Below, piece after piece: positions 1 through 64,000 of a DNA stretch of 64,000 nt. Made by a program: the position numbers and the translations under genes. The notes under the pieces are model-generated. The model was not told where the DNA came from, searched no databases, and saw nothing but the letters and a program-made list of their open reading frames with translations. Numbering within the stretch: position 1 is the first letter of the stretch; the number at the start of each line of letters is the position of its first letter. The DNA comes from a virus (lineage: Duplodnaviria; Caudoviricetes), in IMG/VR virus record IMGVR_UViG_3300044612_001981, positions 16,900-80,899 of that record; one strand, given 5' to 3'.

Positions 1-1642
1 TTCTTCCTGAAACTTTATCCTGTGCATCTTCTCTTGATTCAACGGGAGCAAACTTTCTAAGGTCATCTTTAGCTACAACAACTCCAGCTGCATGCACTCC
101 AACAGATCTGATTCTTCCACGCAATCTATCTGCAAGCCAAACAACTTCTGGGTACTTGGCTCTAAACTCTTTTGTGTTTGGTGAAGAAACAAAGTCTTCA
201 AAGGTGTCAATTGATTTCATTGCACGATTAACTTCTTGCAGTGGAACCATAAAAATTCGTGCTGCATCTCGGATTACACCTTTATCTTTAAAATAAGTGT
301 AAGTTGAAATAGAAGCAACGTGTTTAAATTTTTTCTTAAGGTATTCCTTTACCTCTTTACGACGACGATCTTCAAAGTCTGTATCGATATCTGGAAAGTC
401 GTTGCGCTCTGGGTTAATAAATCTAAAAAACAAAAGGTCGTATTTAATTGGATCTACATCAGTGATGCCTAATGCATAACAAACTAAAGAACCTGCGGCA
501 GAGCCACGACCTGGACCAACACGAATATTATTTGTTTTGGCCCAATCAATCATGTCTGCAATCACTAAAAAGTACGATGCAAAACTTTTAGAAGCAATAA
601 CCGAAAGCTCTTCTTCTACTCTGTCGATATAAGTCTGATTGTTTGAGAATCCAAGTCTATCTATTCCAGCATACGCCATCTCACGAAGCTTGTCATCCGC
701 ATCTGTTTTTGGAACTGGAAGCAGATCAAGTCCTTGATGGAAGTCGTAGTCTTCAATCTTATCTGCAATCTCCATTGTGTTTTCATATATGTCTGTGCGA
801 GAAATTCCAGCAGCATTAAAGTCTGCTTCAATCTCTTCTCTAGACTGAATGAAAAGGTTGTAGTCCTGAAAAGAAATTCTGCGGTCTGGATATAGATAAT
901 TAAATCTTTCCATCATGTCTTTAATGTTACGAGACATTTCAAAGTCTGATTCCTTATCAATCTTTGGAGATGTAGAAAGGATAAGTAGCGCTTCTTCTAA
1001 CACCCTATCTTCTTTTTTAGCAAAGTGGGCATCTCCTGTTGCCACCGCCTTAATTTTTAATTCATCTGCCAACTCTAAGAGCTTGGCGTTTATTTCTGAC
1101 GGGTTGTGAGATTGAACCTCAATATAAAAATCTTCATTAAAAGTTTGTTTAAAATCTTTGAGTACAAGTTTTGCTTCTGAGAATTCTCCACGCTCAATAG
1201 CTTTGCTAATAAGGCCGTTGAGGCATCCAGACAAAACGATAACACCTTCAGCATATTCTTTTAAAACCTCTCTGTCGATACGTGGCTTGTGATAAAATCC
1301 TTCATTCCAAGCAAGCTCCTGAAGAATATTAATATTCTCCAACCCCTTTTTATTTTTCGCTAGCAAAATAATATGGTTATAGGCTTGGATAGATTTATCT
1401 GTTTTTGAAGATCTATCAAACCTATCGGTTGGAGAAATGTACGCCTCAACACCAAGAATCGGCTTAATGCCAATTTCCTTTGCGGCAATCTGCATATCTC
1501 TGTGTGACGAGAGAGTACCATGGTCTGTGATTGCAATCGCAGTCTGCCCAGCATCTAACGCTGCTTGACATAATTCTTTAGGTGAATTTAGTCCATCCAT
1601 TAATGAATAATAGGAGTGAACATGTAGGTGTGTAAAACTCAT
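1..1642 (-). CDS. dnaE: DNA polymerase III alpha subunit (runs off left edge; absent from ORF track)
   Basis: Manual translation from ATG 1642: MSFTHLHVHSYYSLMDG...AITDHG (PHP domain), GPGRGSAAGSLVCYALGIT, PDIDTDF catalytic motif. Confidence 0.95.
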   Translation of the reverse strand, partial: MSFTHLHVHSYYSLMDGLNSPKELCQAALDAGQTAIAITDHGTLSSHRDMQIAAKEIGIKPILGVEAYISPTDRFDRSSKTDKSIQAYNHIILLAKNKKGLENINILQELAWNEGFYHKPRIDREVLKEYAEGVIVLSGCLNGLISKAIERGEFSEAKLVLKDFKQTFNEDFYIEVQSHNPSEINAKLLELADELKIKAVATGDAHFAKKEDRVLEEALLILSTSPKIDKESDFEMSRNIKDMMERFNYLYPDRRISFQDYNLFIQSREEIEADFNAAGISRTDIYENTMEIADKIEDYDFHQGLDLLPVPKTDADDKLREMAYAGIDRLGFSNNQTYIDRVEEELSVIASKSFASYFLVIADMIDWAKTNNIRVGPGRGSAAGSLVCYALGITDVDPIKYDLLFFRFINPERNDFPDIDTDFEDRRRKEVKEYLKKKFKHVASISTYTYFKDKGVIRDAARIFMVPLQEVNRAMKSIDTFEDFVSSPNTKEFRAKYPEVVWLADRLRGRIRSVGVHAAGVVVAKDDLRKFAPVESREDAQDKVSGR

Positions 1643-1848
1643 TAGTATCCGCCACAACATTCATTTCTAGTATGATAAAGTCTAATCTTTGTCAATGTTT
1701 TTTTATTTGGTGCGTAAAGATCTTCTTTGCAACAACCACATTTCATATGCCATTCTTTAGCAAAGAAATCGTAGACAGCGCCTACATAATTTTTGTACTT
1801 GTTATATACAAAAGTTTCAAACGGGTCTGGTATTTCGTAAGAAATCAT
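1642..1848 (-). CDS. small Cys-rich hypothetical protein (possible Zn binder)
   Basis: CGCC...H...CC; TAATG overlap with dnaE start; -10 box 7 nt upstream of ATG. Confidence 0.6.
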   Translation of the reverse strand: MISYEIPDPFETFVYNKYKNYVGAVYDFFAKEWHMKCGCCKEDLYAPNKKTLTKIRLYHTRNECCGGY

Positions 1849-1870
1849 ATTGCTATTTTACTAAATAATG

Positions 1871-1896
1871 CAGGGGCAGTCAATAGACTACCCCTG
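1871..1896 (-). terminator. hairpin after SSB gene
   Basis: CAGGGGTAGTC-TATT-GACTGCCCCTG on minus strand; weak U-tract. Confidence 0.55.
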
Positions 1897-1907
1897 ACAA
1901 TAAATAG

Positions 1908-2585
1908 TTACCAGACTAGGCTGCTGTCTGAATCTGAAGTAGACGAAGATTCTTGGCTTCCGCTTTCTCCGTTAAAAAACGCTTCTTGTTCAGTGTATGG
2001 CAGGTCGCGGATTGCAGTTGTTTCTAGATCATACAACTCAAGTGCTGACGAGTCAAATGGTGTTTCATCCTTAGCTAAAGGGATGATCGTGTAGCTTGTG
2101 TCTGTCTTAGTTCCAGTGCGCTTAATGCGCCACATAAGATTTGTAATTGAGCCCATTTCTCCAGCGTACTCAATTAGAGTTGGAGTAATAGTTTTTCCAC
2201 TTGAACCTTGAGAAAGAATAGCTACGTAAGGCTCTTCTTTTCCGTCATCGATTAAAACATTCATGTAAAGTCGTGAACGGCCCTTCCAGCCCGCCTTATA
2301 ATCTTTGCGGTGTTGTTCGCAACCGTAGCATTTGCCTTGATCTTCCATTGAGCAAAGTGCCTTGCGCTTGTAATCTTTAGGGTTAGTGTGCTCTACGGCA
2401 ATAAATCCCAAACCTTTTGACTCGTCATATGTAGGTGAGTCTGGGTCAAGCTCTTGCAAGAAACGAACCTTTACGCTCTCTGCATCTTCTAGCTTTGCCC
2501 AACGTGCTTTTGTTCCATCGCTTTCGCTATACGAAGGCTTATCCATTACTTGATTTAATCCTTTTAGTCCTTTTACAATACCCAC
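1908..2585 (-). CDS. single-stranded DNA-binding protein (gp32-like)
   Basis: V(R)FL start, Cys cluster C..CxGC, RTGTKTDTSY motif, acidic Ser-rich tail ending in W; replication context. Confidence 0.7.
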   Translation of the reverse strand: MGIVKGLKGLNQVMDKPSYSESDGTKARWAKLEDAESVKVRFLQELDPDSPTYDESKGLGFIAVEHTNPKDYKRKALCSMEDQGKCYGCEQHRKDYKAGWKGRSRLYMNVLIDDGKEEPYVAILSQGSSGKTITPTLIEYAGEMGSITNLMWRIKRTGTKTDTSYTIIPLAKDETPFDSSALELYDLETTAIRDLPYTEQEAFFNGESGSQESSSTSDSDSSLVW

Positions 2586-2640
2586 TTGTATCCTCTTTTC
2601 TTATAGTTGATGGTATAGATCCATCTGTCTGTTTAGTATA

Positions 2641-3636
2641 TCATATCCAAGAACGATATTCAATATCTGATACTGAATTTTTTACGCATGCTTTTATTTC
2701 TTCTTCAGTTAAATCGCCAGCATCTTTGGCTTTATTAGGATAAATTTCTTTATACCCAAATGAGGCCCAAGAAATATCTTTATTACGTAACTTGGATGAG
2801 ATAGAACTTCCTAGTTCTCTTCCAGCCTCATCTGCATCTGTCATTATAATTATCTTGTTAAAGTATCTATTTAACAAAGACTGCTGTTCATTTGAGAGAA
2901 ACCCTCCTAGCGTAGCAACAACGTTAGGAAATCCAGCCTGATGAATTCTTATTGCATCAAAATTAGATTCACATACTATTACCTGCTGGCCAATTTTTTT
3001 AGCCCTATGAATATTAAAAAGTGTTTTGCTCTTTGGCAAGTTAGTACTATTTTTAAAAGTCTTTCCCTCAATAGATCTTCCAACTATACCAATAGGGATT
3101 GCATCTGGGCTATGAACAGGAGTGACTACCATATTCATTGATGAAGAATATCCAAGATTAAAATGTTTCATAGAGTCTATGTTAATTCCTCTAGACTCAA
3201 GGTAGCTTCTAGCAATAGAACTGGATCCGAGATCTGAGTGAAGTCTATCTAGTGTCTCTTGAGAAAATTCTTGAAACACTGGCTTGTCAGAAAGTATATC
3301 TTCCATCATCTCGTCAAAATTATTAAGTGCTTCTGTTTCTTTATTTGCAATTAACCTTAGTGATTGAAAATCATTCTTGTGCATAGTTCTTTTAATTAAT
3401 TCAATTAGTGTTCCAGTTTCTCCGCATGCTGGATTAAAGCAAATAAAGGCGCCAGATGTTTGACTTACGCTAAAACTAGATGTATGCCTATTGGAATGAA
3501 ATGGGCAGTAGCATAGGAAGTCATTACCTGTCTCACCAACAATGTTCAATCCAATTTCTTTTAGGATTGATTTGATGTGACTTGGGGCATATTCCGTGGA
3601 ATCAACTTGCTTTGAGTTATACCCTCTGATTGCCAT
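2641..3636 (-). CDS. dnaG: DNA primase
   Basis: CPFH...CF..AC Zn finger, TOPRIM CES.FD and DADEAG; start moved to ATG 3636 (GAGGAAGG RBS). Confidence 0.9.
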   Translation of the reverse strand: MAIRGYNSKQVDSTEYAPSHIKSILKEIGLNIVGETGNDFLCYCPFHSNRHTSSFSVSQTSGAFICFNPACGETGTLIELIKRTMHKNDFQSLRLIANKETEALNNFDEMMEDILSDKPVFQEFSQETLDRLHSDLGSSSIARSYLESRGINIDSMKHFNLGYSSSMNMVVTPVHSPDAIPIGIVGRSIEGKTFKNSTNLPKSKTLFNIHRAKKIGQQVIVCESNFDAIRIHQAGFPNVVATLGGFLSNEQQSLLNRYFNKIIIMTDADEAGRELGSSISSKLRNKDISWASFGYKEIYPNKAKDAGDLTEEEIKACVKNSVSDIEYRSWI

Positions 3637-3869
3637 GCCTTCCTCTTTCCTACATATACACCATGAAGTGTCATTAAGAATCTCCATGTCTCGCCAGTGA
3701 ACTCAATTGAAAATGCTGTATCGATATCTAAAACTCTTACATATCCTTTGCCACGCATGTCCTGCACTAACAGGTTTTCATACTGCGGCTTCAAACTTAT
3801 AAGCTGTGCATTATCATAAAACTCTACTTCTATTTGAAATCTTTTAATTCTTTTGTGCGTCATTTTCAA
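3561..3869 (-). CDS. hypothetical protein
   Basis: ORF overlapping both helicase and primase in the operon. Confidence 0.6.
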   Translation of the reverse strand: MKMTHKRIKRFQIEVEFYDNAQLISLKPQYENLLVQDMRGKGYVRVLDIDTAFSIEFTGETWRFLMTLHGVYVGKRKAWQSEGITQSKLIPRNMPQVTSNQS

Positions 3870-5091
3870 ATGGATTTTCGTAAATCTCTTTCACGATACC
3901 TCTGTTGATATCCCAATCTAAGAATACTCCGAAGTCATGACCATGTCTATTCTTTCTAGATACGATCTCAATCATATCTGTTCCCTTATACTTATGAATA
4001 GCCATAGCCATATCAGCATCATATTCAATTGCTTTTGACCATGCAACCTGACTCATCATTGGTGGGTTATCCTGATCTGTAATATCATCTGCAGTTGCAG
4101 CAGTAATATCAATAATAGGAATATTATTTCTGACCGCCAAGTTTTTAAACTCACGAGAGATATTCATATTACGCTCAGTAGGAGCTTTTGAATTATTATT
4201 GTCTGTAAACAACTGGTGATAATCTAAGATAACAATGTCTGGCTTATGCTGATCAATCTTTGCCTGAATAGCATTGGGAGTTACATTACCAGAGCCTTCA
4301 TTAGAAACTAGAATAAACTTGTTCTTGTCCGCAAACTTTTTGCCAGACCAACTTCTGAAATCATCAATGTTAATATCTCCCTTTGCAAAGTCACTGGCTT
4401 TAAATAAACCAGACCCAAGCATAGTATAAATTCTGTCACGCATATTTTCTGGTGTCATTTCAAGAGAGACAATCATGGGCTTAAATCCCTGCTCCCAGGC
4501 CTTACAGGCTAGGTAAGAGGTGAACCATGTCTTACCCTTTCCTGGCCAGCCAATAGCGACTATAAGGTGCCCTGGAGCCATTCCAGTGGGGTATGCAAGG
4601 TCGATTGACTGAAAGCCAGTCTTAATCCCTGGAGATCCCCCCATCTCGGCTGTACGGGCCTTCAGGGCCTCTAAATGCTTAATTGCGTTATCAGCATCTG
4701 TCACATCTAAGTCACGGACATTATTAGTATATTTATTTAAGCTAGCAAGCTGTGACTGCAATTCGTTAATAACTCTGGAAGCAACATCTTCTTTTAGCAT
4801 TGATCCACCACGAATTAAAATGCTCTTTAGCTTGCTAGATAAAAATTCATTCTTAAGATTATCTAAATAGTAGGCAGTTTCAGCTGTTACATTTAGGTCT
4901 GGCTCGAAGTCTTTGAACTTCTCTTGCAGTATTCCTACTTCTGGAATACCCTTAAATTTGCTGTAATATGACTTTAAGCCTTCCCAAACATCTCCGTGTG
5001 AAGTAAATAGCTCATCTACATTTTCAGCCATAACAACGCTGATGTCTTTATTCTTACAGATAGCAGAAATTAATGTTGCTTCGGTATTCAT
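3844..5091 (-). CDS. dnaB: replicative helicase
   Basis: Walker A GWPGKGKT, SLEM, ILDYHQL, IEYDAD, KNRHG. Confidence 0.93.
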   Translation of the reverse strand: MNTEATLISAICKNKDISVVMAENVDELFTSHGDVWEGLKSYYSKFKGIPEVGILQEKFKDFEPDLNVTAETAYYLDNLKNEFLSSKLKSILIRGGSMLKEDVASRVINELQSQLASLNKYTNNVRDLDVTDADNAIKHLEALKARTAEMGGSPGIKTGFQSIDLAYPTGMAPGHLIVAIGWPGKGKTWFTSYLACKAWEQGFKPMIVSLEMTPENMRDRIYTMLGSGLFKASDFAKGDINIDDFRSWSGKKFADKNKFILVSNEGSGNVTPNAIQAKIDQHKPDIVILDYHQLFTDNNNSKAPTERNMNISREFKNLAVRNNIPIIDITAATADDITDQDNPPMMSQVAWSKAIEYDADMAMAIHKYKGTDMIEIVSRKNRHGHDFGVFLDWDINRGIVKEIYENPFENDAQKN

Positions 5092-5408
5092 AGTCCGCCT
5101 TCCTCCACCATTTTCTTGGTATTCTCTCTCAATAAACGACGTGTCTCGATATCTTTTTGCAATTCAATTCTGGTCTGTTCCATTTTGTCAAAGTTATAAT
5201 AGAAGAACTGCAATGGGTGACCAAACTTTTCTAAAGAAAAATAATAGTTCATTAGATCAATTGCCTTATCCATTCCAACGCTATCTATGACATCTTGCAT
5301 GGCCCACTTTTCTCTAAACTTATTTATGGTTGCAGGCTTCTTATACTTTTCAGTGTAAAGGTTTTGGTAAAGACTCATCAAAACATATGGCTCTTTATTA
5401 TTTGCCAT
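5088..5408 (-). CDS. hypothetical protein
   Basis: Overlaps neighbours; RBS GAGG. Confidence 0.7.
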   Translation of the reverse strand: MANNKEPYVLMSLYQNLYTEKYKKPATINKFREKWAMQDVIDSVGMDKAIDLMNYYFSLEKFGHPLQFFYYNFDKMEQTRIELQKDIETRRLLRENTKKMVEEGGL

Positions 5409-5601
5409 TCTTAAGCTCTTCTTCTACCTCAGCAGTTTTTTGAATTAACTTTCCCTCAACAAATGCGTAAACTCTTTCTGTGGCAGCATCGACTGTCTCT
5501 CCCTGCCTAACATCATCTTCAACCCCTACGCCAATTTTAATGCTCTCGTAGTTACCTAGATTTCTGGTAAAAGAAAGATCCACCTTGACTCTTGTTGTCA
5601 T
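5398..5601 (-). CDS. hypothetical protein
   Basis: AAGGAG RBS; coupled to neighbours. Confidence 0.7.
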   Translation of the reverse strand: MTTRVKVDLSFTRNLGNYESIKIGVGVEDDVRQGETVDAATERVYAFVEGKLIQKTAEVEEELKNGK

Positions 5602-5708
5602 TTGTTGTGCTCCTTAATATGTCTATTCAATGTAAAGTGTGCAAAACCAGATCTTACCTCTATGTCTTTTTTACATATAGGACAAAAAATAGTTCTGTTG
5701 CTTGCCAT
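5598..5708 (-). CDS. 36-aa C2H2-type zinc-finger protein (not in ORF track)
   Basis: MASNRTIFCPICKKDIEVRSGFAHFTLNRHIKEHNK; TAATG and ATGA overlaps fill the gap exactly. Confidence 0.7.
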   Translation of the reverse strand: MASNRTIFCPICKKDIEVRSGFAHFTLNRHIKEHNK

Positions 5709-6190
5709 TAATCCGCCTTCCAAACTGGTACGAACCCGCTACTTGTCTTAGTATACAATACAAAGCTGTGTTTGAGAAGAGCCAATAATTCTGCCTTTGA
5801 TGGCATATTATTAGAATGGCCAGAATCTAAAATATATTGATGTAAATCTAATATATCTTCTTCGCTAAACATATACTTAGACCAGCCTTCTTTAGAAAGT
5901 CTTCCTATTGGATATATCTTTTGAGGTGTCTTAATCTTTTCCTCTAGTATATAATCCTGTATTGTCACTCTGTGCTTATTCAACATCTCTGCAACTTGCA
6001 CAACGCTGTATGCGTTGCCCATATGTTTATTGACTTCTGAGTAAGGATACAGAACCCTTTTTGCATCTGGATAGCACCAAGCAATTACTTGGTCTTTGGC
6101 TCTTGATGAGCTAATGACCTTATGTATTTTCCCGTTTAAGAAGAAATACCGTATCGCTTTAATTGATCTTCCTCTATCTTTTCCAGCCAT
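5708..6190 (-). CDS. helix-turn-helix DNA-binding protein
   Basis: YSVVQVAEMLNKHRVTIQDYI resembles a MerR/Xis-type HTH. Confidence 0.65.
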   Translation of the reverse strand: MAGKDRGRSIKAIRYFFLNGKIHKVISSSRAKDQVIAWCYPDAKRVLYPYSEVNKHMGNAYSVVQVAEMLNKHRVTIQDYILEEKIKTPQKIYPIGRLSKEGWSKYMFSEEDILDLHQYILDSGHSNNMPSKAELLALLKHSFVLYTKTSSGFVPVWKAD

Positions 6191-6324
6191 TTGCCCAACT
6201 TGTTTGTATTTTTATTCATCATCCAGCGCTTGCCGCACATGATGCAAAACAATTCCATATGTAGCTTCTGAGAAAACACTCTATCTACAAATACTCTTCC
6301 ATTACATTTATTACATGTTATCAT
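6136..6324 (-). CDS. zinc-ribbon protein
   Basis: CNKC...CIMC; ATG 6324 overlaps upstream stop (ATGA). Confidence 0.65.
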   Translation of the reverse strand: MITCNKCNGRVFVDRVFSQKLHMELFCIMCGKRWMMNKNTNKLGKWLEKIEEDQLKRYGISS

Positions 6325-7121
6325 ACTTGGAAAAACTTTCCATCCACAACGCATGAGTAATCTGGTGAAACATGTATCATTTGAATATGGGGATAATCAT
6401 TTACGATGTGTGCTACCGCAAACCCCTTTTGCCAGTCGTGATGTTGAGTGTACTTCATTCCTGGACCTTTTTCATCACACATGTGACCAATCTCATATCC
6501 TCTAAGAGTTTCTCCTGCACCATTATTTCTCAATTCATATGTAACCATATGTGAAGCAATTCTGTGCGAGTGACCTCTAATCAAAGATACCTGCATATCT
6601 TCCATGTCTTTTCTTGCAGACCCAGTTGCTGCAATTGAAAGACCATGATGAACGTGAATATCTCCGAAGCGGCGTTTAGGAAGCTCGTCATAATAAATGT
6701 ATTCATATCCAAGTGAGTCTAGAGACCACAAAGCCTCTGGAGTTACTTCATTAATATAATCTGGAAGCTTGGCATCAACATAATTGAAGATACGTATATC
6801 GTGATTACCTAAAGCAGAAAATAGCTGTGCATTAGGAAGCATCTCTCTAGTCTTTGCATAGAAATCTCTTGCACCCTTTGCTTCATGTCGCATCATTGGA
6901 ACGATTAAGTCCCTGCTATCATTTTTGTGAAGCTGCATAAATTCTGCTGAGCGGCCTTCTGTATACTTGCTATAACATGCCTGATCATCTGTATCACCAA
7001 GGTAGTCAACGACATCTGGCTTAAACCATTTCATTACCTTAAACCAAAGCTCAATCATTTTGTCATCTTGATAAGGGAATTGCTGATCCGAAGATAGCAT
7101 CCACTTTAAATCATTTGTCAT
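6321..7121 (-). CDS. calcineurin-like metallophosphoesterase
   Basis: SD, LGD, GNHD, HHG, GHSH motifs. Confidence 0.85.
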   Translation of the reverse strand: MTNDLKWMLSSDQQFPYQDDKMIELWFKVMKWFKPDVVDYLGDTDDQACYSKYTEGRSAEFMQLHKNDSRDLIVPMMRHEAKGARDFYAKTREMLPNAQLFSALGNHDIRIFNYVDAKLPDYINEVTPEALWSLDSLGYEYIYYDELPKRRFGDIHVHHGLSIAATGSARKDMEDMQVSLIRGHSHRIASHMVTYELRNNGAGETLRGYEIGHMCDEKGPGMKYTQHHDWQKGFAVAHIVNDYPHIQMIHVSPDYSCVVDGKFFQV

Positions 7122-7139
7122 TGTTTACCCTAATGTTAG

Positions 7140-7163
7140 CAGGCCATGAATATTCATGGCCTG
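7140..7163. promoter_or_regulatory. 24-bp perfect palindrome in 5' leader of replication operon
   Basis: CAGGCCATGAATATTCATGGCCTG. Confidence 0.6.
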
Positions 7164-7177
7164 AAGCGCTACATCAA

Positions 7178-7205
7178 ATTGTAGCATTATGTGTTATATT
7201 GTCAA
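7178..7205 (-). promoter_or_regulatory. sigma70/SigA-type promoter of replication operon
   Basis: TTGACA-16-TACAAT with extended -10 TG. Confidence 0.7.
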
Positions 7206-7208
7206 TAC

Positions 7209-7670
7209 TTATTGTATTAGTGATGTACCGCCGCCGCCGCCTTTATAGACTGCAGAGGATTGAGTTTCTGATGGGCTAACGGCAATCCACTGAACATACA
7301 CATTGCCATTTCTTGTTGCACCTATATTTTGCATTCTTACAGTAAACTCTGTTGCAGATGCGCTTGTTACAATTGGCAGATATTTTTGAGTTGTAAAATT
7401 TTCTCCACTTGTCTGCCATATTGTGCATACTATGTTAGGTCTTACGGCAAAAGTCTTGTTGAATTTAATAGTAGCTTTGCCACTATTATCCATCTTGCAT
7501 TCAACTGATGGTCTGCCAGAATCAATTACCTGAGTACTAGGAGTATTTGCATCTCCACTAGTAGTCTTTACCATGCTGTTAAGTAGGTTAATGTTTGTAA
7601 CTATGTTACCCAAAAGCTCGGATGTGATTGGATCACCTTCGTTAACCAGCATTTGTTTAAAATCTGCCAT
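7209..7670 (-). CDS. tail-associated protein, H-type-lectin-like fold
   Basis: I.F.K.F...P.IV.T...F.V...V.WIA pattern; end of tail operon. Confidence 0.55.
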   Translation of the reverse strand: MADFKQMLVNEGDPITSELLGNIVTNINLLNSMVKTTSGDANTPSTQVIDSGRPSVECKMDNSGKATIKFNKTFAVRPNIVCTIWQTSGENFTTQKYLPIVTSASATEFTVRMQNIGATRNGNVYVQWIAVSPSETQSSAVYKGGGGGTSLIQ

Positions 7671-7671
7671 T

Positions 7672-7818
7672 TTACTTCTCCTCTGACTCCTCAGTCATTT
7701 GTTCTTTTTGAAGCTGTGTTATTTCTGCACGAAGAATTGCAATATGCGTCTCATATTGTGAGACTAGGTCTCCAATTCTTTGCTGTAGTGCTGCTATTAC
7801 TAATTCTGCTTTTTCCAT
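7672..7818 (-). CDS. 48-aa coiled-coil protein (not in ORF track)
   Basis: MEKAELVIAALQQRIGDLVSQYETHIAILRAEITQLQKEQMTEESEEK; AAAGGA RBS. Confidence 0.7.
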   Translation of the reverse strand: MEKAELVIAALQQRIGDLVSQYETHIAILRAEITQLQKEQMTEESEEK

Positions 7819-7851
7819 TATATTCCTTTTCTACTCATAATAAGGATACCA

Positions 7852-10662
7852 TTATACTTCAAGTGCGTCAAGTCTTTGGATTAGAAGATCTATCTGACGA
7901 CTCTGTTTTTGTATCAGCGCCAACATACCTGGTACTATCATATTGGTATTCCATCTTTCTGGAAGACCATCATCGTTGTAGTCTACGGCTGATGGATAGA
8001 CTAATTCAACTTCTTCTGCTATAAATCCAGGTATTAAAGCACCAAATCTTTGGTCAGATTCTGAAAGATGATCGGAATTATATTTAAATGCTCTTACTGG
8101 AATATCTAATAAGTTTTCTGGTTTAAGCAAATCTACAGAATCTATATCAACAATGTCAGTCTTGTATCTTCTACTTGAAGATGTATTTACTCTTAAAAAT
8201 CCACTTGATTGAGTTATAAAGTTTGAAGTAGATGCTGTTCCTAATGCATTGGCATATATGTTTCCACCAGGCAATAACTTTATTTTTACAGTTGTTCCGT
8301 TATCATCATTATTTGATCCATCATGACCAACCATTAAGTTTCCACTAATTCTTACGTCATTCCATCTAAATGATCGTGTTCCCAAATCAATGTTTGGGGT
8401 TCCTGGCATGTAAGGATAGCAGTGTGTAGTCCATCCACCAACAGATGTGTTTTTAAATCCAATGGCTCCTACAGATATTCCTCCAGTAGACACACCACCT
8501 AGCGTTGATCCAGTCTCAAAAAAGTTAGAGGTATTGTCTGTTCCGAAAGTAACCTTACCAATTGTTCCAGTAGCTGCAGAAAGATTTCCAGAAAAAGAGG
8601 CACTACCAGATGAAGAAATTGCAAAAGTTGTTTTTGTGCCATCATATGCTGTAAGTCCTGCTGAATTTAATACAACATATGACCCACTGGATGGTATTGA
8701 TCCTTGAGACGTATTGATAGTAAAATTGCCTGGTGTTATTACTATACCATTAGATGTTATATTTGTGATTTGATTGTTAGCAGTTGCAATTGCAAAGCCG
8801 CCAGCCTCTAGCTTTGTATCTAAAGCTACTTTGGTGGCATAAGTTGTATCTGTTCTTTGTGTCCATGATGACCCAGTCCAAGTTTTAAGGGCATTCCCAG
8901 CATTAGTCTGTATCCATATATCTCCAACTTTTGTGGCAGTAGGCTGACCATCCTGAACAAAGATAGCATTCTTTGTACCAATAGCAGTATTTAGTGTTGT
9001 GTATCCACCTTCAACAGTTATAAGTCTGCTGTTGATTCCTGCTGTTACCGCTGTTGTAGTATATCCATCAATCGTTGATCCAGCGCCCAATCCAATCACT
9101 GCATTTGTTGCGTATAATGTACCGTCTGCTCCTACTCTAAATTTAGCATTAGCATCTGGAGTATTGTTTCCAGCCCACATAACGAAGCTTCCAGAAGACT
9201 TTAAATAAACACTTTGAGCTGCTGTTGATCCAACTTGAATTTGTCCAGCACTATCTAGGATTATATTGTTTTTAGATAAGGTTGTATTTGTTATATTCCA
9301 GCTACCTATGCTTCCTGCATTTGCTGTAATTGTTCCATTTGCTGCAGACAAAGTCACTGAGTTGCTGCCATTTGCAACTTTAAGACCAGTTGAGTTTAGT
9401 GCAAATCCGTTGCCAGTTAGATTACCAGTGGCCGCATCAATTGTTCCGCTATATATTGCTGAGCCTTTTCCTCCACTTGGATTAGACATAAATATGTTTC
9501 CGCTAAATGTTCCGCCTTTTGCATTAATATCTCCATCTATAGTTAGCTTAGCCCCGTCCCACAAAAGATAATTTGAAGTTGGTCCACCAACTTTAAATAA
9601 AGCAGATTGGTTAGAGTCTATGTGCCAGTAGTTACTTGCATTAAATAATAGTCCTCGTTTGCCAGTTTCTATTCCATATCCAAATTTAAAGGCAGTTGAA
9701 TCTGCATCGCCAGCATTTGCCTTTGCTCTAAAAAATCCACTGACATCTACTGTGCTTGCAATATAAGGGGTTCCACCAACAGTAACATTTGTTCCAGCAA
9801 CATAGCTAGACGATGTGTTGTTGTATTCATCATATGTTGCAACTGCTATTTCATAAACCAAACCTGCACCTAATCCCGCAAGCCTGTATGAAGTTCCAGT
9901 TCCAGGAGAGTCCGCATATGAGTAGCTTGACTCTGGAGTAGTTATTGGCCTAAATCTTATTCTATATCCACGGATTCCACCTCCAGTAACTGCTGGCCAT
10001 GATATGTTTGCGTATCCGTTAAACCCTACAATTCCTGTGGTGTCTAGTCCGCCAGATGTGTTTACAGAATCAACGTTTCCTGGACCAGTTACATCTACTA
10101 CAATTGGGTCAGTTGCCTTAAATGGACCAGATATTACACTTTTTTTATGAAAATCTTGATCTCTAGTATCTACACGTATCCATCTATTATTTGTATCAGA
10201 CACCAAGATTGTTGCAGAGTTTCCAGTACCATTCCAAACTAAATACTCTTCTCCCGCAAAAGCTCCAGTTAGGCTTTCATAAATTTGTGCATCTATAAAC
10301 CACTTGTTCTCTGGTAAATTTTTGTCTATCAGATCCCACTTAACTCCATATGAAAGCAATCCAGGAGTTACGACTAAATTTGTAACTGGCCTAGTTAAAT
10401 CTGGGGTGTCTAGCGTAAAAGTAAAGTTTGGAGAGCGAGGACCTACTAATGTTTCTGAAGGATTTTCTGGGTCTTCATATAGATAGGCAAAAGCAAATTG
10501 ATACTTACCTCCTTGTACAACATTGAGTCTCAATCTTTGTACAGTAAAAGATCCTGGAGTTTTTTTGCTTGCATTCGCAGCAGCCTCAGTTGCTGTTGGC
10601 TCTTGGTCTGGTGGGATAACTTCTCCTCCACCGTCTATAACCTGAATCCATCTGAATGACAT
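7852..10662 (-). CDS. tail fibre/spike with FN3 domains and C-terminal intramolecular chaperone (peptidase S74-like)
   Basis: FN3 W...GY...L.GL..G..YE; SSSRRYKTDI...GFIAEEV then coiled coil. Confidence 0.85.
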   Translation of the reverse strand: MSFRWIQVIDGGGEVIPPDQEPTATEAAANASKKTPGSFTVQRLRLNVVQGGKYQFAFAYLYEDPENPSETLVGPRSPNFTFTLDTPDLTRPVTNLVVTPGLLSYGVKWDLIDKNLPENKWFIDAQIYESLTGAFAGEEYLVWNGTGNSATILVSDTNNRWIRVDTRDQDFHKKSVISGPFKATDPIVVDVTGPGNVDSVNTSGGLDTTGIVGFNGYANISWPAVTGGGIRGYRIRFRPITTPESSYSYADSPGTGTSYRLAGLGAGLVYEIAVATYDEYNNTSSSYVAGTNVTVGGTPYIASTVDVSGFFRAKANAGDADSTAFKFGYGIETGKRGLLFNASNYWHIDSNQSALFKVGGPTSNYLLWDGAKLTIDGDINAKGGTFSGNIFMSNPSGGKGSAIYSGTIDAATGNLTGNGFALNSTGLKVANGSNSVTLSAANGTITANAGSIGSWNITNTTLSKNNIILDSAGQIQVGSTAAQSVYLKSSGSFVMWAGNNTPDANAKFRVGADGTLYATNAVIGLGAGSTIDGYTTTAVTAGINSRLITVEGGYTTLNTAIGTKNAIFVQDGQPTATKVGDIWIQTNAGNALKTWTGSSWTQRTDTTYATKVALDTKLEAGGFAIATANNQITNITSNGIVITPGNFTINTSQGSIPSSGSYVVLNSAGLTAYDGTKTTFAISSSGSASFSGNLSAATGTIGKVTFGTDNTSNFFETGSTLGGVSTGGISVGAIGFKNTSVGGWTTHCYPYMPGTPNIDLGTRSFRWNDVRISGNLMVGHDGSNNDDNGTTVKIKLLPGGNIYANALGTASTSNFITQSSGFLRVNTSSSRRYKTDIVDIDSVDLLKPENLLDIPVRAFKYNSDHLSESDQRFGALIPGFIAEEVELVYPSAVDYNDDGLPERWNTNMIVPGMLALIQKQSRQIDLLIQRLDALEV

Positions 10663-11549
10663 TATAAGAATCCTAAATTAATTTTATATTCTATGTCCAT
10701 TTCTACGCCAAGTACTTTTACTATAGGTGTAGACAAAACAGATCTACTTATGAGACCATACTGTGGATTGTATCTGTCATCATCATTAAGTCTTAATCCA
10801 TCTAAAAGCACTGTTGTAGACAGAGATGGTTTAGCTTTTGCTCCGACCTCTATTTTTGTTATTTTGGAAAAGTCGGTATCTCCTGATGACGTAAATGATG
10901 AATTAAAAAGATTGGACAGCTTATTAGTTAACACTTTATGACCAATAGATGTACCTCCAAAAAATCTAACTTCTTTGTAGTTAGAGGCTGAACTATAAAA
11001 TCTTGCATAAACATAGTCTAAGTTTAAATCAGATTGATAAAATGCAAAGCTTATGCTGTCCTCTACACCATACCCAGAAATATCAAATATAGTTTCTAAG
11101 CTATATGATTTAGAGCCACCATTTACAGCAGATATAGAAAAAAATGAAGATCCTATTTTTGGAGATGGGGAAAAAGCTTTTTCTGGCTGATTACCATTAC
11201 TGTCTAGCCAAAATGAAGTGTCTTCAAATGAAGATACATATTTCGAAGAGTAGTCAGTATTTTGAGCAAAGGCTGTTGGGAAAATTCCAATCTCTGAAAT
11301 AATTCCTTCCACATCCGTTGGGAGTATAGCTTTATATACTACAGCATAAGTTGTTTGTCCAGTAGAAGTATTTGTCTGAATGTCTATGCTTCCTAAGCTT
11401 ACTCCAGATCTGTAAAATTCAAACTGTAAGTCTGTGTCATTGACGGTTGGCGCTAATGAGCCTATACCTACTGCAATATCTTTGCTATTGAAGTTAAGAC
11501 CATTTGCTAGATAAGAGGTAATAAACCTTTTACCAAATTTTGTTATCAT
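10662..11549 (-). CDS. baseplate/minor tail protein
   Basis: MIT..GK..I...IAVG.G and ISEIGIF motifs; tail operon context. Confidence 0.65.
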   Translation of the reverse strand: MITKFGKRFITSYLANGLNFNSKDIAVGIGSLAPTVNDTDLQFEFYRSGVSLGSIDIQTNTSTGQTTYAVVYKAILPTDVEGIISEIGIFPTAFAQNTDYSSKYVSSFEDTSFWLDSNGNQPEKAFSPSPKIGSSFFSISAVNGGSKSYSLETIFDISGYGVEDSISFAFYQSDLNLDYVYARFYSSASNYKEVRFFGGTSIGHKVLTNKLSNLFNSSFTSSGDTDFSKITKIEVGAKAKPSLSTTVLLDGLRLNDDDRYNPQYGLISRSVLSTPIVKVLGVEMDIEYKINLGFL

Positions 11550-11935
11550 ATTATTATAGCTCCTTTTACTATGTCGCCTACGCTGTTTTTTACTTCAAAG
11601 GTAACTTTTAATAACCTGTTATTATTTGAGTCGTAGTATATTTCTGGATCAGTAATTACTTCTCCAGAAGAATATCTTTTACCTGTTGCTCCTATCAAAA
11701 CTATATCTTCTAGGTTGGGTGCAATTGCTGGCTCTGGTGGAGGATTCGGTGGCTCAAACGGATCTTCTTCTCCATCTCCTGGGAGCATAGGAAGGGTTAC
11801 TCGATTAGTGTATAAATTAACAACATCATATTGATCTGTTTTTAATACACCAATTAAAGGAGAGTCTAAGGGAAGCTGAACCTTAATTCCACCCGCTATT
11901 TGAGATTTTCCTATTTTAGGATTTTTTCTAGCCAT
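11546..11935 (-). CDS. hypothetical tail-module protein
   Basis: Leaderless-type promoter; Pro-rich linker. Confidence 0.65.
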   Translation of the reverse strand: MARKNPKIGKSQIAGGIKVQLPLDSPLIGVLKTDQYDVVNLYTNRVTLPMLPGDGEEDPFEPPNPPPEPAIAPNLEDIVLIGATGKRYSSGEVITDPEIYYDSNNNRLLKVTFEVKNSVGDIVKGAIII

Positions 11936-11955
11936 ATAAAGATTCTACCATTTCA

Positions 11956-14900
11956 TTAAACATAAATCGACCTGCAGGTTATTCTTGTGGCTGGATCAGA
12001 GCTATAAGACTGGTCTATATCTAATACTATATATTTGCCTGCCGTCTTACCTGCATCTTCTGTAGAATACACTAAATTGCCTGGATAAGATATCTCTACA
12101 ACATCTCCTATTTCGATAATGGGATTTGGGAAAATATCAAGGGTTAGAACAGTCTGTTGTTTTGACCATTGAGTTCTCATCCATTCAGATAATTTTTTTG
12201 CCTCTTCTTCTCTTTGTATCCAAGTTGATTCAAATGCTACTTGCTCTTCATTTTTTGTTGAAGACAGTGCTGGGTCTAAGTACTCAAAAGGGTCTAGAGT
12301 AGTTATTGTTTCGCCAACAACAATAAAACTTTTTTCTCCACCGTCTGCTATATCAACAAATGCACCAGTGTTGTTTAGTATATAGGCATCAATCCCAAAA
12401 GAATTCATATCGTAACCTAATAGTGATACGTTAGGGTTTAAAATTATTTGGGGATACTTAACAATGCCAGGTCTTGTTGAGTATTTAGTAGAGATTTTTT
12501 TTATTTCTCTTGCAACTGGACCAAACTCTTTTATCCATGGAGCTTTGGTATCTGAATTAGATCCAGTAAAAACAAAATCTCCAAATAGGTTTTGCAAAGA
12601 GTTTGAAGATGAAATATACGAGCCATAATTATCATATGATGTATTTGAGTCAAACTCATCTTTAGTTAAAGCAGAAGCATATGCATAATCAAAGGCGGAC
12701 TCTCCTTCAATTCCAATTAAAGAAATGTTATTGCTTATTGCTACAGGGTCGGTATCTGTTATTATGATAGTCTGATTGTTAAATTTAATTTTAAACTTTA
12801 AAGAGCCAGCTGTTTCTCTAGAAACTCTAACATCTATTCTATAAAATTTGCCTCCAGAAACTCCAGTAATCGAATTGTCTTCAGCTGTTTGTGAATCTTT
12901 AAGCGGTGTTTGTTTTCCATTGACTATTTTAAACATCTGAACATCTCTATGATTAATTCCCTTATTAGCTACATTTTGAGATGTTGACATTCTTAATACA
13001 TAGCCATTGAGGCTAGAAGAAGAAAGTCCTATTCCTAAGCCAGCTGAAACTGCTTGCTCTCCAGTCACTCTTCCAAATTTATCTTTAATAAATTTAAAAA
13101 ACAATGCTGTTCCAACAGAGAAATATTTTTCTGTAGAAAGATTTACAGTTGATGCAGTTGGAGTAATTGATGCAGCATAGTATTCTGGAGATTTTGGAGG
13201 TGGGACAATTGTAAGAAGTGATCTTGATACTTCTATATTTTCACCGTCTGGCATCTTTTCGGTCTGCTTTAATGAGAATACTGATTGATCTCCAACGTTA
13301 GTATTTGCACTAAAATTCATTCTGGATCCAGTCCATTCGTCCCTTAGATCGTTTATGTTTACTTCATGAAGTTCTCCAACCCCCACACCCTTGCCAGTGG
13401 CGTTGAATGAATTTCTTTCTTTAATTCTGTATTTTAATGTTGATTTAAAACTTCCTATTTTACTTTCTCCCAACCACTTTGCTATATCTGAATCAGAAGT
13501 TATCCATTTATAATCTATTGCAGGTGTTCCGCTTATTGGAGCATACATAAATTGAATTGCATCATATTTAATAATTTCGTTATTAAGTAAAAGATATCCA
13601 GACTTATTATAGAAAGATGTATCTGCTAGGCTGCTGTATGCACTAATTGGTGCAAGGGAAACGGTGCCTAGTGGTGCATCTTTTTCTGGTGGCTGGGTTG
13701 GCAGTAATTTTTTTTGTAGAGCTGCTGCTCCTATTGCGGACGGAGGAGAAACATAAAGATTATCAGACGAACCTGAATAGTTCGTGCTTATTATTGGGGA
13801 GTATATTACTTTAACTGCTTTAACAGAAGGAACAGTTTCTTTGCTAAAAGATATTATATTGGGAAGATTTAATAATTTCTTTTCGCTTCTAAATTTAAAA
13901 ATAGACGCTCTAGTTTTATCAAACAAGTAGTCTCTAGGGTAAAACTGAAGAACATCGTTATTGTCAAATGTTGCTATCATTTGGGTGTCTCTGCATAAAT
14001 CTTGTATATGCTGCCAAACTGTTTTTGTATCTTCTGTATACCAAAATAGGGGGACTATGGTAGCAGTATCTGCTAAGTCTGTGCTATCTTTGTTATAGGT
14101 ATTAAATTTGTATGAAGTAAACCCTATTCCATCTAACAGCCTTCTAATAATAGCTTGAGATGGAGCATTCTGAATAACAATATTTGGAGCTAATATTTCT
14201 TGTAAAAACTTTGCCCCATCTAAACCTTGTATATCAATTTCTCCAAATTCGGATATAGTAAATGAATCAATATAGAATACTCCCTGGTAAATTGTGTCCG
14301 CACCTATTTTATGAAATGGTAGCATCTTTACATTTTTATATAAGTTAATATTAGACTTATTAAACGCTATAGTTTTATCGTACTCTATTCCCTTTTTATC
14401 AAATCCTTCTAAAGATAAAGACATTGCGTTTGCTGTAACTGATCCAACTGGGACAATTCCAGATGAATCATCCGAAGACATTTTTGAAATTTGAAAAGAA
14501 GTTACTCTATCAGAAACATCTTGTATATACCTTGCTCCAACTTCAATAACTCCAAGGTAGGAGTTTGCTTTGTTAATTGTGCTTACAGACACAGTAATAT
14601 TTTTAATATCTATTGGGGCTGATGGTGTTGTAAACTTTGTAGTTGACCATGAGGATGCACTTGACCATAGCCCACCATTGTAATAAAGCTGAACTAATCC
14701 ATCCTGTGGAACAACTGCATTTGTAGATATTGTTGCTTCTACATCAGCATAATTTTTTATTTTAATAGACCATGTGACTGGTTTAGAATATGAGGTTTCA
14801 AATTTAACTACTATTGTATTTGTAACGGCTGTCTGTGATGCTGGATACTCTACGTTAATATTGCAATTGACTAAAGAAAGGTTCTCGGCTGGTCCAGCTA

Positions 14901-15282
14901 GGAAATACTTATATTGGTTTTTTGCGCTAGCAAAATAAAGTCTTGTAGAAAGCTCTTTTGAAACATTATATTTAGGTACAGGAACTGGAACCATTTTATT
15001 TAATAAGAAATAACTTATTCCTGCAGACGAAGGTCTTCTTGGATCTATTATATTAGTTAATGGGAATAGTTTTTTATATGGATAGTATTGCTTACCAGTG
15101 GAAGAAATAGTTTGTGTTATTTGAAGGTCGCCTTCTGGATTTGCATCTGTTCCATTTGGCCCTCTTACTTTAGCGCCATTAATTAAATCATTCATATTAT
15201 ATTCTAGCCAGCATCCGCCTAACATTGAATATGCTTCAGATGTATTTATTTTATCTTTAGTTGCTTGACTTACTTCTATCAT
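11956..15282 (-). CDS. large minor tail (hub/central fibre-like) protein
   Basis: Second gene after TMP; C-terminal P.IE.GDVV.I...Y.V motif; start at 15282 by TAATG overlap. Confidence 0.7.
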   Translation of the reverse strand: MIEVSQATKDKINTSEAYSMLGGCWLEYNMNDLINGAKVRGPNGTDANPEGDLQITQTISSTGKQYYPYKKLFPLTNIIDPRRPSSAGISYFLLNKMVPVPVPKYNVSKELSTRLYFASAKNQYKYFLAGPAENLSLVNCNINVEYPASQTAVTNTIVVKFETSYSKPVTWSIKIKNYADVEATISTNAVVPQDGLVQLYYNGGLWSSASSWSTTKFTTPSAPIDIKNITVSVSTINKANSYLGVIEVGARYIQDVSDRVTSFQISKMSSDDSSGIVPVGSVTANAMSLSLEGFDKKGIEYDKTIAFNKSNINLYKNVKMLPFHKIGADTIYQGVFYIDSFTISEFGEIDIQGLDGAKFLQEILAPNIVIQNAPSQAIIRRLLDGIGFTSYKFNTYNKDSTDLADTATIVPLFWYTEDTKTVWQHIQDLCRDTQMIATFDNNDVLQFYPRDYLFDKTRASIFKFRSEKKLLNLPNIISFSKETVPSVKAVKVIYSPIISTNYSGSSDNLYVSPPSAIGAAALQKKLLPTQPPEKDAPLGTVSLAPISAYSSLADTSFYNKSGYLLLNNEIIKYDAIQFMYAPISGTPAIDYKWITSDSDIAKWLGESKIGSFKSTLKYRIKERNSFNATGKGVGVGELHEVNINDLRDEWTGSRMNFSANTNVGDQSVFSLKQTEKMPDGENIEVSRSLLTIVPPPKSPEYYAASITPTASTVNLSTEKYFSVGTALFFKFIKDKFGRVTGEQAVSAGLGIGLSSSSLNGYVLRMSTSQNVANKGINHRDVQMFKIVNGKQTPLKDSQTAEDNSITGVSGGKFYRIDVRVSRETAGSLKFKIKFNNQTIIITDTDPVAISNNISLIGIEGESAFDYAYASALTKDEFDSNTSYDNYGSYISSSNSLQNLFGDFVFTGSNSDTKAPWIKEFGPVAREIKKISTKYSTRPGIVKYPQIILNPNVSLLGYDMNSFGIDAYILNNTGAFVDIADGGEKSFIVVGETITTLDPFEYLDPALSSTKNEEQVAFESTWIQREEEAKKLSEWMRTQWSKQQTVLTLDIFPNPIIEIGDVVEISYPGNLVYSTEDAGKTAGKYIVLDIDQSYSSDPATRITCRSIYV

Positions 15283-15731
15283 TATACTTCTTCCAGTGCT
15301 ATAGATACATCCCAAAATACTTGTTTCCCGCTTGCTGGACCATCTGTTATATTTCTTCTAACCATGGTTGATGAAAATGATGTAAATGCGGCAAGGAATG
15401 TCTCTGATCTTGTATCATTGTATGCAATTTTTACATTAAATGTTCCCTGTCCTTTAGCGCTTAAATAAAAAGCCTTTAGGTTTTCCGCCCCCCAGTATCC
15501 ATCTACCGTCATGGTGGTGTATGAAGGAAGCATGCTCCAGGAGGTGGACACTATCTTCTTGTCGGCTATAAAGAGCTTTCTAAGGCTTCCATTGGCCATT
15601 CTAGCGGTCTTCTCAAACCTTTCGGTATCGACTGATATTGGAGACCTATTATGCTCACTTAGGGCATGGAAGACTCCAGCATCGTCTTGTAAAAACAGTG
15701 CTGCTCCTACTGGCAAAACTAAAGATGGCAT
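15282..15731 (-). CDS. distal tail protein-like
   Basis: Directly after TMP; R.ANG.LR motif, ends LEEV. Confidence 0.65.
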   Translation of the reverse strand: MPSLVLPVGAALFLQDDAGVFHALSEHNRSPISVDTERFEKTARMANGSLRKLFIADKKIVSTSWSMLPSYTTMTVDGYWGAENLKAFYLSAKGQGTFNVKIAYNDTRSETFLAAFTSFSSTMVRRNITDGPASGKQVFWDVSIALEEV

Positions 15732-18700
15732 TATATATTCTTCCCCTGTCCTACCATTTTAACATTAACCTTGGCCTTTTGTCCAATAACAACTTCAGCC
15801 TTTTTAACAATCATATTGGATAGGGCTTCTACATCCATTCCTTCAGATGCATATATGTTTTGGTTAACAGTATAAGATGCTCCAGATGAGCCTTCTCCTC
15901 TTATGCCAAATGAAGGTCTATCAAAATTATATCTAGGCATTGCCGCTTCTGGATTAAATGGATTCATTGAGGCAGGAATTATAGATTCATTCTTGTGTAT
16001 CATTGCCAACATATCTTGTGGTACTACATTTATTCCAGATTCAAATTTAGGAACATTTACAAGTCCGCCAAGTTTCATTTTTACTGCTCTTAATACATAT
16101 TCGTCTAAAGTTTCAGTAATAATTTTTCCTTGACCAGGAACAATATTCATCATATGAACACCAGCTTGATTTTCATATCTTGAAGATTGTGCGCCGCCTC
16201 TAATTATTTGTTCTAATATAAATCTTGTGTTTGGGCCTATTAATCCTTCGTGAGATAATCCCTGTGCTTCTCCTAATACACCAATATCTGATATTCCTTT
16301 AACGTTAGGACCAAATATAATTCTTGCTATGGCACCAGATCTTCCGCCACCTGTTCCTCCAAAAGCACCTATTGCTGCAGCGGCAATTTTATTATCAGTA
16401 ATTGATCTTACAGTAGGAGCAACAAATGATTCTCCTATACCAATTTTAGATAAGGCCTCCATGTCTATATCACTAAGACCTCGGTATGAAACAGTTCCTT
16501 CTGGTATGGTAAACCGTGATACTAGTTGCTCTATACCGCTCTTTCTGTAATCAAGGTGTCCTGTTAGAGGCATCTCCAGAAATTCTCTTAAAGCGAGTAC
16601 TTCACTAGGGGTAATATTATATTTTTCTGCTCTTGATATTCTATCTAACTCAATTTCATTTTTGTATTTTTGTTGGTGATATTTCCAGAAATCGTCGTTT
16701 TTACTATGTTTGTCAAAAAGCTGCTTGTCTGGTGAACCTGGGGTTTCATGTACAGATTTATATATTGGCCCTCTAGTCTCATTCCAGTATCTGCCACCAG
16801 CCATCTTAAGTGCGTGTGTTTCTTCATCAATTGCCACCAACAATTTATGAAGCTGTAAATAATCTGGATTAGCTTCCTCTATTGCTTTAAATTCATTTTC
16901 TCTAAACGTGTTCCATTTTTTAGCTTCGTCAATAGCATCCTGAACTTCTTTGGTTCTAGGGAATGGTGCAGTTTCTCGTGTAGGAGGAACTATTTCATCT
17001 GCAGACGCCGCTACTTTTGGCCTTACTGTAGATGCAATTCTGCTTTCAAGAATAGATTTAGATGAGGTAGCGGCTACGTTAGCTGCAACTCCAGTTAGAG
17101 CTTTTGTACCATATGTTAGGGACCCTGTTGGCAGAAGAGTTTCTAGTCCTACTACTCCTAATCTATTAATACCATACGCACCGACTGCGCCTCTTACTGC
17201 TGCACTGCCAACTGCGCCTCCAAGAAATAGTGAACCAACGTTTAATGAGCTTAATCCATGATTAATGAGCAGTGCTTTTTTAGCCTCTGCATCTAAGCCT
17301 GCATTTTTTAGATCTTGAATTTGTTGAAATTTAGCTCTATTGTTTTGACTTAAAAAGAAAGGGTTTCTGCTGCCCTGGCCGCTTTGGTACATTGCGTATA
17401 ACCAGTCAGCAGATCTTCCAGTTTCTTTAACTGCTTCTTTTAAGAAATCCCAAGTCTTTGAAAGATTGCTTCTTTTGTCGGTTGGGGGAGCATTTCTACC
17501 GTGTCTGTGCCCAACTGGCCCACCTGCGTGGAACATAAGTGGGCCAAACCCATAAGCACCATTTCCAATACCGCCCATAGAGGCTCCAGAGCCTGCTAAG
17601 CGCATTGGATCTTTATCGATACCCATTCCTGGACCACGTGATTTGCCTGGCTGCTCTTGCATTTGATGCCAGTAATCTGATTGTTGTGGTGTTTTTCCAG
17701 TAAACTTAAGACCTGGAATTTCTGTTCCGCCCCAAATGTCTCTACCACTTGAAGGGTTGTATCTTAGCTCTCCCCATCTTCCAGTGTATGGACTTCCAGT
17801 TGGCTTTCCATCACTCCAGTAATTTGGTAGATCTGGTCGCCATGGGAAAAATGGAAGTTGCTGACGAATGCCACGTCTTACTGGTCCGCCATCTGCAAAC
17901 TTTTCTGCATTTAATGCATCGAAGGTCTCTACGCCATATTTTCTTACAGCCTTTTCTTTAATTACATATTCGCCGTTTGAAAGGTAAGCTGGAATAGAAT
18001 CAGATGTTCCTGTTCCTGCTCCTCTTATATGTCCACCAGCTGCTAGGGCAGGTGTTTTTGGAGCTGGCCCCATCCAGATTGGAGTTCCGCCAGTAGTGTT
18101 CTGTTTATACCTTTGTCCATCTACTATAAATGTTTCTCCTGGCTGTAGATCAAGTCTCTTTCTAATAGCATCACGAGCTTCTGCGTTTAAAACCTGTACC
18201 TTTTTGCCGTCGTATTCTTTAGTCTCTTTACTATCAGAATAATCTCCAGTTACCTTAATGTTTTCTCTTAGTGCTGGCTTTCCGTTTATACCCTTTACTG
18301 CGTCCACCACGTCTTTAAGAGTTTTACCATTTTTACCGCCCTTGATACTATCTGCAAGGGCTTCGTTTACTCCTGCACCCGCACCAGCTTTTGCTAAAGC
18401 CTCTAAAGCATTTTCCCATGGGGCAACTGGAACCTTTTCAGTAACTAATTGACTTCCGTTGTAATATGTTCTTTCCTTATATCTTGGCATTGCTGCACCA
18501 GTTGCAGCTTCCATGGCAGCTACAAAACCTGCTGCTGCTTCTTTATTTTTCTTCATATAATCTTTAACTGATAGACCTGCTGCTGCTGCATTACCATAAA
18601 GAGCAGTCATTGAATCATTTACTTTTTTGATTGCCGCTTCTTGTTTAGAGTATTTATCTTTTAATTTATCTAAACTTTCAGCCGCAATGGCCGCAGCGTC

Positions 18701-21700
18701 GCCAAGCTTTTCTTGCTTATTAGCAATAGCGTCTGCTGCAGCCTTTAATGGCTTTGTTGCAGCCTCTGCTGCTTTATCAATTGCATTCATCTGAGCTTCT
18801 GTTTGCTGTTGCGAAGTTAATGACTCTAAATCAATTCTTAAGCTTTGTGCCTTTTCTGTATCGCCAACAGCCATAGCATTTTGCATTTCAAGTCTTGTTT
18901 TTTCAATTTGTCTTCCAATATCTGCGTCTGCTTGCTGTTGAGCCAGAGCCTTCTTTCTTGCTTCTGCAAGTTTATTAATTGCATCTATTTGTTTATTTAA
19001 AGCCTTTAATCTATCCCTATCAGATATTTGCTCCGCAACAGATTGACCCTTAAGAGATTTTGTATACTTTTTGATCTGCTCATCTAGCTTTCCTAAAGCG
19101 GTATATTGATCTTTTAATATTCCAACTTTATTTTTTGCAATTACGGCATCAGATATTGCTGCAAACGCGTCCGCAATAAGTTTTGTTTGAGCAGCATTTA
19201 ATTGAGAGAGATCTCCATTAAATCCTTGTGCCTGTAATCTAATCTTTTGCCATACGCTTACTACAGTATCAGATCCATTAATCATTTTTCTTACTTCAGG
19301 ATTTGTTTTAGCCATCTCATCAACTGTTGCTTGAGTAATTGCTGTGCCAGATTCTTTAGATCTATTAATCTTATCTAGCATTATCTTTTCAGCTTCTGCG
19401 TATGTAAGTGACTTTGTCTTTCCAGTTAAATCTTTTGCTACAAGACGTTCTCTCTTAGCTATTAAATCATTTATTCCAGTTTCAGTTGCCATTAAAGCTG
19501 TGTTTAATGATGCTGCTTTTTCTTTGCTTCCCTGGTCTCTTGTGTCCGCACCAAAGCTTGTTACTGCAGAAACTGCAGCACTTTGTGGATCTGTAATATT
19601 TTTAAACTTTGCATTACCAATTGTTGCAGTAATTGATTGATCTTTTTTATTTGAAAGCTGAAGCATTGTAAATACTTTTTTAGTTGCTTCGTCTGCAGAC
19701 ATGCCAGCAGCAATTAGCTGCTCTTTAATTCTACGAACAGCATCTGGAACTTTTTCTGAAGGCTGTCTATCTAGAACTGCTATTTGCTCTGCAAATGTTT
19801 CTTTGACTTCCTTCTTAAGCTTTTTATACTCTGCAATTGTCATCTGGAATGGGGTTCCGCCATCCTTCATGCTTTCATATACAAGCTTATTTGCAGCAGC
19901 TAGATCTTCTGAGTCCTGAATAGTATCTTTTATCTTTGATCCGAAATCAGTAAATCTAAGACCAGCTTTTTTAGCAGCCTCTGCGGTTAAACCAAAACTT
20001 TGTATGTTAAGTTCTTGTCCTCGTTTATAGTGTCCCCACATTTTGTATGCAGCATATCCTGCTGCAGCAACTGCAGCTAATGGCGCAACTATGCCTGCTA
20101 CTCCAGCGGCTGTTGCTGCAAGTCCTGCTTTTACAGCTCCTGCTGCAACTGCTTTCCCAGCCATTGATGTAACTATTTTTCCAGCGCCTTGCATAATAGC
20201 TGGACCAGCCATCGACCCAACCATTGAGCCCATCATCATTCCATTTTGTCCACCAACAGCATTTCCTATTGCTCCACCTGCTGCCATTCCGCCAATTGTT
20301 CCAACTAGCATTCCGCCAGCGCCACTACCAAAAGGTCTATCTGGATCTGCTCCCATTCCCTTGCTCTTTAGGAATTGCAATGGGTGCATCATTGCTGCAG
20401 TTGTATATTTTGCATTTGTTGAAAATGCTGTGCCTGCTCGTTTTGCTTTGCTTACACCTGAATCTTCTCCGAACGCAGCTGGTCCATATGATTGCCCAAC
20501 TCCAGCTGCGAGTGAGCCAGGAACACCATATGCTAATATTTGAGATCCGCCAGGGCTGTAAGTAGAAGTAAATCTTCTTACTGTCGAAGCAATTGAAGTT
20601 GAAGCTGCTGTAGATGTTGTTTTAATTGATGTTCCAAGCTTTTGAATACTTCCAGTTAATGCCATCATTGATGAATTAATTTCTGAGCCCATCATTCTGG
20701 CTCTAACAACTAATTTGTCGGATGAAATCTTTAGCCTACTAGCAATAGATCCTATTGCAGAATCTATAGCCTGGTTTGCTCTTTGAAGAGGCACTGATGG
20801 GACATAAGGCAATGATCCTTGAATAGTTGGAACGTTTGTTCTTACCCCTCCATTTCCAATTACTGTTGTTGTTCCAACAGATAGTGGGCCAGGCTTAGGT
20901 GGTGTTCCAACAACTGGCATTGGAGTTCTAGATGCAGCAAGGTTATTTAAATAAAGCTGTCCCATAGCTCTTTGGCTTGGGTCTCCTGATTTTAAAAGAC
21001 GCTTTGCATGCTCTTTAGATGTAATCTGACTAACATCAGTAATCTTTTCACCATAAAAATCTTTACTTCGCTTAATTAATCCACCAAGTGCAAACTGTGG
21101 GATTATGTTGCCGCTTTGTAGCGGACTAAATATTTCTGGACCCTTTTCTCCAACTAAATAACTTTGACCTGGAGATACTGGTCCGCCCATTTCTCTTTCT
21201 CCGTCAATGCCGAATATCTTTTTCTTAAGCTCAGCTGTGATTGGAGTATCTTTTTTAGAGTCCCAATTTAAATATCTTCTTTTAAGTATGTCTCTATCAA
21301 TTGGTGACAGCTGCTTAAAAGCAGATCTGTCTGAAATTAAGTCGCTTGCGGCTTTTCTAATAACAGCATCTAGTGAACTTGGCTCAAGCGCATTTCTTAA
21401 AGATCCGTCTGGACCCTTAACATATCCGTAAGGCTTTTCTTTAGCTAATGCTGCAGCGAATTTGTCATATAGAAGTTTTTGTGAATACGGTCTTAGTCCA
21501 GTACTTGCAAATAAAGTCTCTGCTGCTTTAATAGATAAAGAGCTAACTCCCCATGGAGCTGACTCATACATGCTAGGCTTTGGTGCACCTGTTGGCCCAA
21601 ACCCTGCACCAATTCTTCTCATTGCTAATGACTTTAGAACATTTATTATTCCTCCGCCATTAAATCCATTAAGCGGAGTTTTAAATGAATTGTCGCTAAG

Positions 21701-24700
21701 AGATATAGCATGACCTCTCTGGCGTATTCTTAGCTCTGCTTCGTCTTTTAATTTCTTTAATGCTGCTGGTGTTAGTGCTTTAGGAGGAGAAACTTTTACA
21801 GCAGAGTGAATTCCATGAAACTCTTCCCAATTTACTCTTCTTCCTTCCTCTAATCTTTTTATCATTGCAGCATAAACTGCTGCCTCTGTTGGATTTAGGT
21901 CGCCAAACTTAGCAATTGTTTCTTTTAGTTTTGGAAGTACTTCATCAATTTCATCAATCATTTTTTGATGATACTGTTGTGGCGTCATGCCTTTTGGAAT
22001 ATTAAGAGTTGCTTCTGCAAAGAATCTCTTAGCTCCGCCTTTTACTCCAAGTAAATTGATCCGTGCCATCTCTTGCATAGACGGCATCTTGTCGATCCAT
22101 TCTCCATCTTTCCATTCTCCATGGAATCTTCTCTTTCCAGAAGCTCTATCGTATACTCCATCTGTTCCTGTATCATTAACGTTTCTTCCAGATATGTTGT
22201 CTCTACTTAAATCTTTATCTCCTCTTAGGTTGGCAGCAACCAATTGTTTAAAGTAAGCTTTTTCATCAAACACCCCACTTTGAGTAGCAAAGGCTTTATC
22301 GTAAGGAGATTCAAGAACAATAAGTTTTCTTCTGCCAGCTGGATCTGTAGGGTCAATCATTGTTCTAATTTCTTGTGTAGGAGAGTGCATTTCATGCCCA
22401 CCCCTTACAATCATTGTCGCACGTTGTTGTGAAAGGGCTGCGTCTTCATCCATTACTGGCTTAACAAATACTTTTGATCCGTCTGGCTTTATATATACTC
22501 CACCAATTCCTTCTACTGGGAAACTATGTCCAGTTGTAGGAGTATCAAGCTTACCGAAATTAGTTGGTGGCATTGTTGAATATTTACCAGCTCTAACTCC
22601 AGCATCAATTTCTTCCATAGTAAGTCTAGCTTGTCTTTGTTTTTCTACCTGCTTAATACTTCTAGGCATTCCGAGGAATAATCTTCCGTAGTTAAACTTT
22701 CCAGGCTTTACTTTTCCTCCGACAATTCCGCCTGAATTTTTTCTCTCTACTACATTTCTTTGTAATTCTTTTAGTTTCGCAGCAGATCCTCCTGCTGAAA
22801 CTATACTTGAATCAATAAGCGGTATAAATGAATCAAAGGTTATGTCTCCCTTTTCATCTCCAATTTTCTTTGACTCTTTGCCCCTAAGAATAGCTTTAAT
22901 CTTTTGGTCAATTTCTTTTTCTGTATCTGCCCATTTTTCTTGAGGAACTCCAGATTTACGCATCAGCCTATCGTACTTGCCAGTTCGACCCATGTTTCTA
23001 TCTAAAAAGTCTTTAGCTAAAAGTGTGCCTTGGTTTGCCTGCAAGTTAGATTGAGCGTCATAGTCAACAGTGTATTTGCTAACATATCTCTTTCCATTTA
23101 TTACAACCGCTCTTGTTAAATGTGTTGCATGTATAATCTTGTTAAGGTCAAGAGGAGGTAATTCATTCTCAGCTAGTTTTTTAGCTAGTGCTCCTTTATT
23201 AGCCTCTAGGTGTCCTGCTTCTATTGCAAATGCGTCCCTTCCTCTTGGTGCACCTCTTTCAGCAGCTCTTTTTGTAGTTTCTATAGAAGCAGAAAATTCT
23301 TCTATAACTTTTGCTGCTTTTCTTCTTTCAGATGGAGGTAATGATCTCATGTAGTCATCTATAGCTGCATTTGTTGATGCGCCTCTAGTGACCCAAGTTC
23401 TTCCTCCATATGATCCTATGATTTGCGTATCTCTTCCACGTGGATCTATTCTTGTTTTATTTTTTTGCTCTGCAAGTTCAGCTACTCGTTTTCTATATTC
23501 AGATATCTTATTTTTAAAAAGTGATTTTATAGTAAGTGCAGGAAGTCCATAACTAGACCTAGACAGCTTAATTTTTCCTCCAGCTGCATGCTGTGGAAGA
23601 GGAACTCCATTATTTGCTGCATCTACTGCTCTGAAAAGTTCTGGGTTATCTTGAATGCCTGGACCAAATACTGTTTCTTTTGGTGTAAGTAAAGCAGTTA
23701 TATTGCTTCCAGAATTATCATATGTAGATGGTGCAGCTGCAACCAGTGGAGCATTTCTTGGATCCATTGATGCAGATTGGTTTAATACATATCCTCCTAG
23801 TGGAACATCTCCCATTCTGTCATCATATGTTATAGATGCTGGACCAGTAACCTGAGTTTTATTTGGGCCAAACGATTCTATTTTTCCGCCAGTATTAAAT
23901 CTAGGCTTTGTTGTATGAATACTATATCCAGCACCAGAAGTTCTAACTCCCAAACCTCTTGCAATTGCATCCACCATTTTTGCAGTTTCTGTTTTGTGGA
24001 AAAGCTCTTTCATATTAGACTTTCCAGTTGCGCTTACAACTGGCTGGCTAGTTAATGGTACTGTAGTTAAGCTAATAGTTCTTGCTTGAGCGGCGGCAAC
24101 ACCTTGTGCTGTTTGAACCATCATTGCTTCAACCTGAGCGTTTAATGCAAATATTTTAGCTCTTGCGGCTTCTACAGTAATCTTTCCAGCCTGCAGTTGT
24201 TGAACTATCAATGCTGTTTCATCTGCAGCAAGGGTAGTTATTCTTGTCATTTGTGGTAGAAGTGCCTGGTAAGAATCTGCAAGCGATGCTGTTATTGTTC
24301 CTGTTGCAGCAACTTCTGTCTTAAGTATTGCTAATTCTGCCTTTGATTGCATAGCAATTGCTGCAGTCATTGAGTGCCACTTGGCAGCTTCTGATGCAAC
24401 TATTCCATTAGAAACTCCATTGACTGCAGTAACTCCATGAATTCTTGGAAGATCCTCGTGCATATATGTTTGTGGTGAATTTGAAAGTCTTAGATTTACT
24501 GGCTTAGGACCAGGAACTGTAGAGAATATTGTTTCATCTGCTCTTTGTTGAGGAGTCTTAGATCCAGTTGGGATAACATGTGACATGTCTCTTGAGTATG
24601 GCCTACCTACAAGAGGATTGTCTTTGTCTACAATTCTTCCGCCGCCCGCAAGCACTGTGCTTCCTCCAACTGTAGAAATTCCATTAGATGTCGCAACTGT

Positions 24701-26605
24701 TGCGCTCATAGCACTTGCTTTTAATCTATCAAATGAAGCTGCTAAAGTAAGTACTGCATCTGAGAATGTAGCGGCCGCCTTAGTATCGCTATAGAATGAC
24801 TGCTCTACAGTTTTAGCAGCAGCAGATGCTGCCATTAATTCTGGTGTTAATAATTTAAATCCAGTTCCGCCCTTACCAATATTTTTAAGAGCTAATACTC
24901 CCTTAATTATGTATCCAAAGAAGTTTGCAAGCACACCAGTAAGCATGATGATAGGACCAGCAATTGCTGTAAGCCCGCCAATAAATCCTAGTACTGCTTT
25001 AATTGGTGCTGGTAGATTCCCAATAAACTTTAAAATGCCATCAATAGCATTTAATACAAATGCACCAATTTTTAAGAACTGATCTCCAACTACAGCCAGT
25101 TCTGCCTTAACAGATTCGAGTGCTCTTCTGTATTTACCAGATGCAGACTCTGTAAGCGCTGTTAATTCTCGTGCTGAAATTGCAGCTAAGTCTTGTGTAC
25201 TTGCTTTCATCAAGTCTAAGACTTGAAGAGTCTGGCTTCCTTCTTTACCTAAGTTTTCGAATAAAGCATTTATTCTAGCAAACTGGAACTTTCCAAATAG
25301 CTGCTCAATTGCTCTTGCTCTTTGTAATGGCTCAAGGGAATCTAATGAATCCTTTAATGCCATTATTGTGCCAGTTAAATTTCCAGCATTTTTATTTACA
25401 ATGCCAGATAAGTCTATACCAAACCCCATGAACATTTCTTTTGCAACCTTTGTGGGGTTGATAACAGATGCTAAAGCAGACTTTAATGCGTTAGCACCTT
25501 CTGATGCATTAATTCCACCTTCACGCATAGCAGTTAAATAAAGTGCAAGGTCTTGTACATCTCCGCCCAAAGCCTGAACAACTGGTCCTGCTTTTGGAAT
25601 AGCAGTTACTAAGTCATCTAGAGTAGTAGACGTCTGGTTTTCAACTGCGTTCAAGAAGTCAATAGACTCAGCAAGCTCCATCGTATTTTGACCGAAGGCT
25701 GTCTGAATTGCAAGTGTGGCCTTCATGGCTTCTTGTCTATCTACTTCACCAAGAATTGCAAGTCTAGTTGTTTGTCTTGTAGAGTCTATAAGATCTGCGC
25801 CTTGTTTTCCAGTTGCAGCAATATCTGCTGCTAAAGCGATAGTCTCTGTAAAGTTTGCTCCTAGTCCAGAAGCTAATTCTCTAGAAACTGCCATAACATC
25901 TTTGCGAACTTGAAGAAGATCAGCGCTTGATGTTGCAGTTAATCCTCCGTAAACTTTTGTTAAGCGAGTTAATTCTTGATCTGCTTCTTTAAATGCTTTT
26001 GCTGCAGCCATACCAAATGCTGCTAAAGGAACTGTAAGACCAACTGTTAGCTGTCTACCAGCCCACTGTGTATTCTTACCCCAGTTAATTAGCTGATTAG
26101 ATCCATCCATCATAACCTTATTCATGATGGCTAGCTCTTGTCTTAGAAGCGCTGACTTATTCTTTGTAACGTCTAGTCCAGATTGAACCATTACGTTGTA
26201 TTGCATTAATCCTTGTGCATTTTTACCAATAGGCTGAATTATTGCATTCTCAAGCATAACCTGCTGCTTGGCTAAATCTCTAACTAGTGAGCTAGTCTTT
26301 TGTGTATGACCTTGCCAAGTTCTAAAGTATTGGCCAAGCTTCATTCTTCCGCTATCTAGGTTTTGACCAAACTTAGATACGTCTGAAGTTAATGTTACAA
26401 AGTGTCTAGAGAACTGACCAGTGGAGCGCATGGTTTCGTCAAACTGACGATTCATGACTCCAACCTGGCTAGTCAGATTCTTATTTAAACCAATTGTTGT
26501 AGCTTGGAGCTTTAAGAGTTGCTGAGTAACCGCTTGTAACTGCGCTGTTAGGCTAGAAAAATTAGCCGTCGCAGTTATGTTGGTTACTATATTTTGATCT
26601 GCCAA
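15731..26605 (-). CDS. tape measure protein with inserted cargo domains (3624 aa)
   Basis: TP901-like core (ENQTST.L.DL..AIP.AG, EGG..ASE.A.ALKS); follows chaperones; GTGTSDSIPAYLSNGEYV and Y.VGE.GPE motifs. Confidence 0.93.
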   Translation of the reverse strand: MADQNIVTNITATANFSSLTAQLQAVTQQLLKLQATTIGLNKNLTSQVGVMNRQFDETMRSTGQFSRHFVTLTSDVSKFGQNLDSGRMKLGQYFRTWQGHTQKTSSLVRDLAKQQVMLENAIIQPIGKNAQGLMQYNVMVQSGLDVTKNKSALLRQELAIMNKVMMDGSNQLINWGKNTQWAGRQLTVGLTVPLAAFGMAAAKAFKEADQELTRLTKVYGGLTATSSADLLQVRKDVMAVSRELASGLGANFTETIALAADIAATGKQGADLIDSTRQTTRLAILGEVDRQEAMKATLAIQTAFGQNTMELAESIDFLNAVENQTSTTLDDLVTAIPKAGPVVQALGGDVQDLALYLTAMREGGINASEGANALKSALASVINPTKVAKEMFMGFGIDLSGIVNKNAGNLTGTIMALKDSLDSLEPLQRARAIEQLFGKFQFARINALFENLGKEGSQTLQVLDLMKASTQDLAAISARELTALTESASGKYRRALESVKAELAVVGDQFLKIGAFVLNAIDGILKFIGNLPAPIKAVLGFIGGLTAIAGPIIMLTGVLANFFGYIIKGVLALKNIGKGGTGFKLLTPELMAASAAAKTVEQSFYSDTKAAATFSDAVLTLAASFDRLKASAMSATVATSNGISTVGGSTVLAGGGRIVDKDNPLVGRPYSRDMSHVIPTGSKTPQQRADETIFSTVPGPKPVNLRLSNSPQTYMHEDLPRIHGVTAVNGVSNGIVASEAAKWHSMTAAIAMQSKAELAILKTEVAATGTITASLADSYQALLPQMTRITTLAADETALIVQQLQAGKITVEAARAKIFALNAQVEAMMVQTAQGVAAAQARTISLTTVPLTSQPVVSATGKSNMKELFHKTETAKMVDAIARGLGVRTSGAGYSIHTTKPRFNTGGKIESFGPNKTQVTGPASITYDDRMGDVPLGGYVLNQSASMDPRNAPLVAAAPSTYDNSGSNITALLTPKETVFGPGIQDNPELFRAVDAANNGVPLPQHAAGGKIKLSRSSYGLPALTIKSLFKNKISEYRKRVAELAEQKNKTRIDPRGRDTQIIGSYGGRTWVTRGASTNAAIDDYMRSLPPSERRKAAKVIEEFSASIETTKRAAERGAPRGRDAFAIEAGHLEANKGALAKKLAENELPPLDLNKIIHATHLTRAVVINGKRYVSKYTVDYDAQSNLQANQGTLLAKDFLDRNMGRTGKYDRLMRKSGVPQEKWADTEKEIDQKIKAILRGKESKKIGDEKGDITFDSFIPLIDSSIVSAGGSAAKLKELQRNVVERKNSGGIVGGKVKPGKFNYGRLFLGMPRSIKQVEKQRQARLTMEEIDAGVRAGKYSTMPPTNFGKLDTPTTGHSFPVEGIGGVYIKPDGSKVFVKPVMDEDAALSQQRATMIVRGGHEMHSPTQEIRTMIDPTDPAGRRKLIVLESPYDKAFATQSGVFDEKAYFKQLVAANLRGDKDLSRDNISGRNVNDTGTDGVYDRASGKRRFHGEWKDGEWIDKMPSMQEMARINLLGVKGGAKRFFAEATLNIPKGMTPQQYHQKMIDEIDEVLPKLKETIAKFGDLNPTEAAVYAAMIKRLEEGRRVNWEEFHGIHSAVKVSPPKALTPAALKKLKDEAELRIRQRGHAISLSDNSFKTPLNGFNGGGIINVLKSLAMRRIGAGFGPTGAPKPSMYESAPWGVSSLSIKAAETLFASTGLRPYSQKLLYDKFAAALAKEKPYGYVKGPDGSLRNALEPSSLDAVIRKAASDLISDRSAFKQLSPIDRDILKRRYLNWDSKKDTPITAELKKKIFGIDGEREMGGPVSPGQSYLVGEKGPEIFSPLQSGNIIPQFALGGLIKRSKDFYGEKITDVSQITSKEHAKRLLKSGDPSQRAMGQLYLNNLAASRTPMPVVGTPPKPGPLSVGTTTVIGNGGVRTNVPTIQGSLPYVPSVPLQRANQAIDSAIGSIASRLKISSDKLVVRARMMGSEINSSMMALTGSIQKLGTSIKTTSTAASTSIASTVRRFTSTYSPGGSQILAYGVPGSLAAGVGQSYGPAAFGEDSGVSKAKRAGTAFSTNAKYTTAAMMHPLQFLKSKGMGADPDRPFGSGAGGMLVGTIGGMAAGGAIGNAVGGQNGMMMGSMVGSMAGPAIMQGAGKIVTSMAGKAVAAGAVKAGLAATAAGVAGIVAPLAAVAAAGYAAYKMWGHYKRGQELNIQSFGLTAEAAKKAGLRFTDFGSKIKDTIQDSEDLAAANKLVYESMKDGGTPFQMTIAEYKKLKKEVKETFAEQIAVLDRQPSEKVPDAVRRIKEQLIAAGMSADEATKKVFTMLQLSNKKDQSITATIGNAKFKNITDPQSAAVSAVTSFGADTRDQGSKEKAASLNTALMATETGINDLIAKRERLVAKDLTGKTKSLTYAEAEKIMLDKINRSKESGTAITQATVDEMAKTNPEVRKMINGSDTVVSVWQKIRLQAQGFNGDLSQLNAAQTKLIADAFAAISDAVIAKNKVGILKDQYTALGKLDEQIKKYTKSLKGQSVAEQISDRDRLKALNKQIDAINKLAEARKKALAQQQADADIGRQIEKTRLEMQNAMAVGDTEKAQSLRIDLESLTSQQQTEAQMNAIDKAAEAATKPLKAAADAIANKQEKLGDAAAIAAESLDKLKDKYSKQEAAIKKVNDSMTALYGNAAAAGLSVKDYMKKNKEAAAGFVAAMEAATGAAMPRYKERTYYNGSQLVTEKVPVAPWENALEALAKAGAGAGVNEALADSIKGGKNGKTLKDVVDAVKGINGKPALRENIKVTGDYSDSKETKEYDGKKVQVLNAEARDAIRKRLDLQPGETFIVDGQRYKQNTTGGTPIWMGPAPKTPALAAGGHIRGAGTGTSDSIPAYLSNGEYVIKEKAVRKYGVETFDALNAEKFADGGPVRRGIRQQLPFFPWRPDLPNYWSDGKPTGSPYTGRWGELRYNPSSGRDIWGGTEIPGLKFTGKTPQQSDYWHQMQEQPGKSRGPGMGIDKDPMRLAGSGASMGGIGNGAYGFGPLMFHAGGPVGHRHGRNAPPTDKRSNLSKTWDFLKEAVKETGRSADWLYAMYQSGQGSRNPFFLSQNNRAKFQQIQDLKNAGLDAEAKKALLINHGLSSLNVGSLFLGGAVGSAAVRGAVGAYGINRLGVVGLETLLPTGSLTYGTKALTGVAANVAATSSKSILESRIASTVRPKVAASADEIVPPTRETAPFPRTKEVQDAIDEAKKWNTFRENEFKAIEEANPDYLQLHKLLVAIDEETHALKMAGGRYWNETRGPIYKSVHETPGSPDKQLFDKHSKNDDFWKYHQQKYKNEIELDRISRAEKYNITPSEVLALREFLEMPLTGHLDYRKSGIEQLVSRFTIPEGTVSYRGLSDIDMEALSKIGIGESFVAPTVRSITDNKIAAAAIGAFGGTGGGRSGAIARIIFGPNVKGISDIGVLGEAQGLSHEGLIGPNTRFILEQIIRGGAQSSRYENQAGVHMMNIVPGQGKIITETLDEYVLRAVKMKLGGLVNVPKFESGINVVPQDMLAMIHKNESIIPASMNPFNPEAAMPRYNFDRPSFGIRGEGSSGASYTVNQNIYASEGMDVEALSNMIVKKAEVVIGQKAKVNVKMVGQGKNI

Positions 26606-26608
26606 CTC

Positions 26609-26977
26609 TTACTCCTTTTTGTATCCGAGGCCAGCTCCGATACCAAATCCTGCGTCTGATGCAAACTGACCTTGTAGCGAAACAACATCTGATGCATCTG
26701 CAGTAATTCCAAGTGCTTTTCTTTTTACATCTTCAAAGCTCTTGGGTCTTTCTTCTTCTTCGCCGCCATCAAGGTCTACACCTTGTATTGCAGCTAAGAA
26801 CTTTCTTTTTTCTGACTCAGACTTTTGCATAGATGTAAAAGTCTGGATCAGTTCTGGCATTGAAAGATTATCTTCCAATTCCTCGTAATTCTTATAGTTT
26901 CCTATTAGAAATACTTCTCCTTCTAAGGCAGCTAGATCTAGTTCTGACCAGCTAGAACCGCTGCTGCTAGCAAATTT
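26609..26977 (-). CDS. tail assembly chaperone, gpT-like part reached by -1 frameshift
   Basis: -1 frame is open from the A_AAT_TTG heptamer (26971-26977) to stop at 26609. Confidence 0.7.
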   Translation of the reverse strand, partial: KFASSSGSSWSELDLAALEGEVFLIGNYKNYEELEDNLSMPELIQTFTSMQKSESEKRKFLAAIQGVDLDGGEEEERPKSFEDVKRKALGITADASDVVSLQGQFASDAGFGIGAGLGYKKE

Positions 26978-27270
26978 GGATCGTCCATCTTAATGCCGCC
27001 GCATACTTCAAGGATACGATTAATTGTTGGTACATCTAATACGTCCTCGAATGCGTCTCTATCTGCAACTAATTCTGGAAGCTGCTTTTCTAGTGCTACT
27101 GCACAAGCATCAATAAGAATTGTTAAAGTTTCATCTTCTGTAGTTACTTCTGCTGTCTTACTAATAGCAGCCATAAACTTTCTAAGCTCTTTAATTGTTA
27201 AAGGCTTTAGCTTTACGGTTGCCCCGTTTTGTAGCTGAATTTCTTCTACATCATATACTGTTGTTGCCAA
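26938..27270 (-). CDS. tail assembly chaperone (gpG-like)
   Basis: Between tail tube and TMP; AGGAGG RBS; DPN near C-terminus. Confidence 0.8.
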   Translation of the reverse strand: MATTVYDVEEIQLQNGATVKLKPLTIKELRKFMAAISKTAEVTTEDETLTILIDACAVALEKQLPELVADRDAFEDVLDVPTINRILEVCGGIKMDDPNLLAAAVLAGQN

Positions 27271-27332
27271 TTTAAATCCTCCTAGGATCTCGTCTTAATT
27301 ATTGTATCATATCAGAAATACCAATACAATAG

Positions 27333-27362
27333 CAAAACCCCCTAATTTCTTAGGGGGTTTTG
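27333..27362. terminator. intrinsic terminator after major tail gene
   Basis: CAAAACCCCCTAA-TTTC-TTAGGGGGTTTTG. Confidence 0.8.
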
Positions 27363-27379
27363 TAATTAATTATTATTAA

Positions 27380-28144
27380 TTATACTGCTAGAACGCGGTC
27401 TACGATGAAGCCGTATTCTTGACCGACCTTTGAACCGTCTGGAAGCAAACGGAATGTAACTGGGAATGTTGATGCTGCGTTACGAGCCAAAGAGAACTGT
27501 GACTGTTGTACAGAAAGAACACGACGTGCATAGTATACACGCTCAGTTAGAGTTGCTTCAGATGTTGGTGCCTGACCTACTGCAATAAGCTGACGCTCTG
27601 TTGGCTGCTCACCAAGAGCTCCACCTGCAAGTCCAAGCTTATCTTCTGCTGCTAAACCAGTAGCAACAGTCTGTCCTGTCATCTTAGGTGCTAATGTGCT
27701 TGAGCGCTGACCGAATACTGCTAGAACGTTCTCAAGAGTACCTTCAGCCATTTCTGTAGCGATCATAACTTCCATTGACTCCTTGAAAAGCTTTGCTGTA
27801 TCAAGAAGCTGATCCACTGTTACTGAACCGTATGATGGGTTGTATGTAACCTGAAGACCGTTATTTGTGTAACCTACGTTACGATAAAATGCACCCTTGT
27901 CATCAAGAGCTGGTGCTGTAGCTGCAGTTGTTCCTGTTGCTACGTCTACTGCATTCAAAGAATCAGTGTATGATGTTGCTGACTTAAATGCTGGTACTGT
28001 CTTATTCTTTCCTGATGCAAATGCATTAAGAACTCCTGCTTCAGCATTTGGAACGTAATCTGAATCGGTAACATCTGTCACTGAAAGAAACAGTGGTGAT
28101 GCACCAACAAGTATGTTTTTTGCATTACCTGTAATTTGTGCCAT
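27380..28144 (-). CDS. major tail tube protein
   Basis: NILVGA, VGYT..G, V.VDQ, E.TLEN, FRLLP motifs; GGAGG RBS; own promoter and terminator. Confidence 0.85.
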   Translation of the reverse strand: MAQITGNAKNILVGASPLFLSVTDVTDSDYVPNAEAGVLNAFASGKNKTVPAFKSATSYTDSLNAVDVATGTTAATAPALDDKGAFYRNVGYTNNGLQVTYNPSYGSVTVDQLLDTAKLFKESMEVMIATEMAEGTLENVLAVFGQRSSTLAPKMTGQTVATGLAAEDKLGLAGGALGEQPTERQLIAVGQAPTSEATLTERVYYARRVLSVQQSQFSLARNAASTFPVTFRLLPDGSKVGQEYGFIVDRVLAV

Positions 28145-28232
28145 GTTGTAAAACCTCCATTAAATAAATATATATATTGACTTACTGTAAAACTTTAAAT
28201 TAAGCTGGCTAGGCTCTTTTCCTCTTGGTATA

Positions 28233-28261
28233 ATTTTATCTTACAATCAACTAAAAGGCAA
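28233..28261 (-). promoter_or_regulatory. promoter TTGCCT-17-TAAAAT upstream of tail tube gene
   Basis: Same hexamers and spacing as at 33909-33937. Confidence 0.6.
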
Positions 28262-28262
28262 A

Positions 28263-28769
28263 CTAGTCAAATCTGCCCTTTGGGCCAACTGTCCTAGAGT
28301 ATTTAACTTCTATTATTACATCTGCCGCCAAGAATCCTGCTAGCTCTGTAGATGGCTCTGTTGGGGACATCTCTAGTATAAGGGTGTTGTGGAATATGAT
28401 CTTGTCTGTTGATCTTGATTTATTTAGGTCTCTGGCTGAATCGTCCATTCTTCTAAACACATCCATCATCATGTTTCTGATTATATTGATTTCGGCAAAG
28501 TCCACTGAGTATATTGTAAAGGATATCTTCTCACAGCATATAAGCCAATTTTCTTCATAGGTGCTTCCAATCTTGTCATAAACAATATGGGTCTTGCCGC
28601 TTAAGAATTGATTCATTTCTGGAGCCTGCTGAACTGGAATAATTGGAATTATAGATTCGCCAAGATTATCGCTATAGTAAGCATTTTGATCAATTATGTT
28701 ATTTGACAAAAGCTCCTGCCAAAGATGTTTTCTTATCTCGTACATGGCGTCTATTCCATAATTAGTCAT
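28263..28769 (-). CDS. tail terminator-like protein
   Basis: Position before tail tube gene; size and I.P...IVY pattern. Confidence 0.6.
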   Translation of the reverse strand: MTNYGIDAMYEIRKHLWQELLSNNIIDQNAYYSDNLGESIIPIIPVQQAPEMNQFLSGKTHIVYDKIGSTYEENWLICCEKISFTIYSVDFAEINIIRNMMMDVFRRMDDSARDLNKSRSTDKIIFHNTLILEMSPTEPSTELAGFLAADVIIEVKYSRTVGPKGRFD

Positions 28770-29563
28770 TAAAATACTCCTCCGAATTTTTCTGTTAGTG
28801 CCGCCTCAGCCTGTAGTCTAATTGTACCTGGACTAAAGGAATAACGCACCTTGGCAATAGATGAAGGAACTTTCATCGCTCTTTCAAATTTAGCTCCGAA
28901 TAGGTTCTGAAATCCAGACATCTTTATTGAGTTGCTAACCATTGGTCCGCTAAAATATCTACTATATGTTAAATCGAATTGATTTGTTGATGCTCTGCCT
29001 CCAGGGCTCTTTACTGTAACTGACTTACCCTTTGGCATAAAAACCTTTTCTCCATCAATTTCAAAAACTAATCTCTCAGCAGATTTTGGTCTAATTACAA
29101 CTGGCATTCCTTTTTCCATAACAGCTGCTTTTCTTTCAAAAACATATCTACTTGTCTGCTCTCTATTTTTAGATGGGACCGAAGACTTTGAAATCTTAAA
29201 CTCATAGTTAATTCTAAATGATAGCCCAACTCCGTCTAGCTGGTTTAATTTAAAAAGACGAGCAGTTGCTTGCCCTGTCTTATTCCACTCATATACATGA
29301 TGTAATGACTTTGGCTTTGTTCTGGCTTGCGAATCAATAAACAAACCAAAATCTTTTTCTATCTGATTAAATATTGTTGTCTTAAATAGTCTTTGAAATG
29401 CCTTATTAGATTCTAGTCTGGCTGCAACATTAGCCTGATAGTAAAGAAATGCAGATATCTGTGCCACATTGCTATCTTTTAAAACTCCTGCTTGAGATGC
29501 ACCTACCATCAATCTCTCTAGACCAGAAGAAGCTTGAAGTAATGCTACTCCACTAGTCTCCAA
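28769..29563 (-). CDS. neck/tail-completion protein
   Basis: HHVYEW, ME.G..V.IRPK.A..L.F motifs; synteny. Confidence 0.6.
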   Translation of the reverse strand: METSGVALLQASSGLERLMVGASQAGVLKDSNVAQISAFLYYQANVAARLESNKAFQRLFKTTIFNQIEKDFGLFIDSQARTKPKSLHHVYEWNKTGQATARLFKLNQLDGVGLSFRINYEFKISKSSVPSKNREQTSRYVFERKAAVMEKGMPVVIRPKSAERLVFEIDGEKVFMPKGKSVTVKSPGGRASTNQFDLTYSRYFSGPMVSNSIKMSGFQNLFGAKFERAMKVPSSIAKVRYSFSPGTIRLQAEAALTEKFGGVF

Positions 29564-29981
29564 TTAACTGGCTCTCTGATCTTTTAGCAATTGAGTTGTA
29601 AGCCATTAAATTACCAAATGGGTCTGTTATTGGTGTTGAGCTTGTTATTTCAAATACTGTTGGAGTGTCGTTTGGATAGTTTAGCTCTATCCAAATTGGA
29701 TTATTTGAATTGTCTCTAATATTGGTTACCTTTTCTCTGTATGTCAATCTTGTTTCTGTTCTAATCTCAATAGTTTGATTGTCTACATATTTAACAGAGA
29801 TTGCTCTATTGTCCCCGCCTCTGCTTGTAGCAGAGTTTGTTATTATTCCTTTTGCAAAACAAGGTATAGTTCTTTGATATATCCAAGACTTTTTAATTGC
29901 ACCAGTGTTTGGATCCTGATAATCATCTTGAGCATAAACATCTATTTTCATGCTAAGAATAGAGTCTACGAGTCTGTTCAT
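29553..29981 (-). CDS. head-to-tail stopper
   Basis: D..TG...K.W motif; synteny. Confidence 0.6.
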   Translation of the reverse strand: MNRLVDSILSMKIDVYAQDDYQDPNTGAIKKSWIYQRTIPCFAKGIITNSATSRGGDNRAISVKYVDNQTIEIRTETRLTYREKVTNIRDNSNNPIWIELNYPNDTPTVFEITSSTPITDPFGNLMAYNSIAKRSESQLIGD

Positions 29982-30961
29982 TATATCAAAACCATAGTGC
30001 TTAAGACATACTCAGACAGAAGCTGATCAGCGTAATTGTTTCCAGTTCCGCTAAATGTTGCAGTGTCATATTCAAACTGCCAGTCAAATGTCTGTATACT
30101 CTTTAAGTACTTGTTTCTCCAGTCTTTATCTTTAGAAAAGAAATCTTTCATTAACTCTATGGTAGCTAACTCAACTTCGTGTGGTACTTGATCCCAACCA
30201 TATCTTCCTTCAACTCTATAAGCTCCGCCATTTACAAAAGACCCATTATTGTAGTCATTAATACTTGGAGGTACCATTCCGTTTGCTGTGTAAACTACAT
30301 TATCTAATAAGCCAGACTTATTTACTTTTATTCCAAATCCACTAGAAGATATTTCAACTGGGACATTCCAATTATCAATATTGTTTATTCTATCAATAAG
30401 AAGTATGTCGTTTAGATGTATGGAATGTATCTCATTTATTTTGTGGGGCAATGGGAGAATTTCTGATCCAGTTGCGTATATCACATTTACATCATCATAT
30501 AGATAAAACTCTTGTCCCGTGTAGCTTTCAATAAGTTTTCTTGCATATCTTTCTGCTGCTGCTAAATCTACAAATGTTTTGTAGTTAGGATCAGATTGAT
30601 CAAAGCCAAACCCTAAAGCATCTGCAGCATTTGTTAAATCAACATATGGTTTTACAACATCAAGAAGGTGCTCTTTAACTACACTTTCTTCATCTACTTC
30701 ATATTCCCAAACTAGCCTCAATGTCCTTGGTCTATTCGTTAAGGATATTGGAGGGTATACCAAATATACGCCTCTATCTGTTTCTGCCTCTTCGGCAGTT
30801 TGGGTTAGAAGTAAAGTGTTTGGATTTATAGGAGGCTCTATTGATGGATCATTTGTTACATCATAAAATTTAACAGTAGGCAAAGAGTCTGCTTGGGCTA
30901 TCCCGCCCTTCCAAAATACTCTTTGCTTTACTGGTGAGTTTGTTCCTACTATAATTTCCAT
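29981..30961 (-). CDS. head-to-tail adaptor
   Basis: IESYTGQ.F, G.YGW..VP..V..A, TG...AD.LL..Y. Confidence 0.75.
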   Translation of the reverse strand: MEIIVGTNSPVKQRVFWKGGIAQADSLPTVKFYDVTNDPSIEPPINPNTLLLTQTAEEAETDRGVYLVYPPISLTNRPRTLRLVWEYEVDEESVVKEHLLDVVKPYVDLTNAADALGFGFDQSDPNYKTFVDLAAAERYARKLIESYTGQEFYLYDDVNVIYATGSEILPLPHKINEIHSIHLNDILLIDRINNIDNWNVPVEISSSGFGIKVNKSGLLDNVVYTANGMVPPSINDYNNGSFVNGGAYRVEGRYGWDQVPHEVELATIELMKDFFSKDKDWRNKYLKSIQTFDWQFEYDTATFSGTGNNYADQLLSEYVLSTMVLI

Positions 30962-30976
30962 TTGTTGTGTTTAAGC

Positions 30977-31372
30977 TTAGCCGTAATATTCCTGAACTTC
31001 CTTTGGTGTGGCTAAACGAAAACCCTCCTCTTTATCAAAAATTTGTTGAGCTGAATCTTTGTGCATTGCTACAAACGGATGGGTCTGAGTAAATGTATGT
31101 CCCATAATATCATATCTATGGTTTGCTCTTGTCATCATAACTAATACTGTATCCTCTGTGCGCTCTGCCTTTGGATCAAATACTGGTAGGACCTCAACCT
31201 CTTCTTTTGCATCTTCTACATCCTTAAGTGTTTTTTCATATACTGCATATGTAACACCTTCTTCTGCTAGTGCTGCAATTATATCCTGCTTGTTCTTAAG
31301 CCCGTCTGTTTCAACTGCAAACTCTTCTGCAATTGCCTTTAGATCCGCGACCTTTAATGTGTCAAAAGACAT
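30977..31372 (-). CDS. hypothetical protein with Rho-N/HeH-like N-terminus
   Basis: LKVADLKAIA......GLK.KQDII.AL; AGGAG RBS. Confidence 0.65.
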   Translation of the reverse strand: MSFDTLKVADLKAIAEEFAVETDGLKNKQDIIAALAEEGVTYAVYEKTLKDVEDAKEEVEVLPVFDPKAERTEDTVLVMMTRANHRYDIMGHTFTQTHPFVAMHKDSAQQIFDKEEGFRLATPKEVQEYYG

Positions 31373-31423
31373 TTAATACTCCTTTTTCTAGGTAAAACCA
31401 TTATAGCATTGTATAATTAAAAT

Positions 31424-31455
31424 GAAAAGCCCCCAAATTTAATTGGGGGCTTTTC
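31424..31455. terminator. intrinsic terminator after capsid gene
   Basis: GAAAAGCCCCCAA...TTGGGGGCTTTTC. Confidence 0.8.
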
Positions 31456-31471
31456 TGTGATTAATTCCTAA

Positions 31472-32521
31472 TTAGGAAGCAACCTTAACGTTCTTTACAA
31501 CGACCCAAGCGTCTGCCTGCTCGATTTGAACGCCAACACGAGTATACATTGTGTACTCGATTGAGTCCTTACGTGGCCAGAAGAATCGGTAAACAGTTAC
31601 GTCACGCTTAACACCAACAACAACGTTGTTAGGGAATGTTAAGTGAACATCTCCGTGTGATCCTGCAGCCTGTGCGTAATCGCCAGCTTGTGTCTCTGGA
31701 AGAAGTGGAACTTCAACGATTGGAATACCAAATGCGTATGGAGCTACATATCCTGCTGGACCTCCAAGAACTGGAACATCACCACGGATGATGCCTGAAG
31801 CAATGTCCTGTGGAGTAGTGTTCTGAATGTTCTGTGAGTTTGAGTATAGGTAATCCTGGATCAAGTTTGATCCTGCAAGGAAGCGTAGGTCTGTACGACG
31901 TTGCTTGTACTTGCGTGGGAGTGCCTTAAGTGCTGAGTTAAATACAGCACGGGAAAGTCCTGCACCTGCTGCGTCTACGACGTGTGCATTTGCCTTGGCC
32001 TTCTTTACAACACCGTCAAATGCCTTGTAAAGAGCATCTGATGAAAGTGCTGTGTTACCGTTAAGTAGAACGTCTTCAATATCGTTACCAGCCTGAGTTG
32101 CCATCATACGTGCGATGTGGTCTTCTAGATCTGGACCTTCGATATTGTCTTCTAGTGACTCTGTTGAGAGCTCCCAGTCAAGACGTAGCTTCTTTGTTGT
32201 GAGAGAGATCTTTGAGAATGTGACTGCTGCGTTTGTACCAGTGTTGTCACCTTCTGAAGCGAGCTTCATAAGCTTCTCGCCTACTCCGATTCTGTCAATT
32301 TCTGTTGTGTCAGACTTCATTCTGACTGTACGTGCGACTTTTCCAATTACGGTTGCGTCGAACATATAGTCTAGGAAACGAGCTGACTGCTCTGGGTTGA
32401 GAAGACCACCATTGCCATTTTCAGACGCAGTGTGAATTCCATCTCCACCAGTTGTTGATGCGAAAGTACCTGTAGCTGTTGTACCAGCTGCGATTGCTTT
32501 CTCTAATGTTTCATTACTCAT
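31472..32521 (-). CDS. major capsid protein (HK97 fold)
   Basis: GGLL.PEQ, E.LEDNIE, D.EDV..NG, after protease; followed by terminator. Confidence 0.9.
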   Translation of the reverse strand: MSNETLEKAIAAGTTATGTFASTTGGDGIHTASENGNGGLLNPEQSARFLDYMFDATVIGKVARTVRMKSDTTEIDRIGVGEKLMKLASEGDNTGTNAAVTFSKISLTTKKLRLDWELSTESLEDNIEGPDLEDHIARMMATQAGNDIEDVLLNGNTALSSDALYKAFDGVVKKAKANAHVVDAAGAGLSRAVFNSALKALPRKYKQRRTDLRFLAGSNLIQDYLYSNSQNIQNTTPQDIASGIIRGDVPVLGGPAGYVAPYAFGIPIVEVPLLPETQAGDYAQAAGSHGDVHLTFPNNVVVGVKRDVTVYRFFWPRKDSIEYTMYTRVGVQIEQADAWVVVKNVKVAS

Positions 32522-32536
32522 ATTATTTCACCTACC

Positions 32537-33901
32537 CTAGTTAAATATTTCGTTTACGGAACCGAGGAAAGAACCGTTCCATTTTGATTTGTTTGTTGCT
32601 ACTACCGCAGACCCGCCGAGGTCTGAGGACTTCTTGATTGCTGTATCGCCTTCTACGGCATCTACACGCTTTTGAACACCATCAATGGTGCCCTTTATTT
32701 CTGTTACAGCTGCACTAAGTGCGCTGTGCTTTTCTGCTAATTCTGTAATTTGAGCATTTAAACCCTTGCTAAAAGTCTCTACAGTTTCTTTGATTTCAGA
32801 AACCTGTAATGCATTTGCCTCTGTAGCCTTGCTAAGAGTATCTGCAAAGAATCCCTTTAGGTCTACTAACATTTTTGCAAAATCAGGCTCTTGTACTTCA
32901 ACTGCAGCTGACGCATCTGCGTCTACTGACTTAAAGACATCTACAGAAGCAGAGTCTGCATCTTCTGCTTTAGCAGCTGGTGCATCTTCGACGGCCTCGA
33001 CGTTAGTCTCAACCATGGTCTCTTCAACGATTGCTTCGACAGCTGGTGCTTCTGCAACTGGTGTTGCTTCTACAACTGCTGAATTTTCAGCTTTTACGTT
33101 TAGTTTTTCCACTTCATTACCTCCTTGTACGTTTGCCTGTTTTGCGATTGTTTGTGTTGCAGGCAACGGAACTCTTGACTTCTTAAATGAAGCAAGAACT
33201 TTATCTATCTCTTTTGATTTGTTTATGTCTGAGCTTTCAACCCATCCAATTAGCGTAGCCTCTTTACCAGTAACTGGAGATGAGTATGTCTTGTCTGTAG
33301 AGATGAAAACAGAGTCGCTATCTTCGCAATAAAAAATATTTTCTGTGACAACATCTGCTGCCATTCCTTTAAAAATAAGTTGACCATTCATTTTTTCTAT
33401 TGAAATAATGTTACACATTTCATTTGCTGGTGAGTCTACAATTGAAAGTTCTACTAAGTCGTAATCTTTAATAAATCGTACAGACTCTCCTGTTGCTTTA
33501 TTTATTTCGTTGTCTGAGTCTTTAATTTTCCCGCCAATTGAAAATCCAGAAAGTGTTCCGTCAAGAACTTTTTCCCATGTATCTTGTGCGCCTTTTGAGA
33601 TGTATGAAGTTACATAAACTCCGTTGTAAAATTCTTTTGATTTTTGATCGTAGTAAGTCTCTGGCTTAAATGAAACTACTTTGCCAACTGCAAGTGGCTG
33701 ATGCATCTCTCTAAGATTTCCTCTAAATGCTTCAAATGCCTTTAGGCTTGCTTCTGCTGTTACGACGTCACCAGTTTGATCTACATTATCTAGAGTTGCA
33801 AATCCAGACACGGTTCTATTCTCCCTGTTTACTTTTGTAAAAGGAACAGATAAATGAAGGTTTTGGCCGTCAGAAGACCACTGACTTTTTTCTATGTTCA
33901 T
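32537..33901 (-). CDS. prohead protease fused to scaffold
   Basis: EMH, GFSIGG, ELSIVD.PAN; Ala/Glu-rich linker and coiled coil. Confidence 0.9.
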   Translation of the reverse strand: MNIEKSQWSSDGQNLHLSVPFTKVNRENRTVSGFATLDNVDQTGDVVTAEASLKAFEAFRGNLREMHQPLAVGKVVSFKPETYYDQKSKEFYNGVYVTSYISKGAQDTWEKVLDGTLSGFSIGGKIKDSDNEINKATGESVRFIKDYDLVELSIVDSPANEMCNIISIEKMNGQLIFKGMAADVVTENIFYCEDSDSVFISTDKTYSSPVTGKEATLIGWVESSDINKSKEIDKVLASFKKSRVPLPATQTIAKQANVQGGNEVEKLNVKAENSAVVEATPVAEAPAVEAIVEETMVETNVEAVEDAPAAKAEDADSASVDVFKSVDADASAAVEVQEPDFAKMLVDLKGFFADTLSKATEANALQVSEIKETVETFSKGLNAQITELAEKHSALSAAVTEIKGTIDGVQKRVDAVEGDTAIKKSSDLGGSAVVATNKSKWNGSFLGSVNEIFN

Positions 33902-33908
33902 ATGCTTA

Positions 33909-33937
33909 ATTTTATACTTATCTATCTAAAAAGGCAA
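33909..33937 (-). promoter_or_regulatory. promoter TTGCCT-17-TAAAAT upstream of protease/capsid
   Basis: Same hexamers and spacing as at 28233-28261. Confidence 0.6.
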
Positions 33938-33954
33938 ATCGTAGTTGATTGGAT

Positions 33955-35538
33955 TTAGTCAACTCTGCTTCCGTCGCCTTTTGCATTTCTTCCTTCTCCG
34001 ACTTTATCGGAAGAGGCGGCGGATCTTTCTGAATCCCTGGCTCTAGTTTTCCCAGCGGTTGCTTTTTGATCGGCTGCCTGTTGTGGCTTTAATTCAACCA
34101 TCTCGTCTCCGCCTTCGACTGGAATCATACCTTTTCTAATTCTAACTTCATTAGGGGTAATTACCTGCATTCTAAGATATCTTTCATCTATTTGAGATTG
34201 TGTGTCTTCATCAGTTAATGTGAGCTCTTCGAATTTAATTTTTAGGGCGTCAGTCTTTTCTTCAATTATTGCATTAATTCTTTTTTCTAGTCTCATTTGT
34301 GCTGGACGGCAAACCTGCTCTTTAAATGTTTTGTCTGCGTCTCTTGCAACCGCTAAATTAACTCCTTCTGGAGTTCCAATTTTATTAATTGGCACACGGT
34401 GAGCCAATAGTATTTCATCTCTATTAGATTGTCGATAAATATTAAATGATGATTCTTGAGCTCCAGCCTCAACTGGCTCCATTTTAAATTCAACCTTGTT
34501 GTCTGGAGTATCCGCTGGAAGTGGTATATAAAGTGATCTATGGTTTTTGCCCTTTAGTCCAACCTGGAAAAATTCTAGCAACTTTCTTTCTGACTCTGGG
34601 GAAAGCTTTGCTCCCTTTACAGTGATTATATATCTTGGTACCGCTTTGTTTTCAAAGTAATCAAGGTTATATCTTCCAGCAAACTCGTTACCAGCTAATG
34701 ACATTTGTGCTGCAACTATGTCTGGGATTCCATAATAGTTATTCATTGGGGTATATTTTTTTAAGTGAATAATTTCATTTGGTCTGTCTTCAACATCACC
34801 AATTGGATTAGGAGTTTCTAGATCACCAAAGTTTCTAAAGAATACAGCCTTGCCGTAAAGCAACTGCATGAAACCATCACGAAGTCTTCTTACTCTCATT
34901 GTCTTTGCTGGGATATGTCCTATATAACCTATATCTCCTGCTGTTGTTCTACCAATTTCAATATAGCCGTTTCCTGTAGCTTCTAAATCAGTATAAACTT
35001 TTATTAATGTTTCAGTAAATGTATCTTCATCGTTAGTGGTATCAAGCCACTCTTGAAGGTCCTGCTTTAGTTTATTGAGCTTTCTTCTGGCTCTATCTAA
35101 TTGCTTAGTGTCCGTTATCGCATCTATAGCGTCATTAGTTTTTCTTGTCTCAGTGAATGAATAGCCTAGACCAACAATGTTTGCAACCTTTGCATTTATT
35201 GCAGCGTAGTTGTATGTTGAAACTTCATAGATTTGAGATAGATATTCTAGATTGTATACTGGCTGAACAAGGTCAAACATTGCATAGCCAGTTACTGCCT
35301 GCTGTAATAAATTCTGCTGTGTTGCCGCCCCATCTTTTCCAGTAAATGATTTTGCAAAATCTCTGTTTACTTTTCTTTTAAAATTGGTGCCGAGCCCTCT
35401 TACTTTTTTAAGTTCATCTATTCCAATTGCAAACGGGTCAACATGCTCTTTTTCTTTTTTAAAGGAAAAAAGATCTGAGCTGTTTTTTACAGAAACTTCG
35501 TATGTGTCTTCTGGACCGTCTTCTAAGAATTGTGTCAT
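33955..35538 (-). CDS. portal protein
   Basis: GNGYIE, EIIH, YYGIP, YF.N.AVP, HRVP, TPNEVR. Confidence 0.92.
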   Translation of the reverse strand: MTQFLEDGPEDTYEVSVKNSSDLFSFKKEKEHVDPFAIGIDELKKVRGLGTNFKRKVNRDFAKSFTGKDGAATQQNLLQQAVTGYAMFDLVQPVYNLEYLSQIYEVSTYNYAAINAKVANIVGLGYSFTETRKTNDAIDAITDTKQLDRARRKLNKLKQDLQEWLDTTNDEDTFTETLIKVYTDLEATGNGYIEIGRTTAGDIGYIGHIPAKTMRVRRLRDGFMQLLYGKAVFFRNFGDLETPNPIGDVEDRPNEIIHLKKYTPMNNYYGIPDIVAAQMSLAGNEFAGRYNLDYFENKAVPRYIITVKGAKLSPESERKLLEFFQVGLKGKNHRSLYIPLPADTPDNKVEFKMEPVEAGAQESSFNIYRQSNRDEILLAHRVPINKIGTPEGVNLAVARDADKTFKEQVCRPAQMRLEKRINAIIEEKTDALKIKFEELTLTDEDTQSQIDERYLRMQVITPNEVRIRKGMIPVEGGDEMVELKPQQAADQKATAGKTRARDSERSAASSDKVGEGRNAKGDGSRVD

Positions 35539-35873
35539 GTTACTGATCCTCCTCGCAATACTGAATCTTTGTATTCGCCTATGTCAAGCGGGTCTGGTGT
35601 AAGTCCCCACTTAAGTCTTTGGTTTTGATATTCAAACTCTTCATCATCAATTTTTCTTCTTCCAGACAAAAACTTAGGCTGTCCCTCATAAATTCCATAG
35701 TGTCTTACTGCATCCGCCAGCAAAGCCATGCGGGCACGATTTCCTTTTTTAGAAGTTATTGAAAGAAAGTTTCCATCGTCGTCACCAATCCAGCGTCCGT
35801 CTGGCATTTCCCATACGTATATTCCGAGAGTGGTTTCCTCGATTACTTGGCTTTTTTGGTTTAAGATGTCCAT
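35535..35873 (-). CDS. hypothetical protein
   Basis: ATGA overlap with portal start; own -10 box. Confidence 0.7.
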   Translation of the reverse strand: MDILNQKSQVIEETTLGIYVWEMPDGRWIGDDDGNFLSITSKKGNRARMALLADAVRHYGIYEGQPKFLSGRRKIDDEEFEYQNQRLKWGLTPDPLDIGEYKDSVLRGGSVT

Positions 35874-35955
35874 ATGTTAAACAGTTTATCATTATTCCTA
35901 GCAAAAGTCCAGCCTGTGTGCCATGGCAATGCACTTTTTTTAATAATTATGCAGG

Positions 35956-37761
35956 CTATTCGCCAAATGACCTTACGAAATAGGAGGTTCCGTCAAGACC
36001 CTGACTGCTTTCAGATACAGTTAGCCCTGGATCAACCACAATCTTTGAGTTATCCGAGCAATACAGTCTATAATTATTGGCTGCCTCTGTAGGGGTAAAT
36101 GCCTTTTCATAAAAAGCTATATTATTGTATAAGTTTGAAGTTCCATACTCTGTGTCTAATTGATTTTGATTAAACTTAATATTTAAAGCAGGCTGGCTCA
36201 ACACTATTAGTATGTGGTGTGATACGTCGTTTAGAAAAAATGTAGATGTGTTTGCCTCAGATGTCCTATCTATACCATTTACATATATGGCAGAAATTCC
36301 AGCTTTTGTTATTGCTCCATTTGCCCCCCACTTAATTGATGAAGACGCTGAAGAGAATAATACATTCTGCCCCGCCCGTGGTGTAAAGAACATCTCTATT
36401 GTACGTGGCTCAATAGAAAGGTCTACCGAGAATCCATGTCCAGAATACATAGATATACCATTATATTTATTTTGCATTCTTACTGGATAATTATATTGAC
36501 CTAGAGCGTAGTCGTATTCCGAATATATCTTTGAGCCAGAGTTATCTGAATAGAAATCTTTATTGGAATACATATCAATTTCTAGCTTATTAAAATACGG
36601 AAGATCAAAGGATGCGTCATCTGTGGTCATAGTCACTCTTATATCAAATATCGGGCTCTCTGAGTTTTGGTTTTTGTTATAATAAGGCATAGGTGAATTA
36701 TTCTTGCATATTTCCCATGGCTGATCTGGTATCTTTATTTCAACTAAAACATTGTCTACGTCTTGACCATAGGAAAGTCTAGAAGAAACAATATCTTCAG
36801 GGTTTGAAATATATAGCCTATCTTCAAATACAAAAGACTTTGGTTCTGCGATATCTGTTTTTTCAAACTCAATCCTATTGTAAACAGAATTATAATATCC
36901 GTCTCCAGAAGCAATTTCTTCTAAGCTTTTTATTCCAGGATATGTGTATGAAATGTCTGGTCTTATTGATGTTGAATTTAATGAGAAAAATATTCCATTG
37001 TTTGAATAAACAATTTGTGAATACTTAGTTTCTTTATACCCAGACACATAGTGATTTAATATTTTTTGTTCAGTTAGCTCGTAAGCATAAATTGCTGCTG
37101 AATCAACAATAAACTTTTTTCCTACATTAGCTGGGCCTAAAGATAAATTTAAACTTGTATTAGTAAATTTAAAGCCACTGTTAACTGGGCTTTCAGAAGC
37201 TATTTTGCCATTTACATACAAAGATATTTTATCCTTGGAAAATATTCCAACGACATGCATGGCCTCATTTTTTTTGACTTTGTGCCAAACAAATTGTGTA
37301 GCGCTGCATTTAAAAATAATGTTTTCATTTTTATAGAATAGGCCAATTGAGTTCTCTGAATCTCCCATAATAAGATATTCTTCGTTGTCATCTTTGTCTG
37401 GACTAAACCATATTTCGAATGCAAATGCGCCGTCTGGATTTCTATTCATTCCAAGACCCAGTGCTTTTAGGCTTATTTGAGCATTTTCATTTATCTCAGT
37501 TCCTCTAATTCCCGCCCCAATAATAGGAAGTACTTCCATGCTTGAAGTATTAATTGCATACCCTTCCATGGAGTTTCCAGTGTAATCAATTATTGGCAAC
37601 CCGCTAACGGCAGCATATGAAACTCCGTTATCTCTTAGGTCTGCGTATGTTGAATATAGTGTAGTTAGATTGCTGTATACTCCAGCCTCACCAGAACGAA
37701 CTTCATCCAATAAGAAAAATGCAACTGGATTATCTTTTAAGACAGTGTATTTATATGACAT
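35956..37761 (-). CDS. virion protein with LamG/ConA-like domain
   Basis: Y...VL.DNPV.F..LDE; F..E.W, H.V......LYVNG, D..AIY...L....I..HY. Confidence 0.75.
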   Translation of the reverse strand: MSYKYTVLKDNPVAFFLLDEVRSGEAGVYSNLTTLYSTYADLRDNGVSYAAVSGLPIIDYTGNSMEGYAINTSSMEVLPIIGAGIRGTEINENAQISLKALGLGMNRNPDGAFAFEIWFSPDKDDNEEYLIMGDSENSIGLFYKNENIIFKCSATQFVWHKVKKNEAMHVVGIFSKDKISLYVNGKIASESPVNSGFKFTNTSLNLSLGPANVGKKFIVDSAAIYAYELTEQKILNHYVSGYKETKYSQIVYSNNGIFFSLNSTSIRPDISYTYPGIKSLEEIASGDGYYNSVYNRIEFEKTDIAEPKSFVFEDRLYISNPEDIVSSRLSYGQDVDNVLVEIKIPDQPWEICKNNSPMPYYNKNQNSESPIFDIRVTMTTDDASFDLPYFNKLEIDMYSNKDFYSDNSGSKIYSEYDYALGQYNYPVRMQNKYNGISMYSGHGFSVDLSIEPRTIEMFFTPRAGQNVLFSSASSSIKWGANGAITKAGISAIYVNGIDRTSEANTSTFFLNDVSHHILIVLSQPALNIKFNQNQLDTEYGTSNLYNNIAFYEKAFTPTEAANNYRLYCSDNSKIVVDPGLTVSESSQGLDGTSYFVRSFGE

Positions 37762-37764
37762 GTC

Positions 37765-38877
37765 TTAATTCTCTTCTAAGGCTTTAACTCTCGCTGTAAG
37801 CTCTTGAACTGCTTTTATTAAGGGTGAAATAAATTGATCGTATCTTAATCCCTGCATTGAGTCTTCTTGAGACATGTCTATTTTTACCCATCCCGCAAAG
37901 TCTTCTACTCCAGACTGATCTAAAACCTCTTTAACTTCTTGTGCTATTAATCCGTAATGAGTTCTTGTTCCAGGAACTGAAACTATGTCTCCGTCAACTA
38001 CTTCTTTACTGCCTTCAATAAACTTATAGCTTACTGGACGTAAAGAATTAACAAAATCTAAACCAAGAAGTGAGTCGGCAACTCCTGTTTTTAATCTTTC
38101 ATCAGAAGTATTTATTGTTCCAGTGTTAGAGTATATAGTTTTCCAAAATCTATTTGATGCTACACCAGCACCCGCATCTATTGGCTGTCCTATTGAGTAC
38201 AAGTTATTTGCAAGTGGGTACCAGTTTGAGTTTACTCCATATCCAGACGTTGTTGGAATATTTAATGAAATAGTTGTAGGTACTGGATCAATAGTTGCAC
38301 TAGATCCAGGGATTCCTTGTGGGCCTTGTGCTCCAGTTAATCCAGTTGCGCCTCTAGGTATTGTAAAAGCAAATACAGCATTCGTAGCGGTTCCAGTATT
38401 TGTGACAGAAGCATTTGTTCCAGCTGCACCAGTTGTTGTTGTTCCAATTGCTAGTGTAGTTGGCCCTGGTATTCCTTGTGGTCCTGCTGGGCCAACAGGC
38501 CCTTGTGGTAAAACAAGATTTAAAGTTTGTGAGGGACTTGTGCCAGATATAGTTGCAGCTGCATTTACACCAGACTCAACAGTTCCTATTGAAAGAACAT
38601 TAGATGGTCCTGGGCCTCCAATTATTCCATCCACACCTCTAGGTAATGTTAAATTTAATATTGCTGCTTCTGGTGTTCCTACATTTACTACTGACGCTGG
38701 AGTTGATGCGCTAACAGTTGTTACAGAGCCTATCGTTAAAGTACCTGAAGGCCCTTGTGGGCCAGGATGGTCGTCAAGATAGGCATCTACGTCGGCAGCA
38801 AGGTAACCAAGGTCTCTAGGGACGTCTGGCGTGTCTGTATACTGCGGGTATCTAAACCCTTTTCCTGTTGTGCTCAT
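37765..38877 (-). CDS. collagen-like fibre with C-terminal intramolecular chaperone
   Basis: Gly-X-Y runs (GPVGPAGPQGIPGP) alternating with L.IG.V...A.V.N.GT modules; TSDERLK...GLIAQEV. Confidence 0.85.
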   Translation of the reverse strand: MSTTGKGFRYPQYTDTPDVPRDLGYLAADVDAYLDDHPGPQGPSGTLTIGSVTTVSASTPASVVNVGTPEAAILNLTLPRGVDGIIGGPGPSNVLSIGTVESGVNAAATISGTSPSQTLNLVLPQGPVGPAGPQGIPGPTTLAIGTTTTGAAGTNASVTNTGTATNAVFAFTIPRGATGLTGAQGPQGIPGSSATIDPVPTTISLNIPTTSGYGVNSNWYPLANNLYSIGQPIDAGAGVASNRFWKTIYSNTGTINTSDERLKTGVADSLLGLDFVNSLRPVSYKFIEGSKEVVDGDIVSVPGTRTHYGLIAQEVKEVLDQSGVEDFAGWVKIDMSQEDSMQGLRYDQFISPLIKAVQELTARVKALEEN

Positions 38878-38897
38878 TTTTTTATTATACCACCTAT

Positions 38898-39548
38898 TTA
38901 CTTAATATATACATGTGAAGGACTCATGTATCTTGTGCCAGAAATAATTGGCTTTACCTCATGGAGATATGGAAGTTGTGAAGGAAACATTATTAGGCTT
39001 CCAGATTTTGGCTTTATTGTAATATTTTGATTAGGAAAATGTATTTCTCCGCCTTCATAATCATCGTTTATATAGGCAACAAGAGAGAATGCAAGCGAGG
39101 AGTCACCATCTTGACCATCAAAATGTGGTCCCATAGATTGTCCTTGGTTCCATTTTTTAATTGGCACACGACTTAACTCTAAATTATATTTGTCTTTGTC
39201 TAATCCATGTCCAGATAAATATTTATCTGTACACATTTCAAAGGCCATTAAAAAGCTATTAGCAATATAAAGAGTTTTTTTATCTGTTGAGTCTGAACCA
39301 GTAGCTTCTTTTAATTTATTTGGGAATATGTTTTTTGTAGCCCCGTAAATCAATGACTCATCATTACTGGCATTCCAATTTTCCCACTTAGAAATCCTAT
39401 TGTATGAAAGAGGGTCTGAGTCTATCTCTTCAATAAATTCCTTTAGGTGCTCTGGAAAGCTAAGAGCATTTTCCCAGTACCATATTTGAGGATCTAATAC
39501 CTTCAGATCAAACATTATAAACTGCTTAAAGATTGGCTCTGATTGCAT
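38898..39548 (-). CDS. 2OG-Fe(II) oxygenase, prolyl-4-hydroxylase-like
   Basis: HFD...YINDDYEGGE...H...RY. Confidence 0.9.
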   Translation of the reverse strand: MQSEPIFKQFIMFDLKVLDPQIWYWENALSFPEHLKEFIEEIDSDPLSYNRISKWENWNASNDESLIYGATKNIFPNKLKEATGSDSTDKKTLYIANSFLMAFEMCTDKYLSGHGLDKDKYNLELSRVPIKKWNQGQSMGPHFDGQDGDSSLAFSLVAYINDDYEGGEIHFPNQNITIKPKSGSLIMFPSQLPYLHEVKPIISGTRYMSPSHVYIK

Positions 39549-39549
39549 T

Positions 39550-40302
39550 TTATCCCTCTACTTCTGATGCTGGATACACTTCTCCACGTGGAGTTATTCT
39601 TAATCCCTTATTTCGATAATCTTCCCACTCAATAGCTTCATCTGCTTGTATGGCTCTAACCTGCCTAAGCTCTTCAGCCCATGCATCTCTTACTTCTTGT
39701 GGGTAATCTTCTTCTTCTCTATCATCCCAAAATGATCCAAGAGTGTAGCGTATTGATTTTTTAACTGTGGTGACTTCGTGCATATTATGGAAGCCTCCAG
39801 CAAATGTAACAAGTGTGCCAGTTTTGGGAACAATAGTTAATCCATGCTTGAAGTTTAACACTCCATCTTCAAAGTCATCATTCAGATAAAGAAATGTTGC
39901 GTATCTACTTCTGGTAAATGCACCAGCTACACCATCATTTGAAGTGTTATCTGAGTGCATATTGGCAAAAGCTCCTGGGGCCCATCTTTGTGAATGCCAG
40001 CTTATTTGAGACATTTGTTCTGGGTTTTTACCAGCCATATCTGCTGTTGCATCAATAACTCTTTGTCTTAATACTTGAAAAAAATCTCCTGGAAGTCCAC
40101 AATCAATTGTGTCTGGATCATTTACTTCTGGCATTCCAGACGAATATGATTCATAGAAAGAAATAGGCATCCACTTTAATTGCTCTTTTTCCATTTTAAT
40201 AGCAAGCACTTTAATTACTGATTGACATTCTTCTGGTGTCAAAAAGTTTTCATAAGTTACAATATCTGGCTGGTGCTTAGTTATAATCATGCTTCTTTCC
40301 AT
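39550..40302 (-). CDS. 2OG-Fe(II) oxygenase, prolyl-4-hydroxylase-like
   Basis: NFLTPEEC, HSD...YLNDDFEDG...H...RY. Confidence 0.9.
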   Translation of the reverse strand: MERSMIITKHQPDIVTYENFLTPEECQSVIKVLAIKMEKEQLKWMPISFYESYSSGMPEVNDPDTIDCGLPGDFFQVLRQRVIDATADMAGKNPEQMSQISWHSQRWAPGAFANMHSDNTSNDGVAGAFTRSRYATFLYLNDDFEDGVLNFKHGLTIVPKTGTLVTFAGGFHNMHEVTTVKKSIRYTLGSFWDDREEEDYPQEVRDAWAEELRQVRAIQADEAIEWEDYRNKGLRITPRGEVYPASEVEG

Positions 40303-40305
40303 GTT

Positions 40306-41121
40306 TTATTTTACTCCTGTGTCTTCTGGGGCGTACTCTTCATATGGAACTATTAATCCATCTTTAAAGTAGATCATGTTTCTCTTATCTTCATAATCTA
40401 TTCTTTCTGATTCCATTTTAGCCCATCGATATGCTCCAAATTTTCTTTGATTTGCAAGCCACTCTTCTGTGCCATTATGTGGTGTCATTATAAAGTTTCT
40501 AACAAAAAACTTTTCGTTAGTATTAATTGTTTTTACACCATGAAAATAAGGCTCTGTTGATGGGAAAACTAGAATGTCTCCAGCTTTTGGCTTATGATTA
40601 ATAAGATCACCATTAATATAAAATTCAATATCGCCGCCATCATAGTCATCATTAATATACATTGTACATGTAAGGAAAAATTTATCTCCAGGCATATCTC
40701 TTTGTGAGGTTATATGGTCTGTATGATATTGCATTGTCATGTTATTTTGCAATGAATCTATCTTTGCGTTGTATTTAGAATAGGAACATCCGCTAAATCT
40801 CCAGCCTTCTGGAAGCACTATTCCGTGTCTTTCAACATAATCTAATAAAACCTTATTATATGCCTCTTCAACTTCTTCTACAAATTTTTTTTCTTTCAAA
40901 AACATTTCTTCCTTTTGAATATCTAAAGAAACTTGGCTCATATCCTTTTTTTGTGAATAAGTTCCAAAATGAGCCCAAGGGTCCCAATTAGTTAAAAAAT
41001 ATTTGCCCTCTGAAGTTTTTTCTGATTCATTCATTATTGAATACATCTCAGATGGATTTTTTAAAACATTTCTATATACATCAACTTTTGGGTAAAGCTC
41101 TACATACTCTAAGTTATTCAT
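40306..41121 (-). CDS. 2OG-Fe(II) oxygenase, prolyl-4-hydroxylase-like
   Basis: HTD...YINDDYDGGD...HGV...K; start at 41121 by ATGA overlap. Confidence 0.88.
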   Translation of the reverse strand: MNNLEYVELYPKVDVYRNVLKNPSEMYSIMNESEKTSEGKYFLTNWDPWAHFGTYSQKKDMSQVSLDIQKEEMFLKEKKFVEEVEEAYNKVLLDYVERHGIVLPEGWRFSGCSYSKYNAKIDSLQNNMTMQYHTDHITSQRDMPGDKFFLTCTMYINDDYDGGDIEFYINGDLINHKPKAGDILVFPSTEPYFHGVKTINTNEKFFVRNFIMTPHNGTEEWLANQRKFGAYRWAKMESERIDYEDKRNMIYFKDGLIVPYEEYAPEDTGVK

Positions 41122-41804
41122 GGCTGTCTCTCTCCTGTGTGTTTGTTTATTGTCCAAAAAAATGGTGAAGTAAATCTATTGCCAGATTTAACTGGTCTAA
41201 CTCCATGCGTATAGTTCATGTCGCCTGGGAAAAAATATGCTGCTCCAGCAACTGGCTGGAATTCAATTCCATGTTGTGGGAAGTATAACTCGCCGCCTTC
41301 ATAGTCGTCGTTAAAATAAAAAAGACCAGCTAGATCATACCAAGGAAAGTCATTTGGCCTTCCTTTTTCTGGTCCAGAATGAAATTCTTTATCGGCATGA
41401 GGCTCTTGTCTTGCTCCTACTGGCCACCTAACAATTGCTGGTCCTGTTTCTTTTGCATCTACCTCAAAAAATTTATCTACTTCTATTTTTAATCTAGCTA
41501 TCATGCTATAAATTAACTCAAGTATCGAAGGGTCTGATGCCATTAAAGAATTATATGTGCAAACTCTGTCTTCCCAGACTTTGTGGTCATACAAAACTAG
41601 CCCATCTTCATCTACATGAGTTTCTGTTATGTCCCAAATTTTATTATTTAATGCAAAGTCCATAAGCCTAGTACGTTCTTCTATAGATAAAAAGTCTTTA
41701 ATTTCTACAATATTGCTTGATGAGTTACCAAAAAATCCAGATGGTGTTATGGACTTAGGTGCATTTCCGTTCCAGCTATTTGCCATTTTCATTTTTATCT
41801 CCAT
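41118..41804 (-). CDS. 2OG-Fe(II) oxygenase, prolyl-4-hydroxylase-like
   Basis: HAD...YFNDDYEGGE...HGV...RF. Confidence 0.9.
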   Translation of the reverse strand: MEIKMKMANSWNGNAPKSITPSGFFGNSSSNIVEIKDFLSIEERTRLMDFALNNKIWDITETHVDEDGLVLYDHKVWEDRVCTYNSLMASDPSILELIYSMIARLKIEVDKFFEVDAKETGPAIVRWPVGARQEPHADKEFHSGPEKGRPNDFPWYDLAGLFYFNDDYEGGELYFPQHGIEFQPVAGAAYFFPGDMNYTHGVRPVKSGNRFTSPFFWTINKHTGERQP

Positions 41805-42510
41805 GATTCATTATATCATTATTTACCTTAAGCCTTATTGCTTTTACTTGATGAGAGCCAATTTTTCTCTTTAAATGATCTACGGCGTCCCTATAAAAAT
41901 TAGACCATATCGCTTGTCTATTTAATTCGTATATTACATTAGAATACTCGTTTGGGTCAAATGATGGACTTTGCAAAGAGCCTACCGACTCAAAGTTTAT
42001 TTCAGAGTTTTGTAAGTCTTCTAGGTTAATTGGTAATATTGCAATTACTGGTGTTCCTGCTTTTATTGTTATTACTTCATTTGGTTTAGTTACCATCCAT
42101 GCACATGGTAATTCTCCTCTAAAAAAAGATGTACTAATTAAAGTTGTAAATGGAACAGCACCATCAATAAATAAATTAGGAACTGGCATGGACAATAAGC
42201 TAGAGTTTTTTTCTGTAGAAAACATTAGTCCTGTATTAAAACTAACAGTACCATTGGCTCTTCCAGAATATGCGTACTTTTCACCAGATAATATTTTTAC
42301 GTGATCTGGTGAGCTATCTGATACTCCATCCCATATAAAAGAAATGTCTTCTGGAAAAGATATACCCCAGCCCATTTGGTTTGTTAGACCAACTGGGAAA
42401 CACTTATATGCATGAGCTTCCCAAGTATTGTCCATCCAATCTCTTTTAATCGAAAGTGGATTAACTTCACCAAAACCCTCTCTTATAACATAAGCCTTAA
42501 TTTTATGCAT
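41776..42510 (-). CDS. DUF6065-like protein
   Basis: RDWMD....HAY.C.P....N..GW motif recognised from memory of the family. Confidence 0.65.
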   Translation of the reverse strand: MHKIKAYVIREGFGEVNPLSIKRDWMDNTWEAHAYKCFPVGLTNQMGWGISFPEDISFIWDGVSDSSPDHVKILSGEKYAYSGRANGTVSFNTGLMFSTEKNSSLLSMPVPNLFIDGAVPFTTLISTSFFRGELPCAWMVTKPNEVITIKAGTPVIAILPINLEDLQNSEINFESVGSLQSPSFDPNEYSNVIYELNRQAIWSNFYRDAVDHLKRKIGSHQVKAIRLKVNNDIMNHGDKNENGK

Positions 42511-43216
42511 TTTGATTTTTACCAGTTTTGGCGTCTTCTTCTACCCATTTGGCTCTCATTTGCATAAACTCTTGTCTATGAGCATGATCATTGTAGTCTA
42601 ACATTGTTACTATAGAAAATTTCATTCCAGATTCAACTGGCATTGCTCTATGTGAAAATAAATATGTAGATGGGAATATATATAGGTCACCAGCTTTTGG
42701 CTTAATATCTAGGTTTAACTTAGGAAAATAAAGATTTCCACCTTCATAGTCATCATTGACATATGCTACAAGAGATACAGTAGCACTATAAGAAAATCCA
42801 TGGTCAGCATGCTCTTGAAAATGTTGTCCCTTACCGTATCTAATGCAATTCATAACTTCCCAGTAATTCATTTTTACATTATACATTCCGCAATAATCAT
42901 CTACAGCTGGAGACTGATATTGCTTTAAGTCTGACCATAATTCTGAAACAAGCTTCTCTGTATTGGAATGAGGGTAAAGAATTTCACCTACCTTAATATC
43001 TTCACAATCTCTATAGGAGGGCCTTTTTTCACTATACCCTACAAATCCAAAAGTCCAAGCATATCTTGAATCTCCATCATTAACTGCAGACTGACCAATT
43101 GCATCTAAACGGTTAATAACGTCAATTTCTTTTTTAATTACATCTCTATAAACCCAGACTCCTGGTGCAAGCTGCTCTTTTGAAGAAAAAGAATAATTGT
43201 TGTTTAAATTTGTCAT
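42503..43216 (-). CDS. 2OG-Fe(II) oxygenase, prolyl-4-hydroxylase-like
   Basis: RY..GQHF..HAD...YVNDDYEGG...H...K. Confidence 0.9.
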   Translation of the reverse strand: MTNLNNNYSFSSKEQLAPGVWVYRDVIKKEIDVINRLDAIGQSAVNDGDSRYAWTFGFVGYSEKRPSYRDCEDIKVGEILYPHSNTEKLVSELWSDLKQYQSPAVDDYCGMYNVKMNYWEVMNCIRYGKGQHFQEHADHGFSYSATVSLVAYVNDDYEGGNLYFPKLNLDIKPKAGDLYIFPSTYLFSHRAMPVESGMKFSIVTMLDYNDHAHRQEFMQMRAKWVEEDAKTGKNQNA

Positions 43217-43247
43217 AAATACATTGTATCATTTCTATTTATACAGC

Positions 43248-43277
43248 ACAATAGCAGGGGTTTCCCCCTGCTATTGT
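43248..43277. terminator. hairpin between FFxPP gene and oxygenase operon
   Basis: ACAATAGCAGGGG-TTTC-CCCCTGCTATTGT. Confidence 0.75.
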
Positions 43278-43287
43278 TTTTTTATTA

Positions 43288-44178
43288 TTAGTAGAACCTG
43301 AGTCCGAAAGCGCCACCAAATGCTGGTGGGGAAAAGAACCCTGGTGGGGCAAAGAATCCTGGTGGTGAGAAGAATCCTGGTGGTGCGAAGAATCCTGGTG
43401 GTGAGAAGAATCCTGGTGGGAAAAACGGCGGTGCGAAGAAGCTTGGTGGGAAGAACGGTGGGAAGAACGGTGGTGCGAAGAACACTGGTGGGAAGAACGG
43501 TGGGAAAAACGGTGGTGCGAAGAAGCTTGGTGGGAAGAACGGTGGGAAGAACGGTGGCGAAAAGAAGCTTGGTGCAAGAGTAGTAACTGTGTTAGAGTTA
43601 CTAGATGCAACTGATCTTCCATTAGCATTATCTGCATATACGTTGTAATACTGAGATGTTCCAGCAGTATCTGCAATTGATACAGATAGTCCAGTTGAAT
43701 TTCCAGTTGTTCCGTCATTACCAGCAATATAATAGTTGGTAATTGCAGTTCCACCATTTGATGGAGCTGCCCAGCTTACTGTGTTAGCATTTACTCCAGC
43801 TGTTGCAGAAACGCTTGTTGGAGCGGCTGGAACAGTTGTTGCAGTTGCTGAGGCTGAGTTTGAATCTGCAGAAGTATTAAAAGAGTCTACTGCTTTTACG
43901 GTATATGAATAAGATGTTCCACCAGCTAATCCAGTATCAGAATATGTAACAGTTGGAGCATTTACTGTTGCTATCTCTGTTCCATTTCTGAATACCTTAT
44001 ACTGAGTTGGAGTGTTACCTGCAGCGGGAGCTGTCCATGCAAGGTTAATCATACCATTGTTAAATGGTCTTTGATTATTAACACCATTTAAATGATTTGT
44101 TGCTGTAAGGCCTGTTGGTGCATTTGGGCCAATGAAGTTGTCTTGAGCTGATGCTCTTCTACCTATATTTTTTGACAT
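43288..44178 (-). CDS. virion protein: two FN3 domains plus Phe/Pro repeat tail
   Basis: P.APTGL, L.W..P, Y.V.RNG, Y.DTGL, YSYTV.AV; C-terminal FF(x)PP repeats; AGGAG RBS. Confidence 0.85.
   Translation of the reverse strand: MSKNIGRRASAQDNFIGPNAPTGLTATNHLNGVNNQRPFNNGMINLAWTAPAAGNTPTQYKVFRNGTEIATVNAPTVTYSDTGLAGGTSYSYTVKAVDSFNTSADSNSASATATTVPAAPTSVSATAGVNANTVSWAAPSNGGTAITNYYIAGNDGTTGNSTGLSVSIADTAGTSQYYNVYADNANGRSVASSNSNTVTTLAPSFFSPPFFPPFFPPSFFAPPFFPPFFPPVFFAPPFFPPFFPPSFFAPPFFPPGFFSPPGFFAPPGFFSPPGFFAPPGFFSPPAFGGAFGLRFY
43324..43569 (-). repeat. 16 tandem FFPP / xFFxPP coding units (12- and 18-bp)
   Basis: 82 aa counted from translation. Confidence 0.95.
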
Positions 44179-44198
44179 TTTATTCTCCTATTTCCCAA

Positions 44199-47189
44199 TT
44201 ATGCTTTCAAGTCTCCAGCAAGTAACCATGTATCTGTTGCTACCTTGGTTATTGTTGCTGATGAATGTAAGGCTCTTAGCTTTAGTCCTGGAGTTCTTAA
44301 TATTGTAACTCCAGCTGCTTCTGCAAATACTGCGTCTGCTCCAGCTGATTGGTAGAAGCTTATTGAAGTTCCTACTGGATAAGCTGTAGTTGCATTTGCA
44401 GGAACTGTAATTGTGTGTGCTCCAGAAACTGGAATTAACTGATCTCTTAGACCTAACCCACCTGTTGATAGATTGTATGCTCCAGCAATTGCTGTTCCAA
44501 TTACAGTCCGTGAAGGAACTCCTTCTCTTGTCTGTGTTCCGTCTGTAAATGCTATTCCAGATGCTGCAACCGTTACTGTTCCAGTAAATGTTGGTGCGTT
44601 AAGTGGAGCAAATCCTGAAATGCTTGCGCCTGCTGGTATTGTGACTGTTCCTGTAAATGTTGGTGAATCTGTTGGTGCTATTACAGAATAATTTGTTCCA
44701 TCATTTGTAAATTCCCACTTATCAGTAGATTCGTTCCAACGTAGTTGAACAGCGTTAGAATCTCCACGAACAATTCTTATTCCTGAGTTCTCTGTTGGAG
44801 ATCCAGTAGTAAAATTGCTGTTTAGGTCAATAATGTTATCGGCCAAAGAAATTGTTTCTGTGTTAACGCTTGTAGTTGTTCCGCTTACTGTTAGGTTTCC
44901 ACCAACAACAAGGTTTCCATTTACTTCTGCATTATCATTAAGATAAACTTTTCCTGTACCGTTTCCAGATAGTGATAGGTCTGTGTTTAATGTTTTGCTT
45001 GCTATTAAGTCAGACTTGATGCCGTTGCTAAATGCAATTCCATTTCCGTCTGCGCTTGAGAAGTTTGCTCCCGCTTCAACAACTAGAGGTCCCTTGATAT
45101 TAACAGAACCAGTTCCTGTTGGATCTAGTTCTATGTTACCGCTTCCGCTTGTTCTTAGTCCAAGATTTTCATCAACATCAGCAGAAACAACGATTGCTCC
45201 TGATTCATCTTGAAGAACCTTCTGGCCATTAACATAAAGTGATCCTGGACCTACGTAGATATCTTTCCACATCTTTGTAGGAGAACCTAGGTCGTATGTG
45301 TTGTCTGTAGAAGGAATAACACTTCCACCTGCAGTAACTGCTGGAAGAACTACTGTTCCTGTAAATGTTGGATCTGCAAGAGGTGCCTTTAGAGCAAGAG
45401 CATCTGTTGCAGTTGTTCCAATTGCATCTGCATAAGACTTTGTTGCAAGAAGTGATGTGTCTGCAATTCCATGAACATCTGTAGTATCTGCACTGTGTGT
45501 TGAAAGAGCGGTAGCTGCTGACCCAAACTGTGTTTGAATGCTAGATGTAACACCATTCAAATAAGATATTTCTGTAGCATCAACATCTCCTATTGTTGTT
45601 GAAGAAGGCAAAACTACTAATCCTGTAAATGTTGGGCCTTCTTTAGTAGCAAGTAAATCTAGATCTTCTGCAAGTCCTGCTATCTTAGATTGTGCAATTT
45701 CAGCTGTAGGACTAATTTTTGCATTAGTAATAGAATCATCTGAAATTTTATCGACTGTTATTGCTTGGCTTGATACCTTGGCTGTAACTATAGATCCGTC
45801 TTCAATTTTATCTGAATTTACAGATCCGTCTGCAATCTTAGCTGTAGTAACAGCTTCATCTGCAATCTTATTAGTGCTTACAGAAAGATTTGCAATTTTA
45901 TTTTCTGTTACGGCAGAATCTTCAATTTTGGCTGTAGTTACAGAGTTATTTGCAATCTTAGCTGTATTTACAGCATTAGCTGCAATTTTGTTGTTAGTTA
46001 CAGCGGAGTCTGCAATCTTATTTTCACTTACAGCAGAATCTGCGATTTTGTTTGTTGATACAGAATCATTAGCGATTTTAGCAGATGTAACTGCATCTGG
46101 TGCAATCTTTGCTGTTGTTATAGATTCAGCAATTATTTTATCAGTTGATACTGATGAGTCTGCAAGTTTAACTGTAGTAACAGATGCATCTGGGACTACA
46201 TTAAGCTTTGTATCGATTTGAGCTTGAATGTTTGATGTAACATCAGAAAGCATCTGAATTTGCTGTGGGCTAACTGCTCCTATTTGAGCTCCGCTAGCAA
46301 ATATTTGACCAACTTCAAGTGGTGCTCTGGTGTATGTAGTAAAGTCTACTGTTGTGGTAGGCTCAGCAACTACTCCTGAGAAAAGCTTCCAAATTCCGTC
46401 TGAAGCATCACGGACAAGACCAGTATGCTGATATGTTCCATTATTAAATGCTCCTACAACACCAACATCAAGTACGTTTGATTGATTGCCATCACCAATA
46501 TAAATCATTGGGTCATCATATGAAACATTTGTTGAGTTAACAGTAGTTGATGTTCCACTAACAGTTAAATTACCGTTAATATTTACATCGTTTGCTGTTA
46601 AAAGATTTTCTGCAACTAAATTTACTCCTGTTATAGTGTCTCCAGAAATATTTGCAGTTGTGTGAATAGCAGAAGTAAAGTTATTTAATGCAATTTGTGC
46701 TACTGGAATTTTAGTATTTGCATCAAGTGAGGCAACTCCATTTTGAGCTCCTCTATCTGAAACTGGAATATAATCTTCCAAGGAGTTATTTACTCCACTA
46801 ATTGCTGCATCTGTATAATCTTCTGCTGCTGCAATTGCTGCTGCCTGTGCCGCTGCAGACTTTGTATTTGCCTCTGATGTAGCAAATGTTTTTGTTGAAA
46901 TAACATCTGTATCTACAGTTATTGTAATTGTATTGGTGCCATCGTTGTATGTCTTTGTAAGACCTGCACCCATTGAAAGAGCTTGATCTATGGCATCTTG
47001 TGATATTTCGCCAATTGCTGCTGTATCAGCAGCGGCGTATGAAAGGGCTGTCCATGTAGAAGAGCCATTTCCAAATTTAAATTTATTAGTGTTTGTTTCA
47101 ACACCCATTTCACCTGCAGCCAATACTGGATTTGCTGCGGTCCATTCTGAAGCTAAACCTCTACGTACTTGAATTCTTACTGTTGACAT
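44199..47189 (-). CDS. long fibre protein with Mtd/hyaluronidase-like N-terminal anchor and 10-aa repeats
   Basis: IQVRRG.ASEW...NPVLA.GE.G.ET.T...K.G.G; PTFTG repeats; ends W.L.GDL. Confidence 0.8.
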   Translation of the reverse strand: MSTVRIQVRRGLASEWTAANPVLAAGEMGVETNTNKFKFGNGSSTWTALSYAAADTAAIGEISQDAIDQALSMGAGLTKTYNDGTNTITITVDTDVISTKTFATSEANTKSAAAQAAAIAAAEDYTDAAISGVNNSLEDYIPVSDRGAQNGVASLDANTKIPVAQIALNNFTSAIHTTANISGDTITGVNLVAENLLTANDVNINGNLTVSGTSTTVNSTNVSYDDPMIYIGDGNQSNVLDVGVVGAFNNGTYQHTGLVRDASDGIWKLFSGVVAEPTTTVDFTTYTRAPLEVGQIFASGAQIGAVSPQQIQMLSDVTSNIQAQIDTKLNVVPDASVTTVKLADSSVSTDKIIAESITTAKIAPDAVTSAKIANDSVSTNKIADSAVSENKIADSAVTNNKIAANAVNTAKIANNSVTTAKIEDSAVTENKIANLSVSTNKIADEAVTTAKIADGSVNSDKIEDGSIVTAKVSSQAITVDKISDDSITNAKISPTAEIAQSKIAGLAEDLDLLATKEGPTFTGLVVLPSSTTIGDVDATEISYLNGVTSSIQTQFGSAATALSTHSADTTDVHGIADTSLLATKSYADAIGTTATDALALKAPLADPTFTGTVVLPAVTAGGSVIPSTDNTYDLGSPTKMWKDIYVGPGSLYVNGQKVLQDESGAIVVSADVDENLGLRTSGSGNIELDPTGTGSVNIKGPLVVEAGANFSSADGNGIAFSNGIKSDLIASKTLNTDLSLSGNGTGKVYLNDNAEVNGNLVVGGNLTVSGTTTSVNTETISLADNIIDLNSNFTTGSPTENSGIRIVRGDSNAVQLRWNESTDKWEFTNDGTNYSVIAPTDSPTFTGTVTIPAGASISGFAPLNAPTFTGTVTVAASGIAFTDGTQTREGVPSRTVIGTAIAGAYNLSTGGLGLRDQLIPVSGAHTITVPANATTAYPVGTSISFYQSAGADAVFAEAAGVTILRTPGLKLRALHSSATITKVATDTWLLAGDLKA
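45710..46192 (-). repeat. about 16 copies of 10-aa (xAVTxxKIAD) repeat
   Basis: 30-bp periodicity, diverged at DNA level. Confidence 0.85.
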
Positions 47190-47250
47190 TATGCCACCCC
47201 TTTAATTTGATATATTGAAATTATAGCATTAAAACGATTATACTTGAGCG

Positions 47251-47613
47251 TCATGCTACTAACGCTCCTGAATCAAAAGTCATTCCAAATTCAGTTGTTG
47301 AAGGATCTCCACCAGATACGAACTTGTTTGTTCCTGTTGGAGTAACTCCATTAGCCTGAATGATATATGTTGGCTGACCATTGTAATCAATAGCCAATCC
47401 TACATCCATAAATGAAAGCATTTCTGCTTCATTTGGAATTTCTGAGTATAAAGCAATAGGCTGCCAAGTTCCGTCTACCTGAACCTTGAGCCTATTTGTT
47501 TGTGTATCAAACGATATTGGGGCTGTCCCTAAAACTATATCTGTATCAAATGTCGCAGTACCTGCTACATTTAACCCATTCTTTACTCTAAAATTTTTAT
47601 TTACTGTTGCCAT
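47251..47613 (-). CDS. virion fibre-associated protein
   Basis: MAT..KNFR.K.GL N-terminus shared with 47683..49089. Confidence 0.65.
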   Translation of the reverse strand: MATVNKNFRVKNGLNVAGTATFDTDIVLGTAPISFDTQTNRLKVQVDGTWQPIALYSEIPNEAEMLSFMDVGLAIDYNGQPTYIIQANGVTPTGTNKFVSGGDPSTTEFGMTFDSGALVA

Positions 47614-47643
47614 TTAAGTTCACATATCCCCTAATTGTTGTTG

Positions 47644-47668
47644 TGGGGGATTTTTAAGGAATCCCCCA
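47644..47668. terminator. hairpin
   Basis: TGGGGGATT...AATCCCCCA between genes. Confidence 0.55.
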
Positions 47669-47682
47669 AAACCTTTATTTAA

Positions 47683-49089
47683 TTATTTAAGAAGTGTTCC
47701 AGTTACTTTGATTGTTGAATCGTTTACTGGATCTACTCTTAGCTGAACATTTGCACCAGATACTGATGCTGTAATTGTGCCTCTTGCCCCATTAGTTCCA
47801 ACGATTGCATACTCTGTAATTGCTACGTTGTCTGATGAATCTAGAGTTACTAGAATTTCTGATATTTCATTGTGTGTTCCGTTGTCAATCTTAACAACAA
47901 ACTTTCCTGAGCGGTAAGCCGCCTTTGGCCACTCGTATGCAGTTACAACAACTGATCCAAGTGATGTTGATGATGCTGCAATTTGCTTAGCCTCATCATT
48001 AATGTTTAATGCTGTGAATGCTGTAGTTCCATCTTGCTGTGCTGTGTTAGCTGCTGCTGCTGTTGCCTCTGCTGCTGCTTGAGCGGCGTTAGCCTTAGAT
48101 GTAGCATCTGCTGCTGCTGTGGCTTCTGCTGCAGACTGTGCTGCGTTAGCCTTAGATGTAGCATCTGCTGCTGCTGTTGCCTCTGCTGCTGCTTGAGCGG
48201 CGTTAGCCTTAGATGTAGCATCTGCTGCTGCTGTGGCTTCTGCTGCAGACTGTGCTGCGTTAGCCTTAGATGTAGCATCTGCTGATGCATTTGAAGCGGC
48301 AGTTGCAAGACTTGCAGTTACATCTGCTGAATTAGCCTTTGTTGCTAATGCTGATGTAAGAGTTGTTGTGTAATTAGCGTCGTCATTTATTGCTGCTGCC
48401 AATTCATTTAATGTGTTAAGAAGAGCTGGTGCTCCATCTACTAATGAATCTACTGCATTTGAAATTGCTGTATTACGGTTTGAAACCTCTGTTGATATTG
48501 CAGATGAAAGAGCTGATGCTGCAGTTGCTTCTGCTGCTGCTTGGGCTGCGTTAGCCTTTGTACTAGCATCGGTTGCTGCTGCAGAGATTGCTGCAGACTG
48601 TGCTGCGTTTGCCTTGCTTGTTGCATCTGCTGATGCAGTAGCTTCTGCTGCTGCTTGGGCTGCGTTAGCCTTTGAAGTTGCATCTGCTGCGGCAGTTGAA
48701 ACTGAAGCTGCATCTCCTGATACTCTAAGTGCTGCTTCTGCGGCTACCTTAGTTGTTGCATCAGTTGCTGCTGCTGTAATTGCAGCTGATTGTGCATTTG
48801 AAGCTTTTGTGCTTGCATCAGTTGCTGCTGCAGAGATTGCTGCTGCTTCAGCTGCTGAAGCGGAACCGTATGAGTCAAATGTATTAGCATTTACTGTAAG
48901 GTTACCTGAACCATCTACAGAAAATACTCCTGTATCTACTGACTTTACAAGTGTAGCTCCACCAACGAGGTTGAGAATATAGGAATCTCCACCTGTTTCT
49001 GTAAGTATATTTTGGCCACCGATTGTACCTGTGTTACCTTCTACAATGAGGCCTGATTTAATTCTAAAGTTTTTTACTACTGTTGCCAT
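47683..49089 (-). CDS. Ala-rich coiled-coil fibre protein
   Basis: 19-aa ADATSKANAAQxAAEATAA repeats; APALLNTLNELAAAINDD motif. Confidence 0.8.
   Translation of the reverse strand: MATVVKNFRIKSGLIVEGNTGTIGGQNILTETGGDSYILNLVGGATLVKSVDTGVFSVDGSGNLTVNANTFDSYGSASAAEAAAISAAATDASTKASNAQSAAITAAATDATTKVAAEAALRVSGDAASVSTAAADATSKANAAQAAAEATASADATSKANAAQSAAISAAATDASTKANAAQAAAEATAASALSSAISTEVSNRNTAISNAVDSLVDGAPALLNTLNELAAAINDDANYTTTLTSALATKANSADVTASLATAASNASADATSKANAAQSAAEATAAADATSKANAAQAAAEATAAADATSKANAAQSAAEATAAADATSKANAAQAAAEATAAAANTAQQDGTTAFTALNINDEAKQIAASSTSLGSVVVTAYEWPKAAYRSGKFVVKIDNGTHNEISEILVTLDSSDNVAITEYAIVGTNGARGTITASVSGANVQLRVDPVNDSTIKVTGTLLK
48051..48284. repeat. exact 114-bp tandem duplication (two 57-bp subunits each)
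   Basis: Sequence from 48051 recurs identically from 48165. Confidence 0.9.
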
Positions 49090-49117
49090 TTATATGACTC
49101 CTCTTACTGCTTTTTTG

Positions 49118-49675
49118 TTATGCCTTTAATGCTGTTCTTACAAATCTTACTGCAATTTCACCAGAAACAGGGGTGATTCTTAAACTAATTATACCTGAAT
49201 TTTCTTCAAAGGTATAGGTAAATAGGCTATTGTTTGTGTTTGATATGATGTTAGACTCTGATACTAGCATGTCTGATCCAGATTGTGTTGCCGTGATCTC
49301 AGATGCATAAACATCTGCTCCTCTTGTAACCTGAAGATTATATCTTACTGTTTTCCATGTATTTTTTGCAAATGAATCTACATTAGTTGCATTTTCAATT
49401 CCATAAACTGCAAGGTCATTATTGCCTTCTAGGCCAAGTAGCTCTATTACATTGTCTGTGCTGTTATCTAGGTCTCCTAGAATAGAGACTATATCGTTAA
49501 CTTTATAGGTTAAAGAATCTGGATCTTGTGACCCATCTATTCCTACCTTTATTTGAAGAGCTTCAATTGCATCATTTGCATTTGCATGTTGCTCTGAATG
49601 TGATGGCGCTGATAATTGATCAGTACCATTTGGATTAATTAATTCGTCTAGATTATTTGGAAAATTGGTGGCCAT
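49118..49675 (-). CDS. virion structural protein
   Basis: MATNFP..LD...NP...D......H..QH...NDAI.A.Q.K.G motif. Confidence 0.7.
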   Translation of the reverse strand: MATNFPNNLDELINPNGTDQLSAPSHSEQHANANDAIEALQIKVGIDGSQDPDSLTYKVNDIVSILGDLDNSTDNVIELLGLEGNNDLAVYGIENATNVDSFAKNTWKTVRYNLQVTRGADVYASEITATQSGSDMLVSESNIISNTNNSLFTYTFEENSGIISLRITPVSGEIAVRFVRTALKA

Positions 49676-49747
49676 GGGCTACCCCCCTTGTGTAAGTCTT
49701 GTTACTTAGTCAATTATATCCTAGAAATATTTATAATTCGTTAAAAT

Positions 49748-49978
49748 TTACCATTTGCCTATTGGGCACTTTGCCGCCTGTAGTTTTGTTTTTAGATTCA
49801 TTATACATCCGCATTTTTTGCATTGGGATGTCAGGCTTATTAGTTCTGGGCATGATCTGCATATTGACATTCTTGAATTTGATACTTCTTCTTCAGCATG
49901 CATTGTCATTGGATTTAACAAGTCTAAGGGGGTAACTCCGTTTTTATCTTTGTACTCTTGCCACCTTGATTTAGCCAC
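49748..49978 (-). CDS. small Cys-rich protein
   Basis: R..IC..CP......CKKCGC....K......CP..KW; GTG start with AAGGAG RBS. Confidence 0.75.
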   Translation of the reverse strand: MAKSRWQEYKDKNGVTPLDLLNPMTMHAEEEVSNSRMSICRSCPELISLTSQCKKCGCIMNLKTKLQAAKCPIGKW

Positions 49979-50014
49979 AATATCTCCTTAAAATAAGTAA
50001 GATAACATTATACA

Positions 50015-50437
50015 TTAATTATGGTCTGTTTTTCTATTCTGAATAGGGTGCCATTCTAAAAGAGAGGACATATCTGCATTTAAAATAGTAAACTTTTCTC
50101 CATCAAATGTTGCATGAGGAGAAACTACGTACATCCCATATGGATAGTCTAATAAATTTAATACCTGTGGGTTACTTAATAAAATGCTGCCAAAATACTC
50201 TGAAGTTTGAAAGTCATCAATTGTAATTCCGTCTTTTATAAATCTAACAGTAATTCCATTATGATCTGGATGCTCTTCGGAAACATCAATAACTTCATCA
50301 TGGCTTACAAACATATTGGCATAGTTTTGCCATGTTGGTATATCATATAAACATTCTCCATCTATAACCCAAACTAAAGGTACTCCATTTACGCCGTCTT
50401 CGGCTCTAACGTATAAAATACTTGAATCTGTTAACAT
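50015..50437 (-). CDS. hypothetical protein
   Basis: AAAGGA RBS; follows mosaic FFxPP gene. Confidence 0.7.
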   Translation of the reverse strand: MLTDSSILYVRAEDGVNGVPLVWVIDGECLYDIPTWQNYANMFVSHDEVIDVSEEHPDHNGITVRFIKDGITIDDFQTSEYFGSILLSNPQVLNLLDYPYGMYVVSPHATFDGEKFTILNADMSSLLEWHPIQNRKTDHN

Positions 50438-50455
50438 AGTATTCCTTTCATATTA

Positions 50456-52927
50456 TTAACATCCTGATCCTGCAAAGTTTTGTGCACCGCTACATGTTGC
50501 TCCAGAACCACATCCACTATTATCGCAACCACCACTGCTACAAATAGCCATTGATATATTTGCAGATGTACAAAGTCTACCAGAAGATGGTGCTGGAACA
50601 AAAGCTGGTGGTGCAAAGAAGCTGGGTGGCGCAAAGAAGTTAGGTGGCGCAAAGAAGCTAGGTGGGAAGAACGGTGGCGCAAAGAAGTTAGGTGGCGCAA
50701 AGAAGCTAGGTGGCGCAAAGAAGCTAGGTGGGAAGAACGGTGGCGCAAATGTGACGTTGCAGCCTTGTGGTGTTGTATACACTCCACCGCTTAGTGTAAC
50801 AAATGCTTCGTTTGCAGAACATTTTGCACTTAGTCCAGTAACTGCCTCTGATGAAGAAGTATAGCTTCCACTTACTCCTCCTCCATCACTACAACATCCA
50901 TAATAAGTTATTGCTTGCGCTGGCGGAGTACAAGATTGAGTTTGTGTTTCTGTGTATGCTGTACAAGATGACCCTTGATAGTTTGTTCTTGTTCTAGTTT
51001 GAGAACCCTGAGCAGAGCATGTGCTCCATGCACTCCATGCACCTGGTGCAGGACATGAAATTAAATCACCGCAGCATTGCTGTCCAACACTTATTGCATA
51101 AGTTGTAGAGTTGCCAAGAAGTGTTCTTCCTAGTTCAGCACAAGTATATGCTGCTGCATTTGTTATGGTTCCTGGGCATGCTGGTTTTTCTGTTACTGGT
51201 GGGAAAGCTGGCGGAGCTTGATAAGTAAACTTATAGACAGTGATTGTAGGTATAGGAGAAGCATTTACAACTGTTCCAGCGGCTGGAGATTGTGAAGACA
51301 CTTGCCCCTCTTTAGTATAGTCAGTTGTACTGACTGATGTTCCTACGGAAATATTGTAACTTGATGTGCTAGAAGGATTATATGTTCCAACTAAGTTTGG
51401 AATTGTATAATTTGTAGGAACACATACTGGGGTTCTAGATACTCCTCCTTGAACCTGATTATTAATTCCTGGCTCTGCTTCAGCACATGCTGCATTTAAT
51501 CCTGTAAGAGCTGCAGAGCTATTTGCATATGTTCCAGATACTCCGTCTCCATTGTTGCAGCATGCCCAATATTGAACTGGTGAAGTAGGCTCTTCTGCTT
51601 CCTTTGTTGTAGATGCAACTGAGTTACTGCTATATGTTTTTGAGGTAGTATTTAAATCGGTGGTCAATACATAAACAGAAGATGTTATTGACTTGTTGTC
51701 ATATTGTGTTGTATCGCCTAGATTTAAGCTGCTTCCAATTCCAAACGGTATATTGGAGCCATCCGCATACCATTCATGTATATATGAATATATTGAATCT
51801 GAGTTACTCCATGTTCCGTTTGTTGATGTAAATGATCTTCCAGTTCCAGAAACTGTTGGTGCAACTTGATTTACTGGTAAAGGAACTGATGGATAAGTAA
51901 TAGAAAGTGGAGGGAAAGAACTCCATGAAGTATCTGTAAATCTTGGAGCTGTTCCAGTAACTGTAATTGTAAATGAACCAAATGTAGTTCCGCCTACACC
52001 AATTCTATCAATTTCATAAGATGTTGCTGATGCACCAAGACCTGATAGATAAGAGCTTGTATAAAGCTCTCCGTTATTATAAATAATCCACTCTGTAGGC
52101 TGAATTAAATTTAATGACCAACTAAATGTTCCGCCACTTGATTTTGAAACAAGGCTTGATGTTACTGCAGGCTTATTTGGCTTTACATCAGAGACTGATG
52201 CATTAGCACCAATACCTTGAACTGTAGTTCCGCTAATATTAGATGTATTTAGTGGTCTTACTAATAACAAAAGTCCGCCGCTTCCATTTCCAGTATCTAT
52301 CTCATATGTATTTACATCTCCAGCAAGCTGTATTTCTCCAGAAGCGGCACCTGAATATTGTATATAAAAATCATTTGCTCCAATTGGCTTTGTCCAATCT
52401 ACTTTTATTACTCCATTTGATACTACAGATGCAGATACAACAGAAAGTTTTTGTGGACCTATTAACGGGCTCGGTAAAGTATAAACATCTGGATCATTAT
52501 CTCCAGCAGCATTTGTAGCTGTTACCTTGCACCTTACAACATACCCAACATACTTTAAAGTTCTAGTAGAATTCCATTCGTCTTCATCTAATTGAAGTGT
52601 ATTTGATGTCTTGCCTGTAATGTTTGACCAATTATATGAAGACCCAGTCCATGCTGCTTTTTGCCATTGATATTTAAATGAAGTTGGAGAATTTTCCCAG
52701 ACACCGTTTGAAACAGAAACAGTTTCTTGTGCTGCATACCAGAAAGCTCCTCCTTGTAATGAAAGTATAGGAAGCTCTGTGTTTTTTGGCTTTAAGTCAA
52801 GTAGGGATTTCCATTCAGACCCATCCCATATATATGCCGCTTTAGATTCATTCCATGTGCTTCCATCATGAATCTGTACTTTTTTTAAAGGATTCCAACT
52901 GGAACCGTCAAAAATATTTAGCGGCAT
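50456..52927 (-). CDS. mosaic virion/adhesin protein: Ig-like, FN3-like, Cys-rich, PASTA-like, TSP1-like, FFxPP repeats
   Basis: P.N...P.....V.NG.W...P..F.YQW Ig-like units; IPNLVG...GQV.SQSP.AG; WSAWSTC...G.QTRTR. Confidence 0.8.
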   Translation of the reverse strand: MPLNIFDGSSWNPLKKVQIHDGSTWNESKAAYIWDGSEWKSLLDLKPKNTELPILSLQGGAFWYAAQETVSVSNGVWENSPTSFKYQWQKAAWTGSSYNWSNITGKTSNTLQLDEDEWNSTRTLKYVGYVVRCKVTATNAAGDNDPDVYTLPSPLIGPQKLSVVSASVVSNGVIKVDWTKPIGANDFYIQYSGAASGEIQLAGDVNTYEIDTGNGSGGLLLLVRPLNTSNISGTTVQGIGANASVSDVKPNKPAVTSSLVSKSSGGTFSWSLNLIQPTEWIIYNNGELYTSSYLSGLGASATSYEIDRIGVGGTTFGSFTITVTGTAPRFTDTSWSSFPPLSITYPSVPLPVNQVAPTVSGTGRSFTSTNGTWSNSDSIYSYIHEWYADGSNIPFGIGSSLNLGDTTQYDNKSITSSVYVLTTDLNTTSKTYSSNSVASTTKEAEEPTSPVQYWACCNNGDGVSGTYANSSAALTGLNAACAEAEPGINNQVQGGVSRTPVCVPTNYTIPNLVGTYNPSSTSSYNISVGTSVSTTDYTKEGQVSSQSPAAGTVVNASPIPTITVYKFTYQAPPAFPPVTEKPACPGTITNAAAYTCAELGRTLLGNSTTYAISVGQQCCGDLISCPAPGAWSAWSTCSAQGSQTRTRTNYQGSSCTAYTETQTQSCTPPAQAITYYGCCSDGGGVSGSYTSSSEAVTGLSAKCSANEAFVTLSGGVYTTPQGCNVTFAPPFFPPSFFAPPSFFAPPNFFAPPFFPPSFFAPPNFFAPPSFFAPPAFVPAPSSGRLCTSANISMAICSSGGCDNSGCGSGATCSGAQNFAGSGC
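50606..50749 (-). repeat. second FF(x)PP repeat tract (9 units)
   Basis: FAPPFFPPSFFAPPSFFAPPNFFAPP... Confidence 0.95.
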
Positions 52928-52936
52928 TTGGTCTCC

Positions 52937-54583
52937 TTAGTATTGAATGTAGATGTCTCCAGCAGAGTTTCCGCTTGAAGGTGGTGTTATATCTGTTCCA
53001 TAAGTAATTTTATTAATATTTGATCCTGATATACCATTTGTGTATCCAGTAACAACAGTTCCGCCAAGTGCTATCGCTGTTCCATTTATGGTAATTGAGT
53101 TATTTTCAAGCATTGTATTTGATATTGCTGGCACAGCAGATGTTAATATCTTACCTTCTGAATCTAGACCAGCATACCCATTGCTTTGGTTTCTTTCATT
53201 TTCTGGCTGATACCCACCAAGTGAGTTTTCTATTCCTTCTATTGCCAAGTCAGTGTAATCATTAGCAGAGGTTAAAGTAGAAGCCAAACCTGAAGTTAGG
53301 TTGATGGCTGTTGCATATCCAGATATTAATGACCCTGCTGGTATTGTAACTGTACCAGTAAATGTAGGAGAAGCAATTGGTGCAAACCCTGCAATACTTG
53401 CTCCTGCTGGTATTGTAACTGTACCAGTAAATGTAGGAGAAGCAATTGGTGCTTTTGTTGCAAGCGATGTTGCTACTGCTGATGCAGCAGTTTGATCTTG
53501 TGCAATATAGTCTGAAATTTCTTTAAGTGTATCAAACGCAGTCGGTGCAGAATTAATAACTCCTTCAATTGCAGACACTATATCTGAAGACCTTGCTATT
53601 GTTAATGGTATAGTAGATTCTAATATTTTACTATTTGAGTCTAAACCAGCAACACCTCCTGAAGAATTTCTATCTGAAACTGGAATGTAGTTTGTTAATT
53701 CTGAAATTGGAGCATAGTTAGTTAAGTTAGTATTAATTTCTGTTCTTAAATCATCGACTGCTGTTAATGCAGATACAAGCACAGATGTTCTAGCATTGTT
53801 TGTGGCTGAAATTGCTCTAGCATTAGTAAAATATAAATTGCTGCCTTCTGGAACGTCTGAAGTAGAAGATATGTTTGATATAGGGGGGATAAAACCTGAA
53901 AGTGCTTCGTCTGTATATTCCTTGGCCCCAGCGACTTCTTGATCTACATAGCCTCTTGTTTGTGTAATAAGTGGATTTACTATGTTATCAACTCTAGACT
54001 CTGTAAAATAAAGCCTTGTGCCTTCTTCTATATCAGAGGTTGTTAAAGAGTTTATTGATGATGTTGTAAATTCTTCAGCATCTGCTTTAGCAGTAATAAG
54101 TGCTGCTGCAACTTTATCTGTTGCGTCTATTGCTGCAGCGAGTTTAGCAGCATTAACTTTTGCGGTAGAGTCTGATTTTGCTTCTAATAAAGCGGAAGCT
54201 GCAGATCCTTCTAAATCAAATAATCCTTCTACTGCATTTACTGCTCTTCCTGGTGTAAAATAAAGTCTTGTTCCTTCTGATATATCAGAGCTAGTTATTG
54301 AAGACAAAGCATTTTGTATTGCAAGCAGAGCTTCGGAATCTAATGAAACTTGATCTGGAAGCTGGGATAAAGGAATTTTGCCATCTGAATTTAATGTAGC
54401 AACTCCGTTAGCCATTCCAGGCTTAAGGGCATAAGAAGTTATTGAATTCCATCTTTGAGTTCCATTGCCTATTTTAAACTTAAGTGTATCTGTCTCAATA
54501 CCAATTTCACCATTTAAAAGTAATGGATTGTTTGCTGTCCAGTTTGCTGCTATGTCTCTTCTTAATTGAATTTTATATGCCAT
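52937..54583 (-). CDS. fibre protein with Mtd-like N-terminal anchor
   Basis: IQLRRD...NW...NP.L..GE.G.ETDT.K.KIG.G; SD..EG..LYFT..R and GVA.LD..GK repeats. Confidence 0.8.
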   Translation of the reverse strand: MAYKIQLRRDIAANWTANNPLLLNGEIGIETDTLKFKIGNGTQRWNSITSYALKPGMANGVATLNSDGKIPLSQLPDQVSLDSEALLAIQNALSSITSSDISEGTRLYFTPGRAVNAVEGLFDLEGSAASALLEAKSDSTAKVNAAKLAAAIDATDKVAAALITAKADAEEFTTSSINSLTTSDIEEGTRLYFTESRVDNIVNPLITQTRGYVDQEVAGAKEYTDEALSGFIPPISNISSTSDVPEGSNLYFTNARAISATNNARTSVLVSALTAVDDLRTEINTNLTNYAPISELTNYIPVSDRNSSGGVAGLDSNSKILESTIPLTIARSSDIVSAIEGVINSAPTAFDTLKEISDYIAQDQTAASAVATSLATKAPIASPTFTGTVTIPAGASIAGFAPIASPTFTGTVTIPAGSLISGYATAINLTSGLASTLTSANDYTDLAIEGIENSLGGYQPENERNQSNGYAGLDSEGKILTSAVPAISNTMLENNSITINGTAIALGGTVVTGYTNGISGSNINKITYGTDITPPSSGNSAGDIYIQY

Positions 54584-55038
54584 TATGAATTACCTCCATC
54601 GAGTGATGGTGCATCAAAGTCTTCAGACCCTCCGCCTCCCAAAACCTCTTCTTCTATTACTGTTGTACCATCAAACAAACCTGCATCAAACAAGTTTTCT
54701 TGAACAAATGACGGGTTGGATAAATTACTATTTGGTAAGCCACCATCATAGCCTATTATTTCAGGCAAAACTAATCCTGGTGTGTCAGGGTTATTTAAAT
54801 TCTTAAAGTCAATTTGATTCTGTATATCTATTGTATGTACATCTCCATCAAATGTGTGAGTGTGCATATAGAATGGAGTTGGATCTGTGCTTGGAGGAGT
54901 AAGCTCTATCCAAGTAGTTCCATTGTGAACACGCAAGTTTTTTGTAGTAGTATTTATGTATACTTCTCCAACTTGCCCAAATGCTGGGTCTGTTGACAAG
55001 GCTAATAGCCTTAAAGGTACCAGCATCTGTCTAGACAT
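54583..55038 (-). CDS. virion structural protein
   Basis: GEVY.NTT....V.NG..W motif; DGG-rich tail; TAATG coupling. Confidence 0.65.
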   Translation of the reverse strand: MSRQMLVPLRLLALSTDPAFGQVGEVYINTTTKNLRVHNGTTWIELTPPSTDPTPFYMHTHTFDGDVHTIDIQNQIDFKNLNNPDTPGLVLPEIIGYDGGLPNSNLSNPSFVQENLFDAGLFDGTTVIEEEVLGGGGSEDFDAPSLDGGNS

Positions 55039-55040
55039 GA

Positions 55041-56012
55041 TTAGCCTACTACAACTACTCTGTATTCTCCAGCTGATGGAGCGGATGCAAAGTTGATTGT
55101 TACTGAATTAGCATTTGGTCTAAGAACATCTGCCTCAACTTGTGCATATGGTACGGCAGCTTCAAATATTTGAACTGTCACATCTGTTGTTCCTAAATTG
55201 TGTGTAATTGTATAAGATGTTGCAGATGCGCCTAAAGTCTGTGCGAACTTTCTTGCAATATCATGATAGTTTGATCCATTATTTGTTAATGTCCATTTAT
55301 CGGATGTTTCGTTCCATAGTATTTCTACATCTGATTCTGTTCCACGCTCTACTGTTAATCCAGCATCTGTTGTTGGAGCTCCAGTAAAATTGCTATTAAG
55401 CTTTACTTTATTATCTTCTATGTTTATCTGTGTTGTATTTACAGAATTAACTGTTCCAATAACATTTAAGTTTCCGCCAACTTGCAAGTTTCCAGTTATT
55501 TCAACATTGTCTGGCAAGCCAATTGTTACAGCAGCATTGTGTCCACTGTTTGGAGAAACAGTAACTTCATTTGCTGTTCCAACAATTGTTGCTACATAAT
55601 CACCAGTTGTTTGTTCGTCAAGCGGGATTATTAAATCTACTTCTGAAGCATTAGTTAATCTACCTTGTGCATCTACTGTAAATGTAGGAACCTTGGTATC
55701 AGAACCATAAGTACCAGCAGTAACTGCTGTATTATCTAAATCTATTGTTGTTGTGCCAGTTGAATCATTATAAGATTTTGTTAGACCAACTCCGCCATTT
55801 ATATATGAACCAATAGCATCTTGAATGACTTCTAGTGAACCAGATGTAGAGATCCACTCTGTACCATTCCAGAAGTACATAATGTTGTCTTGAGAATTGT
55901 AATAAATTTGACCTGATACTGGACTCGATGGAGCAGAACCTAAGTTTTGAATTCTAGCATTGAGTAACTCATTCTTGTTTAGATCAACGCTAACTAAAAA
56001 TTTTCTTGCCAT
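55041..56012 (-). CDS. virion fibre/structural protein
   Basis: P.SGQIYY, G.YG....VP...[15 protein letters not shown] motifs. Confidence 0.7.
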
Positions 56013-56026
56013 TTTTTATCTCCTTT

Positions 56027-56464
56027 TTAGGACAGGTATGCTGTCCCCGAAAATGGCTGAGCCATTGTCAATGTTATTTGGTTAATACTATTATAGTCTA
56101 TTCCAGTTTCTAACAAGTCACCTGAACTTGACTTAACAGAAACATTAGGGTGAAATTGTAAATTATGGGTAATTGATACAGAATATACTCCATTTACTGG
56201 GCCAGATATTTGGCTCATTTCCCAAGAGTACATATAGGAAACTTGCTTGTCTAAAATAAAGCTGCTGTCCACATCCCAAGAATCTGAGTCCAATGATTTT
56301 GGCCCCCAAAACCTTGTAGTTAATGTATCAAAATAAAAATCTCCTGGGGATCCTAATGAATTTGCTGGATTTCCTTCGCCACTTATTATTGTTCTTCCAG
56401 GAGAGCCAGAAGCTCTTACTACTACTAGTGGATTATTTTCGGTTACTATTAGGCGGGTTGCCAT
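56027..56464 (-). CDS. virion structural protein
   Basis: G.G.P....G..GDFY.D......GPK; I.HNL...P.V; F.G.AYL. Confidence 0.65.
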   Translation of the reverse strand: MATRLIVTENNPLVVVRASGSPGRTIISGEGNPANSLGSPGDFYFDTLTTRFWGPKSLDSDSWDVDSSFILDKQVSYMYSWEMSQISGPVNGVYSVSITHNLQFHPNVSVKSSSGDLLETGIDYNSINQITLTMAQPFSGTAYLS

Positions 56465-56808
56465 TATAAGGTTACCGCCCTATTCAAGGTTAGATATCCT
56501 TCTAGAAGTCTTGTTATATTAACGCTTGGGTCAATTAATACTAAATCATACGCCGATTTTGGATAAAAAAGTTTTTTAGTTCTTTCTGATGAAACCGAAA
56601 TAGAAAGCTTTCCTAATGATGGAGTTATTGTAATGCCATCTTGATCCGTCAAAGTAAATGCTAATTTTTTTCCACCTTGAGTATCTCTTACTTGCATTTT
56701 AGCGGTGTGGTGATTTAATTGTATAGGGACATTATCTTCGTCTAAGTATTGAACTTCAAACGTAAATGTGGTGTTTTCGTCTACTTGAAAATTTTTTTGC
56801 GCTGCCAT
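56464..56808 (-). CDS. virion structural protein (BppU N-terminal-like)
   Basis: TF...Y.D.....I.L....AKMQVR...YDL...RLLEG pattern. Confidence 0.6.
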   Translation of the reverse strand: MAAQKNFQVDENTTFTFEVQYLDEDNVPIQLNHHTAKMQVRDTQGGKKLAFTLTDQDGITITPSLGKLSISVSSERTKKLFYPKSAYDLVLIDPSVNITRLLEGYLTLNRAVTL

Positions 56809-56875
56809 TTTATACCCCTAAAGAGAAATGCCCTTACACTATTTTAGCATAAGGGCATTCCTAATTGACTAATAA

Positions 56876-57118
56876 TTACTTAGACTTAAATCCGAAGCTG
56901 TGGTCGCTAGGCGACAAAGCCTTCAAAATAACTGGGGCAATTGCTGCAAATCCAGCAGCTACTAAATCTTTTGGATCTGTATTTCCAGTCATGTAAAGAG
57001 CCATTGCTGCGGCTAAAAATGCTCTTCCGTAAGAGCCTAGTGCAGATAAAATTTGTTCTTGCATAGTTACTTTCCCGTCTTTATTTAAATCAGCTTTATC
57101 AAAATTTTTGATAGCCAT
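56876..57118 (-). CDS. holin-like membrane protein with N-terminal EF-hand loop
   Basis: DLNKDGKVTMQE then two hydrophobic helices; ATG 57118 has GGAG RBS. Confidence 0.65.
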   Translation of the reverse strand: MAIKNFDKADLNKDGKVTMQEQILSALGSYGRAFLAAAMALYMTGNTDPKDLVAAGFAAIAPVILKALSPSDHSFGFKSK

Positions 57119-57184
57119 ATTATCATCTCCATTTGGGCGGTGTTGCCCATGAATTTTGGTTTTACCCAATACTTAATTCTACCA

Positions 57185-59119
57185 CTAGGCAGATATATCT
57201 ACAAGTTCGCAATTTCCGTCTGAACTGCAAGCCAAGGTAGCGTTTGTTGAAGTTCCATCTTCTGTTTCATAAAAAGAGAGATCTTCCCACCTAATATTCT
57301 TTGGCATTTTAGATAAAAGCTCTTCATATTCTTCTTTTGAAATTTCTTGATAAGGTGCTTGCTTATATGTATGCTCTGAGTGTGGCAGGAAAGAAATTCC
57401 AGATACTTCATCAAAATTCTTGTATACCCAAGCTCCTACTTCCATCCACTCTTCTTCTTTTACTGAAACAGTAATAGAAGGTTTATGCTCACACCAAGCT
57501 CTTTGATAAACAAGCCAAATATTTAAGTGGTCAATTGCAGTTAAATCATTTCTAACAATTGCACCTTCTGGTGCTCTTACTGGGAACGAAAATACATATG
57601 TTTCATTAGGCTTCATTACATCATCTTCTACTGGTATGCCAACTTCTTTTAGGAAAACAGAAATTGGATCTCCTTTTGAACCACGAACTGTGCGAACATA
57701 ATATGGTGAATGCCATGGATGCATTCCTGAAGATACCCCGACTAATTGAGACACTGTTCCAGAAGGCTTTACGCAAGTAATAGCTGCCGACTCAGGAATC
57801 CCAATTTTCCCAGCCTCTTCTTTATTTGTTTCACGAGCATATTCTCTTAAAGACATTAGGTAATCTTCTAAAGCAACGATGTCTTGCTTTCCAGACATGA
57901 ACTTGTGTCCAAATTGTCCAGTTAATGAAACTCCAAGAAGTCTTTCTTCTTCTGTGTTATCTTTCCATATTTTTCTTAGGTACTTAAAATCTGTAAGAGT
58001 TGACTGCCAGGTTCCAAGTATTGTTGCAAGCCTTACTTTATTTGCAATATCTTCTTTGGTGTCTTTCTCACGCAATACTACTTCTGAAAGATTGCAAAAC
58101 TGATACGGACGAAGGATAATTTCAGAGCAAGGGTTTGTTCCATAATGAATATCTGGATCTCTACGACCAAACTTCGCTGCTTGTGCTTGAGCTGCGGCTA
58201 CGTTGTAAATACCACGTTCACCAGACTTTGAATCATAAAGAGATTTCCACTCTGCAATAAACTGTTCCATTTCTGGCTTTCTTGAATATGCAACTGAGTT
58301 ATTAGATAATGCTCGTTGTGTATTACCTTCCCACCAATTACCAGCCTTTGCTTGAGCCATTTCAATATCATTAATGTTTGACAGGGAAATCATTGCAGAT
58401 CTTCTTACTCCACCAACAACTACTACTTCACCAATCTTACACATAATGTCATGACATTCAATTGGTTTAAGATTTCTACCTGCTGCATTTTTAAACTTAG
58501 CAATAGTAAAGTCAAAAAGATTTACTAGGGGCTGAGGACCAGAAGATCTACCACCCATTGTTTTTAATCTTGCACCAGCAGGTCTAACTTTAGTTACATC
58601 AATTGCTGGAATATGTCCTGTCCAAAGAAGTGCTAATAGTTCACGATATGCTTTTGCCCATCCTTGCTTTGAATCTTCGACAACAATAATAGTATCCGAC
58701 TTCTCTAGTTTTTCTGGGACGGCAGGAAGCTTATTAATATACTTGTACTCAACTGAGAATCCTACACCAGTTCCGCACATAAGTACATACATTGTTTCAT
58801 CAAATGATCTAGGTGAATCAACTGGCAAGAAAGCACAATTGTATCCTGCTACATTATCTCTTTCAAGTGCTACGCCAGAAGTCATTACAGATCTCATTGA
58901 TGGCATAACATTTCGTTCAAATACAAACTCTTTTAATTCCGCAACAAGCTTCTCATTTGGAATGTAATTATGGTTTTCTTTTAAGTGATTGGTCATGAAA
59001 GAAAAATATCTATCTACTGTTTCTCCCCATGTCTCTCTTCTTCCTTCTGTTTCTACCCATTTAGCATATCTTGATAGTGCAATAAAGTTTTCATAAGGAT
59101 TTTCAATAGTATTTTTCAT
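57185..59119 (-). CDS. nrdJ: class II (B12-dependent) ribonucleotide reductase
   Basis: YNC, GGVRRSA, TNPCSE, TCVKPSGT, C-terminal CSSDGNC; no beta-subunit gene adjacent. Confidence 0.9.
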   Translation of the reverse strand: MKNTIENPYENFIALSRYAKWVETEGRRETWGETVDRYFSFMTNHLKENHNYIPNEKLVAELKEFVFERNVMPSMRSVMTSGVALERDNVAGYNCAFLPVDSPRSFDETMYVLMCGTGVGFSVEYKYINKLPAVPEKLEKSDTIIVVEDSKQGWAKAYRELLALLWTGHIPAIDVTKVRPAGARLKTMGGRSSGPQPLVNLFDFTIAKFKNAAGRNLKPIECHDIMCKIGEVVVVGGVRRSAMISLSNINDIEMAQAKAGNWWEGNTQRALSNNSVAYSRKPEMEQFIAEWKSLYDSKSGERGIYNVAAAQAQAAKFGRRDPDIHYGTNPCSEIILRPYQFCNLSEVVLREKDTKEDIANKVRLATILGTWQSTLTDFKYLRKIWKDNTEEERLLGVSLTGQFGHKFMSGKQDIVALEDYLMSLREYARETNKEEAGKIGIPESAAITCVKPSGTVSQLVGVSSGMHPWHSPYYVRTVRGSKGDPISVFLKEVGIPVEDDVMKPNETYVFSFPVRAPEGAIVRNDLTAIDHLNIWLVYQRAWCEHKPSITVSVKEEEWMEVGAWVYKNFDEVSGISFLPHSEHTYKQAPYQEISKEEYEELLSKMPKNIRWEDLSFYETEDGTSTNATLACSSDGNCELVDISA

Positions 59120-59321
59120 TTGTCGCCTTTTCTTCCGCCATACGGATTGATTAATTTTTAAGTGAAGTCTAAGTGTACCAAAGTTTTTTATAAAAGAAAA
59201 GAAAAATTATTTTTGTTGTTGTTTTTTAGTTAACTATAATATATAATACTCTATATATACATATATATATAATATATGTTAATTTTTGTTGATTTGCTGA
59301 CCCCCCGACCCCCCTATTGGA

Positions 59322-59349
59322 ATTATACTATTTACATATTCTTTGTCAA
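59322..59349 (-). promoter_or_regulatory. consensus promoter, leftward
   Basis: TTGACA-16-TATAAT. Confidence 0.7.
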
Positions 59350-59361
59350 TAGTAAAACCAT

Positions 59362-59391
59362 TTGACATGTTCTTTATTACAATGGTATGAT
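59362..59391 (+). promoter_or_regulatory. promoter, rightward (divergent pair)
   Basis: TTGACA-18-TATGAT with TG extension. Confidence 0.6.
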
Positions 59392-59424
59392 TATACTTCG
59401 CTATCTCTAAAGGAGGAAATGCCA

Positions 59425-59973
59425 ATGGAGAATATAAAAGAAAGTTTGAGTAGTGTTGTTCATCACTGGACAGCAATTGCAGTAGCAACAATGTTTTTGT
59501 TTTCAAACAGCAATACTGTTGCACTAGCTCAAGCAGAAATAGTAAAACCAAAGACAGAAGTACAACTTAAGAAAGAAACCTTAGAAAAGTACAGCAATAC
59601 TGTTTATAAGCCTTCAGAAATGCTTACAGACGCAGAACTAATAGAACTGTTGTCTACAGTAGGATTTGAAGGAAAAGCCCTTAAAACGGCTTGGGCTATT
59701 GCAAAGCGGGAGTCTAACGGACGACCATTAGCTTACAATGGTAACAGAGCAACTGGAGACAGTTCTTACGGAATTTTTCAGATCAACATGTTGGGTAACC
59801 TCGGAGTAGATCGTAAAGAAAAATTTAACTTGAAGTCAAACGAGTCGTTGTTTGACCCAACTAAAAATGCAGAGATAGCGTATTACATGACCAATGGCGG
59901 TACTGATTGGTCTGCTTGGAAGGGTTTAACCCCAAGAGCAATGGAATTTTATTTAAAATTTCCTGATAACTAG
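59425..59973 (+). CDS. lytic transglycosylase (lysozyme-like) with N-terminal hydrophobic segment
   Basis: AIAKRESNG, SYGIFQIN, LFDP..NA, W.AW; AGGAGG RBS 8 nt before ATG 59425. Confidence 0.88.
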   Translation: MENIKESLSSVVHHWTAIAVATMFLFSNSNTVALAQAEIVKPKTEVQLKKETLEKYSNTVYKPSEMLTDAELIELLSTVGFEGKALKTAWAIAKRESNGRPLAYNGNRATGDSSYGIFQINMLGNLGVDRKEKFNLKSNESLFDPTKNAEIAYYMTNGGTDWSAWKGLTPRAMEFYLKFPDN

Positions 59974-59985
59974 AAAGGGTATATA

Positions 59986-60198
59986 GTGAAGATACAATAT
60001 GTGTCTACGTATATAAACCTTTCTCTAGAAGGCCTTGTTCCTAAGCTTTTATGCCCACAGGATCAAGGTCTTCTATTTTGTAATGGGGACGGGGAGTCTG
60101 AAGTATATCTTTACTGCTTAGAGTGTAAGTATAAGAATACTTTGGGTTTACAAAAGTATGACAATATAGTAAGATTAGTAGATGAACAAACAAAGTGA
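59986..60198 (+). CDS. zinc-ribbon-like hypothetical protein
   Basis: CPQD...CLEC; GTG start with AAAGGG RBS. Confidence 0.65.
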   Translation: MKIQYVSTYINLSLEGLVPKLLCPQDQGLLFCNGDGESEVYLYCLECKYKNTLGLQKYDNIVRLVDEQTK

Positions 60199-60289
60199 TT
60201 TTGAGTCATCCATACTTTCTGAAACAGATGCTATGGGAAGAGAAATTTGGTGGACAGATGCAGGAAGACCCTCAGATACAGCAAAATAA
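60182..60289 (+). CDS. 35-aa hypothetical protein (not in ORF track)
   Basis: MNKQSDFESSILSETDAMGREIWWTDAGRPSDTAK bridges the two neighbours. Confidence 0.45.
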   Translation: MNKQSDFESSILSETDAMGREIWWTDAGRPSDTAK

Positions 60290-60470
60290 TCTGGAAGACA
60301 ACCTTCCAATGGTTACCTACATAATGTTGCATAGGATTTATGACTTACTAAGCATTATAGCTAGTAAAGTTGCAGACTCCAAAGAAATAGAAAAGATGAT
60401 ACAATATCATGAGGCGGGATATTTATTAGGCCCAGTTCCGTCATTTAACCCAGGAGAAGAAAATGAATAA
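60258..60470 (+). CDS. hypothetical protein
   Basis: Start moved to MQEDP (GGTGGA upstream). Confidence 0.65.
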   Translation: MQEDPQIQQNNLEDNLPMVTYIMLHRIYDLLSIIASKVADSKEIEKMIQYHEAGYLLGPVPSFNPGEENE

Positions 60471-60645
60471 AGAAGACATCTTATCGTTTATGATAGAAGA
60501 ATTTGAGGCATCAAATAAAATAGGAATGCTTAATGGCGGAATGTCAAATCAAGAAATAGAAGAAAAAACACTTGAATATCGACCATCAATATCTATTTTA
60601 TTATCTCAAGTTTTAGACAAAATGTTTGAAAAAAATATATTGTAG
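60463..60645 (+). CDS. hypothetical protein
   Basis: AGGAG RBS; overlaps upstream stop. Confidence 0.65.
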   Translation: MNKEDILSFMIEEFEASNKIGMLNGGMSNQEIEEKTLEYRPSISILLSQVLDKMFEKNIL

Positions 60646-60683
60646 ATATTGCTTTTTAAAAATATTTTTTGTATTATAGAATT

Positions 60684-60756
60684 ACGCTAGTTGAGTAAAT
60701 CCTGGCGTATGCATGAAAATGCAAGTAAACCCCTGGATCCGCCTCCAGGGGTTTAC
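60684..60756 (+). ncRNA. candidate three-hairpin small RNA
   Basis: Promoter TTGCTT-17-TATTAT puts +1 at first stem base; stems of 7, 5 (GAAA loop) and 13 bp. Confidence 0.55.
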
Positions 60757-60777
60757 ACATGCTATAATATATATATA

Positions 60778-60927
60778 ATGACCAGAGATTATTTTGCAAA
60801 ATATATGATGAGTCCTAAATTTCAAGAGGATGAAAAGCTAAAAGCTGATCATAAGAGAGTTTGCCAAAGATGCCGTGATGGAATAGTAAAATTTTATTTT
60901 AAGAAAATTATCAATAGGGGGAAATAA
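60778..60927 (+). CDS. hypothetical protein
   Basis: MTRDYF... just downstream of TGCTATAAT; TAATG coupling to next gene. Confidence 0.55.
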   Translation: MTRDYFAKYMMSPKFQEDEKLKADHKRVCQRCRDGIVKFYFKKIINRGK

Positions 60928-61775
60928 TGTTCTACGATAGAGAAGATTGCACTAAAGTTTCATTTTTTCCAGATGATTACGGAACGCCAAGCGGAGTTTT
61001 TGTCTTTAAAGGGTTTTACACTGACGAAGAGTGTAAGATAGTTGAGGATGCCTTAAAAGACTACCAATATGATCAAAAATATGAAGATACATTAATAAGC
61101 TGGTATGCAGATAAGCTGAGCCCACCTATTTTAGGATTACATAAGTTATGGGAAAAGGCAAGCGAAATGCTTTACCCAGAATATGTTATACACCCACAAA
61201 ACAATGTGCTTGTTATAAGCGAACACATGAATCAGGGTATGTTTACTCATTCTGATTCTCCAGGCAAAGGCGAGTGCCACAGACTTTCTCAGGTTGACGT
61301 ATGGAAGACATGTTGTGAGCTAGATTTTGGCCTAGTTGCTTACTTTGGAGACTTTGAAGGCGGAGAAATATTCTACGTAAACATTGATAAAGATGGTAAT
61401 AAAAATCCAGCAGTAGGAGAAGAAAATAGGTTAACTATTAAGCCAGAAAGAGGAGACCTAATTGTGCATGGTGCATTTGATCCTCATACACATGGTGTTG
61501 AAAAAGTTACCAAGGGAGTACGTTATGCATTTTCAAACTTTGTTCTTAAAGCAGAAGATAATCCAGGAACTTTTCACAACTATAAGAGCCCAGAATATAA
61601 TGTTCAGATAAAAGAAGCATACAACGGAGACTTTGAGCATTTTCAAAATGTATGGATGATGCCACTTAAACAGAATCCTCAGTTCACCCCAGAGCTAATT
61701 AAAAAATATCAAGCTTCTGGACTAGAGGGAGAAGCTTTGTCAGATATGTTTATGGGAGAATTTAAAGAGCATTAA
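60927..61775 (+). CDS. 2OG-Fe(II) oxygenase
   Basis: HSD...YFGDFEGGE...HGV...RY. Confidence 0.88.
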   Translation: MFYDREDCTKVSFFPDDYGTPSGVFVFKGFYTDEECKIVEDALKDYQYDQKYEDTLISWYADKLSPPILGLHKLWEKASEMLYPEYVIHPQNNVLVISEHMNQGMFTHSDSPGKGECHRLSQVDVWKTCCELDFGLVAYFGDFEGGEIFYVNIDKDGNKNPAVGEENRLTIKPERGDLIVHGAFDPHTHGVEKVTKGVRYAFSNFVLKAEDNPGTFHNYKSPEYNVQIKEAYNGDFEHFQNVWMMPLKQNPQFTPELIKKYQASGLEGEALSDMFMGEFKEH

Positions 61776-61839
61776 ACGCCATATAGTGCGAAAAAAGTGC
61801 GCCGCGAGAAGAAGCATATTCTAGTCAACTGTAACATAT

Positions 61840-61855
61840 TGTTTCACATGAAACA
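61840..61855. promoter_or_regulatory. parS-like centromere site
   Basis: TGTTTCACATGAAACA, 15/16 match to TGTTTCACGTGAAACA; intergenic. Confidence 0.7.
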
Positions 61856-62013
61856 TTTTATCTGAAATACCCCTTATAAAGCCTCTAGAGGCTCTCTAAG
61901 CCTTTACTAGGCTTTTTGCCTACCCAAGGGCGGGAGAGGGCCAAAAAGTCCTTTTACGACGATATCCTTTATTGTCCCAAGTATAATCAATAAGACGTAT
62001 ATAGATCAAGGTA

Positions 62014-62151
62014 TTATATAGACTCATCTTCGTCATCGACATCAAAGATATCTCTAATCCCGCCCATTTTTTTAATTTCGTATAGAAATATAAATACTGG
62101 AGCTAGTATTGCAGATATAATTAATACTGCAGAGTAATATTTTTTTCTCAT
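62014..62151 (-). CDS. 45-aa membrane protein (not in ORF track)
   Basis: MRKKYYSAVLIISAILAPVFIFLYEIKKMGGIRDIFDVDDEDESI; ATGA overlap. Confidence 0.6.
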   Translation of the reverse strand: MRKKYYSAVLIISAILAPVFIFLYEIKKMGGIRDIFDVDDEDESI

Positions 62152-62786
62152 ACATCCCGTCTCTTTTCTAGTATATCTTTGTCTAAATCACTGATTACCT
62201 TTTCTCTTTGTGTTTCTTTATTTAAATCTTTTGGAATTGGTACATAAGGCAAATTCATAAAAATTAATGATCCCCTAGGAGTTAAAGGTGTTGTTTCATG
62301 CAAAGTCCACCCTCTCATATACAAAACATCTCCTGACTCTAATATAACTCTATGCTCTGTCTTGCTTTCATCATAAGGGTCTATTAGTAGCCATTCTACT
62401 TTACCAAAACAATTAATGTGAACTACGTCAGACTGGTCGTTGTGAAGAACAGCATGAACACTTTTATTATGTACGTCTCCTGTTTGCATAAGACTTAAGT
62501 AGTATGTATCGGTATTCCCATAAAGCTTAGATAATTCTTTTACCGTCATTGACCAATCAGGAAAGTATCTTAAATCATCATTTGATATATCCTCTCTTGT
62601 ATTTCTTCTACAAGATTTATCAAAAGTTTCAAGAATTTCTTTATGGTAGTAGTTAGAGTAATTTAAAAAATCTTTTTCAGTAACCTGCCAATCTATGCCA
62701 TTTTTTAAAACGTAAAATGGTAGATCTTGCAGCTTAGCTTCTAATATAGCTTGAACTATTTTATTCTTCATATATATCCTAGTCAA
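62148..62786 (-). CDS. JmjC/cupin-type oxygenase
   Basis: HND.SDV......G...W...L.SGDVLY.....LH. Confidence 0.75.
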   Translation of the reverse strand: MTRIYMKNKIVQAILEAKLQDLPFYVLKNGIDWQVTEKDFLNYSNYYHKEILETFDKSCRRNTREDISNDDLRYFPDWSMTVKELSKLYGNTDTYYLSLMQTGDVHNKSVHAVLHNDQSDVVHINCFGKVEWLLIDPYDESKTEHRVILESGDVLYMRGWTLHETTPLTPRGSLIFMNLPYVPIPKDLNKETQREKVISDLDKDILEKRRDV

Positions 62787-63501
62787 CTGCTTTATTCTTA
62801 GACTCTATGTATTTCTTTAATCTAGGATGCTTTATTACAGGGTCACCTTCTTGGAAAAAATATCTAGGGTCATCTTTTAAATTTTTACGTGGTTGATCAT
62901 CTCTTCTCCATATTTCCTGAGAACTCGATGATTCTAAATCAAACATTTTATTTGCATCAAGATAGTACTTTTTATTTATTTGTCCAGTAAAAGTTATTCT
63001 ATTTCCACTAGTTATCTTACTAACTCCATGCACTATATTTACATCATGGATTACTAGGTCCCCCGCTTTTGGTTTGTATGCAAAGCTGTACTCTGGATAA
63101 AATATTTCTCCCCCTTCGTAATTGTCGTTTATGTATACTATGTAGGATAAATACGCCATATCTTTGTCAACCTTTTTTACATCTGAAGATTCATCAACCT
63201 CAATATCTCTTATAGCACATTCTACGTTGACCACATCTGTGTGTACTGCAACATCTTGACCAACTGATCTATAAACTAGATTTTTTATTTGAACTGGAAA
63301 AACATTCTTGGATTTTGTTATTTGAGAAAGTATATCGCCATATTCTTCAATAACGTCTGTTTCATAGAAACCAGGTTGAGTAAATTCATCAATGCATTTT
63401 TTTATAATAAACTCTATATCATTAATAAAATTATTGTATATCCAAACACCAGGTATTACTTGCTCGTGCAAGTCAATGTGCTGTGGTGTTTTATATGTCA
63501 T
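62779..63501 (-). CDS. 2OG-Fe(II) oxygenase
   Basis: HTD...YINDNYEGGE...HGV...RI. Confidence 0.88.
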   Translation of the reverse strand: MTYKTPQHIDLHEQVIPGVWIYNNFINDIEFIIKKCIDEFTQPGFYETDVIEEYGDILSQITKSKNVFPVQIKNLVYRSVGQDVAVHTDVVNVECAIRDIEVDESSDVKKVDKDMAYLSYIVYINDNYEGGEIFYPEYSFAYKPKAGDLVIHDVNIVHGVSKITSGNRITFTGQINKKYYLDANKMFDLESSSSQEIWRRDDQPRKNLKDDPRYFFQEGDPVIKHPRLKKYIESKNKAVD

Positions 63502-63527
63502 CTATATATTATACTACTTCTATATTG

Positions 63528-63600
63528 TAGGGATACTGGGACTTGAACCCAGACTCTATTGTATATAAGACAAGTGCTTTCACCGTTAAGCTATATCCCC
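63528..63600 (-). tRNA. tRNA-Ile(UAU)
   Basis: GGGGATA/TATCCCT acceptor, GCTT/AAGC D-stem, loop CT-TAT-AT, CTGGG-TTCAAGT-CCCAG T-arm; CCA not encoded. Confidence 0.88.
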
Positions 63601-63680
63601 TAGTTTGTATTAAATTGCAGAATTATTCCGCATATACAAACTAGGATCGATATAACACCTACCCAAAGAAAAGTTTTCAT
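63600..63680 (-). CDS. 26-aa hydrophobic peptide (not in ORF track)
   Basis: MKTFLWVGVISILVCICGIILQFNTN; ATGA overlap with upstream ORF. Confidence 0.4.
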   Translation of the reverse strand: MKTFLWVGVISILVCICGIILQFNTN

Positions 63681-63790
63681 TTCCCGCTCTTTATTAGCTT
63701 ATTGATGCAACTAACGCAAAAGTTTTCTAGTACGCCTTTTGAGTTTAATCTCTCAACATATTTTGGTCTATCACAGAAGTTGCATTTCAT
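63677..63790 (-). CDS. 37-aa C4 zinc-finger protein (not in ORF track)
   Basis: MKCNFCDRPK...FCVSC; TGCTATACT 7 nt upstream of ATG. Confidence 0.6.
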   Translation of the reverse strand: MKCNFCDRPKYVERLNSKGVLENFCVSCINKLIKSGK

Positions 63791-63934
63791 GATCTTAGTA
63801 TAGCATAATTCTAGTCAACTAGCATTTCAGATTCTACAAAATGTTAATATTTTTTTAATTTGTATGATACACATATTTGAAATGTCCGTTTTGTCTACAT
63901 AGTCCGCACATAGGTTTAAGGGCTTGAGCGTGAG

Positions 63935-63950
63935 TGTGATGGACCTCACA
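63935..63950. promoter_or_regulatory. CRP/GlxR-type binding site
   Basis: TGTGA-TGGACC-TCACA, perfect TGTGA-N6-TCACA, intergenic. Confidence 0.65.
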
Positions 63951-64000
63951 AAAGTTTTTTGACGACACGCCCGAGAAACGGGCATAAATGTCAGTCCCCC

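What the first reader, a model, noticed from the sequence alone, without database searches (positions are those of the whole stretch)
37765..44178. Prolyl-hydroxylase array between two proline-repeat virion proteins: candidate phage appendage-modification system
Seen: five divergent 2OG-Fe(II) oxygenases, each with an intact HxD...H triad and R/K, plus a DUF6065-like gene form one block with its own leaderless promoter inside the structural region. Upstream lies an FN3 protein ending in 16 FF(x)PP units; downstream lies a Gly-X-Y collagen-like fibre. A second FFxPP protein lies about 6 kb away. Established: P4H-family enzymes hydroxylate Pro in collagen and poly-Pro/extensin-like substrates, and Hyp can be glycosylated. 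Inference: the paralogues are site-specific tailoring enzymes (Pro, possibly Phe) for the FFxPP and collagen tracts, giving a RiPP-like or extensin-like decoration of virion fibres rather than generic auxiliary metabolism. No glycosyltransferase is visible in this window.
Basis: partly seen in the sequence, partly recalled or inferred. Interest (0 to 1): 0.88.

Follow-up and report, generated by a model that had tools for sequence, protein, structure and literature searches.

The report
Phage Phe-Pro fibre tract with hydroxylases
An uncultured lake phage encodes a fibre-region protein that ends in a phenylalanine-proline repeat and is directly followed by five prolyl-hydroxylase-like enzymes; repeat and enzymes are present or absent together in related phages, so the repeat is their likeliest target, though no chemistry has been shown.

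Summary
On the minus strand lie an FN3 protein ending in 16 FF(x)PP units, five PF13640 oxygenases with intact HxD...H plus K/R, one DUF6065 gene, then a fibre with short Gly-X-Y runs and an S74 chaperone domain. The 81-kb record holds at least nine such oxygenases.

Ox1 is closest, in sequence and in fold, to solved prolyl hydroxylases. Of 67 portal-anchored rows, 51 have array and FFxPP gene, 11 have neither, and none has FFxPP alone. In 4 of the 5 apparent exceptions the repeat lies just past the fetched DNA.

The collagen link fails: array-less relatives keep long Gly-X-Y fibres, and some array-bearing relatives lack this fibre. No GT1 or GT2 glycosyltransferase was found.

New here:
- DUF6065 has a dUTPase-like fold.
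- In relatives the tract is capped by a Hint (intein-like) or S74 self-processing domain, which marks it as a fibre part.

The closest published kin is the Syn9 cyanophage tandem dioxygenase array with a dUTPase-fold protein (Iyer et al. 2010).

The link is genomic only, and array and repeat gene are neighbours. This scan has already reported the same module in eight other genomes.

The parts
50456..52927 (-). Second FFxPP protein (823 aa): 8 FFxPP units at 50606-50737, then a Cys-rich end
   Evidence: homologues in relatives carry a Hint-like domain after the tract
49748..49978 (-). DUF6171 Cys-rich small protein; in several relatives it is directly followed by an oxygenase
   Evidence: PF19668 E 1.4e-6; adjacency
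44199..47189 (-). Mtd_N-type tail fibre protein (996 aa) directly upstream of the FFxPP gene
   Evidence: PF18454 E 5.4e-14 and tail-fibre PHROGs; the order fibre, FFxPP, oxygenases is kept in distant lineages
43288..44178 (-). FN3 protein (296 aa) with a C-terminal tract of 16 FF(x)PP units (43324-43566); candidate substrate
   Evidence: 33 relatives of the tract at E <= 1e-3, mostly with FN3
43248..43277 (.). 13-bp G+C-rich hairpin just after the FFxPP gene's stop
   Evidence: hairpins of other sequence at the same place in relatives
43223..43251 (-). Promoter-like TTGTGC, 17 nt, TGATACAAT, ending 6 nt before the ATG of Ox1 (would give a leaderless mRNA)
   Evidence: read; conserved in relatives; not called by the consensus scan
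42503..43216 (-). Ox1, P4H-like 2OG-Fe(II) oxygenase (H136, D138, H189, K199)
41776..42510 (-). DUF6065 protein (244 aa) with a dUTPase-like fold in residues 1-171; invariant Cys37
   Evidence: PF19541; model pLDDT 92.1; dUTPases at Z 8.0-11.2; alignment
41118..41804 (-). Ox2, the most conserved paralogue (H136, D138, H200, R210)
40306..41157 (-). Ox3 (H145, D147, H206, K216)
39550..40302 (-). Ox4 (H116, D118, H175, R185)
38898..39548 (-). Ox5 (H142, D144, H196, R206)
37765..38877 (-). Fibre protein (370 aa) with four short Gly-X-Y runs and a C-terminal Peptidase_S74 chaperone domain (37912-38106); not tied to the array in relatives
35956..37761 (-). LamG/ConA-like 601-aa protein, kept next to the portal in all relatives; marks the edge of the swappable fibre cassette
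   Evidence: PF13385 E 7.6e-14
60927..61775 (+). Ox6, a further PF13640-like gene; its homologues sit at the end of the array in divergent relatives
62779..63501 (-). Ox7, a further PF13640 gene
   Evidence: PF13640 E 2.4e-7

Best explanation
This is a fibre-tailoring module of a widespread group of uncultured freshwater tailed phages.

The substrate is the (F/Y)F(x)PP tract that ends one or two fibre-region proteins. Here these are the 296-aa FN3 protein and the 823-aa protein. The five paralogous prolyl-hydroxylase-like 2OG-Fe(II) oxygenases hydroxylate residues of that tract after translation. Its Pro-Pro pairs are the most likely targets. The enzymes are made from their own promoter, together with the downstream fibre genes. 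Hydroxylation would change the stiffness, solubility or stickiness of this very hydrophobic appendage.

The paralogues are old and each is kept. They probably divide the work by sequence context or by position on the ring.

The dUTPase-fold DUF6065 protein is a non-catalytic or accessory partner of the enzymes. Its role is open.

Shown: gene content, catalytic residues, folds, gene order, and the joint presence and absence of array and tract. Inferred: that the tract is the substrate, that proline is the target, and what the modification does.
For: 1. Enzyme kind. PF13640 scores lie over the cut-off for all five, with the triad and K/R intact. The best solved sequence match of Ox1 is Bacillus anthracis P4H, E 2.5e-7. 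The profile gives 34 matches at E <= 0.01: P4H, P3H, lysyl hydroxylases and PHD, besides PiuC/PKHD-type hydroxylases and one unassigned 2OG-Fe(II) oxygenase. The Ox1 model (pLDDT 90.2) is nearest to TaPHD Z 19.9, PPHD with EF-Tu 19.5, CrP4H 18.2 and chlorovirus vCPH 17.4. AlkB-type enzymes score about 13-14.

2. Association with the tract. Of 67 rows (54 distinct portals) with at least 9 kb upstream of the portal, 51 have array and FFxPP gene, 11 have neither, 5 have the array only, and 0 have FFxPP only. The array state changes at least 5 times on the portal tree. In 4 of the 5 'array only' records, FFPPFFPP-coding DNA lies 200-860 nt beyond the fetched edge.

3. Array-less whole records. One is a complete 104,555-bp genome and one a 91-kb record. 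Both have no oxygenase, no DUF6065 and no tract.

4. Loci fetched by the repeat's DNA alone. 71 of 80 flanked loci have an FFxPP ORF. Of these 71, 58 have at least 1 oxygenase, 49 have at least 3, and 48 have DUF6065. Large FFxPP proteins without a neighbouring array lie in records that hold PF13640 genes elsewhere in 5 of 7 cases.

5. Depth. The order Mtd_N fibre, FFxPP protein, oxygenases with DUF6065 is kept in lineages whose DUF6065 is only 25-30% identical.

6. Control in cellular genomes. 120 stretches carry the same DNA pattern. Nearly all are 2-unit chance matches, and only 2 loci hold any oxygenase. One of those two has an 11-unit tract, 8 oxygenases and DUF6065.

7. The tract is part of a fibre. 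In relatives it is followed in frame by an S74 chaperone domain, E 3.6e-11. In others it is followed by a Hint domain with Cys1 and a C-terminal HN, whose profile matches the Pho RadA intein at 6.4e-8 and a bacterial intein-like domain at 1.5e-5.

8. Precedents. Chlorovirus PBCV-1 P4H hydroxylates that virus's Pro-Ala-Pro-Lys repeats (PMC3634087, passages). In two cyanophages the nearest homologues of Ox1 sit beside collagen-like genes with a glycosyltransferase, or directly after an S74 fibre gene.
Against: - No chemistry, no expression data and no interaction test.
- Array and FFxPP gene are neighbours inside a fibre cassette that is swapped as a whole. Array-less relatives also lack the Mtd996, p120 and p185 homologues. 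Joint gain and loss may therefore be one event each time.
- Only 3 independent pairs lie on supported branches. All agree, but p = 0.25.
- A hairpin and a promoter separate the enzymes from the FFxPP gene.
- Four more oxygenase genes lie far from any FFxPP gene.
- 13 of 71 FFxPP loci show no oxygenase in the fetched DNA, and 2 of 7 whole records checked have none, though both are fragments.
- One array-bearing record lacks the exact double-unit pattern.
- PF13640 enzymes are not all prolyl hydroxylases. Nucleoside-modifying PolD and PasI are also close in fold, Z 15.7 and 15.4.
- The dUTPase-like fold of DUF6065 points, if anywhere, to nucleotides.
- Only Ox1 was folded.
Confidence: 0.45

Rival explanations
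1. The oxygenases are host-directed or metabolic enzymes of the kind proposed for cyanophages. They would modify host proteins such as translation factors, or small molecules, or drain 2-oxoglutarate. They sit beside the FFxPP gene only because both lie in a hypervariable fibre cassette.
For: - Their nearest phage homologues are the multi-copy '2OG-Fe(II) oxygenases' of Synechococcus and Prochlorococcus phages: 406 records, all under 60% identity and about 26-35% among the 40 listed.
- Published proposals for those enzymes are 2OG and nitrogen physiology or DNA repair (PMC3037559, passages), and secondary-metabolite synthesis (PMC2938197, passages).
- Close structural neighbours include PPHD with EF-Tu and OGFOD1/Tpa1, which act on the translation apparatus.
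- The array has its own promoter, with a hairpin in front.
- Four further copies are scattered over the record.
- The whole cassette is exchanged as a block.
Against: - The pairing with FFxPP genes holds in lineages with 25-30% DUF6065 identity and in other gene layouts.
- Records with non-adjacent large FFxPP proteins mostly hold arrays elsewhere.
- The array is followed by fibre genes after gaps of 20 and 3 nt, so it is probably co-transcribed with them.
- No FFxPP gene without an array was seen among 67 portal-anchored rows.
Confidence: 0.27
2. The block makes or modifies a nucleotide, nucleoside or other small molecule. DUF6065 would be the nucleotide-binding component and the oxygenases would be tailoring enzymes.
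For: - DUF6065 has a dUTPase-like fold: 14 dUTPase-type chains at Z 8.0-11.2, dCTP deaminases at 5.8-7.2, and unrelated folds at 4.3 or less.
- Nucleoside-antibiotic oxygenases PolD and PasI are among the Ox1 neighbours, Z 15.7 and 15.4.
- The Syn9 array, with a dUTPase-fold protein, was proposed to make secondary metabolites (PMC2938197).
Against: - DUF6065 matches no dUTPase family in Pfam at E <= 0.01 and no solved dUTPase by sequence.
- Its conserved residues do not look like the dUTPase motifs as I recall them.
- dUTPase folds are reused in viruses for protein binding. Herpesvirus pp71 and ORF10 are among the matches.
- No halogenase, synthetase or nucleotide enzyme lies in the block.
- Prolyl hydroxylases outrank the nucleoside enzymes in both sequence and fold.
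Confidence: 0.1
3. The main substrate is the Gly-X-Y fibre downstream, or collagen-like fibres in general, as for collagen prolyl 4-hydroxylases.
For: - The S74 fibre with Gly-X-Y runs starts 20 nt after Ox5.
- In cyanophage S-CAM7 an Ox1 homologue lies in a cluster with two collagen-like proteins rich in G-P-P and a glycosyltransferase.
- Bacillus anthracis P4H, the best sequence match, is annotated as a procollagen-proline dioxygenase.
Against: - Array-less relatives keep Gly-X-Y fibres of 13-23 triplets.
- Array-bearing relatives such as L022, L029, L198 and L231 lack this fibre.
- The window's own runs are only 3-6 triplets long.
Confidence: 0.06

Closest known systems
Tandem dioxygenase array of Synechococcus phage Syn9 (gp41-gp54), described by Iyer, Abhiman, de Souza and Aravind 2010 (PMC2938197; passages read)
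   Same: [quoted passage not shown]
- In the record the array follows directly on tail-fibre and fibre-assembly genes.
- Syn9 gp43 matches the DUF6065 profile weakly: my HMM E 9.5e-7 among 25 proteins, hhalign probability 32%, E 4.9e-4.
   Different: - Syn9 has two tryptophan halogenases and a JmjC/MINA-type member. None was found here.
- The Syn9 fibre-region proteins checked have no FFxPP tract.
- Pfam does not place gp43 in PF19541.
- The authors proposed metabolite synthesis, not fibre modification.
- Syn9 is a T4-like myovirus of marine cyanobacteria. The phage here has a tape-measure gene and comes from lake water.
Chlorovirus PBCV-1 prolyl 4-hydroxylase (vCPH, PDB 5c5t) and that virus's proline-rich repeats
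   Same: - A virus encodes both a P4H-type enzyme and proline-rich repeat proteins.
- The enzyme hydroxylates Pro in Pro-Ala-Pro-Lys repeats (PMC3634087, passages).
- vCPH is a close neighbour of Ox1 in sequence (profile E 7.6e-8) and in fold (Z 17.4, rmsd 2.6 over 160 residues).
   Different: - One enzyme there, five to eleven here.
- An algal virus rather than a phage.
- The repeat here is aromatic (FFPP, xFFAPP) and sits on fibre-region proteins with Hint or S74 caps.
- Activity is shown there and not here.
Multi-copy 2OG-Fe(II) oxygenases of marine cyanomyoviruses (PHROG 61)
   Same: - Best PHROG for all five enzymes, E 1.5e-16 to 3.7e-22.
- Nearest phage homologues by tblastn.
- Known to resemble human prolyl hydroxylase EGLN3 in fold, with unknown substrate (PMC12774648, passages).
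- In S-CAM7 and Sf-FS3 the homologues lie beside collagen-like or S74 fibre genes.
   Different: - Identity is about 26-35% among the 40 listed records.
- No FFxPP tract or DUF6065 hit was found in the phage collection at the sensitivity used.
- The published readings concern 2OG/nitrogen physiology or DNA repair (PMC3037559).
Bacterial intein-like (BIL) / Hint domains, e.g. PDB 2lwy
   Same: In relatives the FFxPP tract is followed by a roughly 165-aa domain with Cys at position 1, Thr at 6 and a C-terminal His-Asn. Its profile matches inteins and a BIL domain.
   Different: - The window's own two FFxPP proteins have no such domain.
- Pfam scores stay below the cut-offs.
- No nucleophile follows the His-Asn, so cleavage rather than splicing is expected. 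This is inference.

Membership tests
P4H-like 2OG-Fe(II) oxygenases (Pfam PF13640) | Profile score over the curated cut-off (27 bits) | tested here: met
   Ox1-5 score 53.0, 32.9, 35.8, 32.6 and 44.3 bits
P4H-like 2OG-Fe(II) oxygenases (Pfam PF13640) | HxD...H iron triad and a basic residue that binds 2OG about 10 residues after the distal His | tested here: met
   H, D and H are invariant in alignment A1. K or R stands at +10 in all five. That +10 is the 2OG-binding position in collagen P4H is recalled, not tested.
P4H-like 2OG-Fe(II) oxygenases (Pfam PF13640) | Double-stranded beta-helix fold closest to solved prolyl hydroxylases | tested here: met
   Ox1 only: model pLDDT 90.2. Top matches are TaPHD Z 19.9 (rmsd 3.4, 200 aligned), PPHD 19.5, CrP4H 18.2 and vCPH 17.4. 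Ox2-5 were not folded.
P4H-like 2OG-Fe(II) oxygenases (Pfam PF13640) | Hydroxylation of peptidyl proline | not testable with these tools
   Needs an enzyme assay or mass spectrometry
Collagen prolyl hydroxylase system (enzyme plus Gly-X-Y substrate) | The enzyme goes with Gly-X-Y proteins across relatives | tested here: not met
   Array-less relatives have Gly-X-Y runs of 13-23 triplets. Array-bearing relatives without the S74 collagen-like fibre exist.
DUF6065 (Pfam PF19541) | Profile score over the cut-off (26.6 bits) | tested here: met
   98.8 bits, E 4.5e-28. 1716 relatives at E <= 1e-3; the 120 listed carry PF19541 and have no functional name.
Trimeric dUTPase / dCTP deaminase superfamily | dUTPase-like beta fold | tested here: met
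   Model pLDDT 92.1. Foldseek's top matches are all dUTPases. VIA-align gives M. tuberculosis dUTPase Z 11.2 (rmsd 5.9, 130 aligned) and WSSV dUTPase Z 10.9 (rmsd 2.7, 116 aligned). Unrelated folds score 4.3 or less.
Trimeric dUTPase / dCTP deaminase superfamily | Sequence membership and catalytic motifs | tested here: not met
   No dUTPase family in Pfam at E <= 0.01. No solved dUTPase at significance by profile; the best is E 0.6 for WSSV Wsv112. The motifs were compared by eye from recall only.
Trimeric dUTPase / dCTP deaminase superfamily | Homotrimer with active sites at the interfaces | not tested
Syn9-type tandem dioxygenase array (Iyer et al. 2010) | Several tandem divergent 2OG dioxygenases plus a dUTPase-fold protein with a conserved Cys | tested here: met
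   Five tandem oxygenases. DUF6065 fold with invariant Cys37. Paper passages.
Syn9-type tandem dioxygenase array (Iyer et al. 2010) | Tryptophan halogenases and a JmjC/MINA-type member in the cluster | tested here: not met
   No such Pfam family among the window ORFs scanned
Hint / bacterial intein-like domain (on the FFxPP proteins) | Cys1, a conserved Thr, a C-terminal His-Asn, and profile similarity to inteins | tested here: not met
   Not met for the window's own proteins: the 296-aa protein ends 11 residues after the tract and the 823-aa protein ends in a Cys-rich tail. Met in relatives: alignment A5, Pho RadA intein E 6.4e-8 and BIL 2lwy E 1.5e-5. Pfam Intein_splicing matched 11 of 13 members, with scores under the cut-off where shown.
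RiPP-type precursor and tailoring system | A short precursor peptide with leader and core, released as a small product | tested here: not met
   The tracts are C-terminal or internal parts of FN3 proteins of about 160-1400 aa. They are capped by S74, Hint or Cys-rich domains.

The most novel reading that the evidence does not exclude
The oxygenase battery turns the (F/Y)FPP tract into a heavily hydroxylated stalk or glue at the tip of a phage fibre. This could mean mono- and di-hydroxyproline, and perhaps oxidised aromatic side chains, in the manner of plant extensins or mussel foot proteins.

It would be the first enzymatically hydroxylated virion protein of a bacteriophage. It would also give a substrate class to the orphan P4H-like oxygenases (PHROG 61) that are spread through aquatic phages, including the Syn9-type arrays.
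Probability: 0.3. Interest if true: 0.85.

Novelty: new variant of a known kind. Interest (0 to 1): 0.62.

Why it matters
Aquatic phages carry very many prolyl-hydroxylase-like 2OG oxygenases whose substrates have been unknown since the first cyanophage genomes. Published ideas are DNA repair, 2OG/nitrogen physiology and metabolite synthesis.

This module offers a concrete, cheap test. The candidate substrate is encoded next door, is a simple repeat that can be made as a peptide, and is present or absent together with the enzymes.

If the test is positive, three things follow:
- Phages would be shown to tailor their own fibres by oxidation.
- DUF6065, a large phage family of unknown function, would gain a role.
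- A new Pro/Phe fibre element with self-processing caps would be defined.

The module is common in lake metagenomes. At least 581 IMG/VR stretches encode related portals, and there are 1716 DUF6065 relatives.

Tried and rejected
- Complex prediction (Ox1 with a 40-residue piece of the tract) was not available, so no binding test was made.
- No RNA holder was listed for the stretch.
- tblastn of DUF6065 against the phage collection found no match.
- The DUF6065 profile against solved sequences gave nothing significant.
- The ESM Atlas gave only unnamed viral clusters.
- The DUF6065 alignment was too diverse for a genome-contig scan.
- blastn of the 6.4-kb block against the phage collection found no match.
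- WhiB (PF02467) is not in the record, so that actinophage marker gives no host support.
- The promoter and terminator scan was not enriched over shuffles and did not call the proposed promoter.
- Repeat type against oxygenase repertoire:
  - 6-mer-type tracts go with the Ox1-4 groups in 37-38 of 38 loci.
  - 4-mer and FFP-type tracts have Ox3/Ox4 less often (13 of 33; 15-19 of 26) and carry extra clusters.
  - Phylogeny and cut loci were not controlled, so I draw no conclusion.
- Paper searches found no description of FFxPP tracts, of DUF6065, or of hydroxylated phage fibres. Subscription journals are not covered.
- Figure 4 and the supplements of PMC2938197 were not seen, so the identification of gp43 as their dUTPase-fold protein is my inference.

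Full report
**What is there**

The window is bases 16900-80899 of an 80,899-bp IMG/VR virus record, estimated 72% complete. Near-identical DNA is held in lake-water metagenome runs from several studies: 7 runs hold at least half of the sampled words, and 2 of those may be the source.

All genes of interest lie on the minus strand. In the direction of transcription the order is:
- ribonucleotide reductase
- two Mtd_N fibre genes
- an 823-aa protein with 8 FFxPP units
- several small genes, including DUF6171
- an Ala-rich 468-aa fibre
- a 996-aa Mtd_N fibre
- the 296-aa FN3 protein with 16 FF(x)PP units
- Ox1, DUF6065, Ox2, Ox3, Ox4, Ox5
- a 370-aa fibre with short Gly-X-Y runs and a Peptidase_S74 domain
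- a LamG protein
- portal, protease and major capsid protein
- further on, a 3624-aa tape-measure protein

Three corrections apply. The record holds at least nine PF13640-type genes. The Gly-X-Y runs are only 3-6 triplets long. The enzyme block runs on into fibre genes with gaps of 20 and 3 nt.

**The enzymes**

All five pass the Pfam cut-off for PF13640. They keep the HxD...H triad and a K or R ten residues after the distal His. They are only 22-29% identical to Ox1. Yet each has its own orthologue at about 50-90% identity in relatives, so the duplications are old and each copy is kept. In relatives whose portal is 53-55% identical (L022, L029), Ox2 is 76-80% identical.

Sequence places them with protein hydroxylases. 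Ox1 alone matches Bacillus anthracis P4H at E 2.5e-7. A profile of Ox1 orthologues and the paralogues matches 34 solved sequences at E <= 0.01. They are P4H, P3H1, lysyl hydroxylases and PHD2, besides PiuC/PKHD-type hydroxylases and one unassigned 2OG-Fe(II) oxygenase.

The Ox1 model has pLDDT 90.2. Its closest structural neighbours are:
- Trichoplax PHD, Z 19.9
- Pseudomonas PPHD with EF-Tu, 19.5
- Chlamydomonas P4H, 18.2
- chlorovirus vCPH, 17.4
- nucleoside-tailoring PolD and PasI, 15.7 and 15.4
- AlkB-type enzymes, about 13-14

This supports 'prolyl-hydroxylase-like'. It does not name the substrate.

**DUF6065**

The gene is a clear PF19541 member. The family has 1716 relatives at E <= 1e-3. 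The 120 listed come from genome and metagenome assemblies and none has a functional name. No paper in the library mentions it.

A model built on 36 homologues has pLDDT 92.1. Residues 1-171 have a dUTPase-like fold. Foldseek's best matches are all dUTPases. VIA-align gives 14 dUTPase-type chains at Z 8.0-11.2 and dCTP deaminases at 5.8-7.2; everything else scores 4.3 or less.

Sequence searches find no dUTPase family. The invariant residues include a Cys. [quoted passage not shown] Syn9 gp43 matches the DUF6065 profile weakly, although Pfam does not place it in the family. In Syn9 the array also follows directly on the tail-fibre and fibre-assembly genes.

**Does the array go with the proline repeats?**

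I used three independent ways of fetching relatives.

1. *By DUF6065.* This gave 34 IMG/VR loci. The shown loci that reach far enough keep the order FFxPP gene, Ox1, one or two DUF6065 genes, then Ox2-5 (part of that output was cut).

2. *By the portal.* At least 581 related stretches exist, and the best 80 were kept.
   - I pooled all loci that have a near-full portal and at least 9 kb upstream. That left 66 of 107 loci, plus the window, giving 67 rows. Some rows are the same contig fetched twice, so there are 54 distinct portal sequences.
   - Of the 67 rows, 51 have array and FFxPP gene, 11 have neither, 5 have the array only, and none has FFxPP only.
   - In the five 'array only' loci the array reaches the edge of the fetched DNA. 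In four of them the FFPPFFPP-coding pattern lies 200-860 nt beyond that edge. The fifth has no exact double unit.
   - The array state changes at least five times on the portal tree. Only three independent pairs lie on supported branches. All three agree, but the sign test gives p = 0.25.
   - Two long array-less records have no oxygenase, no DUF6065 and no tract anywhere. One is a complete 104,555-bp genome with terminal repeats.

3. *By the repeat's DNA alone*.
   - 71 of 80 flanked loci hold an FFxPP ORF. Of these 71, 58 have at least one oxygenase, 49 have at least three, and 48 have DUF6065.
   - Thirteen show no oxygenase in the fetched DNA. Seven of these are large FFxPP proteins. Whole-record searches found PF13640 genes elsewhere in five of the seven; the other two are fragments of 31% and 18% estimated completeness.

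Distant lineages, with DUF6065 only 25-30% identical, keep the order Mtd_N fibre, FFxPP protein, oxygenases with DUF6065.

As a control I scanned one genome per prokaryote species with the same pattern. Only two loci held any oxygenase. One of them has an 11-unit tract with 8 oxygenases and DUF6065, on a 17-kb contig binned with a lake Luteolibacter MAG.

**What weakens this**

Array and FFxPP gene are neighbours. The array-less relatives have swapped the whole fibre cassette upstream of the LamG gene and also lack the Mtd996, p120 and p185 homologues. Each joint gain or loss may therefore be a single recombination event. The best evidence against mere linkage comes from the non-adjacent cases and from the depth of conservation. 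That evidence is suggestive, not decisive.

**The collagen half fails**

Array-less relatives carry Gly-X-Y fibres of 13-23 triplets. Many array-bearing relatives lack the 370-aa fibre: it is replaced by an Ox6-like gene, or the LamG gene follows directly.

**What the tract is**

It is always in frame behind FN3 or other fibre-region domains. Its length ranges from 3 to 28 units across relatives. F and Y alternate at the first position.

In relatives it is followed by one of four endings (that rough classifier left 68 of 177 distinct proteins as 'other', many of which are visibly Hint-like):
- a roughly 165-aa Hint domain, with Cys at position 1 and a C-terminal His-Asn
- a Peptidase_S74 chaperone domain
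- a Cys-rich tail
- a short end

The Hint profile matches inteins and a bacterial intein-like domain, but Pfam scores stay under the cut-offs. The S74 domain in L091 is clear, E 3.6e-11. Self-processing caps of this kind are typical of fibres. The in-frame domains also show that the FFxPP frame is the translated one. The window's own two proteins lack Hint: one ends 11 residues after the tract and the other has a Cys-rich tail.

**Regulation**

A hairpin follows the FFxPP gene. Then come TTGTGC, 17 nt, TGATACAAT, 6 nt, and the ATG of Ox1. Relatives have different hairpin sequences, but they keep TGATACAAT or TTGACA-17-TATAAT six to seven bases before the ATG. The consensus scan does not call this promoter. 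No RNA data were at hand.

**Other leads**

In two cyanomyoviruses the nearest homologues of Ox1 also sit in fibre regions. In S-CAM7 the homologue lies beside two collagen-like proteins rich in G-P-P, a glycosyltransferase and a tail protein. In Sf-FS3 it lies directly after a giant S74 fibre gene. A cyanomyovirus virion proteome lists an Ofd1-like prolyl hydroxylase (PMC12801897, passages). The Phold paper notes that PHROG 61 proteins resemble human EGLN3 (PMC12774648, passages). PBCV-1 P4H hydroxylates that virus's own Pro-rich repeats (PMC3634087, passages).

**Verdict**

The best reading is a fibre-tailoring module in which P4H-like enzymes act on the FFxPP tract (confidence 0.45). The main rival is host-directed or metabolic action with linkage by cassette (0.27).

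It is a new variant of known kinds, namely the Syn9-type dioxygenase arrays and viral P4H with Pro-rich repeats. I found no paper on the tract itself.

Earlier agents of this scan reported the same module on eight other genomes, with similar readings. I reached the Hint caps and the presence/absence pattern before reading those notes. The Syn9 paper was their lead, which I then checked.

Noticed in passing
window 15731-26605 (-): A 3624-aa ORF with a PhageMin_Tail domain (E 3.9e-25), presumably the tape measure. At the usual ratio of length to residues it would give a very long tail.
   Followed up: no
window 31472-32521 (-): The major capsid protein is 58-62% identical to those of 127-134 kb Streptomyces phages. 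With the leaderless-type promoter and 34-41% G+C, this hints at a low-GC freshwater actinobacterial host. However, WhiB is absent from the record.
   Followed up: partly
relatives, e.g. L025:3614-4111, L027:7580-8077, L010:1262-1720: Hint (intein-like) domains cap the FFxPP tract in many relatives. They start with Cys right after '...F-K/G' and end in His-Asn with no nucleophile behind. This suggests self-cleavage, or transfer of the tract's C-terminus.
   Followed up: partly
window 49748-49978 (-) and relatives L008, L010, L013, L188, L196, L204, L059, L069: DUF6171, a small protein with Cys pairs, is directly followed by an oxygenase in several relatives. This includes an otherwise array-less one (L204). 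In the window it stands alone.
   Followed up: no
L022, L029 against the window: Ox2 is 76-80% identical where the portal is only 53-55% identical. Either the constraint is very strong or the enzyme cassette has been exchanged between lineages.
   Followed up: no
L285 (genome contigs): A 17-kb contig binned with a lake Luteolibacter MAG carries an 11-unit tract, 8 oxygenases and DUF6065. It is probably a phage contig, and at best a weak host hint.
   Followed up: no
L370 (Synechococcus phage S-CAM7) and L371 (Sf-FS3): In S-CAM7 the order is collagen-like proteins with G-P-P runs, a glycosyltransferase, a 2OG oxygenase and a tail protein. In Sf-FS3 two P4H-like genes follow a giant S74 fibre gene. 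Both are possible fibre-hydroxylation modules in cyanophages.
   Followed up: partly
window 43239-43757 (-), 43320-43583 (+), 50431-50787 (-): Long ORFs in other frames over the repeat DNA, giving His/Ser/Arg-rich repeats. They are by-products of the repeat. The FFxPP frame is the one continued by FN3, and in relatives by Hint or S74 domains.
   Followed up: yes
window 7209-7670 and 7852-10662 (-): A second fibre set lies beyond the tape measure: a 936-aa protein with FN3 and Peptidase_S74 domains, and an H-type lectin protein.
   Followed up: no
L041, L045, L081, L113, L069: Unassigned ORFs of about 240-250 aa recur inside the arrays of distant lineages. They may be further divergent oxygenases or DUF6065 relatives.
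   Followed up: no
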